NCBI GenBank assembly: GCA_007128275.1
Contig: SKXR01000038.1
Location: forward strand, 1 to 39,064
DNA length: 39,064 bases
Direction of reading: 5' to 3'
DNA from: Kiritimatiellia bacterium
GTDB lineage: Bacteria > Verrucomicrobiota > Kiritimatiellia > SLAD01
Shown here: positions 1 to 39,064 of the stretch, piece after piece
Layout of the letters: the number at the start of each line of letters is the position of its first letter
How positions within the stretch are numbered: the stretch's first letter is position 1
Made by a program: the position numbers and the translations under genes
The notes under the pieces: model-generated
What the model was told of the DNA's origin: nothing
Database searches by the model: none
What the model saw: the letters and a program-made list of their open reading frames with translations, nothing else

Positions 1-1349
1 GGCAACCGGCTCGCCGAAAAGCCGCAAGGAACGGACAATCCGCAGATGCCCGCGAGATTGGCCGTGACGGTGTATACATCGCCCAGATACATTTGTATCG
101 GATCGTCTACTTTTTCGCCCAGCCGATAGGCGGTTGTCGGCGCCACCGGAGTCAAGAGCGCGTCACACTGTTTGAAGGCCGCTTCATAATCTCGGCGAAT
201 CAGGGTGCGCACCTTTTGCGCGCGCAAATAGTACGCGTCGTAATAGCCGCTGCTCAACACATAGGTACCGAGCAGAATACGCCGTTTCACTTCCGCTCCC
301 AAATGGGCGGCGCGCGTTTTCCCGTACATATCGAGCGGATCTTTCCCCTGCTCGCGCGCCCCATAGCGCACGCCGTCAAACCGGGCCAGGTTGGCGGAGG
401 CTTCCGCCGTGGCGATAATGTAGTATGTGGCGACGGCGTATTCCGTGTGCGGCAGGCTGATCTCGACGATTTCCGCACCCAACGACGCACAGTCCGCGAC
501 GGCCTTTCGCACGATCTGCTCCACTTCGGGCGCCATCCCTTCCGCGAAATATTCTTTCGGTAAGCCGAGTCGCATTCCGCTCAGATCGCCACGCAGCGAC
601 CCCGCGTAATCCGGAACCGGCGTGTTCATCGAGGTTGAATCCATGCGGTCACGCCCCGCCATCGAGGTCAACAAGAGCGCGGCGTCGCGTACGGTGCGGG
701 CAAGGGGCCCGACCTGATCCAGCGACGAAGCAAACGCGGTAAGTCCGTACCGGGAAACACGCCCGTAGGACGGCTTAAGGCCCACGCAACCACAGAAGGA
801 GGCGGGCTGGCGGATGGATCCGCCCGTGTCCGTACCGAGCGCGGCCAGCGCCGATCCGGCCGCCACCGCCGCGGCTGATCCGCCACTGGATCCGCCGGGA
901 ACGTATTCGCTGTTCCAGGGGTTACGCGCAGGACCGAAAGCGGAATTCTCATTGGTCGAGCCCATGGCAAACTCGTCCATGTTCGTTCGACCGAGAAACA
1001 CCGCCCCCCGCTCCCGCAAACGGGCAATGGCCGAAGCGTCATAGGGGGATTGATAGCCGTCCAGAATACGTGAAGCACAATGGCATGCCTGTCCCTTGAC
1101 ATGGAGCACATCCTTCACGGCAATGGGGAGTCCGTGCAAGGGCCCCGTTGCGCCCCCGGCCCGGGCGGCATCCGCGGCGCGCGCCTGTTTCAAGGCGTCT
1201 TCCGGATCGACCGAGAGATAGGCATTGAGTTGGTCATGGGTCGAATCGATACGCGACAAGACATCGCGTACGATATCTTCGGACGAGCAATCGCCTCGCG
1301 ATAGCAGTTGACCGAGTTCGACCAGCGATTTTCGGGCGAGTTCCGTCAT
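1..1349 (-). CDS. gatA: Glutamyl-tRNA(Gln) amidotransferase subunit A. The C-terminus runs off the left edge of the window.
   Basis: ATG at 1347-1349, 9 nt downstream of the gatC stop. The frame is open to position 1, which is why it is missing from the ORF track. My translation begins [16 protein letters not shown] and contains the amidase signature [13 protein letters not shown]...[17 protein letters not shown]. Confidence 0.9.
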
Positions 1350-1357
1350 GCCGCCCT

Positions 1358-1657
1358 CTACTCCAGAATCCGGGGTACGATAAAGAGGCCGCTCCGCGAT
1401 GAGGGTGCGTTGTCCATTACCGCTTGATGGTCCAGACTCGGCGTGACGGTATCTTCTCGAAATACGTTATGGACGGGCACCGCATGGGCGGTCGGCTCCA
1501 CGCCCTCCACGTCGAGTGCGCTCAGGGTGCGCACGTGTTCGAGCACATGCTCCAATTGTTCCTGAAAAACGAGTGCCTCCTCGTCCGACAGGTGCATGCG
1601 CGCCAGATGCGCCACGTACTTCACATCCATGGAATCGGTGTTGGTCTTTTCGGTCAT
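1358..1657 (-). CDS. gatC: Asp/Glu-tRNA amidotransferase subunit C
   Basis: 99-aa ORF ([42 protein letters not shown]...) with typical GatC length and sequence, directly upstream of gatA. Confidence 0.9.
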
Positions 1658-1697
1658 TACAATCCGTTCGCGTTACCTGAGTTGATGGATCACGCGA

Positions 1698-1726
1698 AGT
1701 ATAGGACCGTGCCGGAACAGGATCAA
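1698..1726 (-). promoter_or_regulatory. Putative sigma70-type promoter for gatC-gatA
   Basis: The minus strand reads TTGATC, a 17-nt spacer, then TATACT. The -10 lies about 40 nt upstream of the gatC ATG. Motif match only. Confidence 0.3.
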
Positions 1727-1751
1727 GCTTTTGGAAGGGAGTACGGCCGGA

Positions 1752-3239
1752 TCAGATGATCTGGATGATCACCTCATCCTCGGGCTCCTCTTCGACGGGC
1801 GCCTCCTCCACGACGGCGAAAGTCGGCAGAATACGATAATACACTTGCAGCGTCAGCGCCGCCATGGCGGTGCTGAAGGCCGGTCCAAAACGCGTTTCCA
1901 CGCCGAATGGGATGTTCGATCCTTCGCGGGCGGGCGAAGTCCAGCTCCCGTCTTGGTTCTGATTGCGCACGAAGGCGGGTGCAAAGCGGTTGTTCCAGTC
2001 TTCCCATACCGAGCGACCCTGCTGGAACTTCACCTGAGTCACGTAATACCACCGGCTCATGGCCCATTGCGAGGGACGGTCCCAATTCACCTCCGCCGCC
2101 CGCAACACATCCATTCCGCGCCGGGCCTCCGACCGATTCCCCATGCCGTACAATTGAAATGTCAACACCGCCGCCGCCGTCAGACCATGATCCGGGCGAC
2201 GGGCGGACTGAACGCCTTCGACGCCCCGGTAGAAGAATTCACCGTCATCGGCTTGCCGGTTGAGGAGCATTTCCAGGGCTTCTTGCACGACCCTGTTCAA
2301 GTCGGGATTCGGCGCGCCGGCGAGTTCCGCCGCCTTGAGGGCCTGCAATTGCCATACGGAAACGGAGGTGTTGATCGGCTCGTTTGAAATGTTGTCATAG
2401 CCATAGCCCCACATGGCCCTGGCGTTCCGCCCCTTCAGAATGACCTCGACCCCCCGTTCCATGGGATCCCGCAACTGAGGAATCCGCGTCAGCGCATAGG
2501 CTTCCGCGATGGCATACGTTGCAATGGCGTGGCAATAGGCCCCTTCGGGCTTGATCGAGGGGTCCAGAAACTCGCCCCGGTCATTCTGGTTATCGACCAA
2601 GTACCGGATGGCGCGATGCACGGTCCGTCCATACTCTTTGGAAGCCGGCGTTTCACCATGAGCCAGAAACGCCAGCAAGCCCAAACCGGTTACCCCCGTG
2701 CGATGATTGCGATCACGCGGACCCGTCTGCGTTCGCCATGAACCATCTTCTTCTTGGTTTTCCTTCAACCAACGCAAGGCTCGTATCACCGCCGCCTCGG
2801 TGGCCTCCCCCCAACGCCCGCCATAGCGATTCAAGAGAGCCGAGCGGCCGGCCTCGTTCCTGCCGGCAAACAGGCCCTGCATCGTGAGCGGGCTGTCCAC
2901 CTGCATGACATCCAACGCCGCAAAATCAATCTCGGGTTGGTCTTGCGCAAAATCCTGCGGATCGGGCGGAACATCCACATCCACGTCCATATCCGGCATG
3001 TCAAAATCCAGATCAAACTCCAAGGGCTCGAATTCCGGCTCGATTTCATCGAAGAGATCGTCCAGATCCACTTCCTGGATGTCCATGATCATGGCTTCAA
3101 TTTCGGGCGTGCTCTCCCGGGTATCGAACACGATGAAATGCACCGCGGCGTAGAGAATGAATATATGAAGGAGCACCGACCCGGTGGGCCCGATCAAGTG
3201 TTCCATCACCTTCTTCTTCAAAAATTCTTTTCTAGTCAC
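1752..3239 (-). CDS. TonB-like membrane-anchored protein with a C-terminal squalene-cyclase/prenyltransferase-type alpha/alpha-toroid repeat domain (paralogue B, GTG start)
   Basis: 495-aa ORF. N-terminus: KKK, then a TM helix GSVLLHIFILYAAVHFIVF with S21-x3-H25. Then an acidic/Pro linker (EVDLDDLFDEIEPEFEPLEFDLDFDMPDMDVDVDVPPDP). Then repeated DGSW/DGEF motifs (QEEDGSW, QNDRGEF, QADDGEFF, QNQDGSWTSP) typical of prenyltransferase/SHC repeats. Last gene of the exbB-exbD-exbD operon. The start codon is GTG (3237-3239). Confidence 0.8.
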   Translation of the reverse strand: MTRKEFLKKKVMEHLIGPTGSVLLHIFILYAAVHFIVFDTRESTPEIEAMIMDIQEVDLDDLFDEIEPEFEPLEFDLDFDMPDMDVDVDVPPDPQDFAQDQPEIDFAALDVMQVDSPLTMQGLFAGRNEAGRSALLNRYGGRWGEATEAAVIRALRWLKENQEEDGSWRTQTGPRDRNHRTGVTGLGLLAFLAHGETPASKEYGRTVHRAIRYLVDNQNDRGEFLDPSIKPEGAYCHAIATYAIAEAYALTRIPQLRDPMERGVEVILKGRNARAMWGYGYDNISNEPINTSVSVWQLQALKAAELAGAPNPDLNRVVQEALEMLLNRQADDGEFFYRGVEGVQSARRPDHGLTAAAVLTFQLYGMGNRSEARRGMDVLRAAEVNWDRPSQWAMSRWYYVTQVKFQQGRSVWEDWNNRFAPAFVRNQNQDGSWTSPAREGSNIPFGVETRFGPAFSTAMAALTLQVYYRILPTFAVVEEAPVEEEPEDEVIIQII

Positions 3240-3264
3240 GGGGCTGTGCTTTTCCTTGTCTTCC

Positions 3265-3392
3265 GTTCAGACGTACCACGTACATTCTCCCTCATGTGAC
3301 TTTCGCGCATAAATCCAGGATTTCAACTGTTCTCGTGCCGAGATCGGCGGATGGGGCATGACGGCAAACCGTTGTTCCGGTGATACAGGGAC
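3265..3392 (-). pseudogene. Relic of the 3' end of exbD, left by the tandem duplication (frameshifted and prematurely terminated)
   Basis: 3296-3345 aligns with 5028-5075 of the intact exbD (actttcgcgcataaatccaggatttcaac-tgttctcgtgccg versus actttcgcacataaatccaagatctcaatcaggttctcgtgccg). It encodes ..SRHEN, then a 2-nt deletion, then ..VEILDLCAKV followed by an early stop. The intact protein reads SRHENLIEILDLCAKVGLKNLSVVSMN. Boundaries are approximate. Confidence 0.65.
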
Positions 3393-3426
3393 GTGACCGA
3401 TGGAGCGGTCTCGGTTTCTCGGCCAT
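3393..3426 (-). pseudogene. Relic of the gatC 5' end (start codon plus about 11 codons) fused to the exbD relic at the duplication junction
   Basis: The minus strand reads atggccgagaaaccgagaccgctccatcgg, versus the real gatC atgaccgaaaagaccaacaccgattccatgg. The spacer upstream (3427-3523) is also homologous to the spacer upstream of the real gatC (1658-1751). Confidence 0.55.
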
Positions 3427-3523
3427 TACCATCTCTTCGCGATACCCGGGTCGATGGATCGCGCGGAGTATCGTGTTGGCGGTGCTGGACAGGATCACGC
3501 TTTCGGAAAGGCGCGTGACCGGA

Positions 3524-4969
3524 TCAGATGATCTGGATGATCACCTCGTCTTCGTCGTCTTCTTCCTCGGCGGGTTCTTCGACTACGGCGAAGGTGGGAA
3601 GAATCCGGTAGTAGACTTGTAGCGAAAGGGCGGCGAGCGTGGTGGCATACACCGGACCGTAATTGACTTCGCGGTGCGCCGTGCCTCGGGGCAATTGACC
3701 ACTGGGCGAGGTCCAGCTCCCATCGGAATTCTGGTTCCGCACAAAGGCCGGCGCAAACGAATTATTCCAGGTATCCCACGTTCCACCGCCGGTCTGAAAT
3801 TTTGCTTGCGTGGCATAATACCACGTATACATCGCGCCGGCCGGGGCGTCATTCCAATTGACGCGCATATCACGAATCGCCGCCACGCCGTTGCGCACCT
3901 CGGTTGCACGCGGATTCCCGGCCAGTTGGAAGAGCAGACAGGACAGCGCCGTCATACTGTCATTCCGGGATTGCATGGAGGAATAGCCGAAGTGGTGGGT
4001 TTCCGGATTGTAGACCGTTAGGATGTCCTCCAAGGACTTATTCATGGCCTGTTGCAGGCCTCGCGCTCCGCTCCCGGCCAGCTGGGCGGCTTTCATGCCT
4101 TGAATATTGAATCCGGAAATGGATGTGTCGCGGCGCGAACCCTGGGCATAGTCATAGTCCCATCCGCCGCCCGGTTGCTGACCGTCAATGATGACCTGGA
4201 TGCTCTTATCCATGACATCCCGCAAATTCGGAATCCGGGTCATGGCGTACGCTTCGGCAATAGCATACGCGGCGATTGCTTGGGCATAGACCGGCGCATT
4301 ACCCGATCCCACGCCCTTGAAACGCCCGTCGTCTTCCATGTCGTTCACGAGAAAGCGGATGGCGCGGCGCACCGTGTTTCCGTAGCGTTCCGAGGAGCCT
4401 GTTTCCCCGTGCGCCAAATAGGTCAACAACCCCAAGCCCGTCATCGCGGCGGGGGCACGCGAGCCATGATCCCACGAGCCGTCGTCATTTTGGTTGATGC
4501 GCAACCATTCCAGCGCGCGGCGTACCGCGGCTTCCGTCTCTGCGCTGCCGCCGAAGCGCCTCAACATGGCGGCACGGCCGCCCTCACTGCGCCCTGAAAA
4601 CAAGCCCTGCATGGTGAGCGGACTGTCCACCTGCATGACATCCAGTGCCGCAAAATCCACATCGGGTTGGTCTTGCGCAAAATCCTGAGGATCGGGCGGA
4701 ACATCCACATCCACGTCCATATCCGGCATCTCGAAATCCAGATCAAACTCCAACGGCTCGAATTCCGGCTCCAAGTCATCCAGAATATCATCCAGATCCA
4801 CTTCCTGCATGTCCATGATCATGGCTTCAATTTCGGGCGTGCTCTCCCGGGTATCGAACACGATGAAATGCACGGCGGCGTAAAGAATGAATATATGAAG
4901 AAGCACCGACCCGGTGGGCCCGATCAAGTGTTCCATCACCTTCTTCTTCAAAAATTCTTTTCTAGTCAT
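3524..4969 (-). CDS. TonB-like membrane-anchored protein with a C-terminal squalene-cyclase/prenyltransferase-type alpha/alpha-toroid repeat domain (paralogue A)
   Basis: 481-aa ORF. The first 53 aa are identical to paralogue B, including the S-x3-H helix. It has the same acidic linker. The toroid repeats are diverged (NQNDDGSW, MEDDGRF, QQPGGGWDYDY, NQNSDGSWTSP). The C-terminal tail is the same (DEVIIQII). G-rich RBS (GGGGAGGGGGG) upstream of the ATG at 4969. Confidence 0.85.
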   Translation of the reverse strand: MTRKEFLKKKVMEHLIGPTGSVLLHIFILYAAVHFIVFDTRESTPEIEAMIMDMQEVDLDDILDDLEPEFEPLEFDLDFEMPDMDVDVDVPPDPQDFAQDQPDVDFAALDVMQVDSPLTMQGLFSGRSEGGRAAMLRRFGGSAETEAAVRRALEWLRINQNDDGSWDHGSRAPAAMTGLGLLTYLAHGETGSSERYGNTVRRAIRFLVNDMEDDGRFKGVGSGNAPVYAQAIAAYAIAEAYAMTRIPNLRDVMDKSIQVIIDGQQPGGGWDYDYAQGSRRDTSISGFNIQGMKAAQLAGSGARGLQQAMNKSLEDILTVYNPETHHFGYSSMQSRNDSMTALSCLLFQLAGNPRATEVRNGVAAIRDMRVNWNDAPAGAMYTWYYATQAKFQTGGGTWDTWNNSFAPAFVRNQNSDGSWTSPSGQLPRGTAHREVNYGPVYATTLAALSLQVYYRILPTFAVVEEPAEEEDDEDEVIIQII

Positions 4970-4991
4970 GGGGCCGCCCCCCTCCCCGTCG

Positions 4992-5408
4992 TCAGTTCAT
5001 ACTTACGACGGAAAGGTTCTTTAATCCTACTTTCGCACATAAATCCAAGATCTCAATCAGGTTCTCGTGCCGGGAATGAGCCGTAGCCATGATCAAGACC
5101 GTTTGATTCGGGTCGAGCGCGGCCAAGCGCCCCAGCGTGCGCTCAATGGCGGGCAAGCGCATCTGGCGGTCATTGACGGTATAGCCGTCCTCATAAATGA
5201 CCACCTGCAGGACGTTGGGCGTTTCCATCTGCTCTTTCGGCTCGGCGTCCGGCGCCGGGCGGAATACGTCCAGATGGGCCATCACATCCTGAATCTCAAA
5301 GGTTAGAATGAAGTAGATGAGCAGCTGGAAGACGATGTCGATCATGGGCGTCATCGACAGTTCGGCTTCGATCATCCCCTGTCTTCGTCTTTTGCGCTTG
5401 TGCGCCAT
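4992..5408 (-). CDS. exbD: Biopolymer transport protein ExbD/TolR family (second copy)
   Basis: 138 aa. A basic N-terminus is followed by MTPMIDIVFQLLIYFILTF, the hallmark ExbD/TolR TM segment with its conserved Asp. Confidence 0.9.
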   Translation of the reverse strand: MAHKRKRRRQGMIEAELSMTPMIDIVFQLLIYFILTFEIQDVMAHLDVFRPAPDAEPKEQMETPNVLQVVIYEDGYTVNDRQMRLPAIERTLGRLAALDPNQTVLIMATAHSRHENLIEILDLCAKVGLKNLSVVSMN

Positions 5409-5441
5409 GCCGCGTTCTCCTCGTTAATACAGGATCGGTTG

Positions 5442-5870
5442 CTAGTTGGCTTCCTTGATGGCCGCAAAGCTCACCCGGTACAAGCCGGCGCGCGTACAAA
5501 TATCCATCGCGCGCTGGATGTTCGTGTGCCGCACATCCATATCGCCCCGGATCACCACCGGCGTCGACTGCCCGTATTCGGCCACCGTCCGGCGCATAAT
5601 GGCAAACATTTGCTCCGGCGAAACGGGCACGCGACCAATGGAAAGGTGCCCGCGATCGTTGACGTCGATCGTCACCGTTCGCGGATCCCTGGTCTCCACC
5701 GCGGGACCGTGCGGCGACATCGCAAGCCGAATCCGTTCGTCCAACGCGTCGCGTTCCATTTCCACCGTAAGCACGAAGAAGATGATCATCTGGAATACGA
5801 TATCGATCATCGGCGTCATGTTGATGCCGCCGCCTTCGGCCACCCGTGATCTTTGTCTATTCTTGGCCAT
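5442..5870 (-). CDS. exbD: Biopolymer transport protein ExbD/TolR family (first copy)
   Basis: 142 aa containing INMTPMIDIVFQMIIFFVLTV, directly downstream of exbB. Confidence 0.9.
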   Translation of the reverse strand: MAKNRQRSRVAEGGGINMTPMIDIVFQMIIFFVLTVEMERDALDERIRLAMSPHGPAVETRDPRTVTIDVNDRGHLSIGRVPVSPEQMFAIMRRTVAEYGQSTPVVIRGDMDVRHTNIQRAMDICTRAGLYRVSFAAIKEAN

Positions 5871-5917
5871 AAGATCCTATTCGGCTGCTTGAACGGTTAC
5901 TTCAGCCCGATGTTTTC

Positions 5918-6730
5918 CTATTCATCCACCACTTCCACATTGCGGAACACCTTGATCAGATCCATCGTGGTGCCTTCCATGCCGAGGATGATCTTGGTGG
6001 CGGTATTGCGGAAATAGTAGAAGAACGCCACGGCGGGCACGGCGACAGCCAGTCCGGCGGCGGTCGTGAAGAGCGCCTGCGAAATGTTCAACGCCAAGGC
6101 GGCCTGCTTGGCGGCGCCTTCGGCCGCCGTACCCAAGGTGGCAAAGGCGAAGATCATGCCTTGCACCGTACCCAGCAGCCCGAGCATCGGCGCCAGGTTG
6201 CCGACGACGTTGAGGTAATTGACGCGCTGCAGTAACTGCTCGCCTTCCAAGTCGGCGGCGACGGCAACGGCGTCCTGAATCGCTTCAAACCCTTCTTCGA
6301 CGTTGGTGAAGCCGGCGGACAGGATATTGGACAGCGGCACGGGATTCTCTTCGCAATGCTTGAGGGCTTTCATGACGTCGCCCTGTTCCATGGCCGTGCG
6401 CACTTCGGAAACCAGGCTCTCCGGCGCAATCTTGGACGCCCGGATCGTAACAAACGAATCCACAATCAACGCGATGCCTGCGACGGACGCCGCAAAGATG
6501 GTCAACCAGAGGATGATGCCCAGAAGGCCGGCGCCCGTGACGATTTGGAAGAATCCGGGACCGGGAACCGCGACCTCATCCACATCGGCGGCCAGCTCCA
6601 TGCCTGGAGCGACCTGTTGTCCGGCGGGCGCCGGCGCAGGAGCCTCCTCCTGTGCAACCGTTGTCTGAACGGTCGCTACTCCGATGAAGAGGGCCATCAA
6701 CAACATCAAGCCAAATATCCGATTCCGCAT
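5918..6730 (-). CDS. exbB: MotA/TolQ/ExbB proton-channel family protein with a signal peptide and an N-terminal periplasmic extension
   Basis: 270 aa. The C-terminal half, NLAPMLGLLGTVQGMIFAF...ALFTTAAGLAVAVPAVAFFYYF, is the MotA_ExbB channel core. AAGGAG RBS upstream of the ATG at 6730. Confidence 0.9.
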   Translation of the reverse strand: MRNRIFGLMLLMALFIGVATVQTTVAQEEAPAPAPAGQQVAPGMELAADVDEVAVPGPGFFQIVTGAGLLGIILWLTIFAASVAGIALIVDSFVTIRASKIAPESLVSEVRTAMEQGDVMKALKHCEENPVPLSNILSAGFTNVEEGFEAIQDAVAVAADLEGEQLLQRVNYLNVVGNLAPMLGLLGTVQGMIFAFATLGTAAEGAAKQAALALNISQALFTTAAGLAVAVPAVAFFYYFRNTATKIILGMEGTTMDLIKVFRNVEVVDE

Positions 6731-6826
6731 GGTATGTCTCCTTCCGAACGAATTCTTCTTTATTACTAACGATCCAGTTTACTCGAAACCCACGGCTATG
6801 GGAATAAATAAATGACGCCCATGGCG

Positions 6827-7630
6827 TTACAATTTACCGCGCGCCTGTTGCGCATAGGGACTGTTGCCGTACTGCTCCACCACTTTCCGGTACATGTCGC
6901 GCGCCCGTTGGTCCCGCATTTCCTCCAAGGTCTGGGCCGCCTTGAACGTCGCTTCCGGCTGCACGGCGGTTACCGCTTTGAAGAGCACCACCGTGCGCAA
7001 ATAATCCAGCAACCCCGCTTCCGCCATCCCGCGTTGGCGTTTCAGGTCGCCTCGCATGATCTGCGCGCGAGCCGCTTCGGATCGTTCTCCATCGGAGATA
7101 ATGTCGTTGAGATAGTTCTCAAGGCGATCGAGTTGCTCGGCGCCCAAAAGGGCCTCGAAGTACCCCCACCGCATGTTCGGATCCTCACGGCGGTGCGGGG
7201 CGTTCTGGAAAAGCCGCTCGAACGAGCTCAGCGCGGCGGCGTGGTCCCCTTTGGCGTTATTGGCCTGACCGATCATCGCCAGTGCTTCCAGGTCCCAGCC
7301 CAGATGCCGGTATCGTGTGAGCACGCCTTCCAAGGTTGAGATCACCTGATCATAGCGCCGCGCCTGCAGATGTTGACGGGCCTGGTCAAGCTCGGCCGGC
7401 CGGTCCGCCCATGCTTCCCGGTATTGGCCGCGCGCGAAGGTGAGATCACCGCGTTCCGTCGTGAGGATCACATCGCCGTTGGCGCGGGCGCGGATGGCGG
7501 TTCCATCAATACGCCGTCCGTCGGTCAAAATCACATGCGCCGCATCGGACAGGACCGGCCACGCCATCAGGACCGTCATGATCAGGCATAGCCATTGTAT
7601 TCTGCTGCTTGTTGTGTTTCTTGTTTTCAT
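6827..7630 (-). CDS. Secreted TPR-like helical-repeat protein
   Basis: I place the start at the internal ATG 7628-7630 (MKTRNTTSSRIQWLCLIMTVLMAWPVLSDA, a signal peptide). The track ORF extended to 7741 would overlap the upstream gene. The helical-repeat content looks TPR-like. Confidence 0.7.
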   Translation of the reverse strand: MKTRNTTSSRIQWLCLIMTVLMAWPVLSDAAHVILTDGRRIDGTAIRARANGDVILTTERGDLTFARGQYREAWADRPAELDQARQHLQARRYDQVISTLEGVLTRYRHLGWDLEALAMIGQANNAKGDHAAALSSFERLFQNAPHRREDPNMRWGYFEALLGAEQLDRLENYLNDIISDGERSEAARAQIMRGDLKRQRGMAEAGLLDYLRTVVLFKAVTAVQPEATFKAAQTLEEMRDQRARDMYRKVVEQYGNSPYAQQARGKL

Positions 7631-7664
7631 GGGCGCACCTTCTTCGTTGCTTATCCGTATGGTT

Positions 7665-10454
7665 TTATTGAATCGCTCTGCGACGCGCGTCGGCCCGAAT
7701 GCGCCGCACATCCTCCACGTGATCGCTCCCCGGGAAATCACTCAAGAATTGGATACTCACATCTTCCACGTCTTGATACAGTTCCAGTTCCATCATCAAG
7801 TCTAGGCTTTCCACAAGACTGCGTTCGATGATCGGTCGTAACCGCCTGTTTTCGGGATCCTGCAACAACGCAATGCGCTGGAACGTGGCGAGCGCCTCCT
7901 GCCGGTTGCCCTGCAGCCGCTGGATCTCGCCCAACTTGAACTGCGCCCGCTGATTGACAATGTTGTCCTGCGAAAGCCGGAGAATATCGTTGAGCGCGGT
8001 GAGGGCCGGGTTGTACTGCTCCAATTCCCTGTGCGAATCGGCCAACAGAAAGCGCGCCTCGTAAAAGAACGACGTGTTCGGGAAGCGTTCCAACAGGTCG
8101 TTCAAGGCCGAAACGGCTTCCGCATGATTCCCTTGATGGTTATAGGCATAGCCCAGGCCATGCAGCGCGAGTTCCAGCATCTGGCGCTGTTCCGTGGTTT
8201 CGAGCACGCGGCGATACGCCGGGATGACATCTTCGTAGAGCCCATTGTCGAGCATCAGTTGCCCAATGCGCGTGAATTCCTCCGGGGAATAGGCGTCCGG
8301 CGTGGCGATCATGCGACGGAACGCATCGCGCGCGATTTCCGTTTCGCCGATCTCGAACGCGGAGCTAACCAGCGCGAACAGCGCACTGCGTCCTTCTTCG
8401 GAATCCGGATACTCCCGCGCCAGTTGTTCAAACGTGGCGGCGGCCTCCGAGGATTGGCCCAGCGCCAATTGGATCGCGCCCTTGTCCCGCATGGCGGGCG
8501 GGGCCAGAGACGATTCCGGATGGCGGCGCAGGAAATGGTCATACGCCGCAATGCCCCGTTGACGATAGGTCTCGACCTGCTCCTCCGGCTCGCGGATACG
8601 TCCGTAACAATACCCCACGAAGAAGAGCGATCGTTCCAACAACCCCGCGTTCCGTTCCGCATCTTCGGGACGCGCATTGTCCGGAGGATTATCCACGCTC
8701 AACCACCGCACGATCTGCCCGTACGACTGGATGGCCTCGGCGTACTTCTGCTGTTTCTGCTGGGTATCGGCCAGCAGGAATTGGCCGCGAATCCGGTCAT
8801 GACCGGGACGGGACGCTTCTACGTACCGGCGGAACAACGACTCCGCCTCTTCGAAATCCTTGCTCTGATAGGCGCTATGCGCCATGGCAAAGAGGGCACG
8901 CAGGAAAAAACGGTCGCGCGGATAATTTTCGACAATCCGCTGATAATAGTGCGCAGCCGCCTCCCGCTCGCCTGCGGCTTCGCTACGACGCGCCATATCG
9001 AAGAGCAACGCCGGCGCACGTTCATGATTCGGGAAGCCATCGAAATAGTCACCGAAGATGGCATTGTACATCTCCTCGTTTTCCTGCTCGACGTACATGC
9101 GTCCGGCGATCAACAGGGCGTTGGCGGCCACGTTGTTGTTGGGGAAGCGCTCGGAAAGGTACGAGGACATCATCAAGACATGAAGTTCATCTTCGAGGTG
9201 GGCATAACTCAGCAGCAGGTTGGCGAGGGCGCGGATGGATGGATCGCCTTCGGGGAAAGCGTTGAGAATGCGCAGATACTCTTCAATCGCCTGCTTGTAG
9301 TCACGCTGACGGAACAGATCGTCCGCATGCGTGTACTGCGCCTGGGCGGCGCCCGTCATGTGTTCGCCAAAGTCGATATTCACGCTGCGGCCGTATTCAT
9401 TCTCCAGCATATTGACCAATTCCCGGCCACGCATGCCGGCTTCGGCGCCCCATTCGCTGGTGCCGTACTTTCCGAATACGTTATAATATTCGGTTAAGGC
9501 CCGTTGAATCGCTCCCAGGATTTCCCGTTCCGGAGCGTTTTGCCCGCGAAGTTCGCGGACCTGCTTTTCATACAGTTCGCCCAGCAAGAAACGCGCGCCG
9601 GCCACGGGACTCATCGCCGAGGGGAAGTTTTGTTTCCGCAGCAAATCGTCGATCTTATTCAGGTCGGACATATACCGCTGCAACAATTCGCGGGCGCCGG
9701 CATCGTTGCCCCGTACCATTTCGACATGGGCCATGACACTAATGGATTGGCCGAACCAGAGGTCATAGCCCCCCCACTGAATTTCTTCGCACAACTCAAA
9801 GGATTGTTTCAGGTAGTTTTCGCGTTCCTCGCCGCTCTTTTCGCGGCCCAACTGCAGGAAAAGTCGTGCCAGATCCATTTGGAGTCGACGCTCGGCATTC
9901 GGATCGTCCAAGCCGGCGTTGAGGAGTCTGCGATACGCTTGAGCGGCGCCTTCCCGGTCGCGCATCCGTTCGAGCATTTGCCCATATTGATAGGCGGCGT
10001 CCTGATAAAAGCGGAGCAGATCGGGATCGGTGGGGGTGCGATCCTTATACCGCTCAAAAAAGGCGTCATAGATCGCTCGCGCCTGATCCGTCTCACCGAT
10101 GCGGAAATAGCCCTGGGCGATGCGTAATTGGAGGGCGTGACGCTGGGGGTGATCGTCCGGCATGGTCTTGGCCAATTCCTCGGCCTCGGCGAATCGACGC
10201 TGGGCGATAAGAATTTCGCCTTGAATCCGGGTGGCGCGATCTCGCTGGTCGGGATGAAGGCGCAACACGGCGTCCACCACGCGGTTGGCGAGATCAGAAA
10301 ATCCCAACTCGATCAGGCCGGAGGCAAACTCGAATTCCCGATCCACATCCATGGACGCTTTCGCCGGAGTCGCGACGAAAGGAGACAGGATCAACATGGT
10401 CACGGCCACGGCAACGCGGATGGAATCTTTCACATTCAGCACCTTTCCCGTCAT
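7665..10454 (-). CDS. Large secreted tetratricopeptide-repeat protein (929 aa), first gene of the ExbBD cluster
   Basis: Signal peptide (VAVAVTMLILSPFVATPAKA). After it come many 34-aa-type repeats with the A..Y/F......A...F/Y periodicity throughout. Confidence 0.8.
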   Translation of the reverse strand: MTGKVLNVKDSIRVAVAVTMLILSPFVATPAKASMDVDREFEFASGLIELGFSDLANRVVDAVLRLHPDQRDRATRIQGEILIAQRRFAEAEELAKTMPDDHPQRHALQLRIAQGYFRIGETDQARAIYDAFFERYKDRTPTDPDLLRFYQDAAYQYGQMLERMRDREGAAQAYRRLLNAGLDDPNAERRLQMDLARLFLQLGREKSGEERENYLKQSFELCEEIQWGGYDLWFGQSISVMAHVEMVRGNDAGARELLQRYMSDLNKIDDLLRKQNFPSAMSPVAGARFLLGELYEKQVRELRGQNAPEREILGAIQRALTEYYNVFGKYGTSEWGAEAGMRGRELVNMLENEYGRSVNIDFGEHMTGAAQAQYTHADDLFRQRDYKQAIEEYLRILNAFPEGDPSIRALANLLLSYAHLEDELHVLMMSSYLSERFPNNNVAANALLIAGRMYVEQENEEMYNAIFGDYFDGFPNHERAPALLFDMARRSEAAGEREAAAHYYQRIVENYPRDRFFLRALFAMAHSAYQSKDFEEAESLFRRYVEASRPGHDRIRGQFLLADTQQKQQKYAEAIQSYGQIVRWLSVDNPPDNARPEDAERNAGLLERSLFFVGYCYGRIREPEEQVETYRQRGIAAYDHFLRRHPESSLAPPAMRDKGAIQLALGQSSEAAATFEQLAREYPDSEEGRSALFALVSSAFEIGETEIARDAFRRMIATPDAYSPEEFTRIGQLMLDNGLYEDVIPAYRRVLETTEQRQMLELALHGLGYAYNHQGNHAEAVSALNDLLERFPNTSFFYEARFLLADSHRELEQYNPALTALNDILRLSQDNIVNQRAQFKLGEIQRLQGNRQEALATFQRIALLQDPENRRLRPIIERSLVESLDLMMELELYQDVEDVSIQFLSDFPGSDHVEDVRRIRADARRRAIQ

Positions 10455-10559
10455 ATCATCCCACTAAAAGGCGGTCACTGGTTCAATCGTGAAACAGTCC
10501 GCCAACATGCTCCATAGCGTGAAGGAGCGTAATTGATAACCCCAGGATCGTCAAGTGCC

Positions 10560-10591
10560 GACGCGCACGACGCGGGGACGCGCACGACGCG
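10560..10591. repeat. Direct repeat gacgcgcacgacgcg x2, separated by gg
   Basis: Copies at 10560-10574 and 10577-10591, in the spacer between the coiled-coil gene and the TPR operon. Confidence 0.9.
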
Positions 10592-10621
10592 CGACGAACC
10601 CGAGAGCCACCACGCCTTCTC

Positions 10622-10915
10622 TTAGTGCTTCCTGAATTTCGCCCCGGCTTCCTTGAAACCCAGCTTGAGCGATTCCCATGAGGCGTTCAGCCCGGCCTTG
10701 AGCGAAGCCCACGCCTCGTCACCGGCAGCGCCGAATTCCTTCAGTTGGTCGCGGGCTTCCGCCATCTGCGTTTCCAACGCATCAATCTGTTCTTGCATCC
10801 CGTGTTGAGCGTCCGCGCTCGCCCCTTTGGCTTGCGCTTTCAACTTATCGAGTTCCGCGTGCCATTCATCCAGCTGCGCCTGCAGTTTCTGTTGATATAA
10901 TTTTCTGTCACTCAT
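10622..10915 (-). CDS. Small coiled-coil protein (97 aa), function unknown
   Basis: The ATG at 10913-10915 overlaps the TGA of the upstream FAD oxidoreductase (ATGA). Sequence MSDRKLYQQKLQAQLDEWHAELDKLKAQAKG...: heptad-rich, with no TM segment. Confidence 0.65.
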   Translation of the reverse strand: MSDRKLYQQKLQAQLDEWHAELDKLKAQAKGASADAQHGMQEQIDALETQMAEARDQLKEFGAAGDEAWASLKAGLNASWESLKLGFKEAGAKFRKH

Positions 10916-12336
10916 GTGCTTTCTCCTTCTGTCGTGTCGGATTGATACGCGGCAACACATTTCTCATAGAGATCAGGGAAGGCGCCTTCCGGATCGTAGC
11001 GCGATTTGAGTCGCCCATAGGCATCACGATTGTAGTGCGACCAGAATTCCGTCTCCGTGAAGAACGAAGTGGAGTAGAGCGACTTCTTGCCGCCCAGCCG
11101 GGCTACTTCTTTTTCCACAAGCCGGTTGTAATGGCCCGGCGGATGACCACTCCGTACGCCGCCCCAGAAACCAAAGTTGATATACAATACATCCGGATCG
11201 GTTTGATACAAGGGATAGACATTCTCCGTGCGGAACGCCTGAGCGGGACAGATCCATACCGGCCGTATACCAATTCGCTCGTTCAGAAATTCCAAAAACC
11301 GGGGCGCGTGCTCCACCGGGATCTCCACATCCTGAATCACCCACTCTACGGATGGCATGAGTCCAATCCGTTGCAGCAGACGCCCGCGTTCGTTCCAGTC
11401 GCGCAGCTTCCAGTACGTCGTGGAATTCAGCAAGCCCATCGAACCCGCCAGAAAACGCAATACGGGGTTCTCCATTCCAAAAGCGCGGGAGCACCAAAAC
11501 CAATCGGTATCCCAGCGCCAAATGTAATCGCGGGTCGTGAGGACATCCCCGTCTTTCCGCCGGATCGAATGATAATACACCTTCATGAAGGTATACCGGC
11601 TTACCGCTTCCGCGTGATCGATGAAATGCCCCTCGGTCCGATACAGCTCATGGTTCCCAAAGGCCGTACCGTCCATGAACGCGGCCCCGTCCGCGCGGTT
11701 ACGATGCTTCCGACAGGCCTCCGCCAAATCATGGAAATAGGAGTCGGGATCGGCGGCCTTCGCATGCGTAAGCCGCACATAGGAACGCACCGGCACGAGC
11801 CGTATCCATAGCCGAAGCGCATAGCCCAGCGTCCCGTACGAATTGGGGAACCCATAGAAAAGATCGCGCTGCTCATTATCCGGACGCGCCAACACCGTAC
11901 GCCCCTCCCCCGTCAACACCTCGACCGCTTGCAGAGTCTCGTGCACAAACCCGTACCGGAACGACGAAGACTCGATGCCCCCGCCGGTGACGGCGCCGCC
12001 AACCGTGATGGATTTCAGTTGGGGCACCACGGCCGGCATCAAGCCGTGCGGCAACGTCGCATCCACCAGCGTCTCGTACGGGGTCATGCCTTCCACTTCG
12101 GCCACCCGGTTCTCCGGGTCCACCGCGATGACATGGTTGAAATCAGTGACGTCGAGACGTTCGGCGCGGGTGGGCGCCGGCCGTACCCGAAACAGATTCG
12201 ATGTGCGCTTGCCGAGGCGCGGCGTGCGTCCGCGTTGCCGGGCCTCCGCGAACTGCTTGATCAGCCGGTCCCGGCGCATCGCAAAAGACCGGCGCCGGGA
12301 TTCGGATGCAATCCCGCTGTTATCGTACCGGCGCAT
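10912..12336 (-). CDS. PCMH-type FAD-binding oxidoreductase, BfaA/DHCR24-like
   Basis: Contains KRTSNLFRVR...VIAVDPENRVAEVEGMTPYETLVDATLPHGLMPAVVPQLKSITVGGAVTGGGIESSSFRYG (FAD_binding_4-like) and the C-terminal YGRLKSRYDPEGAFPDLYEKC. I place the start at ATG 12334-12336, overlapping the last 17 nt of the methyltransferase gene. The ATG at 12279 is an alternative. The track ORF start at 12492 lies inside the upstream gene. Confidence 0.75.
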   Translation of the reverse strand: MRRYDNSGIASESRRRSFAMRRDRLIKQFAEARQRGRTPRLGKRTSNLFRVRPAPTRAERLDVTDFNHVIAVDPENRVAEVEGMTPYETLVDATLPHGLMPAVVPQLKSITVGGAVTGGGIESSSFRYGFVHETLQAVEVLTGEGRTVLARPDNEQRDLFYGFPNSYGTLGYALRLWIRLVPVRSYVRLTHAKAADPDSYFHDLAEACRKHRNRADGAAFMDGTAFGNHELYRTEGHFIDHAEAVSRYTFMKVYYHSIRRKDGDVLTTRDYIWRWDTDWFWCSRAFGMENPVLRFLAGSMGLLNSTTYWKLRDWNERGRLLQRIGLMPSVEWVIQDVEIPVEHAPRFLEFLNERIGIRPVWICPAQAFRTENVYPLYQTDPDVLYINFGFWGGVRSGHPPGHYNRLVEKEVARLGGKKSLYSTSFFTETEFWSHYNRDAYGRLKSRYDPEGAFPDLYEKCVAAYQSDTTEGEST

Positions 12337-13501
12337 AACCGCCCGGCACCCCCTCCCTCGACAACACGAATTGCCATAAATGCACGTTTCGCGCGCGGAA
12401 AGAACCGGCGCAGGAAAGCAGATAATACGTCCACATCCGGTAAAAGGTGTCGCCGTATTCCTCTCGAAACGACGGCCAGTGACGATCCACATTCCGGAAC
12501 CACGCCATCAGTGTGTGATCGTAATCCGCGCCGATATTATGAAGATCCTCGAGCATGAACCGGCCCTGTATCGCGCGCATCACTTGCTCGAGCGAAGGCA
12601 ACTGGCCGCCGGGAAAAATATACTTGGTGAACCACGGATCACTGGTGCGCTTGGTGACGTTGCACCCAATGGTATGCAATAGCACCAAACCGTCCTTGCG
12701 CAGGCAGCGATCCAGGAGGGTCATGAAATCGCGGTAATTACGCGCACCCACATGTTCCAGCATGCCGATGGAAACAATGCGGTCATAGACGCCCGACGCC
12801 TGGCGATAATCCGCATGCACAATCTCCACCGGCAGGTCGCGGCAAAACGTACGGGCATACTCCACCTGCTGCCGGGAGATGTTGTAGGAAGTGACCCGGC
12901 ATCCGTACCGCGCGGCGGCAAACCGGGCAAAACCGCCCCACCCTCCGCCCAGCTCCAGAATGTGGTCCCCTTTCGCAAGATGCAATTTGCGGCAGACCAG
13001 ATCCAGCTTGGCTTCCTGCGCCTCCGCCAGGGTATCGGCCCCCTTCCAGTAAGCGCACGTGTACTGCATCCAAGGGTCGAGCATCTTCTCAAAGAAACGA
13101 TTACCCAAGTCGTAATGCAGTTCGGCCACCCGCCGGGAACGCACCGGGCTTTGGAGGTTAAACAGGCGGGCCTTCATCCACGCCGCCGCAAATTTCGGGT
13201 CGCGAATCCGGCCGTTCAGCTTGGCACGTAACACGCGATGAAAGAACTCGTCCAGTTGATCGACATCCCACCAACGCTCCATGTAGGCCTCGCCCAACCC
13301 GAGATTTCCTTCCGCCATAACGCGGTCAAAGAACCGATCGTCATGGACCTGCACATCCCAAGGGTTATCGCCACCCAATCGCACATCCGCCTCGGCCAGC
13401 AGAGAAGCCAACGCCTCTTCGGTTATCGAGGGTGGTGTCGGACGGCTCGATATATCGACAGCCGTATTCATTGTATGTACGCTACCAAGCGCGTGGCACA
13501 T
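12320..13501 (-). CDS. Cyclopropane-fatty-acyl-phospholipid synthase family SAM-dependent methyltransferase (Cfa/BfaB-like)
   Basis: Contains NLGLGEAYMERWWD, HYDLGNRFFEKMLDPWMQYTCAYW, ILELGGGWGGFARFAA (SAM motif I) and the typical C-terminal WRMWTYYLLSCAGSFRAR. Alternative start at ATG 13471. Confidence 0.85.
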   Translation of the reverse strand: MCHALGSVHTMNTAVDISSRPTPPSITEEALASLLAEADVRLGGDNPWDVQVHDDRFFDRVMAEGNLGLGEAYMERWWDVDQLDEFFHRVLRAKLNGRIRDPKFAAAWMKARLFNLQSPVRSRRVAELHYDLGNRFFEKMLDPWMQYTCAYWKGADTLAEAQEAKLDLVCRKLHLAKGDHILELGGGWGGFARFAAARYGCRVTSYNISRQQVEYARTFCRDLPVEIVHADYRQASGVYDRIVSIGMLEHVGARNYRDFMTLLDRCLRKDGLVLLHTIGCNVTKRTSDPWFTKYIFPGGQLPSLEQVMRAIQGRFMLEDLHNIGADYDHTLMAWFRNVDRHWPSFREEYGDTFYRMWTYYLLSCAGSFRARNVHLWQFVLSREGVPGGYAPVR

Positions 13502-13531
13502 TGCAAGTACGGACTCACAACGAAGTGCCGC

Positions 13532-15109
13532 TCACAAACCGATGTAGAACCCCGTATGCGCCTGGATTTCGTCGGCCACGCGCCGGACCAGTTCCGGCGA
13601 CGCAGGCTGATTAATCTTGAGCAACGCCAGCGACTGGGTACCCTTCGAATTGTGCGGGTTGCGCACGTCGTCGATGTTGATGTTCTCGGCGGCCAGCGCG
13701 GCGGCGATCCGACCCAACACGCCGGGCCGATCCTCGTAGGTGAAAATCACCGTGTGCCCTTTCGGCTCAAAGTACAGCTTGTCGAAATCGCTGATCCGCG
13801 AGATCATGAGGTTCCCTTCCGCCACGGTGCCGCGCACGCTGGCGGTGAATAACTGATCCGCGCCGGTGTGTGCGGTAAAGTCCACGGTAATGGAATTCTC
13901 GTAACCCTTGGTCGGGTCCGTCTTCCGATCCCGATAATCAATGCCCATCTCCTTCAGGTATTCCAGCGCGGCGGCATAATCCATGGAGCGGTCAAAATCC
14001 TTGTTCAACGCCGCGACCATCGGCAACAACAACCATTGCGCGTAGGGCTTGAGGGTGCCGTAGAAACTGGTTTCAATCTGTTTGACATGATGATCCAAGC
14101 CCACCATGGAGCGGCATAACCGCGCCAACGTGTATGCCAACTCGCCGTACTCCTCGTCGAGGCCCGCCGGAATGTCGCGGTTCACCACGAAACTGGTGAT
14201 CCCCATGTCATCATATTCAATGAGCTCCTCGGCGGCGCGGCGCGCCGCATGGGTGTTGGCCTCGACCGTACTGGCCCCGAGATGAGGCAACAGGAGGTCG
14301 GCAATGTCGGCAATGGGTTTGGGGCCCGCCTCGTCCTTCGGGTACACGTCGTTGAGCAAACGAAGTCGCCGCTCCTCTTTCCATTGCCGAAAGGCGTCTT
14401 CATTGACGATCCCGGCCCGCGCGCAATTGACGATCGTGGCGCCGGGTTTCATGAGTGAGAGCAATTCCTCATTCACGATGCCGCGTGTCTGATCGTTTTC
14501 CGGAATATGCAGCGACACATAATCCGATTCCCGAAAGATCGTGGGCAAGTCGGTCAGTTCGATATTCAGGTCACGCGCGCGTTCTTCCGAGATGACGGGA
14601 TCATAGCCCAACGCGCGCACCTCAAAGCCTTGGAGACGGCGCAACAACAACTTCCCGATGGCGCCCAACCCGACGATACCCACGGTCTTTCCCGCCAGTT
14701 CGCGTCCCATGAACTTGCTTTTTTCCCATTTCCCCGCTCGCACGGAAGGATCGGCCTGCACGATATGCCGCGCATCCGCGAGGATCATCGCAATGACCTC
14801 CTCCGCCACGGCATTGGCGTTGGCGCCCGGCGTGTTCATGACGTCGATCCCCTTGCGACGGGCGTGTTGGGTGTCGATGGTGTTGTATCCGGCTCCCGCG
14901 CGAATGATCAGGCGCAGGGCGGGCAATGCGTCGATGACCTCGGCGGTAATCTTTTCGCTCCGCACAAGCAGCGCGTAGACATCGGGATGCGCGGCAACCA
15001 ATTCGGCCAGCGGCGTCTCTGCATCGTGAACCACGCTATATCCGCCGTGCTGCTCGAGGATGTCCCGGGCAAGGGATTCGAGTTTCGTCGGGATCAGTAC
15101 CTTTTTCAT
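13532..15109 (-). CDS. serA: D-3-phosphoglycerate dehydrogenase (long form with a C-terminal ACT domain)
   Basis: 525 aa. Contains GAGYNTIDTQHARRKGIDVMNTPGANANAVAE and the NAD fold VGIVGLGAIGK. The C-terminal HTVIFTYEDRPGVLGRIAAALAAENINI is ACT-like. Confidence 0.9.
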   Translation of the reverse strand: MKKVLIPTKLESLARDILEQHGGYSVVHDAETPLAELVAAHPDVYALLVRSEKITAEVIDALPALRLIIRAGAGYNTIDTQHARRKGIDVMNTPGANANAVAEEVIAMILADARHIVQADPSVRAGKWEKSKFMGRELAGKTVGIVGLGAIGKLLLRRLQGFEVRALGYDPVISEERARDLNIELTDLPTIFRESDYVSLHIPENDQTRGIVNEELLSLMKPGATIVNCARAGIVNEDAFRQWKEERRLRLLNDVYPKDEAGPKPIADIADLLLPHLGASTVEANTHAARRAAEELIEYDDMGITSFVVNRDIPAGLDEEYGELAYTLARLCRSMVGLDHHVKQIETSFYGTLKPYAQWLLLPMVAALNKDFDRSMDYAAALEYLKEMGIDYRDRKTDPTKGYENSITVDFTAHTGADQLFTASVRGTVAEGNLMISRISDFDKLYFEPKGHTVIFTYEDRPGVLGRIAAALAAENINIDDVRNPHNSKGTQSLALLKINQPASPELVRRVADEIQAHTGFYIGL

Positions 15110-15258
15110 GTTGGGCCTTGCAAAATCGGGTTTTCGGATCGGTCAGTTAAGGCCCCGCAGCTTAACGGGGGAGACGGGAACGAATCAAGCGCGGAGTGGA
15201 ACACGGGGCAGGACGGCCTTCTACGCGCTGCCGATGCGCTTGTTCTGGAATTGCCTGC

Positions 15259-15287
15259 TTGACCGCGTCCCTGCCCGCTCCTATTGT
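15259..15287 (+). promoter_or_regulatory. Putative sigma70-type promoter abutting the bamD-like ATG (possible leaderless mRNA)
   Basis: TTGACC (15259-15264), a 17-nt spacer, TATTGT (15282-15287), then the ATG at 15296. No Shine-Dalgarno sequence in between. Confidence 0.3.
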
Positions 15288-15295
15288 ACTCGGCC

Positions 15296-16288
15296 ATGAC
15301 TATTCGGCCATTTATTCGAAGCGCGCTCTTCTGTGGCGGCCTGGCCCTGTTCTTCTTGCTCCCGGTCGCGACCGAGGCTTCGCGTCCATTTCACGAGGAA
15401 GAACGCGAGCCCCGTCGGTTCCGTCTCTTACGCCCCAAAATGGATGAACCCGCCGCCCAATTGCAGTATGCCGACGCGTTGCAGGAACGCGGGCGTATGC
15501 GCCGCGCCCAACGCCAGTACCGCGCGCTGGTCCGTTATTGGCCCAACACGCAGGAAGCCGCTCAAGCCCAATACGCGTATGCCCGCCTCCTCGAAGAGCG
15601 CGGTAAACTTTCCCGCGCGTTCGATCAGTACGAAACCTTGATGGAAAACTACACGGGCATGTTTCCGCACGCGCACGTGCTGGAACGATTCTTCGAGATG
15701 GGCGAGACCATCATGGATCGGCGACGCGCCCGCTTCCTGATCTTCCCCGGATTTCATGCGCCGGAACGGGCCATCCCGTACTTCGAGGCCGTGGTCGATT
15801 ACGGTCCGCAATGGGCACGAGCGCCCGAGGCGCAACTGAACATTGCCCGGATCAAGGAACAGATCGACAGACTCGAAGAGGCCGTCTTCGCGTATGACCG
15901 CGTTGAATTCCGTTATCCGCGCAGTCCGCTCGTGGAGGAAGCGTCTTTTGGGAAAGCCCGCACGCTCTATGAGCTTTCCCGCGAAGCCCCCAACCACGTG
16001 GACGGCGCGGAAACGGCGCTGCACGCGTTGGGCTCGTTTGTGCGTAATTATCCGGATTCCGAACATGTCGAGGAAGCGCGCGAGTATATGCGAACCTTGT
16101 ACCGGGAACTCGCCCGACTTGCCTATCAGAAGGCGCGCTATTACGATCGCATCGCGCGTCGCCCGCAGGCCGCTGTAACCACGTATGAGCGTTTTCTGGA
16201 GGAATTTCCGGATACCGAATGGTCCGACACGGTCAGAAAGCGCTTGGAAACATTGCGGGAAAAGTTGGGAGATCAAGATGAGGGTTAA
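15296..16288 (+). CDS. BamD-like (YfiO-family) TPR protein, putative outer-membrane assembly factor
   Basis: The ATG at 15296 gives MTIRPFIRSALFCGGLALFFLLPVATEA, a signal sequence. The track start at 15284 is a TTG. TPR pairs with the Y..A......G....A periodicity throughout (QYADALQERGRMRRAQRQYRALVRYWPNTQEAAQAQYAYARLLEERGK). The family call is by resemblance only. Confidence 0.5.
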   Translation: MTIRPFIRSALFCGGLALFFLLPVATEASRPFHEEEREPRRFRLLRPKMDEPAAQLQYADALQERGRMRRAQRQYRALVRYWPNTQEAAQAQYAYARLLEERGKLSRAFDQYETLMENYTGMFPHAHVLERFFEMGETIMDRRRARFLIFPGFHAPERAIPYFEAVVDYGPQWARAPEAQLNIARIKEQIDRLEEAVFAYDRVEFRYPRSPLVEEASFGKARTLYELSREAPNHVDGAETALHALGSFVRNYPDSEHVEEAREYMRTLYRELARLAYQKARYYDRIARRPQAAVTTYERFLEEFPDTEWSDTVRKRLETLREKLGDQDEG

Positions 16289-16811
16289 CCGGGCCTCGTT
16301 GATGAAGGGCGTCCTGGCAAGCGGGCTGGGCCTGATCGCCGTATACGGGTTGCCCGGTTGTGTCGGGTATCAGTTGGGCTCCATGCTGCCACCCGACATT
16401 CAGACCGTCTATGTGCCCACGTTCATCAATGAAACCGAGGAGCCCCTCTTGGAAATCGAAACCACGCGGGCCGCCATCAGCGAGATTCAACGGGACGGCT
16501 CGTTGCGGATTGCTTCCGCCGACGAGGCCGACGCCCTGTTGACCGTGCGCCTTACGGGGTTCCGCCTGCAACCCCTCGCCTACGACAGGGACCGCCGCGC
16601 CGCCGCCGAGGAATACCGCATGTTCATCACCGCCTCGATCGTCCTGACCCGGCAATCCACGCAGGAAGTGATTGCGCGCAGCCCGCGCGTGACCGGAGAG
16701 GCCACGTTTTTCCTGTTGGGCGACATGACCAGCTCCAAGCAGGCCGCCCTGCCTGCCGCATCCCGGGACTTGGCCCACCTGATCATCAGCCAGATCGTCG
16801 AAGCCTGGTAA
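16278..16811 (+). CDS. lptE: LptE-like LPS-assembly lipoprotein
   Basis: The ATG at 16278 overlaps the end of the bamD-like gene by 11 nt. Lipobox LPGC is followed by VGYQLG, the C-G-Y/F-H/Q-L pattern of LptE. Length is about 177 aa. Confidence 0.55.
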   Translation: MRVNRASLMKGVLASGLGLIAVYGLPGCVGYQLGSMLPPDIQTVYVPTFINETEEPLLEIETTRAAISEIQRDGSLRIASADEADALLTVRLTGFRLQPLAYDRDRRAAAEEYRMFITASIVLTRQSTQEVIARSPRVTGEATFFLLGDMTSSKQAALPAASRDLAHLIISQIVEAW

Positions 16812-16852
16812 CGGCTTTCCGGCGGGGATTCGCAAGCCTTGGGGATACAGGG

Positions 16853-16887
16853 AAAAAACAAAACGCCGCGCCCCGTAAGGCACGACG
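16853..16887 (-). terminator. Intrinsic terminator downstream of rpsT
   Basis: The minus strand reads CGTCGTGCC-TTACGG-GGCGCGGCG (9-bp stem including 2 G-U pairs), followed by TTTTGTTTTTT. Confidence 0.6.
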
Positions 16888-16914
16888 TTCTAATCCGAAG
16901 GATTCAACAAACGG

Positions 16915-17178
16915 TTACACCAACGCGCGCATTTTGTTCGCAGCACGTGATTTGTAGCGCACGGTCGTGTTCTTCTTGAGGACATTGCGCTTGGCGGCCT
17001 TGTCCAGAATCGAGCAGTACTCGCTGAACGCCTGTTGCATCACGGTCTTGTCCTGTCCGGTCAAGGCTTCCAGGAAACGACGGCGATGACGCCGCACGCG
17101 GGAGCGGACGGCATAATTTTCACGACGCTGTCTTTCCGACACACGCATTCTTTTCTTCGCACTCTTCAGATTCGGCAT
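16915..17178 (-). CDS. rpsT: 30S ribosomal protein S20
   Basis: 87 aa: MPNLKSAKKRMRVSERQRRENYAVRSRVR...KNTTVRYKSRAANKM, a canonical S20 sequence. Confidence 0.95.
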   Translation of the reverse strand: MPNLKSAKKRMRVSERQRRENYAVRSRVRRHRRRFLEALTGQDKTVMQQAFSEYCSILDKAAKRNVLKKNTTVRYKSRAANKMRALV

Positions 17179-17292
17179 ATACGTAAACTCCAGTTCTTGC
17201 TATCCAGACAGTCCGGTCAAGATCCATCGTCAAAATGGAAACTTTCCCGGGATGAGGAACGGACATTGATCCGCAAATTCAAAAGTGGTGTA

Positions 17293-17320
17293 ATACTAGT
17301 CAGCGGGGCGATCAAGTCAA
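17293..17320 (-). promoter_or_regulatory. Putative sigma70-type promoter for rpsT
   Basis: The minus strand reads TTGACT (17320-17315), a 16-nt spacer, then TAGTAT (17298-17293). This would give a leader of about 105 nt. Confidence 0.35.
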
Positions 17321-17345
17321 CCCGCGTTTTCAACTATTTTTCGTA

Positions 17346-18620
17346 ATGCACAACGAACCGACACAGGGAGAGGCCCAACCGGTCTTTTGGGCCGACATGA
17401 TGGCCCGATGGCGAACCCTTCCGGCCCGGACCCGATGGCGCGTCGCACGCCGGGCCGGGGCCCATTTGCACGCGCTCTGGCGGAACAAGGTCGATATCGC
17501 CCGTTTGCCGTTGGAATTGACACGTTTTCATTGGTCCGGCCTGGAACCGCGATGGGTGGTCACCGAAGACAGTATCCGGCGTACCCGCTTCGTGCAAAGC
17601 CACGACCGGATCTGCCGGACATTGATCCGATGGCACCGGACCACAGGCCATGCGCTGACCCGCAAAGAGGCCGCGCTGTTTCTGGGCGGTTTCTTGAAAC
17701 AGGAGAAACTGGAAAAGCCGACCGTCCGTCAGCTTGCGAGGGAATTGGACGCGGACGGCGTGCAGCATCTGGCTTTGCGGCCGGGGAAGGAATACGCACG
17801 CGCCCTTCGCATGGAATCTGATTCCGCCGGGGGCCCGTATCGCGGGTATTGGGCCTCCGACCCCGGTTTGCCGGCCGCCTTGCTCGCCGCGGAAACCAAC
17901 CGTGCGGAACGGACCATGCCCCATCGTCCTCTCAAACAAGGACCGCGCATCACGGTCTTTCGCGCCGCGCTATATGGCAAGGACACCCTCGTTAAACGCT
18001 ACGACATCAACTCGTGGCCGGACCGGTTGCGGTATCTCCTGCGCACCAGCCGAGGGAGACGCGCCTGGGCGGTCGGCGAGACGTTTCGGATGCTGCAGAT
18101 TCCCACGCCGCGCCCCTTGGGTTATCTGGAGGTGCGCAAGCGCGGCCTGCCCTTGCGCAGTTATGTGTTCACGGAGTTCGAACGCGAATCGGATACCGCG
18201 CGCCGCTGGATCTGCCGACACTGGAGAAGGTCCGACGACACCGTAAAACGCGCTTTTCGCGCCGCGTTGCAGGACATGCTAAACACGCTGTATCGCGCCA
18301 ACATCTACCATGCGGACACCAAACTGGCCAACCTCATGGCGCGACCGGCGGACGGTTCCGCCGTACCGGACCTGATGTGGATCGATCTGGAATGCGTCCG
18401 GTTCGGCGTGCGCGCCACCGAACATCGCATGATCCGAAACCTCGTACAGATGAACGGATCCGTGCGCAACGCATGGATGACGGAAACCGAACGGCTCGTG
18501 TTTCTGCGCGAAATGGCCGAGACGTATCCGTTCCTTATGGATCCGCGAAACATCGACAAGATGCGGCGCTGGACCGTGGCCCGTTGGCACAAGGAGTTAC
18601 GCACACGATGCGGCCCCTGA
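17346..18620 (+). CDS. Two-part protein: an Arg/Trp-rich N-terminal region of unknown function plus a C-terminal lipopolysaccharide-kinase (Kdo/WaaP/InaA) family domain
   Basis: C-terminal half: LVKRYDINSWPDRLRYLLRTSRGRRAWAVGETFRMLQIPTPRPLGYLEVRKRG...SYVFTEF...NIYHADTKLANLMA...LMWIDLECVRF. This has the layout of the Kdo/WaaP kinase family, with an HxD..N catalytic loop and an IDxE metal site. The start is uncertain; the first 200 aa match no family I recognise. Confidence 0.6.
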   Translation: MHNEPTQGEAQPVFWADMMARWRTLPARTRWRVARRAGAHLHALWRNKVDIARLPLELTRFHWSGLEPRWVVTEDSIRRTRFVQSHDRICRTLIRWHRTTGHALTRKEAALFLGGFLKQEKLEKPTVRQLARELDADGVQHLALRPGKEYARALRMESDSAGGPYRGYWASDPGLPAALLAAETNRAERTMPHRPLKQGPRITVFRAALYGKDTLVKRYDINSWPDRLRYLLRTSRGRRAWAVGETFRMLQIPTPRPLGYLEVRKRGLPLRSYVFTEFERESDTARRWICRHWRRSDDTVKRAFRAALQDMLNTLYRANIYHADTKLANLMARPADGSAVPDLMWIDLECVRFGVRATEHRMIRNLVQMNGSVRNAWMTETERLVFLREMAETYPFLMDPRNIDKMRRWTVARWHKELRTRCGP

Positions 18621-19309
18621 AATGGCTGGTCGGACTGTTGCTGATCCCGGCCTGCGTGGGCGTCACCCAGTCCCTCGCGGGGCTGCTTGACGCGCTGTCC
18701 GGCGGCACCCTGCACGGCATTTCCGTAAGTGTGTGGGGATTGATACTCGGATCCCTCCTGTGGCTCTTCATGTACCTGGTCATGCCCCGCCCCGTCCGGA
18801 CCTATGTGCTGGCGCACGAATTGACCCACGCGCTGTGGGGCTGGGCGATGGGCGCAAAGATCAGCGGCATCAAGGTTTCCAAGAAGGGAGGACACGTCAA
18901 GCTGAACCGCACCAATTTCTTGATCACCTTGGCCCCCTATTTCTTCCCGTTCTACACCGTGCTCGTGATCCTGCTCCACCTCGGACTTAGTTTCTTCTAT
19001 GACATGCAACGATTTGAGCCCGTCTGGCTCGGTTGGGTCGGCCTCACATGGGCCTTTCATTTCACATTCACGCTCTCCACCCTTCGCACCCGCCAACCGG
19101 ACATTCAGGAACACGGAAAGCTCTTCTCCTACACCGTCATCTATCTGCTCAACGTCCTCGGCATTTGCCTCTGGATTGTTGCCATTTCAGACACCACATG
19201 GAACGCGTGGAGCATCGAACTTTGGTCGTTGGTGGGAGGAACCTACGAAGCATTGTGGGACCGACTCGTATACCACGTCGATGCGCTCTACCAAGGCTAC
19301 CTGCTGTAA
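18608..19309 (+). CDS. Polytopic membrane protein with an HExxH motif (peptidase M50B-like)
   Basis: The ATG at 18608 overlaps the kinase gene end by 13 nt. Several TM segments. HELTHALWGWAMGAKISGIKVSKKGGHVKL resembles the HExGHal...G..v..i.l...G pattern of M50B-like proteins. The upstream part of the track ORF (18014-18607) is out-of-frame overlap with the kinase gene. Confidence 0.6.
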   Translation: MRPLKWLVGLLLIPACVGVTQSLAGLLDALSGGTLHGISVSVWGLILGSLLWLFMYLVMPRPVRTYVLAHELTHALWGWAMGAKISGIKVSKKGGHVKLNRTNFLITLAPYFFPFYTVLVILLHLGLSFFYDMQRFEPVWLGWVGLTWAFHFTFTLSTLRTRQPDIQEHGKLFSYTVIYLLNVLGICLWIVAISDTTWNAWSIELWSLVGGTYEALWDRLVYHVDALYQGYLL

Positions 19310-19354
19310 GGCCGGATCGAGCGGCGGAGGACGAACGCCCCATCGCCTTATAGC

Positions 19355-20113
19355 CTAATCGGCGGGGCGGGCATCCAATGGGACCACGCGATCCCCCATC
19401 CATAACAGGTCACGGGTCACCCGGCGGCTGGAACGCCCGAACGAGAACACTTCGTCGGCCGACATCCGCGTGTACCGGAAGACCGCGTCCAGAATGACGG
19501 CCTGACCACTTTCAAAGGTCATCCCCTGAATGGAGGCGACCAGCTCATTCTCGGCATTCCACCAGTACAGAGCCCCATCGGCAATCACGAGTTCAATCTG
19601 TTCCCGCACGAAGCGGGTCCCCACAGGGGTCTCAAGCGGCAATTGAATCTCGAACCATTTCGCCAGGGCAACGGCGTCGCCATGGAAGAACGCGGGATGC
19701 CATTTCCCGGCTGGGTCCTGTTGGAATGAAAACAAGCCCCCGCGCATATGGACACGCCGTAACGCGTCCCTGCGGGGATGCAAAAAGCGCGACACACTCC
19801 AGTCGAGCCGGATTTCATCGATGGCCAGCCCCGCTCCATTCCGGCCTTCAAATCCTTCCGTTTCAATCCCCGCGACCACGAGCGAGAGGTTCGGATGAAG
19901 CCATACGCGCTCCACGGCGACCGGCAAATCCCACGCGTCGCGTAAGCGTTCCTCGACCATGTACCGAAATCCCTCCGTCCGCACCATGAAAAAGGCCGCC
20001 ACATAGAAAATGAGCGCAAGAGCCAACAGCGTAAGCAGGAAACGCGTCAACCCTCCAAGGCGATCAACGGCTGTTTCTTCTTCCATCTTCACTTGGCGAC
20101 GCCGCGCAGTCAT
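19355..20113 (-). CDS. Single-pass membrane-anchored protein, function unknown
   Basis: 252 aa with an N-terminal TM segment, LTRFLLTLLALALIFYVAAFFMV, 16 nt downstream of proC. The region after the TM segment loosely recalls AsmA/TamB-type N-termini. That is an impression only. Confidence 0.5.
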   Translation of the reverse strand: MTARRRQVKMEEETAVDRLGGLTRFLLTLLALALIFYVAAFFMVRTEGFRYMVEERLRDAWDLPVAVERVWLHPNLSLVVAGIETEGFEGRNGAGLAIDEIRLDWSVSRFLHPRRDALRRVHMRGGLFSFQQDPAGKWHPAFFHGDAVALAKWFEIQLPLETPVGTRFVREQIELVIADGALYWWNAENELVASIQGMTFESGQAVILDAVFRYTRMSADEVFSFGRSSRRVTRDLLWMGDRVVPLDARPAD

Positions 20114-20129
20114 GGGGGCACATTTTCCT

Positions 20130-20960
20130 TCACGTTCCGGACGAGAGTTCTTTCGCCCGCTGGTATGCGGCCATGATGGCCGTGACCAAGTGATCGTGTA
20201 CGTCTTCTTCCTGCATCACGGAGATGGCGGCAGCGGTGGTGCCGCCTTTGGACGTCACGCGTTCACGCAATTCGGCGGGAGACTGGCCCGTCTCCGTCAC
20301 CAAACGGGCCGCACCGGAGACCGTATGGACAATCAACAGGTCGGCGACCTGTTCGTCGAGTCCCAGCCGTTGCGCGGCTTCCTGCATGGCTTCCATGAGA
20401 TAGAACACATAGGCGGGGCCGCTCCCGCTGATGGCCGTGACGGCATCCATCTGTTCTTCCTCGACCCGAACCACCCTTCCTGTGGCGCCGAGCAGTCGTT
20501 CCGCCACGGACAAATCGGCTTCCGTCGCATGGACGCCGGGACAGATGGCCGCCACCCCTTTGCCGACCAGTGCCGGCGTGTTCGGCATGACGCGCACCAC
20601 GCGAACGCCCTCGCCTAAAGCCGCCTCGATACGGGCAAGCGGCACGCCGGCCGCAATACTGATAACGAGATGGCGATCCGTGATCGCCGGACGAATGGCC
20701 TCAAACACCTCCTGCATGCCTTGTGGCTTGACAGCCAACACCACCCAATCCGCTTGCCGCACAGCGGCGAGATTGTCGTCCGCTGCCTGCACCCCGTACG
20801 CGGCACGAAAATAGGCGCGGCGATCTTCCTGGATATCGGTCACCCGTATCCGGTTCGCGTCGGCCATTCCCTGCCGAAGCAATCCGCTGACCAACGCTTC
20901 CGTCATATTCCCCGCGCCGATGAAAGCGACCTGCTGTTCAATGGGCTTTGAGTCTTCCAT
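20130..20960 (-). CDS. proC: Pyrroline-5-carboxylate reductase
   Basis: 276 aa. Contains VAFIGAGNMTEALVSGL (NADP fold), VVRVMPNTPALVGKG and the C-terminal SKGGTTAAAI motif. Confidence 0.9.
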   Translation of the reverse strand: MEDSKPIEQQVAFIGAGNMTEALVSGLLRQGMADANRIRVTDIQEDRRAYFRAAYGVQAADDNLAAVRQADWVVLAVKPQGMQEVFEAIRPAITDRHLVISIAAGVPLARIEAALGEGVRVVRVMPNTPALVGKGVAAICPGVHATEADLSVAERLLGATGRVVRVEEEQMDAVTAISGSGPAYVFYLMEAMQEAAQRLGLDEQVADLLIVHTVSGAARLVTETGQSPAELRERVTSKGGTTAAAISVMQEEDVHDHLVTAIMAAYQRAKELSSGT

Positions 20961-20963
20961 GCT

Positions 20964-21665
20964 TCACCTCGTTCCGAACAAGTCCGTTCCCACACGCACC
21001 CACGTAGCGCCTTCTTCGATCGCAACCTCCAAATCGTGCGACATGCCCATGGACAACTCGTCCAAAGGGATCCCCGTATCGGCGCGCCATTGATCGCGCA
21101 ACGCGCGCAAGCGTTGAAAATGCGGACGGGCCTTCTCCGGGTCTTCCGTAAACGGAGGGATGGTCATCAGGCCCACGAGATCCACGTGCATCAGCCGGGT
21201 CGACGCCTCCAGGAGTTCGGGCACCTGTTCCGGGGTCAAACCGAACTTGGAAACTTCCCCGGACACGTTGACTTCAAGAAATAGCTGCATGGTGACGCCC
21301 GCGACTTCGGCGCCTTGATTGACGGCGTTCAGGAGTTTCAAGGAGTCCACGGAATGAATGGCTTCAAAGAGGTGAACCGCGAATTTGACCTTATTGGTTT
21401 GCAGATGGCCTACCAGATGCCAGCGCAGGTGTCCGGGCGATTCAGGAATCTTCGCACGCGCCTCCTGCACCTTGCTTTCACCCAGGAAAATGATTCCGGC
21501 ATTCGCCGCTTCGCGGATGCGTTCCGGACCGTGCCCTTTCGACACCGCCACAAGGTTCACATCGTCCCGAGCGCGGCCGGCCCGTTTGCAGGCGGCGTGA
21601 ATCCTTGCTTCGACGTTCTTCAACCGGTCTGAGAACGATTCGTCTTTATTTCCTGCTTCGGTCAT
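20964..21665 (-). CDS. yggS: YggS-family pyridoxal-phosphate homeostasis protein
   Basis: Start at ATG 21663-21665 (MTEAGNKDESFSDRLKNVEARI). Contains VNLVAVSKGHGPERIREA (PLP lysine), LRWHLVGHLQTNKVK and ELSMGMSHDLEVAIEEGATWVRVGTDLFG. Confidence 0.9.
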   Translation of the reverse strand: MTEAGNKDESFSDRLKNVEARIHAACKRAGRARDDVNLVAVSKGHGPERIREAANAGIIFLGESKVQEARAKIPESPGHLRWHLVGHLQTNKVKFAVHLFEAIHSVDSLKLLNAVNQGAEVAGVTMQLFLEVNVSGEVSKFGLTPEQVPELLEASTRLMHVDLVGLMTIPPFTEDPEKARPHFQRLRALRDQWRADTGIPLDELSMGMSHDLEVAIEEGATWVRVGTDLFGTR

Positions 21666-21741
21666 CACGATGAACAGTATATACTGCGTGCGACAGGGTA
21701 AAAGGAAATATACAGCACGGTTACAAAGGAGGGAACGCATC

Positions 21742-22026
21742 ATGACACAGGAAAAGATCCATATCGACGGCCAGGAAGCCGACGGCTACCTGATCCCCCT
21801 TCCAAGCTGCAACCTCGTGTTCATTACAAAGGGGAACAGCTTACTGGCTTGTGGCGCGGTGGATGCGATGGCCATGGACAAATTCAATGTGCCCACCGCC
21901 ACGATTTCGGGTGTCGCCACCGTGGACGATCTTCTGAACGGCGAGGTCAAAGCCGTGAACAAAGCCGCGGAAGCATTGGGTGTGGCGCCGGGCCTGTCCG
22001 GGCGGGACGCGCTCGCGAAACTCTGA
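21742..22026 (+). CDS. YunC-like DUF1805 protein
   Basis: ATG at 21742 preceded by AAGGAGGG. The 94-aa product contains NLVFITKGNSLLACGAVDAMAMDKF...ISGVATVDDLLNGEVKAVNKAAEALGVAPGLSGRDALAKL, which aligns well with my recollection of Bacillus YunC. Confidence 0.75.
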   Translation: MTQEKIHIDGQEADGYLIPLPSCNLVFITKGNSLLACGAVDAMAMDKFNVPTATISGVATVDDLLNGEVKAVNKAAEALGVAPGLSGRDALAKL

Positions 22027-22059
22027 CCTGAGCGAGCTCCGCGCGCGCGACGGGTGTAG

Positions 22060-22272
22060 CAGCCCGTTGAAAAACGAATGCGTGGATTGGAATCAGGGTG
22101 GCACAGGCGTCCCCGCCTGCCTATGGTGGAGAGAGCCAGACTGACAGAGAACGCCGGATACACCGCGCCCGTCATCATCACTAACGGCGGGCAGGTCGCC
22201 TGTGATTTCTTGCTCTTTGGGGAGGCTCAAGACACAGGCAAGATGCCTGTGTCACCCTTTTTCAACGGGCTG
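22060..22272 (+). other. 213-nt element closed by a 15-bp perfect stem: candidate structured small RNA, or alternatively a MITE-like element
   Basis: cagcccgttgaaaaa (22060-22074) is the exact reverse complement of tttttcaacgggctg (22258-22272). Internal helices: cacaggcg/cgcctgtg (22102/22197) with cctgcc/ggcagg, and the hairpin at 22231-22253. It lies between convergent genes. No Rfam family recognised. Confidence 0.35.
22231..22262 (+). terminator. Terminator-like hairpin plus T-run at the 3' end of the 213-nt element
   Basis: gacacaggca-aga-tgcctgtgtc (perfect 10-bp stem), followed by accc and ttttt. Confidence 0.4.
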
Positions 22273-22378
22273 ATAGAGAACGGCTCCGCCTGAGCCGATC
22301 GTGGAGGCACGACGCGCCGTGAGGCCTCGCCTTTGGTGACGGGAACATCATCCACAACGAACCGTCGCGCGGGGGGGG

Positions 22379-22416
22379 CGACGGAAAAATGTCACACGTG
22401 TGACATTTTTCCGTCG
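22379..22416. repeat. Perfect 38-nt palindrome (19-nt arms) centred on CACGTG
   Basis: cgacggaaaaatgtcacac|gtgtgacatttttccgtcg, preceded by a G8 run. It sits 73 nt downstream of the GT2 stop, in the convergent spacer. Confidence 0.9.
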
Positions 22417-22489
22417 TGCCTGGAACGGGCGGACGTGCAGGCATGGGGCCGGGCGCGGATACCCCTGGAGACGGGACGAGGCGCAGGAC

Positions 22490-23185
22490 TCAGGATACAA
22501 AACGGTATTTGACGATGCACCAGATGGCGCGGAACCCGTCTTTCCAGGTGATCTTCTTCCCTTGGGCGTAACTGCGACCGTAGTAGGAGATGGGCACTTC
22601 ATACATCACCCAGTCCCCCCGTGACACTTTCGCCGTGATTTCCGGTTCAAATCCGAACCGGTTCTCTTTGATCTCCACCGTGTCCAACACCTCTTTCTTG
22701 AAGACCTTGTAGCAGACTTCCATGTCTGTGAGATTGATGTTGGTCATCATGTTCGACAGGGTCGTGAGAAATTTATTGCCGAGGTAATGCCAGTAATAGA
22801 CCACGCGATGCGGGCCGCCCCCCAGAAAGCGAGAGCCGTAAACGACATCGGCATGGCCGTTCAGAATGGGCCCAAGCAACTGCGGATACTCGTTGGGGTC
22901 GTATTCCAGATCGGCGTCCTGAATGATGACAATATCGCCGGTGGCCGTCTTGAACCCGGTCCGCAAAGCCGCGCCCTTGCCCTGGTTCACGTTGTGGTAG
23001 GCGAACTTCCAGGCGGGTTGCTCTTCTGCGAGCTTCTTCATCACATCGCGCGTGCCATCCTGCGAACAGTCGTCCACAAGCACAATTTCCTTTTCCATGC
23101 CGACGTCAACGCTGTTCACCTTGTTCACCAGTTCTTCCAGCGTGGCGGCCTCGTTGTAGACGGGTATGACGATGGATAGTTTCAT
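22490..23185 (-). CDS. Family 2 glycosyltransferase (polyprenyl-phosphate sugar transferase-like, soluble form)
   Basis: 231 aa containing [41 protein letters not shown] and [13 protein letters not shown] (DxD). Confidence 0.85.
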
Positions 23186-23333
23186 AAAGCCCCACGTGTT
23201 CTTGTCCGGATGTGATATGCGCCGTCTATATAGGCAAAAGAACCCTTCGCATGCAAAGAAAAGATTTCATGAGGGGAACGGTTCGGGAAGGGCGCTGTAT
23301 GTGGTCAACCGTCGCTGATTCCGTGACACCCCG

Positions 23334-24662
23334 CTAGAGGGTGGGTTGATGGAAGCGGAGTCGCACCTCGATTTCCCGGGTCTCGCCTCCCGGGATACGC
23401 GGCGTCATCCGGATCCAGCCGCCGTCCAGCTCGTACTCCTCCGAAGCGCGTTGCACGTCCCATGTCAGGGTCAGGGGGGGGCGCTCGTGAATCTCCAAGG
23501 CGATGGCGCGCGGGCGCTGGTTCTCGACGGTCAGTTGGAACGTTTCCTCGTAATGACCGAACTGCAATTCGGTCCGCCGCACGCTCCGCCGCATACCCAG
23601 CACATCTTCCGCCTTCCCGAGATGAACCCGGATCTCCCGGTTCATCGGCGTATGCGGCAGAAAGCCGGGCAAACGCATCGTTCTACGAGTGACTCCGTGA
23701 AATACCTCGACGGGGCCCGGGGGCAAGATCCACCCCAATCGGTTGGCAGCGGTGTTCTTGAACACCAAATACTGATGCAGGGGGCGAAAGGCGCCCGTCA
23801 TACTCAACGCGACCTCCGTCGAATCCATCACGTAGAGCCGGGACGCGGGGATGCGGTGGGACGCAATGAAATGAACCTCGGTTTCCGCATGGGACGGGAT
23901 GTTTACGCGACGCGGCATGCGATAGACGAACTCAGGCGGCGGATCCACATCCTGGGCTTTCCACAAATCCGCCAAGGGCGTATCGGCCAACATCAAGAAC
24001 CCGGCCCGGCGTTCCGGTTCGCGCGGCAACCGGGGATCCGCTCCCACGAGCCGAACCAGCGTATTGGTGAACGAGCGACCGGTCGGATTGTCTATCCGCA
24101 CGAACCCGGTCAGGTCGAGTGCCACGCTCTCGTCCAATCCGTCCGGTTCACCGCGAATGAAGACCTGGTAGTAAGAGGTCCACTGCATGCCCTCGACGCG
24201 ATACACGACTTCCAACGAGCGCGCGCCGCCCACCGGAATACGGACCCGGCACCGGACCGGCCCATCCTTACGCGAGAAAGACGCTTGCGCCGACGGGGTC
24301 GCCGCGCCATGGATCACGCCATCGGGCGTGATGATCAACGACTCGGCATCCGACGGTGCAACCGTCGACCCGGCGCCGCGATCCACACGTTGCCAGTCCA
24401 GTACGTCCACAGGAAGGCGGCGCGTGCGGATCGTCAACGACGATAGGTCCGCCTGCTCCGGGATGCCCTCCAAGAGGAGATCCTGCTCGCCGGGCGCCAA
24501 ATCAAAGCGGCGCATTTCGCGCACCACGGCCCACCCCTCGCCTATGGTGAGCGTCGTTTCAATCGGTTGTTGCGCCGATACGGAGAGGCAAATGCTCGAC
24601 CAGAACATGGCCGAGCCGATGAGCAACAACGCCATACCCGTGAATGGACGCAGCCCCGTCAT
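23334..24662 (-). CDS. Secreted DUF4139-type (MuiA-like) protein, paralogue 2
   Basis: Start at ATG 24660-24662 (MTGLRPFTGMALLLIGSAMFWSSICLSVSAQQ). The track start at 24674 is a TTG. N-terminal block TIGEGWAVVREMRRFDLAPGEQDLLLEGIPEQADLSSLTIRT. C-terminal block TFQLTVENQRPRAIALEIHERPP...REIEVRLRF. Confidence 0.7.
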   Translation of the reverse strand: MTGLRPFTGMALLLIGSAMFWSSICLSVSAQQPIETTLTIGEGWAVVREMRRFDLAPGEQDLLLEGIPEQADLSSLTIRTRRLPVDVLDWQRVDRGAGSTVAPSDAESLIITPDGVIHGAATPSAQASFSRKDGPVRCRVRIPVGGARSLEVVYRVEGMQWTSYYQVFIRGEPDGLDESVALDLTGFVRIDNPTGRSFTNTLVRLVGADPRLPREPERRAGFLMLADTPLADLWKAQDVDPPPEFVYRMPRRVNIPSHAETEVHFIASHRIPASRLYVMDSTEVALSMTGAFRPLHQYLVFKNTAANRLGWILPPGPVEVFHGVTRRTMRLPGFLPHTPMNREIRVHLGKAEDVLGMRRSVRRTELQFGHYEETFQLTVENQRPRAIALEIHERPPLTLTWDVQRASEEYELDGGWIRMTPRIPGGETREIEVRLRFHQPTL

Positions 24663-24809
24663 CCCGCCCTCCAAACACGCTCGCGGCTCAAGCCGGCAAT
24701 CTGTTCCTTGCGGCGCCCTGCCGGGTAGCGGGCCGCCGGACGGTTGGATGAATCAATCGCACTCATAAGTACACACTCGCCCCCGACCCCGCTCCCGAAG
24801 GCGTCCGGA

Positions 24810-26321
24810 TCACCAACTGTACCGCACCGTGTAATGAATGGTCCGCCGTCCATCCGGCCGCAGCGTAGGCCGAAACTCGATGGTTTGGTCGCCCGTCTGC
24901 TCATACTCCGCGTCCGCGCGCACAATCTCGAATTCGTGCCAGCGATACAAGTGTTCGACGACGCGGATTTCGACGGTGTCGGTTGTGTTGTTTTCCAAGC
25001 GGATCTGGAATGTCTCTTCGTACACGCGCAGCGGGGTGATCTCCGTATAGCCCGTGCGTTCCCGTTCGCCGCGCAACCCCCGCGCGGCGCCCAACAACAC
25101 GTGACCGGGCTCGCCGACCGACGTCGGCAACAGGGTGTCTTCGCCAAGAAACTCGACCGCGCCATCGGCTTTGCGCTGATACAGCCGGAACAGGCCGGGC
25201 GGCAGATTGAGGCCCAACCCTTCCGCGGGATCATTCTCAAAACGCAAATGCGTATCCACCACCGAATGCGATTCCGTCCCATAGTTCCAGTCGTTGCGAC
25301 GATGCCGCTGAAAGCGGTCGAATCGGACCCCGTCATACACGTAGAAGCGGGACACGGGCAACGCATCCACCCGGGCGTATTGGACGAACTTGTGATCGCC
25401 GTGTTTGAGGGTCACCGGTTGTTCCAAGCGATAGGTCTGGACAGGCATCAGCGTGGCCGCCGTTTCTTCAAAGGTGGGTTCCTCCGCGCCGTACATATAC
25501 CGCAAGGCGGGCGCGGTAGTCCGTTGGGCCCGGGGCGAAGCCACCGCCGAACGCCGGCGATCGGCCAGCAGACCGCGTTCCGTCGCAATCAGCTGAATCC
25601 CGGCCTCCTGGAAATCACCGCCGGACTGGTTATCCAACCCGACGCGCGCGGCGAAATACGCGGACTCTCCGTCTTCGTCGAGGACCACCTCATAGGCGGC
25701 TTGCCAGCGGATCTCGTCTACGCGATAGGTCAACCGTATATTCTGCGGGCCTTCCTGATCCACTTGCGCGCGCCATTGCAAGACCGGTTCAATATGGGCC
25801 AGCCGACGGACGTCAGGCAGAACGACCTGTTGTACGTTGTCGGCACGAACAAACACCCGCGCCTCCCGGTCGTCGGATTCGATCATGAGCAACCCCGCTT
25901 GTCCGGGGGCTTCCGCCCAACGAGGCGCATGCAAAAGCCGACCCGCATGGCGTTCGCCCTGCGCAACGACTTCAATTGGGCGCCCGAGATAGCGGGTCAA
26001 AAGTTTGTCGGGCGAAGCGGAGTCGTAGAAGAACTGCTGTTCAAGAACTTGCAGGCCGGGCAGACCAACCAGCGGGATAAAGGAAACCGTCGAGGGATCG
26101 AGCAACGGAGGCAACTGACGGAAGCGGATCACATTCTCACCGCTCGCCGGTGTGAGTCGCCGCATTTCGCTGACCAACCCGAATCCCTGATCATACAAGA
26201 CAAGCGCCGTGGATTGCGGCGGTGACGCCTCCGATTCAATCGGGTCGCCGTGGACGGCATCGACGGCCGCCGAAGCCCCCAACAACCATGCCAGTAGAAG
26301 ACCTTGTATGTTCCTGTTCAT
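24810..26321 (-). CDS. Secreted DUF4139-type (MuiA-like) protein, paralogue 1
   Basis: 503 aa with a signal peptide, MNRNIQGLLLAWLLGASAA. N-terminal block LVLYDQGFGLVSEMRRLTPASGENVIRFRQLPPLLDPSTVSF. C-terminal block TFQIRLENNTTDTVEIRVVEHL...RTIHYTVRYSW. Confidence 0.7.
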   Translation of the reverse strand: MNRNIQGLLLAWLLGASAAVDAVHGDPIESEASPPQSTALVLYDQGFGLVSEMRRLTPASGENVIRFRQLPPLLDPSTVSFIPLVGLPGLQVLEQQFFYDSASPDKLLTRYLGRPIEVVAQGERHAGRLLHAPRWAEAPGQAGLLMIESDDREARVFVRADNVQQVVLPDVRRLAHIEPVLQWRAQVDQEGPQNIRLTYRVDEIRWQAAYEVVLDEDGESAYFAARVGLDNQSGGDFQEAGIQLIATERGLLADRRRSAVASPRAQRTTAPALRYMYGAEEPTFEETAATLMPVQTYRLEQPVTLKHGDHKFVQYARVDALPVSRFYVYDGVRFDRFQRHRRNDWNYGTESHSVVDTHLRFENDPAEGLGLNLPPGLFRLYQRKADGAVEFLGEDTLLPTSVGEPGHVLLGAARGLRGERERTGYTEITPLRVYEETFQIRLENNTTDTVEIRVVEHLYRWHEFEIVRADAEYEQTGDQTIEFRPTLRPDGRRTIHYTVRYSW

Positions 26322-26396
26322 CAGTAACTCCGATTAAGTGATCGATTCATCAATACGGACCCTATCGTAACAGACTTTACTCAAAATCGAAGCAAG

Positions 26397-26427
26397 AAAA
26401 AGGGCCCCCGGATCACTCCGGAGGCCC
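26397..26427 (-). terminator. Intrinsic terminator downstream of yceI
   Basis: The minus strand reads GGGCCTCCGG-AGTGAT-CCGGGGGCCC (10-bp stem with one G-U pair), followed directly by TTTTTCTT. Confidence 0.7.
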
Positions 26428-26448
26428 CTCCATGATCATCTCGTCCGA

Positions 26449-27048
26449 CTATTCCTTGATCGCCTGAATGTTGATATCGAAGTTCGCCATGGCGCCGATC
26501 ATCCGGTCGGCCGCACCATCGAAGGCCACGCCGAAATCGTTCCGATCCACGGAACCGGTGATTTCCAGGCCGACGCGCGTACCCCCCCAAGGATCCTCGA
26601 CCGGAGCGCTCATCGTCACAGGCAAGGTCACTTCTTTCGTGACGTCCTTGATGGTCAGATCACCCACCAGCGCATAGCCGTCGTTGTGTGCAACGACCTC
26701 CTTGCTGTGGAAGGTAATCTCCGGATACGTGTCGACCTCAAAGAAGTCCTCACTTCGCAAGTGGTCATCACGGCGGTCGTTGTTGGTGTCGATACTGGCC
26801 GCTTGAATCGTGGCTTTCACGGACAACGTAGTGATATCGTCGCCCGCAAGCCGGACCTGTCCCTCGTATTCGCCGAATAGGCCCCGCACATTGGTGATCC
26901 CCATGTGGCGAATGCTGAAACCGACGGACGTATGGGCTTTGTCCAAGCCATAGCTATCACCGGCATATTCATCTCCGTGACTCCCGGCAAATGCCGGAGC
27001 CGCCAGCGCGATACCGCTCGCAACAATTAGGGTCAATAGCTTCTTCAT
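26449..27048 (-). CDS. yceI: YceI-family periplasmic (polyisoprenoid-binding) protein
   Basis: 199 aa with a signal peptide. Contains DKAHTSVGFSIRHMGITNVRGLF, ASIDTNNDRRDDHLRSEDFFEVDTYPEITF and GDLTIKDVTKEVTLPV. Confidence 0.85.
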   Translation of the reverse strand: MKKLLTLIVASGIALAAPAFAGSHGDEYAGDSYGLDKAHTSVGFSIRHMGITNVRGLFGEYEGQVRLAGDDITTLSVKATIQAASIDTNNDRRDDHLRSEDFFEVDTYPEITFHSKEVVAHNDGYALVGDLTIKDVTKEVTLPVTMSAPVEDPWGGTRVGLEITGSVDRNDFGVAFDGAADRMIGAMANFDINIQAIKE

Positions 27049-27136
27049 AACAGATACTCTCCTCTTGGCATGGTTAACACTTCACGCACGCTGTAATGTG
27101 CGACACAATAGATGAGTCGATTGTTCAATCAAATCC

Positions 27137-28309
27137 TTACAGGGTATCGATACCGGCGACGGTCCGGTTCAGCTCTTCCGGGGTGTTATAGAAGTGCGGA
27201 GAGAATCGCAAATAGGGGGTTCCATCCCTTGAACAGCGTAGCGAAGCGCGGATATGCGATGCGGTTAATCGTTTGAACAACTCCGGCATGTTCAGCGTGG
27301 GATGGGTGACGCTGATGATTCCCGACTGGCGTTTTTCACCCGCTTCCCGCATACACGGGGGACATGCGAATCCCCTTTCTCGAAGCGCTTCCAGCAGAGC
27401 CGCTCGCAAGGCAAGAATCCGGTCCGCCACCGCATCGATGCCCACATCCTGCAACAGTTCGAGGGACGCGTCCATGGCCAGAATGCCCGGAATATTCAGC
27501 GTGCCGGGTTCGTATCTTCGTGCCCCGGCGTAATAGGCGATGTGGTCTTGCGCGATGAATTCAGGCGACACCACATTCCACGCGCCCAGCAAGGTTGGCT
27601 TCAGGCGTTCGTGATGGGCCTCACGCACATAGAAGAGGCCGGCGCCCACCGGGCCCAGCATCCATTTATGCGAGTCGGCGCTCAAGAAATCCACATGCTC
27701 CACGGACGTCGGAAACGCTCCCAACGTCTGAATGCCGTCCAGACAGAAAAGAATATCGCGCTCATGCAACTTTCTACCCATTTCATCCACGTCAATTCGG
27801 AAGCCGGTCAAATAATGGCAGGAGGCCAGGGCCACCATGCGGGTCGCGGGGGACAAGGTGCGCTCGACGGCGGCCCACGTGACTTCGCCCAAGCGCTCGG
27901 TTCTCAGCGGCACGGGGGTCACCCCCCTTTCCTTCAACGCCAGCCAAGGATACACGTTGGCCGGGTAATCGTCGGCATAATAGATGACTTCATCGCCCGA
28001 TTCCCACGGCCATCCATTGGCGACCAGATTCAACCCCAACGCCGTCGGCCCCAGCAGCGCCATTTCCTGAGCCTGTGCGCCGATGAGGTCGGCCGCCCGT
28101 TTGCGGGCGCCGGCGATACGGCGCCATATTTCGTCGTCTTCCTGTCCCGTATGCGCGGCGTAATCCGCATAGTCGGCCAGGGCCTTTCGCGCCACCTGAG
28201 GGAGCGCCGTCACGCCGGCATGCGCCAGAAACACGTGGTCCCGCACAATTGGAAATTGTTCGCGCCGCCAGCGCTCATCATTCAGCGGTTGCTTGATCAA
28301 TGTACTCAT
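27137..28309 (-). CDS. Class V aminotransferase / cysteine-desulfurase-like PLP enzyme
   Basis: Contains the PLP-lysine motif FLSADSHKWMLGP and a fold-type I layout. Start at ATG 28307-28309 (MSTLIKQP...). The alternative ATG at 28333 would overlap the divergent exonuclease gene. Confidence 0.75.
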   Translation of the reverse strand: MSTLIKQPLNDERWRREQFPIVRDHVFLAHAGVTALPQVARKALADYADYAAHTGQEDDEIWRRIAGARKRAADLIGAQAQEMALLGPTALGLNLVANGWPWESGDEVIYYADDYPANVYPWLALKERGVTPVPLRTERLGEVTWAAVERTLSPATRMVALASCHYLTGFRIDVDEMGRKLHERDILFCLDGIQTLGAFPTSVEHVDFLSADSHKWMLGPVGAGLFYVREAHHERLKPTLLGAWNVVSPEFIAQDHIAYYAGARRYEPGTLNIPGILAMDASLELLQDVGIDAVADRILALRAALLEALRERGFACPPCMREAGEKRQSGIISVTHPTLNMPELFKRLTASHIRASLRCSRDGTPYLRFSPHFYNTPEELNRTVAGIDTL

Positions 28310-28324
28310 GTGTATGGTTATCCC

Positions 28325-29110
28325 ATGATTCATGAAATTCTACAACGCCCGCTCGCCGTTTTTGACATTGAATCCACGGGATTAAACAAGAAGACGGACC
28401 GGATCATCGATCTGGCCATCGTCCGCATCCATCCCGATGGCACACAGGATGCGCATTCCTTTCGGGTCAACCCGGAACGGCCCATTCCCAAAGATTCCAC
28501 CGAAGTGCACGGCATCACGGACGATGACGTCAAGGACGCGCCCACGTTCAAGGAGGTCGCCCCGCAAGTGGTTACGTTGCTGGATCCGTGTGATTTCAGC
28601 GGCTTCAATGTGCTTCGCTACGACGCGCCCTTGCTCCTTGAGGAATTTGCGCGGGTGGGCGTGCCCTTTTCCATGGAAGGCCGCCGTATCCTGGACGCAC
28701 AACGAATCTTCCATATCAAGGAACCGCGGGACTTGTCGGCGGCGCTGACCTTCTACTGCGGCGAAATGCATCTCGGCGCACACGGCGCATTGGATGATGT
28801 GCTGGCCACGGTCCGGGTGCTGGACGCACAATTCGAACGATACGAAGATCTCCCGAAGGACATGGACGCGTTGGACGCGCTGTGCAATCCAAGGGATCCG
28901 CGTTGGGCCGATGCATCGGGGAAGATTAAATGGCAGGATGGCGACTTGGTGGTCAATTTTGGCCAACAACAGGGCCAACCCCTTCGCACACTGGCGGCCA
29001 AGAATGCCGGGTATCTCGAATGGATTCTGCGCAGTGATTTTCCGGACGATACGAAAGATCTGGTGCGCAATGCGATGAGCAACCGTTATCCGGATCCGCC
29101 CTCCGCCTGA
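28325..29110 (+). CDS. DEDDh 3'-5' exonuclease (DnaQ/epsilon-like) with a C-terminal extension
   Basis: The ATG at 28325 gives MIHEILQRPLAVFDIESTGL (Exo I). Also HGITDDDV (Exo II) and HGALDDVLAT (Exo III, H-x4-D). The track ORF 27302-29110 is this gene fused in frame to antisense read-through of the aminotransferase gene. Confidence 0.8.
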   Translation: MIHEILQRPLAVFDIESTGLNKKTDRIIDLAIVRIHPDGTQDAHSFRVNPERPIPKDSTEVHGITDDDVKDAPTFKEVAPQVVTLLDPCDFSGFNVLRYDAPLLLEEFARVGVPFSMEGRRILDAQRIFHIKEPRDLSAALTFYCGEMHLGAHGALDDVLATVRVLDAQFERYEDLPKDMDALDALCNPRDPRWADASGKIKWQDGDLVVNFGQQQGQPLRTLAAKNAGYLEWILRSDFPDDTKDLVRNAMSNRYPDPPSA

Positions 29111-29113
29111 TTC

Positions 29114-29737
29114 CTATTCCAGGATCTTCATTGCTTCCGCCGCGCGGCGGCACTTCTCCACTTGTTCCAGATACTCGTTGATCCGGTTCCGATCGATTCT
29201 CGCTTCGCGGGCCAGGCGCACGGCTTCCTGAGCCGCCCGCACCGCACGGTCGTAATCGCCTGAAACGTAATGCCCCTCCGAAAGGGTGTTCCAGACATGG
29301 AAATTGTTCGGCTGAAGCAACAAGGCTTCCTGCGCCAGTTCCACCGCCCGTCCGCCGTCGCGGATCGCAGGATCGCCCGCCGTGGCATACAACCATGCGA
29401 GATTATTCAGAACGGGAAATTCATTTGGGAATTCCTCCATCAAACGTTCCAGCAACCTGATCGCTTCAGCGTATCGCCCTTGTTTGATAAACAGCGCACC
29501 CATCCCGAAACGCGCGTCCTTCGATTGCGGCTGCATCCGAAGCGCCTCGTTGAAGAGACGTTCGGACTCCACAAGTTGCTCCCGCTGCATGGCTTCGGAC
29601 GCGGACACCAGGAGATTCCGAAATGTTTCCTGGTTCGCGCGACTGACCGTCCCCTGCTGGGCGGGGGCCGCCCCGGTCCAGCCGAGAAAGCCGGCCAGCA
29701 GCACGCTTGTGAACGCAATTCTACAGGGTCCCATCAT
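29114..29737 (-). CDS. Secreted TPR protein, last gene of the cdaA-cdaR unit
   Basis: 207 aa with a signal peptide, FTSVLLAGFLGWTGAAPAQQ. TPR motifs (AEAIRLLERLMEEFPNEFPVLNNLAWLYA...). The start overlaps the cdaR stop (ATGA). Confidence 0.75.
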   Translation of the reverse strand: MMGPCRIAFTSVLLAGFLGWTGAAPAQQGTVSRANQETFRNLLVSASEAMQREQLVESERLFNEALRMQPQSKDARFGMGALFIKQGRYAEAIRLLERLMEEFPNEFPVLNNLAWLYATAGDPAIRDGGRAVELAQEALLLQPNNFHVWNTLSEGHYVSGDYDRAVRAAQEAVRLAREARIDRNRINEYLEQVEKCRRAAEAMKILE

Positions 29738-30738
29738 GGGTATCGTCCTCCGGATCCCGCAGCGTCGGCGGCGGTCGGTGATATTTCGCTGCCCACCCTT
29801 ACACGGACGACAGGAGGCTCAACGCTTTCGACCCGAATGCGCGGCGGCACATGAATCCGCACAGGGACCTCACGCACTTCGCCCGGTTCCACACCCGTCA
29901 AGTCCACATAAACCGTGATATCCTTCTGAGCAAGCGTTTCCAAGAGTTCCGCGCGACCCACCAATTGGATGGTGGCATGCGTCGGCGTCAACTCCACCTC
30001 GCGCCACGGCGCAGCTCCGAACAGGGACTTTATTCGCAGATCCTCAAACGTGACGGTGGCGGACCGTTCGACCAGCACCACCTCGACCTCCACGCGTTCG
30101 GGCTCCATGCGCGCGGTCCAGGTGCGACTGGGCGAGACGAGCGCCACCCGCAATTTAAACGATTGCAGGCGCCCTTCCATATCGATCGGCGTGGTCCGGA
30201 TGGCTTCAATGGCATCCAAGCGCTGGCGCGGACCGCTGACGGTGACCATGGACGGCGTGGCTTTCATGGATTCCACTTCATAACCTTCCGGAGGGTTCCC
30301 TTGAATATGCACCCGGACGGGGACCTGACGGTCCTCTTCCTGATCCACGCTCAACACCACTTCAGACGGCCGGATGAAGACCGGACGCACAGCGGGTGGC
30401 GCGCGCACCGTGCGCAATTCAAGCGGGACGGTAAGCGAGTCCTCATAGGTTCTCCCCCGGATATCCACCACCACTTCCAACTCTTCCTGCACCAGATAGC
30501 GGATGCCTTCGCGCGATCCCCTGAAGTGCACATCGACACTGCCCGCCGATTGCTCCAACACAGCCCAGCCGGGATCCAGCAGTACGCGCACGGGCACATC
30601 GGTGACGATGGTTTCAAAGCTGATGGCCGGCTGAATGGCGTACCAAGAGACCGCCGCCAACAGGAGGGCCATGATTTTGGCCCACTTGTTCCGGGACAGA
30701 CTTCGAAGCAAATGGAGTACTCTATCTTTCATGTTCAT
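29734..30738 (-). CDS. cdaR: YbbR-domain protein (CdaR-like regulator of diadenylate cyclase)
   Basis: 334 aa. An N-terminal TM segment (KIMALLLAAVSWYAI) is followed by repeated beta-rich YbbR-type modules (VPVRV...GW...VDV.F.G). It overlaps the end of cdaA. Confidence 0.7.
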   Translation of the reverse strand: MNMKDRVLHLLRSLSRNKWAKIMALLLAAVSWYAIQPAISFETIVTDVPVRVLLDPGWAVLEQSAGSVDVHFRGSREGIRYLVQEELEVVVDIRGRTYEDSLTVPLELRTVRAPPAVRPVFIRPSEVVLSVDQEEDRQVPVRVHIQGNPPEGYEVESMKATPSMVTVSGPRQRLDAIEAIRTTPIDMEGRLQSFKLRVALVSPSRTWTARMEPERVEVEVVLVERSATVTFEDLRIKSLFGAAPWREVELTPTHATIQLVGRAELLETLAQKDITVYVDLTGVEPGEVREVPVRIHVPPRIRVESVEPPVVRVRVGSEISPTAADAAGSGGRYP

Positions 30739-31594
30739 CCGCCAATTCCGCCAATATGGCCTCGGTCTTGGCCACGCCCTGCGGCGTCAGATCCAGTTTC
30801 TCGCGCATCCGGCGAAGCGGGCTCTTGGCCTGGCGCGACCGGGAAAGGATCGAAGCCAGAATGCGGTGTAGCCGATCCTGATCAATCCCGCGACTCAACC
30901 GGCCTTTGTACGCCACCGAAATGGCGCCGGTTTCTTCCGACACCACGATCACCACCGCATCGGTTTCTTCCGTAAAGCCGATGGCCGCGCGATGCCGTGT
31001 GCCGAGCGACCGGCTCAGTTCCATGCGCTGCGACAAGGGAAACACGCACCCCGCCGCCAGTATGCGATCGCCCTTGATGACCACCCCCCCGTCATGCAGC
31101 GGCGTATGCGGGAAGAAGATCGACGTCAACAGTTCCGGCGTCACGATGCTGTCCAGGCGCGTACCGGACTCTTGAATATGGCGCGTCCCGATTTCGCGCT
31201 CGACGGCAATCAAGGCGCCTATCTTTTGCTCGGCGAGATCGCTCACGGCCTTGACGACTTCATCCACCACTTCCCGTTCGGCGGCGCTCGCGTTGAAAAC
31301 GGATTGCTTGCCCAGTTCGGCCAAGGCGCGCCGGATCTCGGGTTGAAAGATGATGATGAAAGCCACCGCCAAATAGACGGAGAACCGTTGCAAGAGCCAG
31401 CTCAAGGTGTTGAGGCTTAAGAGATGCGCAAGCACCATCAACAGGATCAACAACAGAACCAGACCGGACAAGACGGCAGCACCACGCGTGCCGCGAAAGA
31501 AACTGATCACATAATAGAAGACAACAGCGAGGACGAGTATTTCTATAACCCCCGTCCATTCAGGGAGATGAAGCTGTTGGATCCAAGTCGCCAT
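30722..31594 (-). CDS. cdaA: Diadenylate cyclase CdaA (c-di-AMP synthase), membrane-anchored
   Basis: Three N-terminal TM segments, then a DAC domain with GALIAVERE, PLHDGGVVIKGDRILAAGC and LGTRHRAAIGFTEETDAVVIVVSEETG. Confidence 0.9.
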   Translation of the reverse strand: MATWIQQLHLPEWTGVIEILVLAVVFYYVISFFRGTRGAAVLSGLVLLLILLMVLAHLLSLNTLSWLLQRFSVYLAVAFIIIFQPEIRRALAELGKQSVFNASAAEREVVDEVVKAVSDLAEQKIGALIAVEREIGTRHIQESGTRLDSIVTPELLTSIFFPHTPLHDGGVVIKGDRILAAGCVFPLSQRMELSRSLGTRHRAAIGFTEETDAVVIVVSEETGAISVAYKGRLSRGIDQDRLHRILASILSRSRQAKSPLRRMREKLDLTPQGVAKTEAILAELADEHER

Positions 31595-32453
31595 ATTTTC
31601 TTTCCTCGGCTTTCATTCTATCCGCAACCCGTGCCGCATCGCAAGATTCCTTTACGTCATGCACACGAATAATTGCAGCACCCCGCAGTATCGCGCAGGT
31701 CATCGCCGCCAGACTGGCGGGCAATCGCGCGTCCACTTCCCGTTCGCACAACGCCCCGAGAAAGCGCTTGCGCGAGAGTCCCACCAGCACGGGATATCCC
31801 CGACCGATCAACAAGGGCAACTGCGCCAGCAACGTCCAGTTATGCGCAAAGGTCTTTCCAAACCCGATCCCGGGATCCCACACAAGACGGTCTTCCGGAA
31901 TTCCCGCCGTCACACACGCCCGCGCGCGTTCCACCAGGAAATCGCCGACCTCGCGCACCACGTCCCTATACTCCGGCTCGTCCTGCATCGTGCGGGGCGT
32001 GCCCTGCATATGCGTCAGAACGACCCCCGCTCCATACGACACCGCGACCTCGGCCATCTCCGGGTCATGACGCAACGCGGAAATATCATTGATGATATGC
32101 GCCCCCGCCTCCATGGCCACTCGCGCCACCTCGGCTTTGGTCGTGTCTATGGAAATGAGGGCATGGGTCTCTTCGCGCAGCGCCGTGATGACCGGTGCAA
32201 CACGTCGAATCTCCTCCGCCGACGACACCGGTTCGGCGCCCGGTCGGCTGGATTCCCCCCCCACATCAATGATATCGGCGCCCTCTTCCATGAAACGTCG
32301 TGATTGTGCGATCGCACTGTGATGATCATGGCTCACCCCGCCGTCGTAAAAGGAGTCGGGGGTGACATTCACGATCCCCATGATCAACGTCCGTTCACCC
32401 AGCGTCACATGCCGGTCGCGACAAATCCAAGTGCGCGCAGCGAGTGAAGTCAT
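31560..32453 (-). CDS. folP: Dihydropteroate synthase
   Basis: Start at ATG 32451-32453, 11 nt after the ftsH stop. Contains IMGIVNVTPDSFYDGG, IIDVGGESSRPGA and DPGIGFGKT. Confidence 0.9.
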   Translation of the reverse strand: MTSLAARTWICRDRHVTLGERTLIMGIVNVTPDSFYDGGVSHDHHSAIAQSRRFMEEGADIIDVGGESSRPGAEPVSSAEEIRRVAPVITALREETHALISIDTTKAEVARVAMEAGAHIINDISALRHDPEMAEVAVSYGAGVVLTHMQGTPRTMQDEPEYRDVVREVGDFLVERARACVTAGIPEDRLVWDPGIGFGKTFAHNWTLLAQLPLLIGRGYPVLVGLSRKRFLGALCEREVDARLPASLAAMTCAILRGAAIIRVHDVKESCDAARVADRMKAEERKYGDLDPTASSP

Positions 32454-32463
32454 GAAGGCGTTC

Positions 32464-34476
32464 CTAGGCCACCGAGGGTCCGGCCTCCGAGGCCGGCACC
32501 GTAGCATCGATGGGTTTCTTGGGCTTGGCGGACTTCGCCGTTTCCTTTTCGGTTTCCGCGGCGGCTTCCTCGTCGGATTCGGCGCGTTCCACCTCCGTCA
32601 AGAGACGCCCGTGTTTGACGAGTTCCTCCACCTCGCGGCCATCCAGCGTCTCCCGTTCCAACAACAATTCCGCCAGCTTATCCAGCTCCGTTCGATGTTC
32701 TTTCAGGATCGTCACCGCGCGGTCGTACGCTTGCGTAACGAGCCGACTCACTTCCTGGTCAATCTTGCGGGAGGTTTCTTCGCTAAACTCTTGAGCGCGG
32801 CCCATTTCCCGCCCTACAAACACCGGTTCCCCGCTATGGCCGAACGTTTGCGGTCCCAAGAGCGGGCTCATACCCCATTCACACACCATCATGCGCGCAA
32901 TACGCGTGGCCTGCTTGAGATCGCTGTATGCCCCCGTGGTAACGTCTCCAAAGACAATCTCCTCGGCGGCGCGCCCCCCCATGATGCCGTTGAGCATCGA
33001 CAATAGCTTGCGCCGGCTTTCCGTATACCGGTCTTTCTCCGGCAATTGCATGGTGGAACCCAGGGATTGTCCCCGTGGAATGATCGTGACCTTGTGCAAA
33101 GGCTCACTCCCTTCCGACAACAACATCGCCAAGGCATGTCCGCTTTCATGATAGGCGGTCAGCCGCTTCTCGTTGTCGTCCATCAGACGACTACGCCGTT
33201 CGCGGCCCCATCGGACCTTGTCACGCGCCTCTTCCAGATGGGCGAGGCCCACGCGATCCGCGTTCTCGCGGGCGGCCAACAGGGCCGCCTCGTTGATGAG
33301 GTTCGCCAGATCGGCGCCGGAAAAACCGGGGGTGCCGCGGGCCACGCGCCGCAGATCGAGGTCGGGCTCCAACTTGATCTTCTTGCAATGGATCTTGAGA
33401 ATGGCTTCCCGCCCTTCCAGCGTCGGCAAATCGATCACGATCTGCCGGTCAAACCGTCCCGGACGAAGTAGCGCAGGATCCAACACATCGGGCCGGTTCG
33501 TGGCCGCAATGATGATCACACCTTCCTGTGTATCGAAGCCGTCCATCTCAACAAGCAACGCGTTCAGGGTCTGTTCCCGTTCGTCATGGCCGCCGCCGAT
33601 CCCGCTGAACCGGCTGCGTCCCACGGCGTCAATTTCGTCAATGAAGATGATACACGGCGCATTCTTCTTGCCCTGCTCGAACATGTCCCGCACGCGGGAC
33701 GCGCCTACGCCGACAAACATTTCCACGAAATCCGAGCCGCTGATGCTGAAGAAAGGCACTTCCGCTTCGCCGGCAATCGCTCTCGCCAGCAACGTCTTGC
33801 CCGTGCCCGGCGGCCCGACCAGCAAGACCCCTTTGGGAATGCGTCCACCCAATTTCTGAAAGCGTTTGGGATCCTTCAAGAACTCAATGATCTCGTGCAC
33901 TTCGTCTTTTGCTTCTTCAATGCCCGCGACTTCGCCGAACGTGATCTTGTTCTTCTCGCGGGTCAACAAACGGGCCCGGCTCTTGCCAAAACTCATCGCG
34001 CCTTTCCCCGCCATGCGCATCTGGCGTATGAAGAAGAAGTACAACAACCCGATGATCAGCAGAAACGGGATCGCCCCGGTAATGAGCGACCACAGGTACG
34101 GGTTCTGCGGCTTGTATTCAAACGGCACCCCGTTCTCCAACAACAGCTTCTCCAACGCTTCCGTTGCCGGGGCGTCCACACGGAATTTCTGGGGCCGTCC
34201 GGTCTTGGGATCCACATCAACCAGCTCCCCACGAACATACTGTTGGCCGGACACTTCCAACACGACTTCCGCCTTGGAAATCTTTCCCTGCTCCACTTTC
34301 CGGATAAAATCGGGACTGTACGGCAGGCGCGTTTCCCGTTCCTGCCCTTGGGAGAAGACCTGATACATGGTCAATGACATGGCCAGCAACAAAAGCCACA
34401 TCGCCAATCCCCGAATAGGGAATCGCTGTGGCTCGTCGCCTCCGGAACCGGCGCTGTTGTTTTTCTTTTTGTCCAT
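32464..34476 (-). CDS. ftsH: ATP-dependent zinc metalloprotease FtsH
   Basis: Contains Walker [19 protein letters not shown], the AAA second region of homology, and the zinc site HESGHAL. I prefer the ATG at 34474-34476 (MDKKKNN...). The track ORF extends to 34527. Confidence 0.95.
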
Positions 34477-34606
34477 ACTCTTGTTGCTGTGCATTAAGGG
34501 GTTCGATTCGAATCCGGTGCAAGGCATCCGCCAAACGGGGTTGGCTGATTGCGTATACCGTCACTCATGAAGAGCGATTAATCAAGCCCCTATTCGGTCA
34601 TTTACG

Positions 34607-36028
34607 CTAAGCCAGGCGTTCCATCGTGACGTGGAGCGACCGTTCCGCATCGTTCCCGACCGCCCAGTCCCCGGCCACGCGGTAACCGGGAACCCACACG
34701 ATACGCTTCCGGCATTCCAATAACGGGACCCGGTCACGTTGCGCGCGGGGCACTTTCCCGTCCACAAAGATGTCTTGGATCTTCTTCTCGCCCTTCATGC
34801 CCAGCGGCGCAAAACGATCCCCTTCCGCCCGGAAACGCAGATACAACGACGCGCGTCCCAAGGCCGCTTTCGAGAGATATCCCTCGGCCGGGAGTTGCCC
34901 GCATCGCTCTCCAACCGGTCGCTTATACCCGGTGGTCCATGCGGTGCGCACGCGTAACCCCACTTCCGGCAAACGGGTCACTCCCGGCACCACCAGCTTG
35001 AATCGTAATGGGCGCCCGTTTTCCGGCCGGGCGGGCGTGCGCGACACCGCGAGGCGGTCATAGTGCCGGACCACCCGCAACGGTTCTTGCACGGGCGCCT
35101 CCGCGGATCCCTTCGAGGAAAGGCACATGCGACAGACCCGTTCAATGGTCTCGGCATGCAGATGCGCTTCATCCACGCCTGCCCCGATCAGCCACAACAA
35201 CACCACCCGACGCCGGCGGGCAAGCGGCAAGGCGCGTACACGTCGCGCGTCCAACTCTTCTTCACGCCCCGGAACGCGGCTATCGGCCCAATCCGCCAAA
35301 GCCATCGCGTGCAGCATGCCGTAGTCTTCGCGGATCTGTTCGGCCGTGCGGGCCAAGGTTTCCACGATCTTGGGATTAAAACGCTCCCGCATCAGCGGAA
35401 TCAATTCATGCCGCACACGATTCCGCACATAGGCCGCGTCCTTGTTGGATGCATCATCCCGCCATGATGCGTTCCTGTTCCGGAGCCAACGAATCAACGA
35501 CGCCTTGGAAACGTGCAACAGCGGCCGCGCCACACAGAGGTCTTCCTGTTCCGTGATCGCCTTCATCGCGCCCAAACCCGCCAGTCCGGCGCCACGCATC
35601 AAACGCAATAAGAGCGTTTCGGCCTGATCATCCATGGTATGCGCCAGCGCTACGATGTCGTATCCCTGCTTGCGGACGATGTCGGCAAGAAACGCATAGC
35701 GTACTTCACGCGCCTTCATTTCGACGGAGATCTTCGCGCGGCGCGCCAGCAAAGCGACCTGTTTGCGCCGCACATGACAGGGCAGATCCAAGGACTTCGC
35801 CAAGTCGCGCACAAAACGTTCATCCCCGTCCGAATGCTTTCCCCGAAGCGTGTGGTTCAGGTGCGCCACGCCCAGGCGCCATTGCATGGAAGGCGCCAGA
35901 TCCTGCAGAAGATGCAGCAACGCTACGGAATCCGCGCCGGCGGAAACCGCAACCAAGATACGCGCGCCGCGAGGGAAACACGCCGACTGCTTGATTTCTT
36001 TATGGAGCGTCGCAAGTTTCATGGCCAT
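34607..36028 (-). CDS. tilS: tRNA(Ile)-lysidine synthetase
   Basis: PP-loop ILVAVSAGADSVALLHLL, then LGVAHLNHTLRG and AHTMDDQAETLLLRLMRG. Conserved position upstream of ftsH. Confidence 0.9.
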   Translation of the reverse strand: MAMKLATLHKEIKQSACFPRGARILVAVSAGADSVALLHLLQDLAPSMQWRLGVAHLNHTLRGKHSDGDERFVRDLAKSLDLPCHVRRKQVALLARRAKISVEMKAREVRYAFLADIVRKQGYDIVALAHTMDDQAETLLLRLMRGAGLAGLGAMKAITEQEDLCVARPLLHVSKASLIRWLRNRNASWRDDASNKDAAYVRNRVRHELIPLMRERFNPKIVETLARTAEQIREDYGMLHAMALADWADSRVPGREEELDARRVRALPLARRRRVVLLWLIGAGVDEAHLHAETIERVCRMCLSSKGSAEAPVQEPLRVVRHYDRLAVSRTPARPENGRPLRFKLVVPGVTRLPEVGLRVRTAWTTGYKRPVGERCGQLPAEGYLSKAALGRASLYLRFRAEGDRFAPLGMKGEKKIQDIFVDGKVPRAQRDRVPLLECRKRIVWVPGYRVAGDWAVGNDAERSLHVTMERLA

Positions 36029-36123
36029 TCGTTGATGGGGTTGGGGGCGCCCTCACGGATGCCCCGACAAATCCATTCCGGCACCCCACTTCTCACCGTG
36101 GCCGTCCCGGGGAAGACCGCCGC

Positions 36124-37389
36124 CTACTCAATCCGTTCCAGACCGCCCATGTAAGGGACTAATGCTTGGGGCACCGTGATGCTGCCGTCGGCCGACTGAT
36201 AATTCTCCAGAATCGCCACATACAGGCGGGCCAAGGCCACGCCGGACCCGTTGAGCGTATGCACGAATTCCGTCTTACCGTCCGCATTGCGATACCGGAT
36301 TTGTGCGCGCCGCGCCTGAAAATCCTCGAAATTGCTGCAAGACGACACTTCCAGCCACGCTTGGTGGCCGGGCGCCCACAATTCAATGTCATAACAACGC
36401 GCCGCCGCAAAACTGAGATCCCCCGTACAGAGCTCACGCACCCGATACGGCAGTTCCAAGCGTTTAAGCACCTCTTCCGCGTGCCCGACAAGTTCTTCCA
36501 GTGTCGCGTAGGACGTGTGCGGTTCGACAAACTGGACCAATTCCACCTTATCGAACTGGTGCATGCGGATCAGGCCACGCGTCTCGCGGCCCGCCGCGCC
36601 CGCTTCACGGCGGAAACAGGGCGTATAGGCGACATGACGGATCGGAAGCGGCGCCTGCATGATTTCTTCGCGGTACATGTTGGTGACGGGCACCTCCGCG
36701 GTGGGGATCAGGTACAGCCCATCGGCAGGCATCGCGTACATGTCTTCCGCCATCTTCGGCAACTGTCCCGTCCCGGTCATGGCCTCCGTGTTGCATACGA
36801 ACGGCGGACTGATTTCCGTGTAGCCGTGTTCACGGGTATGGATGTCCAGCATGAAATGGATCAAGGCGCGCTCAAGCCGGGCGCCCACCCCTTTGTACAG
36901 CGCAAATCCCGCGCCGCTCATACGCGTCGCGCGCCCAAAATCCACGATATCCAGTCGCTCCGCCAAGTCCACATGCGATTGGGGCTCGAAATCAAAGTCA
37001 CGCGGTTCGCCGACCGAGCGGACCATGCGGTTCGCCGACTCGTCCGGCCCGACGGGCACGTCCTTGAAAGGCACGTTGGGGATCGTCAACAGGATGGCTT
37101 GAATGGCTTCTTCCAGTTCCCGGTTGCGGCCATCCAATGCGGCGATCCGCTCGCCGACCTCGCGCATGCGCTGCTGAGGTTCAGACGTGTCCTCGCCCGC
37201 GCGCTTGCGGGCGCCTATTTCCTTGGAAACCGTATTTCGTTCGTGCTTCAGGTGTTCCGCCTCCTGAACCCCTTCCCGCCGTTGACGGTCGCGATCGAGC
37301 AAGCCGTCCAAATCCACCAAGGCCCCGCGATGATCGAGGGCTGCGCGTACCGCGGACTCCTGATCGCGAATAAACTTCATATCCAACAT
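36124..37389 (-). CDS. serS: Seryl-tRNA synthetase
   Basis: 421 aa. An N-terminal coiled-coil arm (MLDMKFIRDQ...), then class II motifs YTPCFRREAGAAGRETRGLIRMHQFDKVE and TLNGSGVALARLYVAILENYQ. Confidence 0.95.
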   Translation of the reverse strand: MLDMKFIRDQESAVRAALDHRGALVDLDGLLDRDRQRREGVQEAEHLKHERNTVSKEIGARKRAGEDTSEPQQRMREVGERIAALDGRNRELEEAIQAILLTIPNVPFKDVPVGPDESANRMVRSVGEPRDFDFEPQSHVDLAERLDIVDFGRATRMSGAGFALYKGVGARLERALIHFMLDIHTREHGYTEISPPFVCNTEAMTGTGQLPKMAEDMYAMPADGLYLIPTAEVPVTNMYREEIMQAPLPIRHVAYTPCFRREAGAAGRETRGLIRMHQFDKVELVQFVEPHTSYATLEELVGHAEEVLKRLELPYRVRELCTGDLSFAAARCYDIELWAPGHQAWLEVSSCSNFEDFQARRAQIRYRNADGKTEFVHTLNGSGVALARLYVAILENYQSADGSITVPQALVPYMGGLERIE

Positions 37390-37407
37390 ACGGCAAACTC
37401 CCGTCCG

Positions 37408-38034
37408 CTACTCGCGCGGCTCCATGAGCGGTAAAGAACTGTCTTTGATCAGAGGAATGGCCTGCTTGCGCGCTATTTCCCGCAGCCGCATCAGTGACGG
37501 CGGATCAAAATTGCGGCCCATGGCATCCAGATCACTCATCGATCGATACGTCCACATGGCGGACTGAGGATTGGGCACCATTTCGACGCCCATCAACAAG
37601 CCCACACTGCGCATGGTCAGTTTTTCCAGGCGCCGGAGGTATACCTCTTCGTCCGCCGTAACCATCAAGCCGGCGTTCACGATGCCCACACCGGCCTCGT
37701 ACCGATAGACCGTATGGTCTTCAAACTCCCGGTCGCCCGCATAGAGCAATACCACACACGCCTGTTCCGGCGTCCGGAGATGCGCGAGCGAATCCAGGAT
37801 CTCTGAAAGAGACTCACCCGTCGCGTCTTGGGGTTCAAGAAGCCGCGTCTCAATGCTTGTGTTGCGCTCCACGAACGAGCGCACCCGTTCCATGTGTTCA
37901 GCGGACACCTCGCCAATGGCGGCAACCGCAACCCCGGTCGGCGCGCCCGCATCCTCGCCGGACTCCGCACCCGCCACCAAGGGCCCCAGCCACACAAACC
38001 CCATCAAACAACTCAACATCCATTTCATCATCAT
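37408..38034 (-). CDS. Secreted protein, function unknown
   Basis: I place the start in the ATGATGATG run at 38026-38034, preceded by GAGGA (MMMKWMLSCLMGFVWLGPLVAGA, a signal peptide). The track ORF extends to 38265 across the divergent spacer. No family recognised. Confidence 0.5.
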   Translation of the reverse strand: MMMKWMLSCLMGFVWLGPLVAGAESGEDAGAPTGVAVAAIGEVSAEHMERVRSFVERNTSIETRLLEPQDATGESLSEILDSLAHLRTPEQACVVLLYAGDREFEDHTVYRYEAGVGIVNAGLMVTADEEVYLRRLEKLTMRSVGLLMGVEMVPNPQSAMWTYRSMSDLDAMGRNFDPPSLMRLREIARKQAIPLIKDSSLPLMEPRE

Positions 38035-38118
38035 ATCCTCATGGTTGCACAAGACCAACATGGTCCGCATCCTAATCCCCCGCCCGACGTTTTGCAACCC
38101 GCACGGAGGGGTCCGGCC

Positions 38119-38147
38119 TTGCTTTTCCCCCTCGATTAGGTTATAAC
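38119..38147 (+). promoter_or_regulatory. Putative sigma70-type promoter abutting the ATG at 38154 (possible leaderless mRNA)
   Basis: TTGCTT (38119-38124), a 17-nt spacer, TATAAC (38142-38147), then the ATG 7 nt later with no Shine-Dalgarno sequence. Confidence 0.3.
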
Positions 38148-38153
38148 GCCCCC

Positions 38154-38738
38154 ATGAGTACGGTGCATACCCATCTGAATCGGCCGATTCACCTCGCCCG
38201 GCGCGACGCCTTCTATGAACGCGGCGTGGAGCTGCTGTATCTTCCTTTGCAGGAGATGGATACATCGACCCGCATTACCCATATGCGGCGTGTCATGGAC
38301 GTGTTGGCCACCGCGCGTAAACACGCGTTCTTCGCCAGTCGTTCCGCGAAAGCGTGCGCCCGGGAGTTGGATTTCCTTCATTTTCTGGAATTGATTTATG
38401 ACAATGTCACGTCGATGCACTCGATGATGGAGCATCAGGCGCATCTCGAAGCCGCCGAAAGTTTTCTATGCCAGTTTCTCAACACGACCCGGGAACAATG
38501 CCAATTACCCGCCATGCATTATCGCCGCCGGGCCGAAGATTTGATGGGCGGTCTATGGCAATTGCTACGCTTATCGCACGCGCCGTACCGCGCTCTGCAG
38601 AAGGAATTCACGGAAAGCGCCGAGGAGCAGGAAAGCGTACGATACAATAAAGCCTTCAGTAGTTTCCGCGAAGAATCGATCACGCGCTTCGCCGTCCCCG
38701 AACCGATTACATCCGAATCCGCGTCCGTGACCCGTTAG
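38154..38738 (+). CDS. Hypothetical cytoplasmic helical protein (194 aa)
   Basis: ORF only, with no recognisable motif and no TM segment. Its stop overlaps the mutL stop (convergent, 4 nt). Confidence 0.4.
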   Translation: MSTVHTHLNRPIHLARRDAFYERGVELLYLPLQEMDTSTRITHMRRVMDVLATARKHAFFASRSAKACARELDFLHFLELIYDNVTSMHSMMEHQAHLEAAESFLCQFLNTTREQCQLPAMHYRRRAEDLMGGLWQLLRLSHAPYRALQKEFTESAEEQESVRYNKAFSSFREESITRFAVPEPITSESASVTR

Positions 38739-39064
38739 ATCCTGCCGAACTTTTTATCCAACTCGTTGAACCCCATGAAAATCAGAGTCGGACGACCGTG
38801 GGGACAGGTATACGGCATCTCGGACCCGGCCAAATCAATAACCAGCTTTTCGATTTCCTGAAGACTGAGTTTGTCCTGTGCCTTCACGGCGGCTCGACAG
38901 GCCGCCCGCGCCACTCGCTGTTCGGCCCAATGCTCGGTCCCTCCGCGTTCCCCGCTCTGTTCCAAACTCGTCGCCACGGCCGCCAGAACCGATCGGGCTG
39001 AGACGTCGCCCAGGCATACCGGAAGAGCATCCACCATAAACGAGTCGCCCCCGAAGTCCGATAC
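38735..39064 (-). CDS. mutL: DNA mismatch repair protein MutL, C-terminal part only. The N-terminus lies beyond the right edge.
   Basis: The frame is open to the window end (..VSDFGGDSFMVDALP..). The C-terminal dimerisation/endonuclease region carries ACRAAVKAQDKLSLQEIEKLV and CPHGRPTLI. Confidence 0.8.
   Translation of the reverse strand, partial: VSDFGGDSFMVDALPVCLGDVSARSVLAAVATSLEQSGERGGTEHWAEQRVARAACRAAVKAQDKLSLQEIEKLVIDLAGSEMPYTCPHGRPTLIFMGFNELDKKFGRI

Follow-up and report, generated by a model that had tools for sequence, protein, structure and literature searches.

Gene organization of the operon

The operon, which is conserved in Kiritimatiellia bacteria, occupies positions 1752-10454 on the minus strand of the window, the whole 39,064-nt stretch of DNA analyzed here. 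ORF calling recovers all seven genes at this place, in the order TPR, TPR, ExbB, ExbD, ExbD, toroid A, and toroid B, in agreement with the initial annotation, which had described a minus-strand string of seven genes. Intergenic gaps measure 22-96 nt, with the exception of a 284-nt spacer between toroid A and toroid B. The long TPR protein (929 aa; 7665-10454) is followed by a short TPR protein (6827-7630), whose length had been given as 268 aa; its presence stands, but counting from the first ATG after the long-TPR stop yields 267 aa. A mechanical ORF with an upstream GTG extends the same protein to 304 aa. Both TPR proteins have N-termini that read as signal-peptide-like in translation, as had been claimed for them.

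ExbB (5918-6730), ExbD paralogue 1 (5442-5870), and ExbD paralogue 2 (4992-5408) are each defined by ORF and Pfam match. The putative transducers toroid A (481 aa; 3524-4969) and toroid B (495 aa, with a GTG start; 1752-3239) are likewise defined, the former also by an AF2 model, and toroid B is a tandem paralogue of toroid A. The Pfam families anticipated for the operon, MotA_ExbB, ExbD, and SQHop_cyclase_C, were all matched, and TonB_C was absent as expected; more broadly, no protein of the operon matches a TonB_C or TolA model in Pfam or NCBIfam at E <= 0.01. No gene for an outer-membrane partner lies within the operon.

Motor and TPR proteins

ExbB matches PF01618 (MotA_ExbB) at 2.6e-24. 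Its top NCBIfam model is TolQ, below the cutoff, and against PDB sequences it scores 46 bits with TolQ and 34 bits with ExbB. In alignment with TolQ and ExbB structures the threonines of the GTVxG and TTAxG motifs are retained, and the protein carries a signal-peptide-like N-terminal extension. It is predicted to be an ExbB/TolQ-type pentameric stator subunit. The two ExbD paralogues, which share 29% identity, match PF02472 at 7.5e-21 (paralogue 1) and 3.6e-20 (paralogue 2), and both retain the transmembrane Asp, which lies in 'PMIDIVF' in paralogue 1. Judged by these residues, namely the ExbB threonines and the transmembrane Asp of both ExbD/TolR-like proteins, the motor parts are intact. The Pfam matches and the conserved gene string described below bear out the proposal of an ExbB-ExbD-ExbD motor operon.

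Both TPR proteins contain repeats related to those of Tol-associated proteins. The long protein matches 18 TPR-type Pfam families and, in NCBIfam, the tol_pal_ybgF TPR module five times (162 bits); BamD and PorW/SprE models also match, and no beta-barrel part is present. The short protein matches Pfam TPR_6 and, below the cutoff, NCBIfam tol_pal_ybgF (4e-11). Its architecture runs from a signal peptide through a six-strand beta domain to a TPR solenoid; the AF2 model (pLDDT 91.7) places strands at residues 31-74 and helices at 79-266, with an N-terminal helix of low confidence. Foldseek matches this model to BamD, MamA, and Rap-type peptide-binding TPRs. Homologues of the short protein were found only in operons of this type, and some bear the JGI label 'TolA-binding protein'.

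Anchor and linker of the toroid proteins

The toroid proteins had been proposed to possess a TonB-like anchor, a claim that is upheld by a conserved helix motif, a D-box-like strand, and a disordered linker. The anchor is a single N-terminal transmembrane helix preceded, in the operon copies, by about 13 cytoplasmic residues. In toroid A it lies at aa 15-38 (4856-4927, minus strand), with the motif S21-x3-H25-x6-A32. Among 93 family proteins, the consensus S-x3-H-x6-L is conserved at Ser in 86%, at His in 97%, and at Leu in 69% (Ala in 26%); H25 is invariant across family alignments A1 and A3, and the fourth SHLS position is Val or Ile rather than Ser. hhalign superimposes the toroid Ser and His on S18/H22 of TolA (P = 7e-4) and on S16/H20 of TonB, in the latter case with the 'eiEV' strand falling on the D-box PISVTMV (P = 1.7e-3). 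PDB chains confirmed the TonB and TolA sequences used as references. The pairwise hhalign alignments carry low probabilities (15-27%), and an anchor-region profile searched against the PDB retrieved neither TonB nor TolA. The N-terminal likeness to TonB and TolA is one of motif level only.

The motor-box or D-box-like strand of toroid A, PEIEAMIMD (aa 45-53; 4811-4837), is represented in the family by E-[IV]-E-V-x-[IVM]-x-[EM]. It is kept 8-12 residues past the helix with an alternating hydrophobic pattern, and in the AF2 monomer model of toroid A the region stays unfolded and forms no strand. It lies inside a disordered acidic linker of 87 residues (aa 39-125; 4595-4855), delimited by AF2 and composition, which contains 29 Asp/Glu, 1 Lys/Arg, and 9 Pro (net charge -28). 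Residues 36-125 have pLDDT values below 50.

Toroid head, C-terminal strand, and gene duplication

The head of toroid A (aa 129-455; 3605-4585) was assigned as an (alpha/alpha)6 toroid from AF2, Foldseek, and profile searches, with pLDDT about 90 over residues 129-453. Toroid A and toroid B match SQHop_cyclase_C (PF13243) with 29.5 and 33.4 bits, respectively (cutoff 26.1), and toroid B also has a sub-threshold Pfam match to A2M TED. Foldseek relates the head to AprG, the single-domain SHC-like structures 8pak/8paj, MstE, GH76, and MmpH, with target TM scores of 0.60-0.65, and squalene-hopene cyclase is recovered at 8e-14 when a profile is searched against PDB sequences. The alpha/alpha-toroid assignment of the initial annotation is therefore sustained by PF13243 and by an AF2 model that fits such a barrel; when the C-terminal domains were searched for TonB_C or TolA, neither matched, and the toroid scored instead. 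Two QW-like N-Q-x-x-D-G-S-W motifs are present. In contrast, the proposed role in isoprenoid or hopanoid handling has nothing behind it beyond the fold class, as motif inspection of the head found no DxDD, DDxxD, Zn ligands, CxEQ thioester motif, or conserved Cys. Because the terpene-cyclase, prenyltransferase, and thioester signatures are all missing, the barrel would be a binding or non-terpenoid catalytic module.

The head is followed by an acidic tail and a conserved C-terminal strand (3527-3604) ending in DEVIIQII-COOH; the tail is disordered in the AF2 monomer model. The motif D-D-[VI]-x-[VI]-x-I-[IL] forms the extreme C-terminus in 20 of 20 aligned members, and a looser version occurs in distant ones.

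Toroid B is 89-97% identical to toroid A over its first 360 nt and 44-76% identical over the remainder. Alignment of the two upstream regions reveals a decayed copy of the exbD2 3' end in the spacer ahead of toroid B (3261-3343, minus strand), in which the 'RHENLIEILDLCAKV'-coding stretch is repeated with a broken frame. As read from this alignment, the decayed copy marks a tandem duplication behind toroid B. A second toroid gene occurs in about 14 related loci.

Conservation and paralogues of the toroid genes

Linkage of the toroid gene to ExbBD and TPR genes, which the initial annotation had proposed to survey, is conserved: the full TPR-TPR-ExbB-ExbD-ExbD-toroid string is found in 48 of the 54 related loci that have at least 6.2 kb of upstream sequence, and in 15 shorter loci ExbD adjoins the toroid gene. 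The string spans dozens of genomes and toroid proteins as low as about 40% identity, a recurrence beyond chance, and the toroid gene begins 10-60 nt past exbD2 in all linked loci. The syntenic loci all belong to a single class-level clade; therefore, some of this gene-order conservation is inheritance. The operon neighbors BamD and LptE in the window and mutL elsewhere. Conservation extends to mutL, the next downstream gene in 36 loci, which places the end of the unit at the toroid gene.

The wider toroid family is more heterogeneous. About two thirds of diverse representatives do not match the strict G-P-x-G-S-x3-H pattern, which gives a lower bound on anchors because it misses the GAGGS-x3-H variant. 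None of three distant members with inspected contexts adjoins ExbBD, and many members are orphans beside sugar-metabolism or glycosidase genes. Five paralogues from the same MAGs as operon copies combine the G-P-x-G-S-x3-H helix with a cytoplasmic extension of roughly 90 aa that has an anti-sigma-like motif and no Pfam match; each lies directly 3' of an ECF sigma gene, with no conserved target genes alongside. One further toroid protein carries a zf-HC2 anti-sigma domain.

Proposed function and alternative explanations

The operon probably encodes a PMF-driven Ton/Tol-type envelope machine whose force transducer bears a swapped head. Proton flow through ExbB5 and an ExbD1-ExbD2 heterodimer would be converted into movement. 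By analogy with TonB and TolA, the Ser/His face of the toroid helix may engage the ExbB pentamer at its rim, and the strand after the helix would be captured, in the manner of the TonB D-box, by the periplasmic domains of ExbD. The acidic linker would bridge the periplasm, and the toroid head, perhaps together with the C-terminal strand by beta-augmentation, would hold a partner close to the wall or outer membrane for the motor to pull on. The TPR proteins, both secreted, may serve as periplasmic scaffold or partner in the position that CpoB/YbgF-like TPRs occupy in Tol systems. Further toroid paralogues that share this anchor, the anti-sigma fusions among them, probably draw on the same motor in the way that orphan TonB paralogues do. 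Among candidate outputs, Tol-like envelope maintenance ranks above glycan or polymer handling and sensing.

The toroids could instead be conventional periplasmic enzymes or binding proteins anchored in the inner membrane, such as glycan-active (alpha/alpha)6 barrels, that are merely co-transcribed with the motor, with a true TonB or TolA transducer encoded elsewhere. The barrel is no less similar to GH76, MmpH, and AprG than to cyclases, the invariant acidic and aromatic residues E189, E239, D281, W383-Y385, W398, and W401 might build a pocket for catalysis or sugar binding, the sugar-related orphans fit such a role, and tonB is often unlinked from exbBD (PMC12204202). However, a near-invariant intramembrane His with Ser four residues before and a strand after is unexpected in a passive anchor, the short distance from exbD2 holds in every linked locus, and a paralogous operon in the same phylum puts an SHLS-anchored non-TonB protein in exactly that slot. 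One Kiritimatiellota representative, Tichowtungia aerotolerans, has no recognizable TolA or TonB (PMC12204202). We regard this explanation as unlikely.

Another alternative is that the operon is the missing Tol-Pal energizer of Kiritimatiellia, with toroids replacing TolA and acting on TolB-Pal or the outer membrane at division, and CpoB-like TPRs as partners. A motor subunit closer to TolQ than to ExbB, YbgF/CpoB-type repeats in both TPR proteins, the TolA-binding label of some homologues, and a core-chromosome locus accord with this proposal, as does K. glycovorans, in which tolB-pal is present and TolA not annotatable. The C-terminal strand also looks, in sequence, like the strand-donor boxes of Ton/Tol contacts. 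Yet tolB and pal lie neither in nor beside the operon in any locus examined, the NCBIfam Tol matches all fall far under equivalog cutoffs, and the published vWA operon could fill the role just as well; the TolA head takes a strand from TolB, which a toroid is not known to do. Such a role is quite improbable. A further proposal would make the toroid heads periplasmic sensors in a system devoted mainly to signaling, with gene expression governed by ligand binding and motor action; the operon copies would be anti-sigma-factor relatives lacking a sigma factor. The five sigma-linked paralogues and the zf-HC2 fusion suggest it, but operon copies have a cytoplasmic segment of only about 13 residues and no nearby sigma gene, the extension itself lacks a Pfam match, and the sigma/anti-sigma pairs lack conserved target genes, making it very improbable indeed. 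The swapped-head transducer remains the preferred reading.

Comparison with known systems

The initial annotation knew of no functional description of such a module. This holds for the toroid-headed version, which is not mentioned in the literature searched, but not for the module type: the force-transducer class containing non-TonB heads was first proposed in 2025 (PMC12204202). The same chassis, with vWA-headed transducers, was reported from Tichowtungia, of the same phylum, by Williams-Jones et al. (2025); it comprises a TPR protein, a TolQ-like protein, two heterologous TolR-like proteins, and two SHLS-anchored non-TonB transducers, the helix of which docks on the motor via His in AF3 models (PMC12204202). 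Sequence comparison confirmed the window operon and the Tichowtungia vWA operon L088 as position-by-position paralogues: identities are 29% for ExbB and 30% each for the ExbD1 and ExbD2 pairs, each ExbD paralogue has its best match in its positional counterpart (paralogue 1 in the first ExbD, paralogue 2 in the second), and the long TPR protein is collinear with the 938-aa TPR protein of that operon (21% over 514 aa). The slot after ExbD2 holds an SHLS-anchored vWA protein in Tichowtungia and a toroid protein in the window operon. Fibrobacter FSU_2397-2403 has the same layout but a true TonB, and in K. glycovorans, TonB-dependent uptake genes are reported absent. The toroid operon is thus an undescribed variant of a motor chassis that already has a 2025 precedent (PMC12204202). 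Compared with TonB and TolA, the toroid proteins keep the putative motor-docking end and replace the usual head with an all-helical ring.

Organization of the operon

The operon at 1752-10454 on the minus strand of the window probably, on balance, encodes a machine of the Ton/Tol type that is driven by the proton motive force (PMF) and whose transducers carry an (alpha/alpha)6 head. This reading builds on demonstrated features of the operon, namely its genes, motifs, disorder, fold and synteny and its paralogy with a vWA-headed operon. The window itself is a 39-kb piece of core bacterial chromosome (~59% GC), and the genes around the operon include gatC, serA, a cyclopropane-fatty-acid-synthase-like gene, a BamD-like gene, lptE, ftsH, cdaA, tilS and serS.

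ORF calls bear out the seven co-directional minus-strand reading frames that the initial annotation had placed at 1752-10454. The string opens with a long TPR protein of 929 aa (7665-10454), which matches many TPR families in Pfam and NCBIfam, followed by a short TPR protein (6827-7630) of 267 aa when counted from the first ATG past the long-TPR stop. These are followed by ExbB (5918-6730; MotA_ExbB) and by ExbD paralogues 1 (5442-5870) and 2 (4992-5408), both of which match ExbD and share 29% mutual identity. The string closes with two paralogous anchored barrel proteins, toroid A (481 aa; 3524-4969) and toroid B (495 aa; 1752-3239), each with an SQHop_cyclase_C (PF13243) match that just exceeds the gathering score. 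The domain content expected from the sequence (MotA_ExbB, two ExbD, many TPR families and two SQHop_cyclase_C) was thus confirmed with Pfam and NCBIfam. The suggestion that no gene of the cluster encodes a TonB C-terminal domain also held, as neither TonB_C nor a TolA domain was matched in these libraries at E <= 0.01.

Judged from its residues, the motor of the operon looks functional. The threonine motifs of ExbB align with TolQ and ExbB structures, and an Asp is present in both ExbD helices. With 46 bits to TolQ against 34 bits to ExbB, the window ExbB lies nearer to TolQ. The TolQ, TolR and YbgF models match below their equivalog cutoffs, with the exception of the YbgF TPR module, which is repeated in the long TPR protein.

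A promoter and terminator scan of window positions 1300-11000 returned counts not above those of shuffled sequences, and Rfam gave no match anywhere in the window; the limits of the operon therefore rest on gene spacing and synteny. Immediately 5' of the long TPR gene lies a 112-aa ORF (10622-10960, minus strand) that has a weak YlqD match below cutoff and overlaps the ORF start of an FAD-binding gene. Because this ORF is conserved only in one related locus (L008), it is probably outside the operon.

Nearby genes place the operon in an outer-membrane-biogenesis neighbourhood. On the plus strand, these encode a BamD-like TPR lipoprotein (15284-16288), LptE (16185-16811), which overlaps the BamD-like gene by ~100 nt in the mechanical ORF calls, and then a Kdo/WaaP-family kinase (17346-18620). 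This neighbourhood is retained in the close relatives L002, L006, L008, L010 and L022, and the gatC, serA, bamD and lptE flanks are syntenic in close relatives only. No genes for a TonB-dependent transporter, TolB or Pal occur near the operon, and tolB and pal are absent from the window and from the related loci. Elsewhere in the window, adjacent paralogues encode DUF4139 proteins of 446 and 503 aa (23334-24674 and 24810-26321, minus strand), adjoined by a GT2 glycosyltransferase gene (22490-23185).

Conservation of the gene order

One scan of species-representative genomes yielded 79 loci, all from metagenome-assembled genomes. Their labels are mostly Kiritimatiellae/-ia, Verrucomicrobiota, Lentisphaerae/-ota or PVC group, with few carrying another taxon or none. 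The neighbourhood survey upheld the proposed linkage of toroid genes with ExbBD and TPR genes: the order long TPR, short TPR, ExbB, ExbD, ExbD, toroid is whole in 48 of the 54 loci whose sequence extends 6.2 kb or more 5' of the toroid gene, and an ExbD gene lies directly upstream of the toroid gene in 15 further, shorter loci. Toroid genes are thus linked to an exbB/exbD motor, and the exbD-toroid junction is retained everywhere, with toroid identity falling to ~40%. Between one and three toroid genes close the unit. In 36 loci it is followed by mutL; the flanks are otherwise variable. Homologues of the short TPR protein were found only in operons of the toroid type. As all loci belong to one clade, this conservation partly reflects inheritance.

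Architecture of the toroid proteins

Twenty homologues with identities as low as 45% were aligned, and this alignment together with an AlphaFold2 model gives the anatomy of the toroid proteins. About 13 cytoplasmic residues precede a single N-terminal transmembrane helix with the motif [ED]-[HW]-x-x-G-P-x-G-S-x3-H, in which the His is invariant in the alignment. The helix is of the SHLS type, named for the Ser-x3-His-x6-Leu-x3-Ser motor-binding face of TonB/TolA-type transducers. Across 93 toroid ORFs from the 79 loci, the Ser is present in 86%, the His in 97%, and the Leu, seven residues past the His, in 69% (Ala in 26%). Three of the four positions are kept in these 93 proteins, the fourth being Val, Ile or Leu and not Ser.

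Eight to 12 residues past the helix, the family keeps an alternating strand, E-[IV]-E-V-x-[IVM] (EIEAMIMD in the window), which is unfolded in the monomer AlphaFold2 model and may be the counterpart of a motor box. The linker that follows, which would span the periplasm, is disordered: it comprises 87 residues, of which 29 are acidic, 1 is basic and 9 are Pro (net charge -28), and residues 36-125 have pLDDT values below 50. Next, at residues 129-455, comes an (alpha/alpha)6 barrel (pLDDT ~90). The protein ends in an acidic tail closing in D-[DE]-[VI]-x-[VI]-x-I-[IL]-COOH. This conserved C-terminal strand, encoded by the last eight codons (3527-3550 in toroid A and 1755-1778 in toroid B), persists in looser form in distant family members. 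It looks like a strand donor of the TonB-box/TolA-box type or a C-terminal ligand of the TPR/PDZ type.

The anchor region was compared with E. coli TolA (residues 1-71) and TonB (residues 1-105), whose sequences were checked against PDB chains 9k49_H and 9ddo_F; chain 8p9r_C is a TonB D-box peptide. With hhalign, the family anchor profile aligns its Ser and His with S18 and H22 of TolA (P = 7e-4) in a single comparison of low probability. In a second such comparison, also single and of low probability, they align with S16 and H20 of TonB and 'eiEV' aligns with the D-box PISVTMV (P = 1.7e-3). A search of the anchor profile (A3) against all PDB sequences recovered no TonB or TolA and only chance matches (E ~1), so that the kinship of the anchor rests on motifs and weak pairwise hhalign scores. 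The toroid N-terminus thus resembles TonB and TolA in motifs and layout, a likeness short of provable homology.

The barrel and its fold relatives

By sequence profile, the nearest solved structure to the barrel is squalene-hopene cyclase (SHC; 8e-14), and two QW-type NQxxDGSW motifs occur at residues 159 and 412. Fold neighbours at a target TM of 0.60-0.65 are AprG, the single-domain SHC-like proteins 8pak and 8paj, MstE, drimenyl diphosphate synthase, GH76 mannanases and MmpH. Cyclase, prenyltransferase and thioester chemistry are rejected by the absence of DxDD, DDxxD, CxEQ and conserved Cys. Class II terpene cyclase activity fails because residues 129-455 hold no DxDD (the sole DLDD falls in the acidic linker), the barrel is single and not double, and TIGR01787 scores 33-39 bits against a cutoff of 323. 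Prenyltransferase chemistry is rejected for lack of its signature motifs, since the barrel has no DDxxD and no conserved Cys/His Zn site. Alpha-2-macroglobulin thioester chemistry is likewise rejected, as the toroid proteins have no CxEQ and no conserved Cys, and TED_complement reaches 17.5 bits against a cutoff of 22.

Duplication of the toroid gene

Between the two toroid genes lie 284 nt (3240-3523, minus strand) that include a decayed remnant of the exbD2 3' end (~3261-3343), in which the 'RHENLIEILDLCAKV'-coding stretch is frame-broken. Toroid B is therefore the product of a tandem duplication whose unit started inside exbD2. The first 360 nt of the two genes (4610-4969 and 2880-3239, minus strand), which cover the helix, box-like strand and linker, are 89-97% identical, whereas the remainder is 44-76% identical. 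The drop in identity is abrupt, and in the nucleotide alignment it suggests either gene conversion or a partial duplication at a later time. N-terminal homogenisation as a general rule of paired toroid genes is rejected, as it was found only in this clade, L001 and L024.

The wider toroid family

When 1.84 billion cluster representatives were searched with the profile, 16,586 matched at E <= 1e-3 and 5,154 at E <= 1e-30, and the toroid family thus comprises more than 5,000 clusters (50% identity) at the stricter threshold. The only annotations that its members carry are 'terpene cyclase/mutase family protein' and 'prenyltransferase/squalene oxidase repeat-containing protein', names that are probably misleading for the members described here. 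The strict anchor motif occurs in about one-third of the 147 top-scoring representatives; this share is a minimum, as variants like GAGGS-x3-H escape the pattern. ExbBD genes are not adjacent in three distant members with readable context (the orphans P0200, P0264 and P0128); P0180 lies on a contig too short to show its neighbours. Cluster records supplied hardly any names or taxa. Orphan toroid paralogues occur in Kiritimatiellia metagenome-assembled genomes that also carry an operon copy. The family also includes large multi-domain proteins, among them P0128 (L087:7001-9814), P0154, P0228 and P0249, either as tandem two-barrel forms (937 aa) or with a C-terminal toroid in proteins of 1,100-1,900 aa. 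These large members indicate that the barrel is a reusable periplasmic module beyond the motor-linked form.

Five of the orphan paralogues from operon-carrying genomes are linked to ECF sigma factors (L049:9195-11401, L056:5532-7774, L061:9242-11434, L075:3835-6032 and L079:9148-11407). Each combines the G-P-x-G-S-x3-H helix and toroid with a cytoplasmic N-terminal extension of ~90 aa bearing an anti-sigma-like 'ELIEKYLDDLL…EL…LE' motif. An ECF sigma gene lies at most 20 nt upstream in all five cases, with Sigma70_r2 and r4_2 matches in each. In L061, a neighbouring gene (11531-12808, minus strand) encodes a fusion of a zf-HC2 anti-sigma domain with a toroid. The presence of the same anchor in anti-sigma fusions suggests that gene expression may be controlled through the motor, for which the literature searched (anti-sigma with ExbD/TonB) contained no described precedent.

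Interpretation of the operon

In the force-transducer reading favoured here, the toroid helix would dock on ExbB, ExbD would capture the strand that follows the helix, force would be delivered to a partner, and the TPR proteins could act as a scaffold. A passive enzyme, merely anchored beside a motor whose real TonB is encoded elsewhere, would suit a barrel whose fold relatives include cyclases and mannanases. Its anchor keeps three of the four motor-binding positions and its gene stays next to exbD; this alternative is a minority possibility. For K. glycovorans, the genome paper reports no TonB-dependent uptake genes.

Another proposal is more specific and compatible with force transduction, namely that the toroid proteins replace TolA for the TolB-Pal of the phylum. 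In K. glycovorans, tolB-pal is present and TolA could not be annotated (Williams-Jones et al., 2025; PMC12204202), and the window ExbB leans towards TolQ; the operon and its relatives stand apart from any tolB or pal gene, and in this exact form the proposal seems quite unlikely. A mainly signalling role, which the ECF-linked paralogues bring to mind, is very improbable. Force transduction through an (alpha/alpha)6 head remains the preferred reading.

The interest of this reading lies in the range of systems that such motors may serve. To our knowledge, Ton and Tol were until 2025 the only described ways for ExbBD/TolQR-type motors to reach across the periplasm. The vWA domain is one further head, proposed in 2025, and the toroid would be a third. 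If so, anchor, box and linker would constitute a portable force-delivery module whose heads were swapped in evolution. The toroid operon is in addition a concrete candidate energiser of the outer membrane and of TolB-Pal in Kiritimatiellia, which appear to be without TonB and TolA.

A broader picture can be drawn that, taken as a whole, is doubtful. The Kiritimatiellia envelope might be run by ExbBD-type motors with interchangeable non-TonB heads, the toroids being a plug-in set that shares one motor. Within this same picture, the operon copies would be the missing TolA-like energiser of outer-membrane or wall maintenance, and the ECF-linked paralogues would be a new kind of anti-sigma factor with a TonB-like helix, released by force or the PMF, so that TonB-like and FecR-like roles are fused in a single polypeptide. 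The C-terminal strand would then be a built-in 'box' that donates a beta-strand, reversing the polarity of TonB and the TonB box.

Comparison with known systems

As in Ton and Tol systems, the gene in the transducer slot, here the toroid gene, lies directly 3' of the motor genes. Unlike TonB and TolA, the toroid proteins have no TonB_C or TolA domain III and have an all-helical barrel as their C-terminal domain; their linker is acidic, compared with Pro-Lys/Glu-rich or helical linkers in TonB and TolA; the operon has two different ExbD genes; and the fourth motif position is not Ser. With SHC and other class II cyclases and with prenyltransferase beta subunits (PF13243, PF13249, PF00432), the toroid proteins share the (alpha/alpha)6 barrel and 'Q-x-x-D-G-S-W' repeats. 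In contrast to the cyclases, they have one barrel, which is periplasmic and sits on a TonB-like stalk.

Exopolysaccharide secretion systems pair a periplasmic TPR protein with an (alpha/alpha)n enzyme (AlgK/AlgL, BcsC/BcsZ). The operon similarly encodes a long periplasmic TPR protein, with a weak BcsC match (9e-4, NCBIfam), together with a periplasmic alpha/alpha-barrel protein. Unlike these systems, it has no synthase, glycosyltransferase or outer-membrane barrel, and its alpha/alpha barrel is tethered to a proton motor. A similar layout is found in Fibrobacter succinogenes S85, where FSU_2397-FSU_2403 encode two TPR proteins, one ExbB, two ExbD and a TonB-family protein (PMC6851124). This cluster, whose adjacency was inferred from locus tags and annotations and which was set beside the window by descriptions, is envelope-located and up-regulated on cellulose (PMC6851124); it differs in that its transducer is annotated as TonB-family.

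The closest counterpart is the system of vWA-headed 'motor-driven force transducers' proposed for Tichowtungia aerotolerans and other PVC bacteria (Williams-Jones et al., 2025, Mol Biol Evol; PMC12204202). Its transducers combine an SHLS helix, a stator/motor box, a disordered region of ~100 residues and a vWA head; AF3 models have the helix docked on the motor via its His, and their function is given as unknown (PMC12204202). The view of the initial annotation that no such module had been described accordingly stands for the toroid form, which is absent from the literature searched, and gives way for the kind of module, proposed in 2025 with a vWA head (PMC12204202). Heads of the toroid, cyclase or prenyl type go unmentioned in that paper, as they do in a 2026 Ton/Tol review and a 2025 MotAB survey, and the literature searched contained no paper linking ExbD/TonB with SHC-like or prenyltransferase-repeat proteins.

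The Tichowtungia vWA locus (L088) encodes, in order, a TPR protein of 938 aa, a secreted protein of 262 aa, ExbB (247 aa), two ExbD (143 and 146 aa) and two vWA proteins (476 and 474 aa). The window operon has the same chassis in the same order, with TPR, tolQ-like and two heterologous tolR-like genes and SHLS-anchored transducers. By BLASTP, L088 and window proteins match position by position in the motor (ExbB 29%, ExbD1-ExbD1 30%, ExbD2-ExbD2 30%) and in the long TPR protein (21% over 514 aa). The same order and these motor matches identify the two operons as a paralogous chassis with different heads. No BLASTP match joins the toroid proteins to the vWA transducers, and profile comparison found no similarity between the 262-aa protein and the short TPR protein. 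L088 also encodes a third S-x3-H-anchored protein ('AAAVSIVVHILLILLAGS'; 781 aa; L088:2267-4612), whose gene precedes the motor and is flanked by two long TPR genes, and the locus thus encodes three candidate transducers.

Both systems, from the same phylum, pair a long TPR protein (938 and 929 aa) with a secreted protein of ~260 aa and end in two paralogous transducers with almost identical N-termini within each pair; in Tichowtungia, this applies to the first 150 residues (PMC12204202). They also share the S-x3-H helix, a disordered region of ~100 residues and a non-TonB head, and the strand shortly past the toroid helix may correspond to the box of the vWA transducers. That head is (alpha/alpha)6 in the toroid proteins and vWA/Rossmann in Tichowtungia, the toroid linker is strongly acidic whereas those of the vWA transducers are basic or Gly-Ser-rich, and the conserved C-terminal strand distinguishes the toroid family.

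Follow-up and report, generated by a model that had tools for sequence, protein, structure and literature searches.

Toroid-headed proteins encoded beside an ExbBD-type motor in Kiritimatiellia carry a probable TonB/TolA-type coupling module

Introduction

To our knowledge, TonB and TolA were for a long time the only adaptors known to transmit energy from ExbBD/TolQR-type motors through the periplasm, and Kiritimatiellia have, so far as we are aware, been reported to be without recognisable TonB and TolA. Several TonBs can share one ExbBD. In E. coli, residues S16 and H20 of TonB touch ExbB S34 and W38, connected to P190, and the Leu and Ser positions of the SHLS motif are less conserved among TonBs (PMC12215075), while the D-box is defined as a Pro-flanked strand close behind the anchor with the pattern Phi-z-Phi-z-Phi-Phi-z (PMC10907165). 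A vWA-headed class of adaptors was added in 2025 (PMC12204202). These monomeric force transducers, described from Tichowtungia aerotolerans and further PVC bacteria by Williams-Jones et al. (2025, Mol Biol Evol, PMC12204202), belong to the same phylum as the proteins described here and are their closest precedent; in Kiritimatiellota, SHLS-anchored vWA-headed transducers are encoded 3' of TPR-tolQ-tolR-tolR (PMC12204202).

Here we analysed a window of 39,064 nucleotides (contig SKXR01000038.1 of the Kiritimatiellia bacterium assembly GCA_007128275.1) that encodes two paralogous proteins, A and B, which appear to be motor-coupled envelope proteins of a type not described before. All positions below are those of this whole stretch, and all features given lie on its minus strand. 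A and B have in common with the vWA-headed transducers a single S-x3-H-bearing TM helix, a strand (the 'motor box') within a disordered juxtamembrane region, and a globular head that is not of the TonB kind, but this head is a vWA domain in the proteins of Williams-Jones et al. and an (alpha/alpha)6 toroid here. The likeness to E. coli TonB comprises the Ser-x3-His face, a Phi-z-Phi-z-Phi-Phi-z strand about 25 residues past the His, a domain II that is disordered and contains Pro, and exbB-exbD adjacency, whereas the C-terminal TonB_C domain, with which TonB binds a TonB box, is absent from the toroid proteins, and the window yielded no TonB-dependent receptor. The TolA anchor SAVLHVILFAAL resembles the toroid-protein anchor SVLLHIFILYAA, and IDAVMVD, the strand of TolA, is similar to IEAMIMD in the toroid proteins, but domain III and the long helical domain II of TolA are missing. 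Prenyltransferase, terpene and toroid domains go unmentioned in PMC12204202, a literature search for squalene-oxidase-repeat or terpene-cyclase proteins with ExbD/TolQ returned no relevant paper, and a toroid-headed motor-coupled type is not described in the searchable literature.

Results and Discussion

Paralogue A (3524..4969; 481 aa, ATG start) is composed of a basic stub, an S-x3-H anchor helix, a D-box-like strand, an acidic tether, an (alpha/alpha)6 toroid and an acidic C-terminal tail, and paralogue B (1752..3239; 495 aa, GTG start) has the same architecture. In both proteins, residues 1-130 are probably a motor-coupling module of the TonB/TolA type, joined here to another kind of head. 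These residues lie at 4580-4969 in A and at 2850-3239 in B, and both copies begin with MTRKEFLKKKVMEHLIGPTGSVLLHIFILYAAVHFIVF, so that the coordinates and identical starts reported by an earlier sequence-only reading of this DNA were exact. The two N-terminal modules are 93% identical (119/130 over the first 130 residues, with residues 1-53 all identical), compared with 52% for the heads. The short basic stub and single TM helix with Ser21 and His25 described in that reading are likewise both present. In A the cytoplasmic stub occupies residues 1-16 (4922..4969) with R3, K4, K8, K9 and K10 and is helical in the model; in both proteins residues 1-20 contain five K/R and residues 21-38 carry zero charged residues. 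The G-P-x-G cap and TM helix, residues 17-38 with Ser21 and His25, are located at 4856..4921 in A and at 3126..3191 in B, whose helix matches that of A. The AlphaFold2 model consists of a helix at residues 18-35 (18 residues), disorder at 37-121 and a confident toroid.

Conservation of Ser and His in orthologues had been set beforehand as a check able to refute the motor-coupling reading, and both residues proved to be widely retained: among 91 family N-termini the motif is SxxxH in 76, AxxxH in 7 and TxxxH in 3, giving His in 86/91 and Ser in 76/91. The His is invariant across a 33-sequence alignment, G17-P18-x-G20 ahead of the helix is nearly invariant in the family, and S-x3-H persists even in members just 25-35% identical. 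With conservation extending over a large family, the presence of the motif in A and B goes beyond chance. At the remaining SHLS positions the family has Leu (59/91) or Ala (27/91; Ala32 in A) at His+7, and V, I, L, A or M at His+11 (Ile36 in A), with Ser in 0/91. Three loci without the His have Asn in its place, and the corresponding His-to-Asn E. coli TonB is fully functional according to Swayne and Postle 2011 as cited in PMC8928145. Natural anchor variants in the family include Gly/Asn and Gly/Tyr, and no compensating changes were seen in ExbB TM1 at the loci in which Ser/His is replaced (L040, L054, L057 and L076).

A basic n-region leading into a hydrophobic stretch is also what a cleaved Sec signal peptide would look like, in which case the mature protein would be a soluble periplasmic toroid. 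We find this scarcely credible: the apolar stretch runs to 18-24 residues with invariant polar and Gly/Pro positions inside it, signal peptides are not conserved at such a level, and the family has no conserved small-x-small cleavage site past the helix, where the consensus is F-x-V-F-x-x-x-E. The invariant G-P-x-G, the strand at fixed distance and the modelled helix argue in the same direction, and the helix thus appears to be a retained anchor, as the sequence-only reading had held.

Profile comparisons of this region with TonB and TolA were of limited reach, as HMM statistics call for a longer motif than this one. When the whole PDB was searched with a profile built from residues 1-67 of the family (E up to 10), the matches were to designed proteins and deaminases, and no chain of TonB or TolA was among them. 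Direct alignment by hhalign of the family N-terminal profile with eight TonB/TolA N-termini brought the S/H positions into register at P = 0.0015 (17% probability), with controls at P = 0.06-0.23.

A putative second coupling element, missed in the sequence-only reading, follows the anchor helix. Residues 45-54 form a strand resembling the D-box or motor box, PEIEAMIMDM in A (4808..4837), which begins 22 residues past His25 and fits the definition in PMC10907165, and PEIEAMIMDI in B (3078..3107); the strand peptide of the window proteins is TPEIEAMIMDMQ. At an offset of 22-23 residues past the His, family members have a D-box-like strand of the form [P]E-[IV]-E-V-x-Phi-Phi-[ED]-[P]; a relaxed D-box pattern detects it in 75/87 members and a strict one in 46/87, against shuffle expectations per sequence of 0.14 and 0.07, respectively. 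The conserved, strand-prone motif can be written Phi-z-Phi-x-Phi-Phi-z. Pro flanks the strand on both sides in 16 of the 75 pattern-positive members (script count), and in the position logo it is commonest at -2 (33) and +7 (35). The reference strands are ISVTMVT at +25 from the His in E. coli TonB and IDAVMVD at +28 in TolA, and binding of the E. coli D-box has a Kd of about 19 uM.

Between strand and head lies a polyanionic, Pro-containing tether, residues 55-115, at 4625..4807 in A, where it is disordered in the model with pLDDT below 50, and at 2895..3077 in B. Residues 53-105 of both A and B hold 23 D/E, 0 K/R and 7 Pro, which bears out the extreme acidity of the spacer, and its lack of a basic half, first noted from the sequence. 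Spacer acidity and length are conserved family-wide: all 79 measurable members (79/79) have an acidic linker, with a net charge of -9 to -31 (median -20), a length of 70-82 residues and a median composition of 31% D/E, 4% K/R and 12% Pro. Domain II of E. coli TonB, by comparison, has 15 D/E, 15 K/R and 30 Pro in 117 residues, and its Pro-Lys half is absent here; in the Tichowtungia protein (PMC12204202 supplement) residues 1-150 are K/R-rich, in contrast to the strongly acidic tether with about 4% K/R in the toroid family. That the acidic spacer may bind cations or be kept extended by charge repulsion, as the sequence-only reading suggested, is speculative. A conserved junction motif, SPLTMQGLFSGRSEGGR, precedes the head at residues 116-132 of A (4574..4624), with S116, L123, G126, R127 and R132 invariant.

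Across the family, coupling modules within a genome are 90-93% identical and orthologous modules 77% identical, while the heads diverge. Gene conversion holds the coupling module near-identical within a genome.

The genes upstream of A encode a candidate motor partner. Two ExbD/TolR-like subunits, about 28% identical to each other, are encoded at 4992..5408 (subunit 2, 138 aa) and 5442..5870 (subunit 1, 142 aa); both keep the TM Asp, and the position of E. coli L132 is occupied by Val/Ile in subunit 2 and by Phe in subunit 1. Upstream of them is encoded an ExbB/TolQ-like proton channel of 270 aa (5918..6730) with a signal-peptide-like N-terminal extension, in which Ser34, Thr148, Thr181 and Pro190 (E. 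coli ExbB numbering) are kept and Trp38 is absent. Pfam assigns the motor genes to MotA_ExbB (2.6e-24) and ExbD (1e-20), and the channel scores best against TolQ (TIGR02796 and the PDB TolQ chains). A small CpoB/YbgF-like TPR protein is encoded at 6827..7630, its likely start being the internal Met at 7630 because the longest ORF overlaps the upstream gene, and a large TPR protein of 929 aa (7665..10454) has multiple YbgF-like repeats and a signal-peptide-like N-terminus. The TolQ-like motor and the CpoB/YbgF-like TPR proteins recall Tol-Pal, but this motor has two different TolR-like subunits where Tol-Pal has one, and neither tolB nor pal was found in the operon or among the window ORFs scanned. 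Scanning the operon for promoters and terminators turned up no more of them than expected by chance.

Of 79 related loci, about 60 share the order TPR-TPR-ExbB-ExbD1-ExbD2-toroid. The ExbB equivalents of Ser34, Thr148, Thr181 and Pro190 are kept in 61/61 sequences, and ExbD Asp25 is kept in 66/66 for each of the two subunits. The family therefore has the pore Thr ring and TM3 Pro of ExbB and the TM Asp of ExbD looked for in a 5:2 proton motor of the MotA/TolQ/ExbB-ExbD/TolR type; the ExbB Trp38 equivalent is missing from the aligned column in 61/61, with a Trp one position later in 17. The proposal that the helix is the coupling element to the adjacent ExbBD gains support from this synteny, the D-box-like strand, the conserved ExbB residues and the ExbD TM Asp, and on such sequence evidence we infer that A and B are coupled to ExbBD. 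The missing ExbB Trp, the departures at the last two SHLS positions and the weak profile similarity to TonB/TolA count against it.

The N-terminus could instead be an ordinary signal-anchor, with the toroid working alone in the periplasm (for example in glycan binding or processing), adjacency to ExbBD reflecting a shared envelope role, and Ser/His serving self-association or folding. This accords with the roughly 10 of 79 loci that encode a family member without a motor nearby, with the Trp contact missing from ExbB and with the statistically weak profile similarity to TonB/TolA. We nevertheless consider it unlikely, since three separate elements (the polar face in the membrane, the fixed-offset strand and the module-confined gene conversion) match two known motor-contact elements in position and pattern, and at least 6 of the MAGs containing an orphan member also carry an operon-linked copy on another contig. 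Given the motor-less family members, the anchor could serve another purpose.

The orphans also bear on the proposal that the family consists mainly of periplasmic sensors or anti-sigma factors, whose helix and strand would be elements of signalling or regulated proteolysis and whose operon copies would be truncated sensors regulating, or regulated by, ExbBD-TPR. Four orphan members do have an extra cytoplasmic domain of 85-100 residues that is anti-sigma-like, and all four come after a gene for an ECF sigma factor that has Sigma70_r2 and r4. However, the zf-HC2 match of this form lacks significance (E = 0.54), the stub of the window proteins and of most relatives measures only 15-20 residues and includes no anti-sigma domain, and the anti-sigma-like forms retain both [S/T/A]xxxH and the strand and therefore fit motor-coupled signalling in the manner of FecR/TonB equally well. 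A sensor family of this kind strikes us as decidedly improbable, and under the motor-coupling reading the ECF-linked relatives hint at motor-coupled signalling.

The head is neither a TonB, a TolA nor a vWA domain: Pfam and NCBIfam detect no TonB_C, TonB_2 or TolA domain in A or B, and Pfam no vWA domain. It is a single, all-helical (alpha/alpha)6 toroid of about 325 residues in the AlphaFold2 model, covering residues 133-455 of A (3605..4573; pLDDT mostly above 85), and is followed by an acidic tail, residues 456-481 (3527..3604), that ends in DEVIIQII-COOH and conforms to a family consensus of DD[VI]x[IV][EQ][IV][IL]. Foldseek matches the head to single-domain toroids with probability 1.0, TM-scores of 0.57-0.67 normalised to the target and 11-17% identity. 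GH76, MmpH, AprG and epimerases are among the best fold matches, and terpene cyclases are equally good (TM about 0.6). The head thus has the fold of GH76 mannanases, the MmpH hydrolase, AprG and class II terpene cyclases such as MstE, but none of these toroids is tethered to a motor-coupling anchor.

Database names (terpene cyclase/mutase, prenyltransferase/squalene oxidase repeat) would make A and B membrane-anchored terpenoid cyclases, in keeping with weak Pfam SQHop_cyclase_C matches of 29-33 bits and with the cyclase-like TM-scores. Glycan-active toroids match the fold equally well, however, and NCBIfam cyclase models score only 33-39 bits against cut-offs of 322-851 (322.7 for TIGR01787). 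The proteins have one toroid rather than two, placed in the periplasm on an acidic tether, and DxDD and DCTAE are absent from the heads of A and B, with DxDD in only 9/84 family heads. A cyclase identity is accordingly very improbable. The head also lacks the thioester motif CGEQ, and no catalytic motif of the GH76, MmpH, AprG or terpene cyclase families was identified in it.

These features outline how a toroid-headed motor-coupled protein could work. The anchor helix would dock outside the ExbB pentamer against TM1 through its Ser/His face, as in TonB-ExbB and TolA-TolQ, and the periplasmic domains of an ExbD1/ExbD2 heterodimer would capture the strand by beta-augmentation, as with the TonB D-box. 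Proton flow would then rotate ExbD and pull on the tether, exerting force or displacement on whatever the toroid head holds, the candidates being a glycan, the TPR proteins of the operon and a partner in the outer envelope; in A and B, the same coupling module would carry two different heads. It is possible, and we propose it tentatively, that this conserved housekeeping operon of Kiritimatiellia represents a third type of PMF-driven trans-envelope machine, with a heterodimeric ExbD stator, a polyanionic tether, a glycan- or partner-binding toroid and two interchangeable heads per motor, in which anti-sigma fusions turn the pull into ECF-sigma signalling.

If the motor-coupling reading is true, the toroid-headed class, which numbers at least 576 relatives across species-representative genomes, would show the coupling module to be a portable cassette that powers quite different periplasmic heads, and the operon may be the envelope-energising system of a phylum without recognisable TonB or TolA. 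The family would also offer natural experiments on what an anchor needs, through the Gly/Asn and Gly/Tyr variants, the Trp-less ExbB and the heterodimeric ExbD.

The module itself appears confined to toroids. In an HMM scan covering the window and the 79 related loci, with ORFs from all six frames, it occurred on no non-toroid head, and phmmer, run against 1.84 billion representatives, returned 92 matches, of which 14 of unusual length were checked with Pfam and BLASTP and 13 were toroid proteins or fragments. There is therefore no detectable sequence-level sharing with the vWA class. One candidate, P0148 (1019 aa), was rejected as an unrelated repetitive protein matched only over 14 short stretches. 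Within the window itself, a remnant of an exbD 3' end lies 5' of B (3300..3341), a trace of an old tandem duplication.

Conserved architecture of the toroid-headed proteins

TonB/TolA-type adaptors are the best-supported assignment for paralogues A (3524-4969, minus strand, 481 aa, ATG start) and B (1752-3239, minus strand, 495 aa, GTG start). The sequence-only reading placed a TonB/TolA-like module at 2850-3239 (B) and 4580-4969 (A); these intervals are codons 1-130, and the N-terminal sequences it gave match both ORFs exactly. The paralogues are identical over residues 1-53 and at 119 of the first 130 positions. A stub with five K/R leads into the uncharged residues 21-38, which contain Ser21 and His25 as described, and the spacer said to be extremely acidic carries 23 D/E, no K/R and 7 Pro across residues 53-105. 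AlphaFold2, given a 33-sequence alignment (mean pLDDT 77.7), predicted helices at residues 3-16 and 18-35, disorder over residues 37-121 (pLDDT below 50), a confident all-helical domain at residues 129-455 and a disordered tail at 458-481.

The family comprises 619 matches in a clustered protein collection, the best names among them being 'terpene cyclase/mutase family' or 'prenyltransferase/squalene oxidase repeat'. Species-representative genomes hold at least 576 relatives, nearly all from MAGs of Kiritimatiellia, Verrucomicrobiota or Lentisphaerota; the nearest, at 85% identity, is in a Kiritimatiellae MAG. Conservation extends to architecture, motifs, partner residues and synteny, and the window's gene order (large TPR, small TPR, ExbB, ExbD1, ExbD2, one or two toroid genes) is common to about 60 of the 79 related loci compared. 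About ten copies in these loci have no motor nearby, and for at least six of them the same MAG also has an operon-linked copy.

Anchor helix and D-box-like strand

The S-x3-H pair proposed from the window alone holds across the family: among 91 N-termini, 76 carry Ser at position 21, against 7 with Ala, 4 with Gly and 3 with Thr; at position 25, 86 carry His, 3 Asn and 1 Tyr. Flanking residues are similarly constant (G17 in 91/91, P18 in 89/91, G20 in 87/91), and GP..S...H is still present in members at 25-35% identity. Ser and His vanish together, giving GxxxN at loci L040, L054 and L057 and GxxxY at L076, and ExbB TM1 at these four loci shows no change matching the loss. In E. coli TonB, Asn is a full replacement for His20 according to Swayne and Postle (2011), as cited in PMC8928145. 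These natural variants read GPIVGIILN (Gly/Asn) and FGGVFFY (Gly/Tyr), with the matches in L057 and L076 lying at 8001 and 6127, and all four variant loci remain operon-linked. The other positions of SHLS, the Ser, His, Leu and Ser of the TonB anchor helix, fit less well: His+7 is Leu in 59 of 91 N-termini and Ala in the window, and the final Ser (His+11) occurs in 0 of 91. Both are also less conserved among TonBs (Celia et al., PMC12215075).

A second coupling element, absent from the sequence-only reading, is a D-box-like strand. The TonB D-box is a proline-flanked Phi-z-Phi-z-Phi-Phi-z stretch just past the anchor that adds a strand to the ExbD periplasmic dimer (Loll et al., PMC10907165); its equivalent, named the motor box, occurs in TonBs, most TolAs and vWA transducers (Williams-Jones et al., PMC12204202). 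The toroid-family logo, [P]-E-[I/V]-E-V-x-[V/I/M]-[M/V/I]-[E/D]-[P]-[D/E], lies 22-23 residues past His in 75 of 87 members, with shuffles giving 0.14 per sequence. The window strand IEAMIMD is at +22, ISVTMVT of E. coli TonB at +25 and IDAVMVD of TolA at +28.

The motor and the acidic tether

The window ExbB homologue (5918-6730, minus strand) scores best against TolQ. Equivalents of Ser34/Ser28, Thr148, Thr181 and Pro190, which form the TonB/TolA contact network in cryo-EM structures (PMC12215075), are each kept in 61 of 61 ExbB sequences. None of the 61 has Trp38/Trp32 in the aligned column: the residue there is I, V, A or F in 55 and G, M, T or S in six, and a Trp lies one position later in 17. 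In E. coli, ExbB Trp38 contacts TonB His20 (PMC12215075). The window protein is also a 'long ExbB': its N-terminus resembles a signal peptide, and a periplasmic extension, about 35 residues in length, leads up to TM1.

ExbD1 (5442-5870) and ExbD2 (4992-5408), both on the minus strand, share about 28% identity, and the pair is kept in all operon-linked loci, with the TM Asp present in 66 of 66 of each. At the D-box pocket position of E. coli ExbD L132, ExbD1 has Phe and ExbD2 Val/Ile. These features point to a putative ExbD1/ExbD2 heterodimer whose strand-binding cleft would, being heterodimeric, be asymmetric.

Measured from the helix to the conserved junction motif SPLxMxGLxxGR in 79 members, the linker spans 70-82 residues and contains 31% D/E, 4% K/R and 12% Pro, with a net charge of -9 to -31. 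Because these values hold throughout, acidity and length are conserved family traits. A halophile artefact was rejected as the source of the acidity, both traits being kept family-wide; relatives were sampled from rumen, digesters, marine settings and soda lakes. Domain II of E. coli TonB, in contrast, is charge-neutral with 26% Pro. As the sequence-only reading suggested, the tether may bind cations or may simply stay extended, though both roles are speculative.

We consider it likely that A and B couple to the motor through their N-terminal module. In the mechanism that we infer for docking, force transmission and the target of the head, the helix would dock on ExbB TM1 via its Ser/His face, the juxtamembrane strand would be captured by ExbD1/ExbD2, and the acidic tether would carry PMF-driven movement to a toroid head holding a ligand or partner. 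The main weaknesses of this coupling are the missing ExbB Trp, weak profile statistics and the orphan copies. The vWA-headed class (Williams-Jones et al. 2025, PMC12204202) follows the same logic, with an SHLS helix, a motor box, a vWA head and a basic tether; here the tether is acidic and the head a toroid. That paper makes no mention of toroid, prenyl or terpene domains, and full-text literature searches returned no paper linking such proteins with ExbD or TolQ.

The toroid head and related members

Pfam matched the head to SQHop_cyclase_C alone, and weakly, and NCBIfam cyclase models scored it at about one tenth of their cut-offs; it contains neither the cyclase motifs DxDD/DCTAE nor the thioester motif CGEQ. 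In a Foldseek search of the PDB the matches were single (alpha/alpha)6 toroids, 11-17% identical and with TM-scores near 0.6, among them AprG, MmpH hydrolase, GH76 mannanases, sugar epimerases and single-domain terpene cyclases. The N-terminal module, when sought on other heads, was found on toroid heads only. A C-terminal tail (3527-3604 and 1755-1832) is conserved among 88 family members, about 22 residues past YYRxLPT; it is a strand-like peptide, acidic first and hydrophobic after, ending DD[VI]x[IV][EQ][IV][IL]-COOH, and might serve to dock the co-encoded TPR proteins or a beta-sheet partner.

Four orphan members, L053 (7195-9392), L062 (5532-7777), L069 (7242-9377) and L079 (1967-4167), carry 85-100 additional residues that make up an anti-sigma-like cytoplasmic domain, with an ECF sigma factor gene directly upstream (Sigma70_r2 + r4, E 1e-6 to 1e-11). 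They retain [S/T/A]xxxH, the D-box-like strand and the acidic linker.

Paralogue evolution and neighbourhood

A and B share 93% identity in the coupling module (residues 1-130) and 52% in the head, with DNA identity of about 94% over codons 1-125. Between the window and orthologues in the nearest MAG (L001), modules are 77% and heads 80-87% identical. Between the two L001 paralogues (7874-9253, 9588-11081), module identity is 90%. Upstream of B lies only a decayed exbD 3' fragment (3300-3341, minus strand, ...EILDLCAKV), left over from the tandem duplication by which B arose. The duplication is thus an old one, and gene conversion, confined to the coupling module, has since homogenised that module, as would be expected if the same motor has to accommodate both heads. 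Another clade represents the opposite regime: its second tandem copy diverged instead, with AxxxH and a Pro-rich linker (L021 5521, L048 9574, L033 7814, L029 3042, L046 9608, L055 9553), and several of these copies carry a PPPPL Pro-rich stretch in place of part of the acidic linker.

Taken at its longest, the small TPR ORF (6827-7741) runs 77 nt into the large TPR gene (7665-10454) at that gene's end; the small protein more probably starts at an internal Met at 7630, which precedes a signal-peptide-like sequence. The neighbourhood is otherwise housekeeping (gatC, serS, tilS, ftsH, folP, cdaA in cdaA-ybbR, proC) and includes a BamD/YfiO-like TPR lipoprotein gene (15284-16288). Two adjacent DUF4139 proteins (23334-24674 and 24810-26321) adjoin a family-2 glycosyltransferase.
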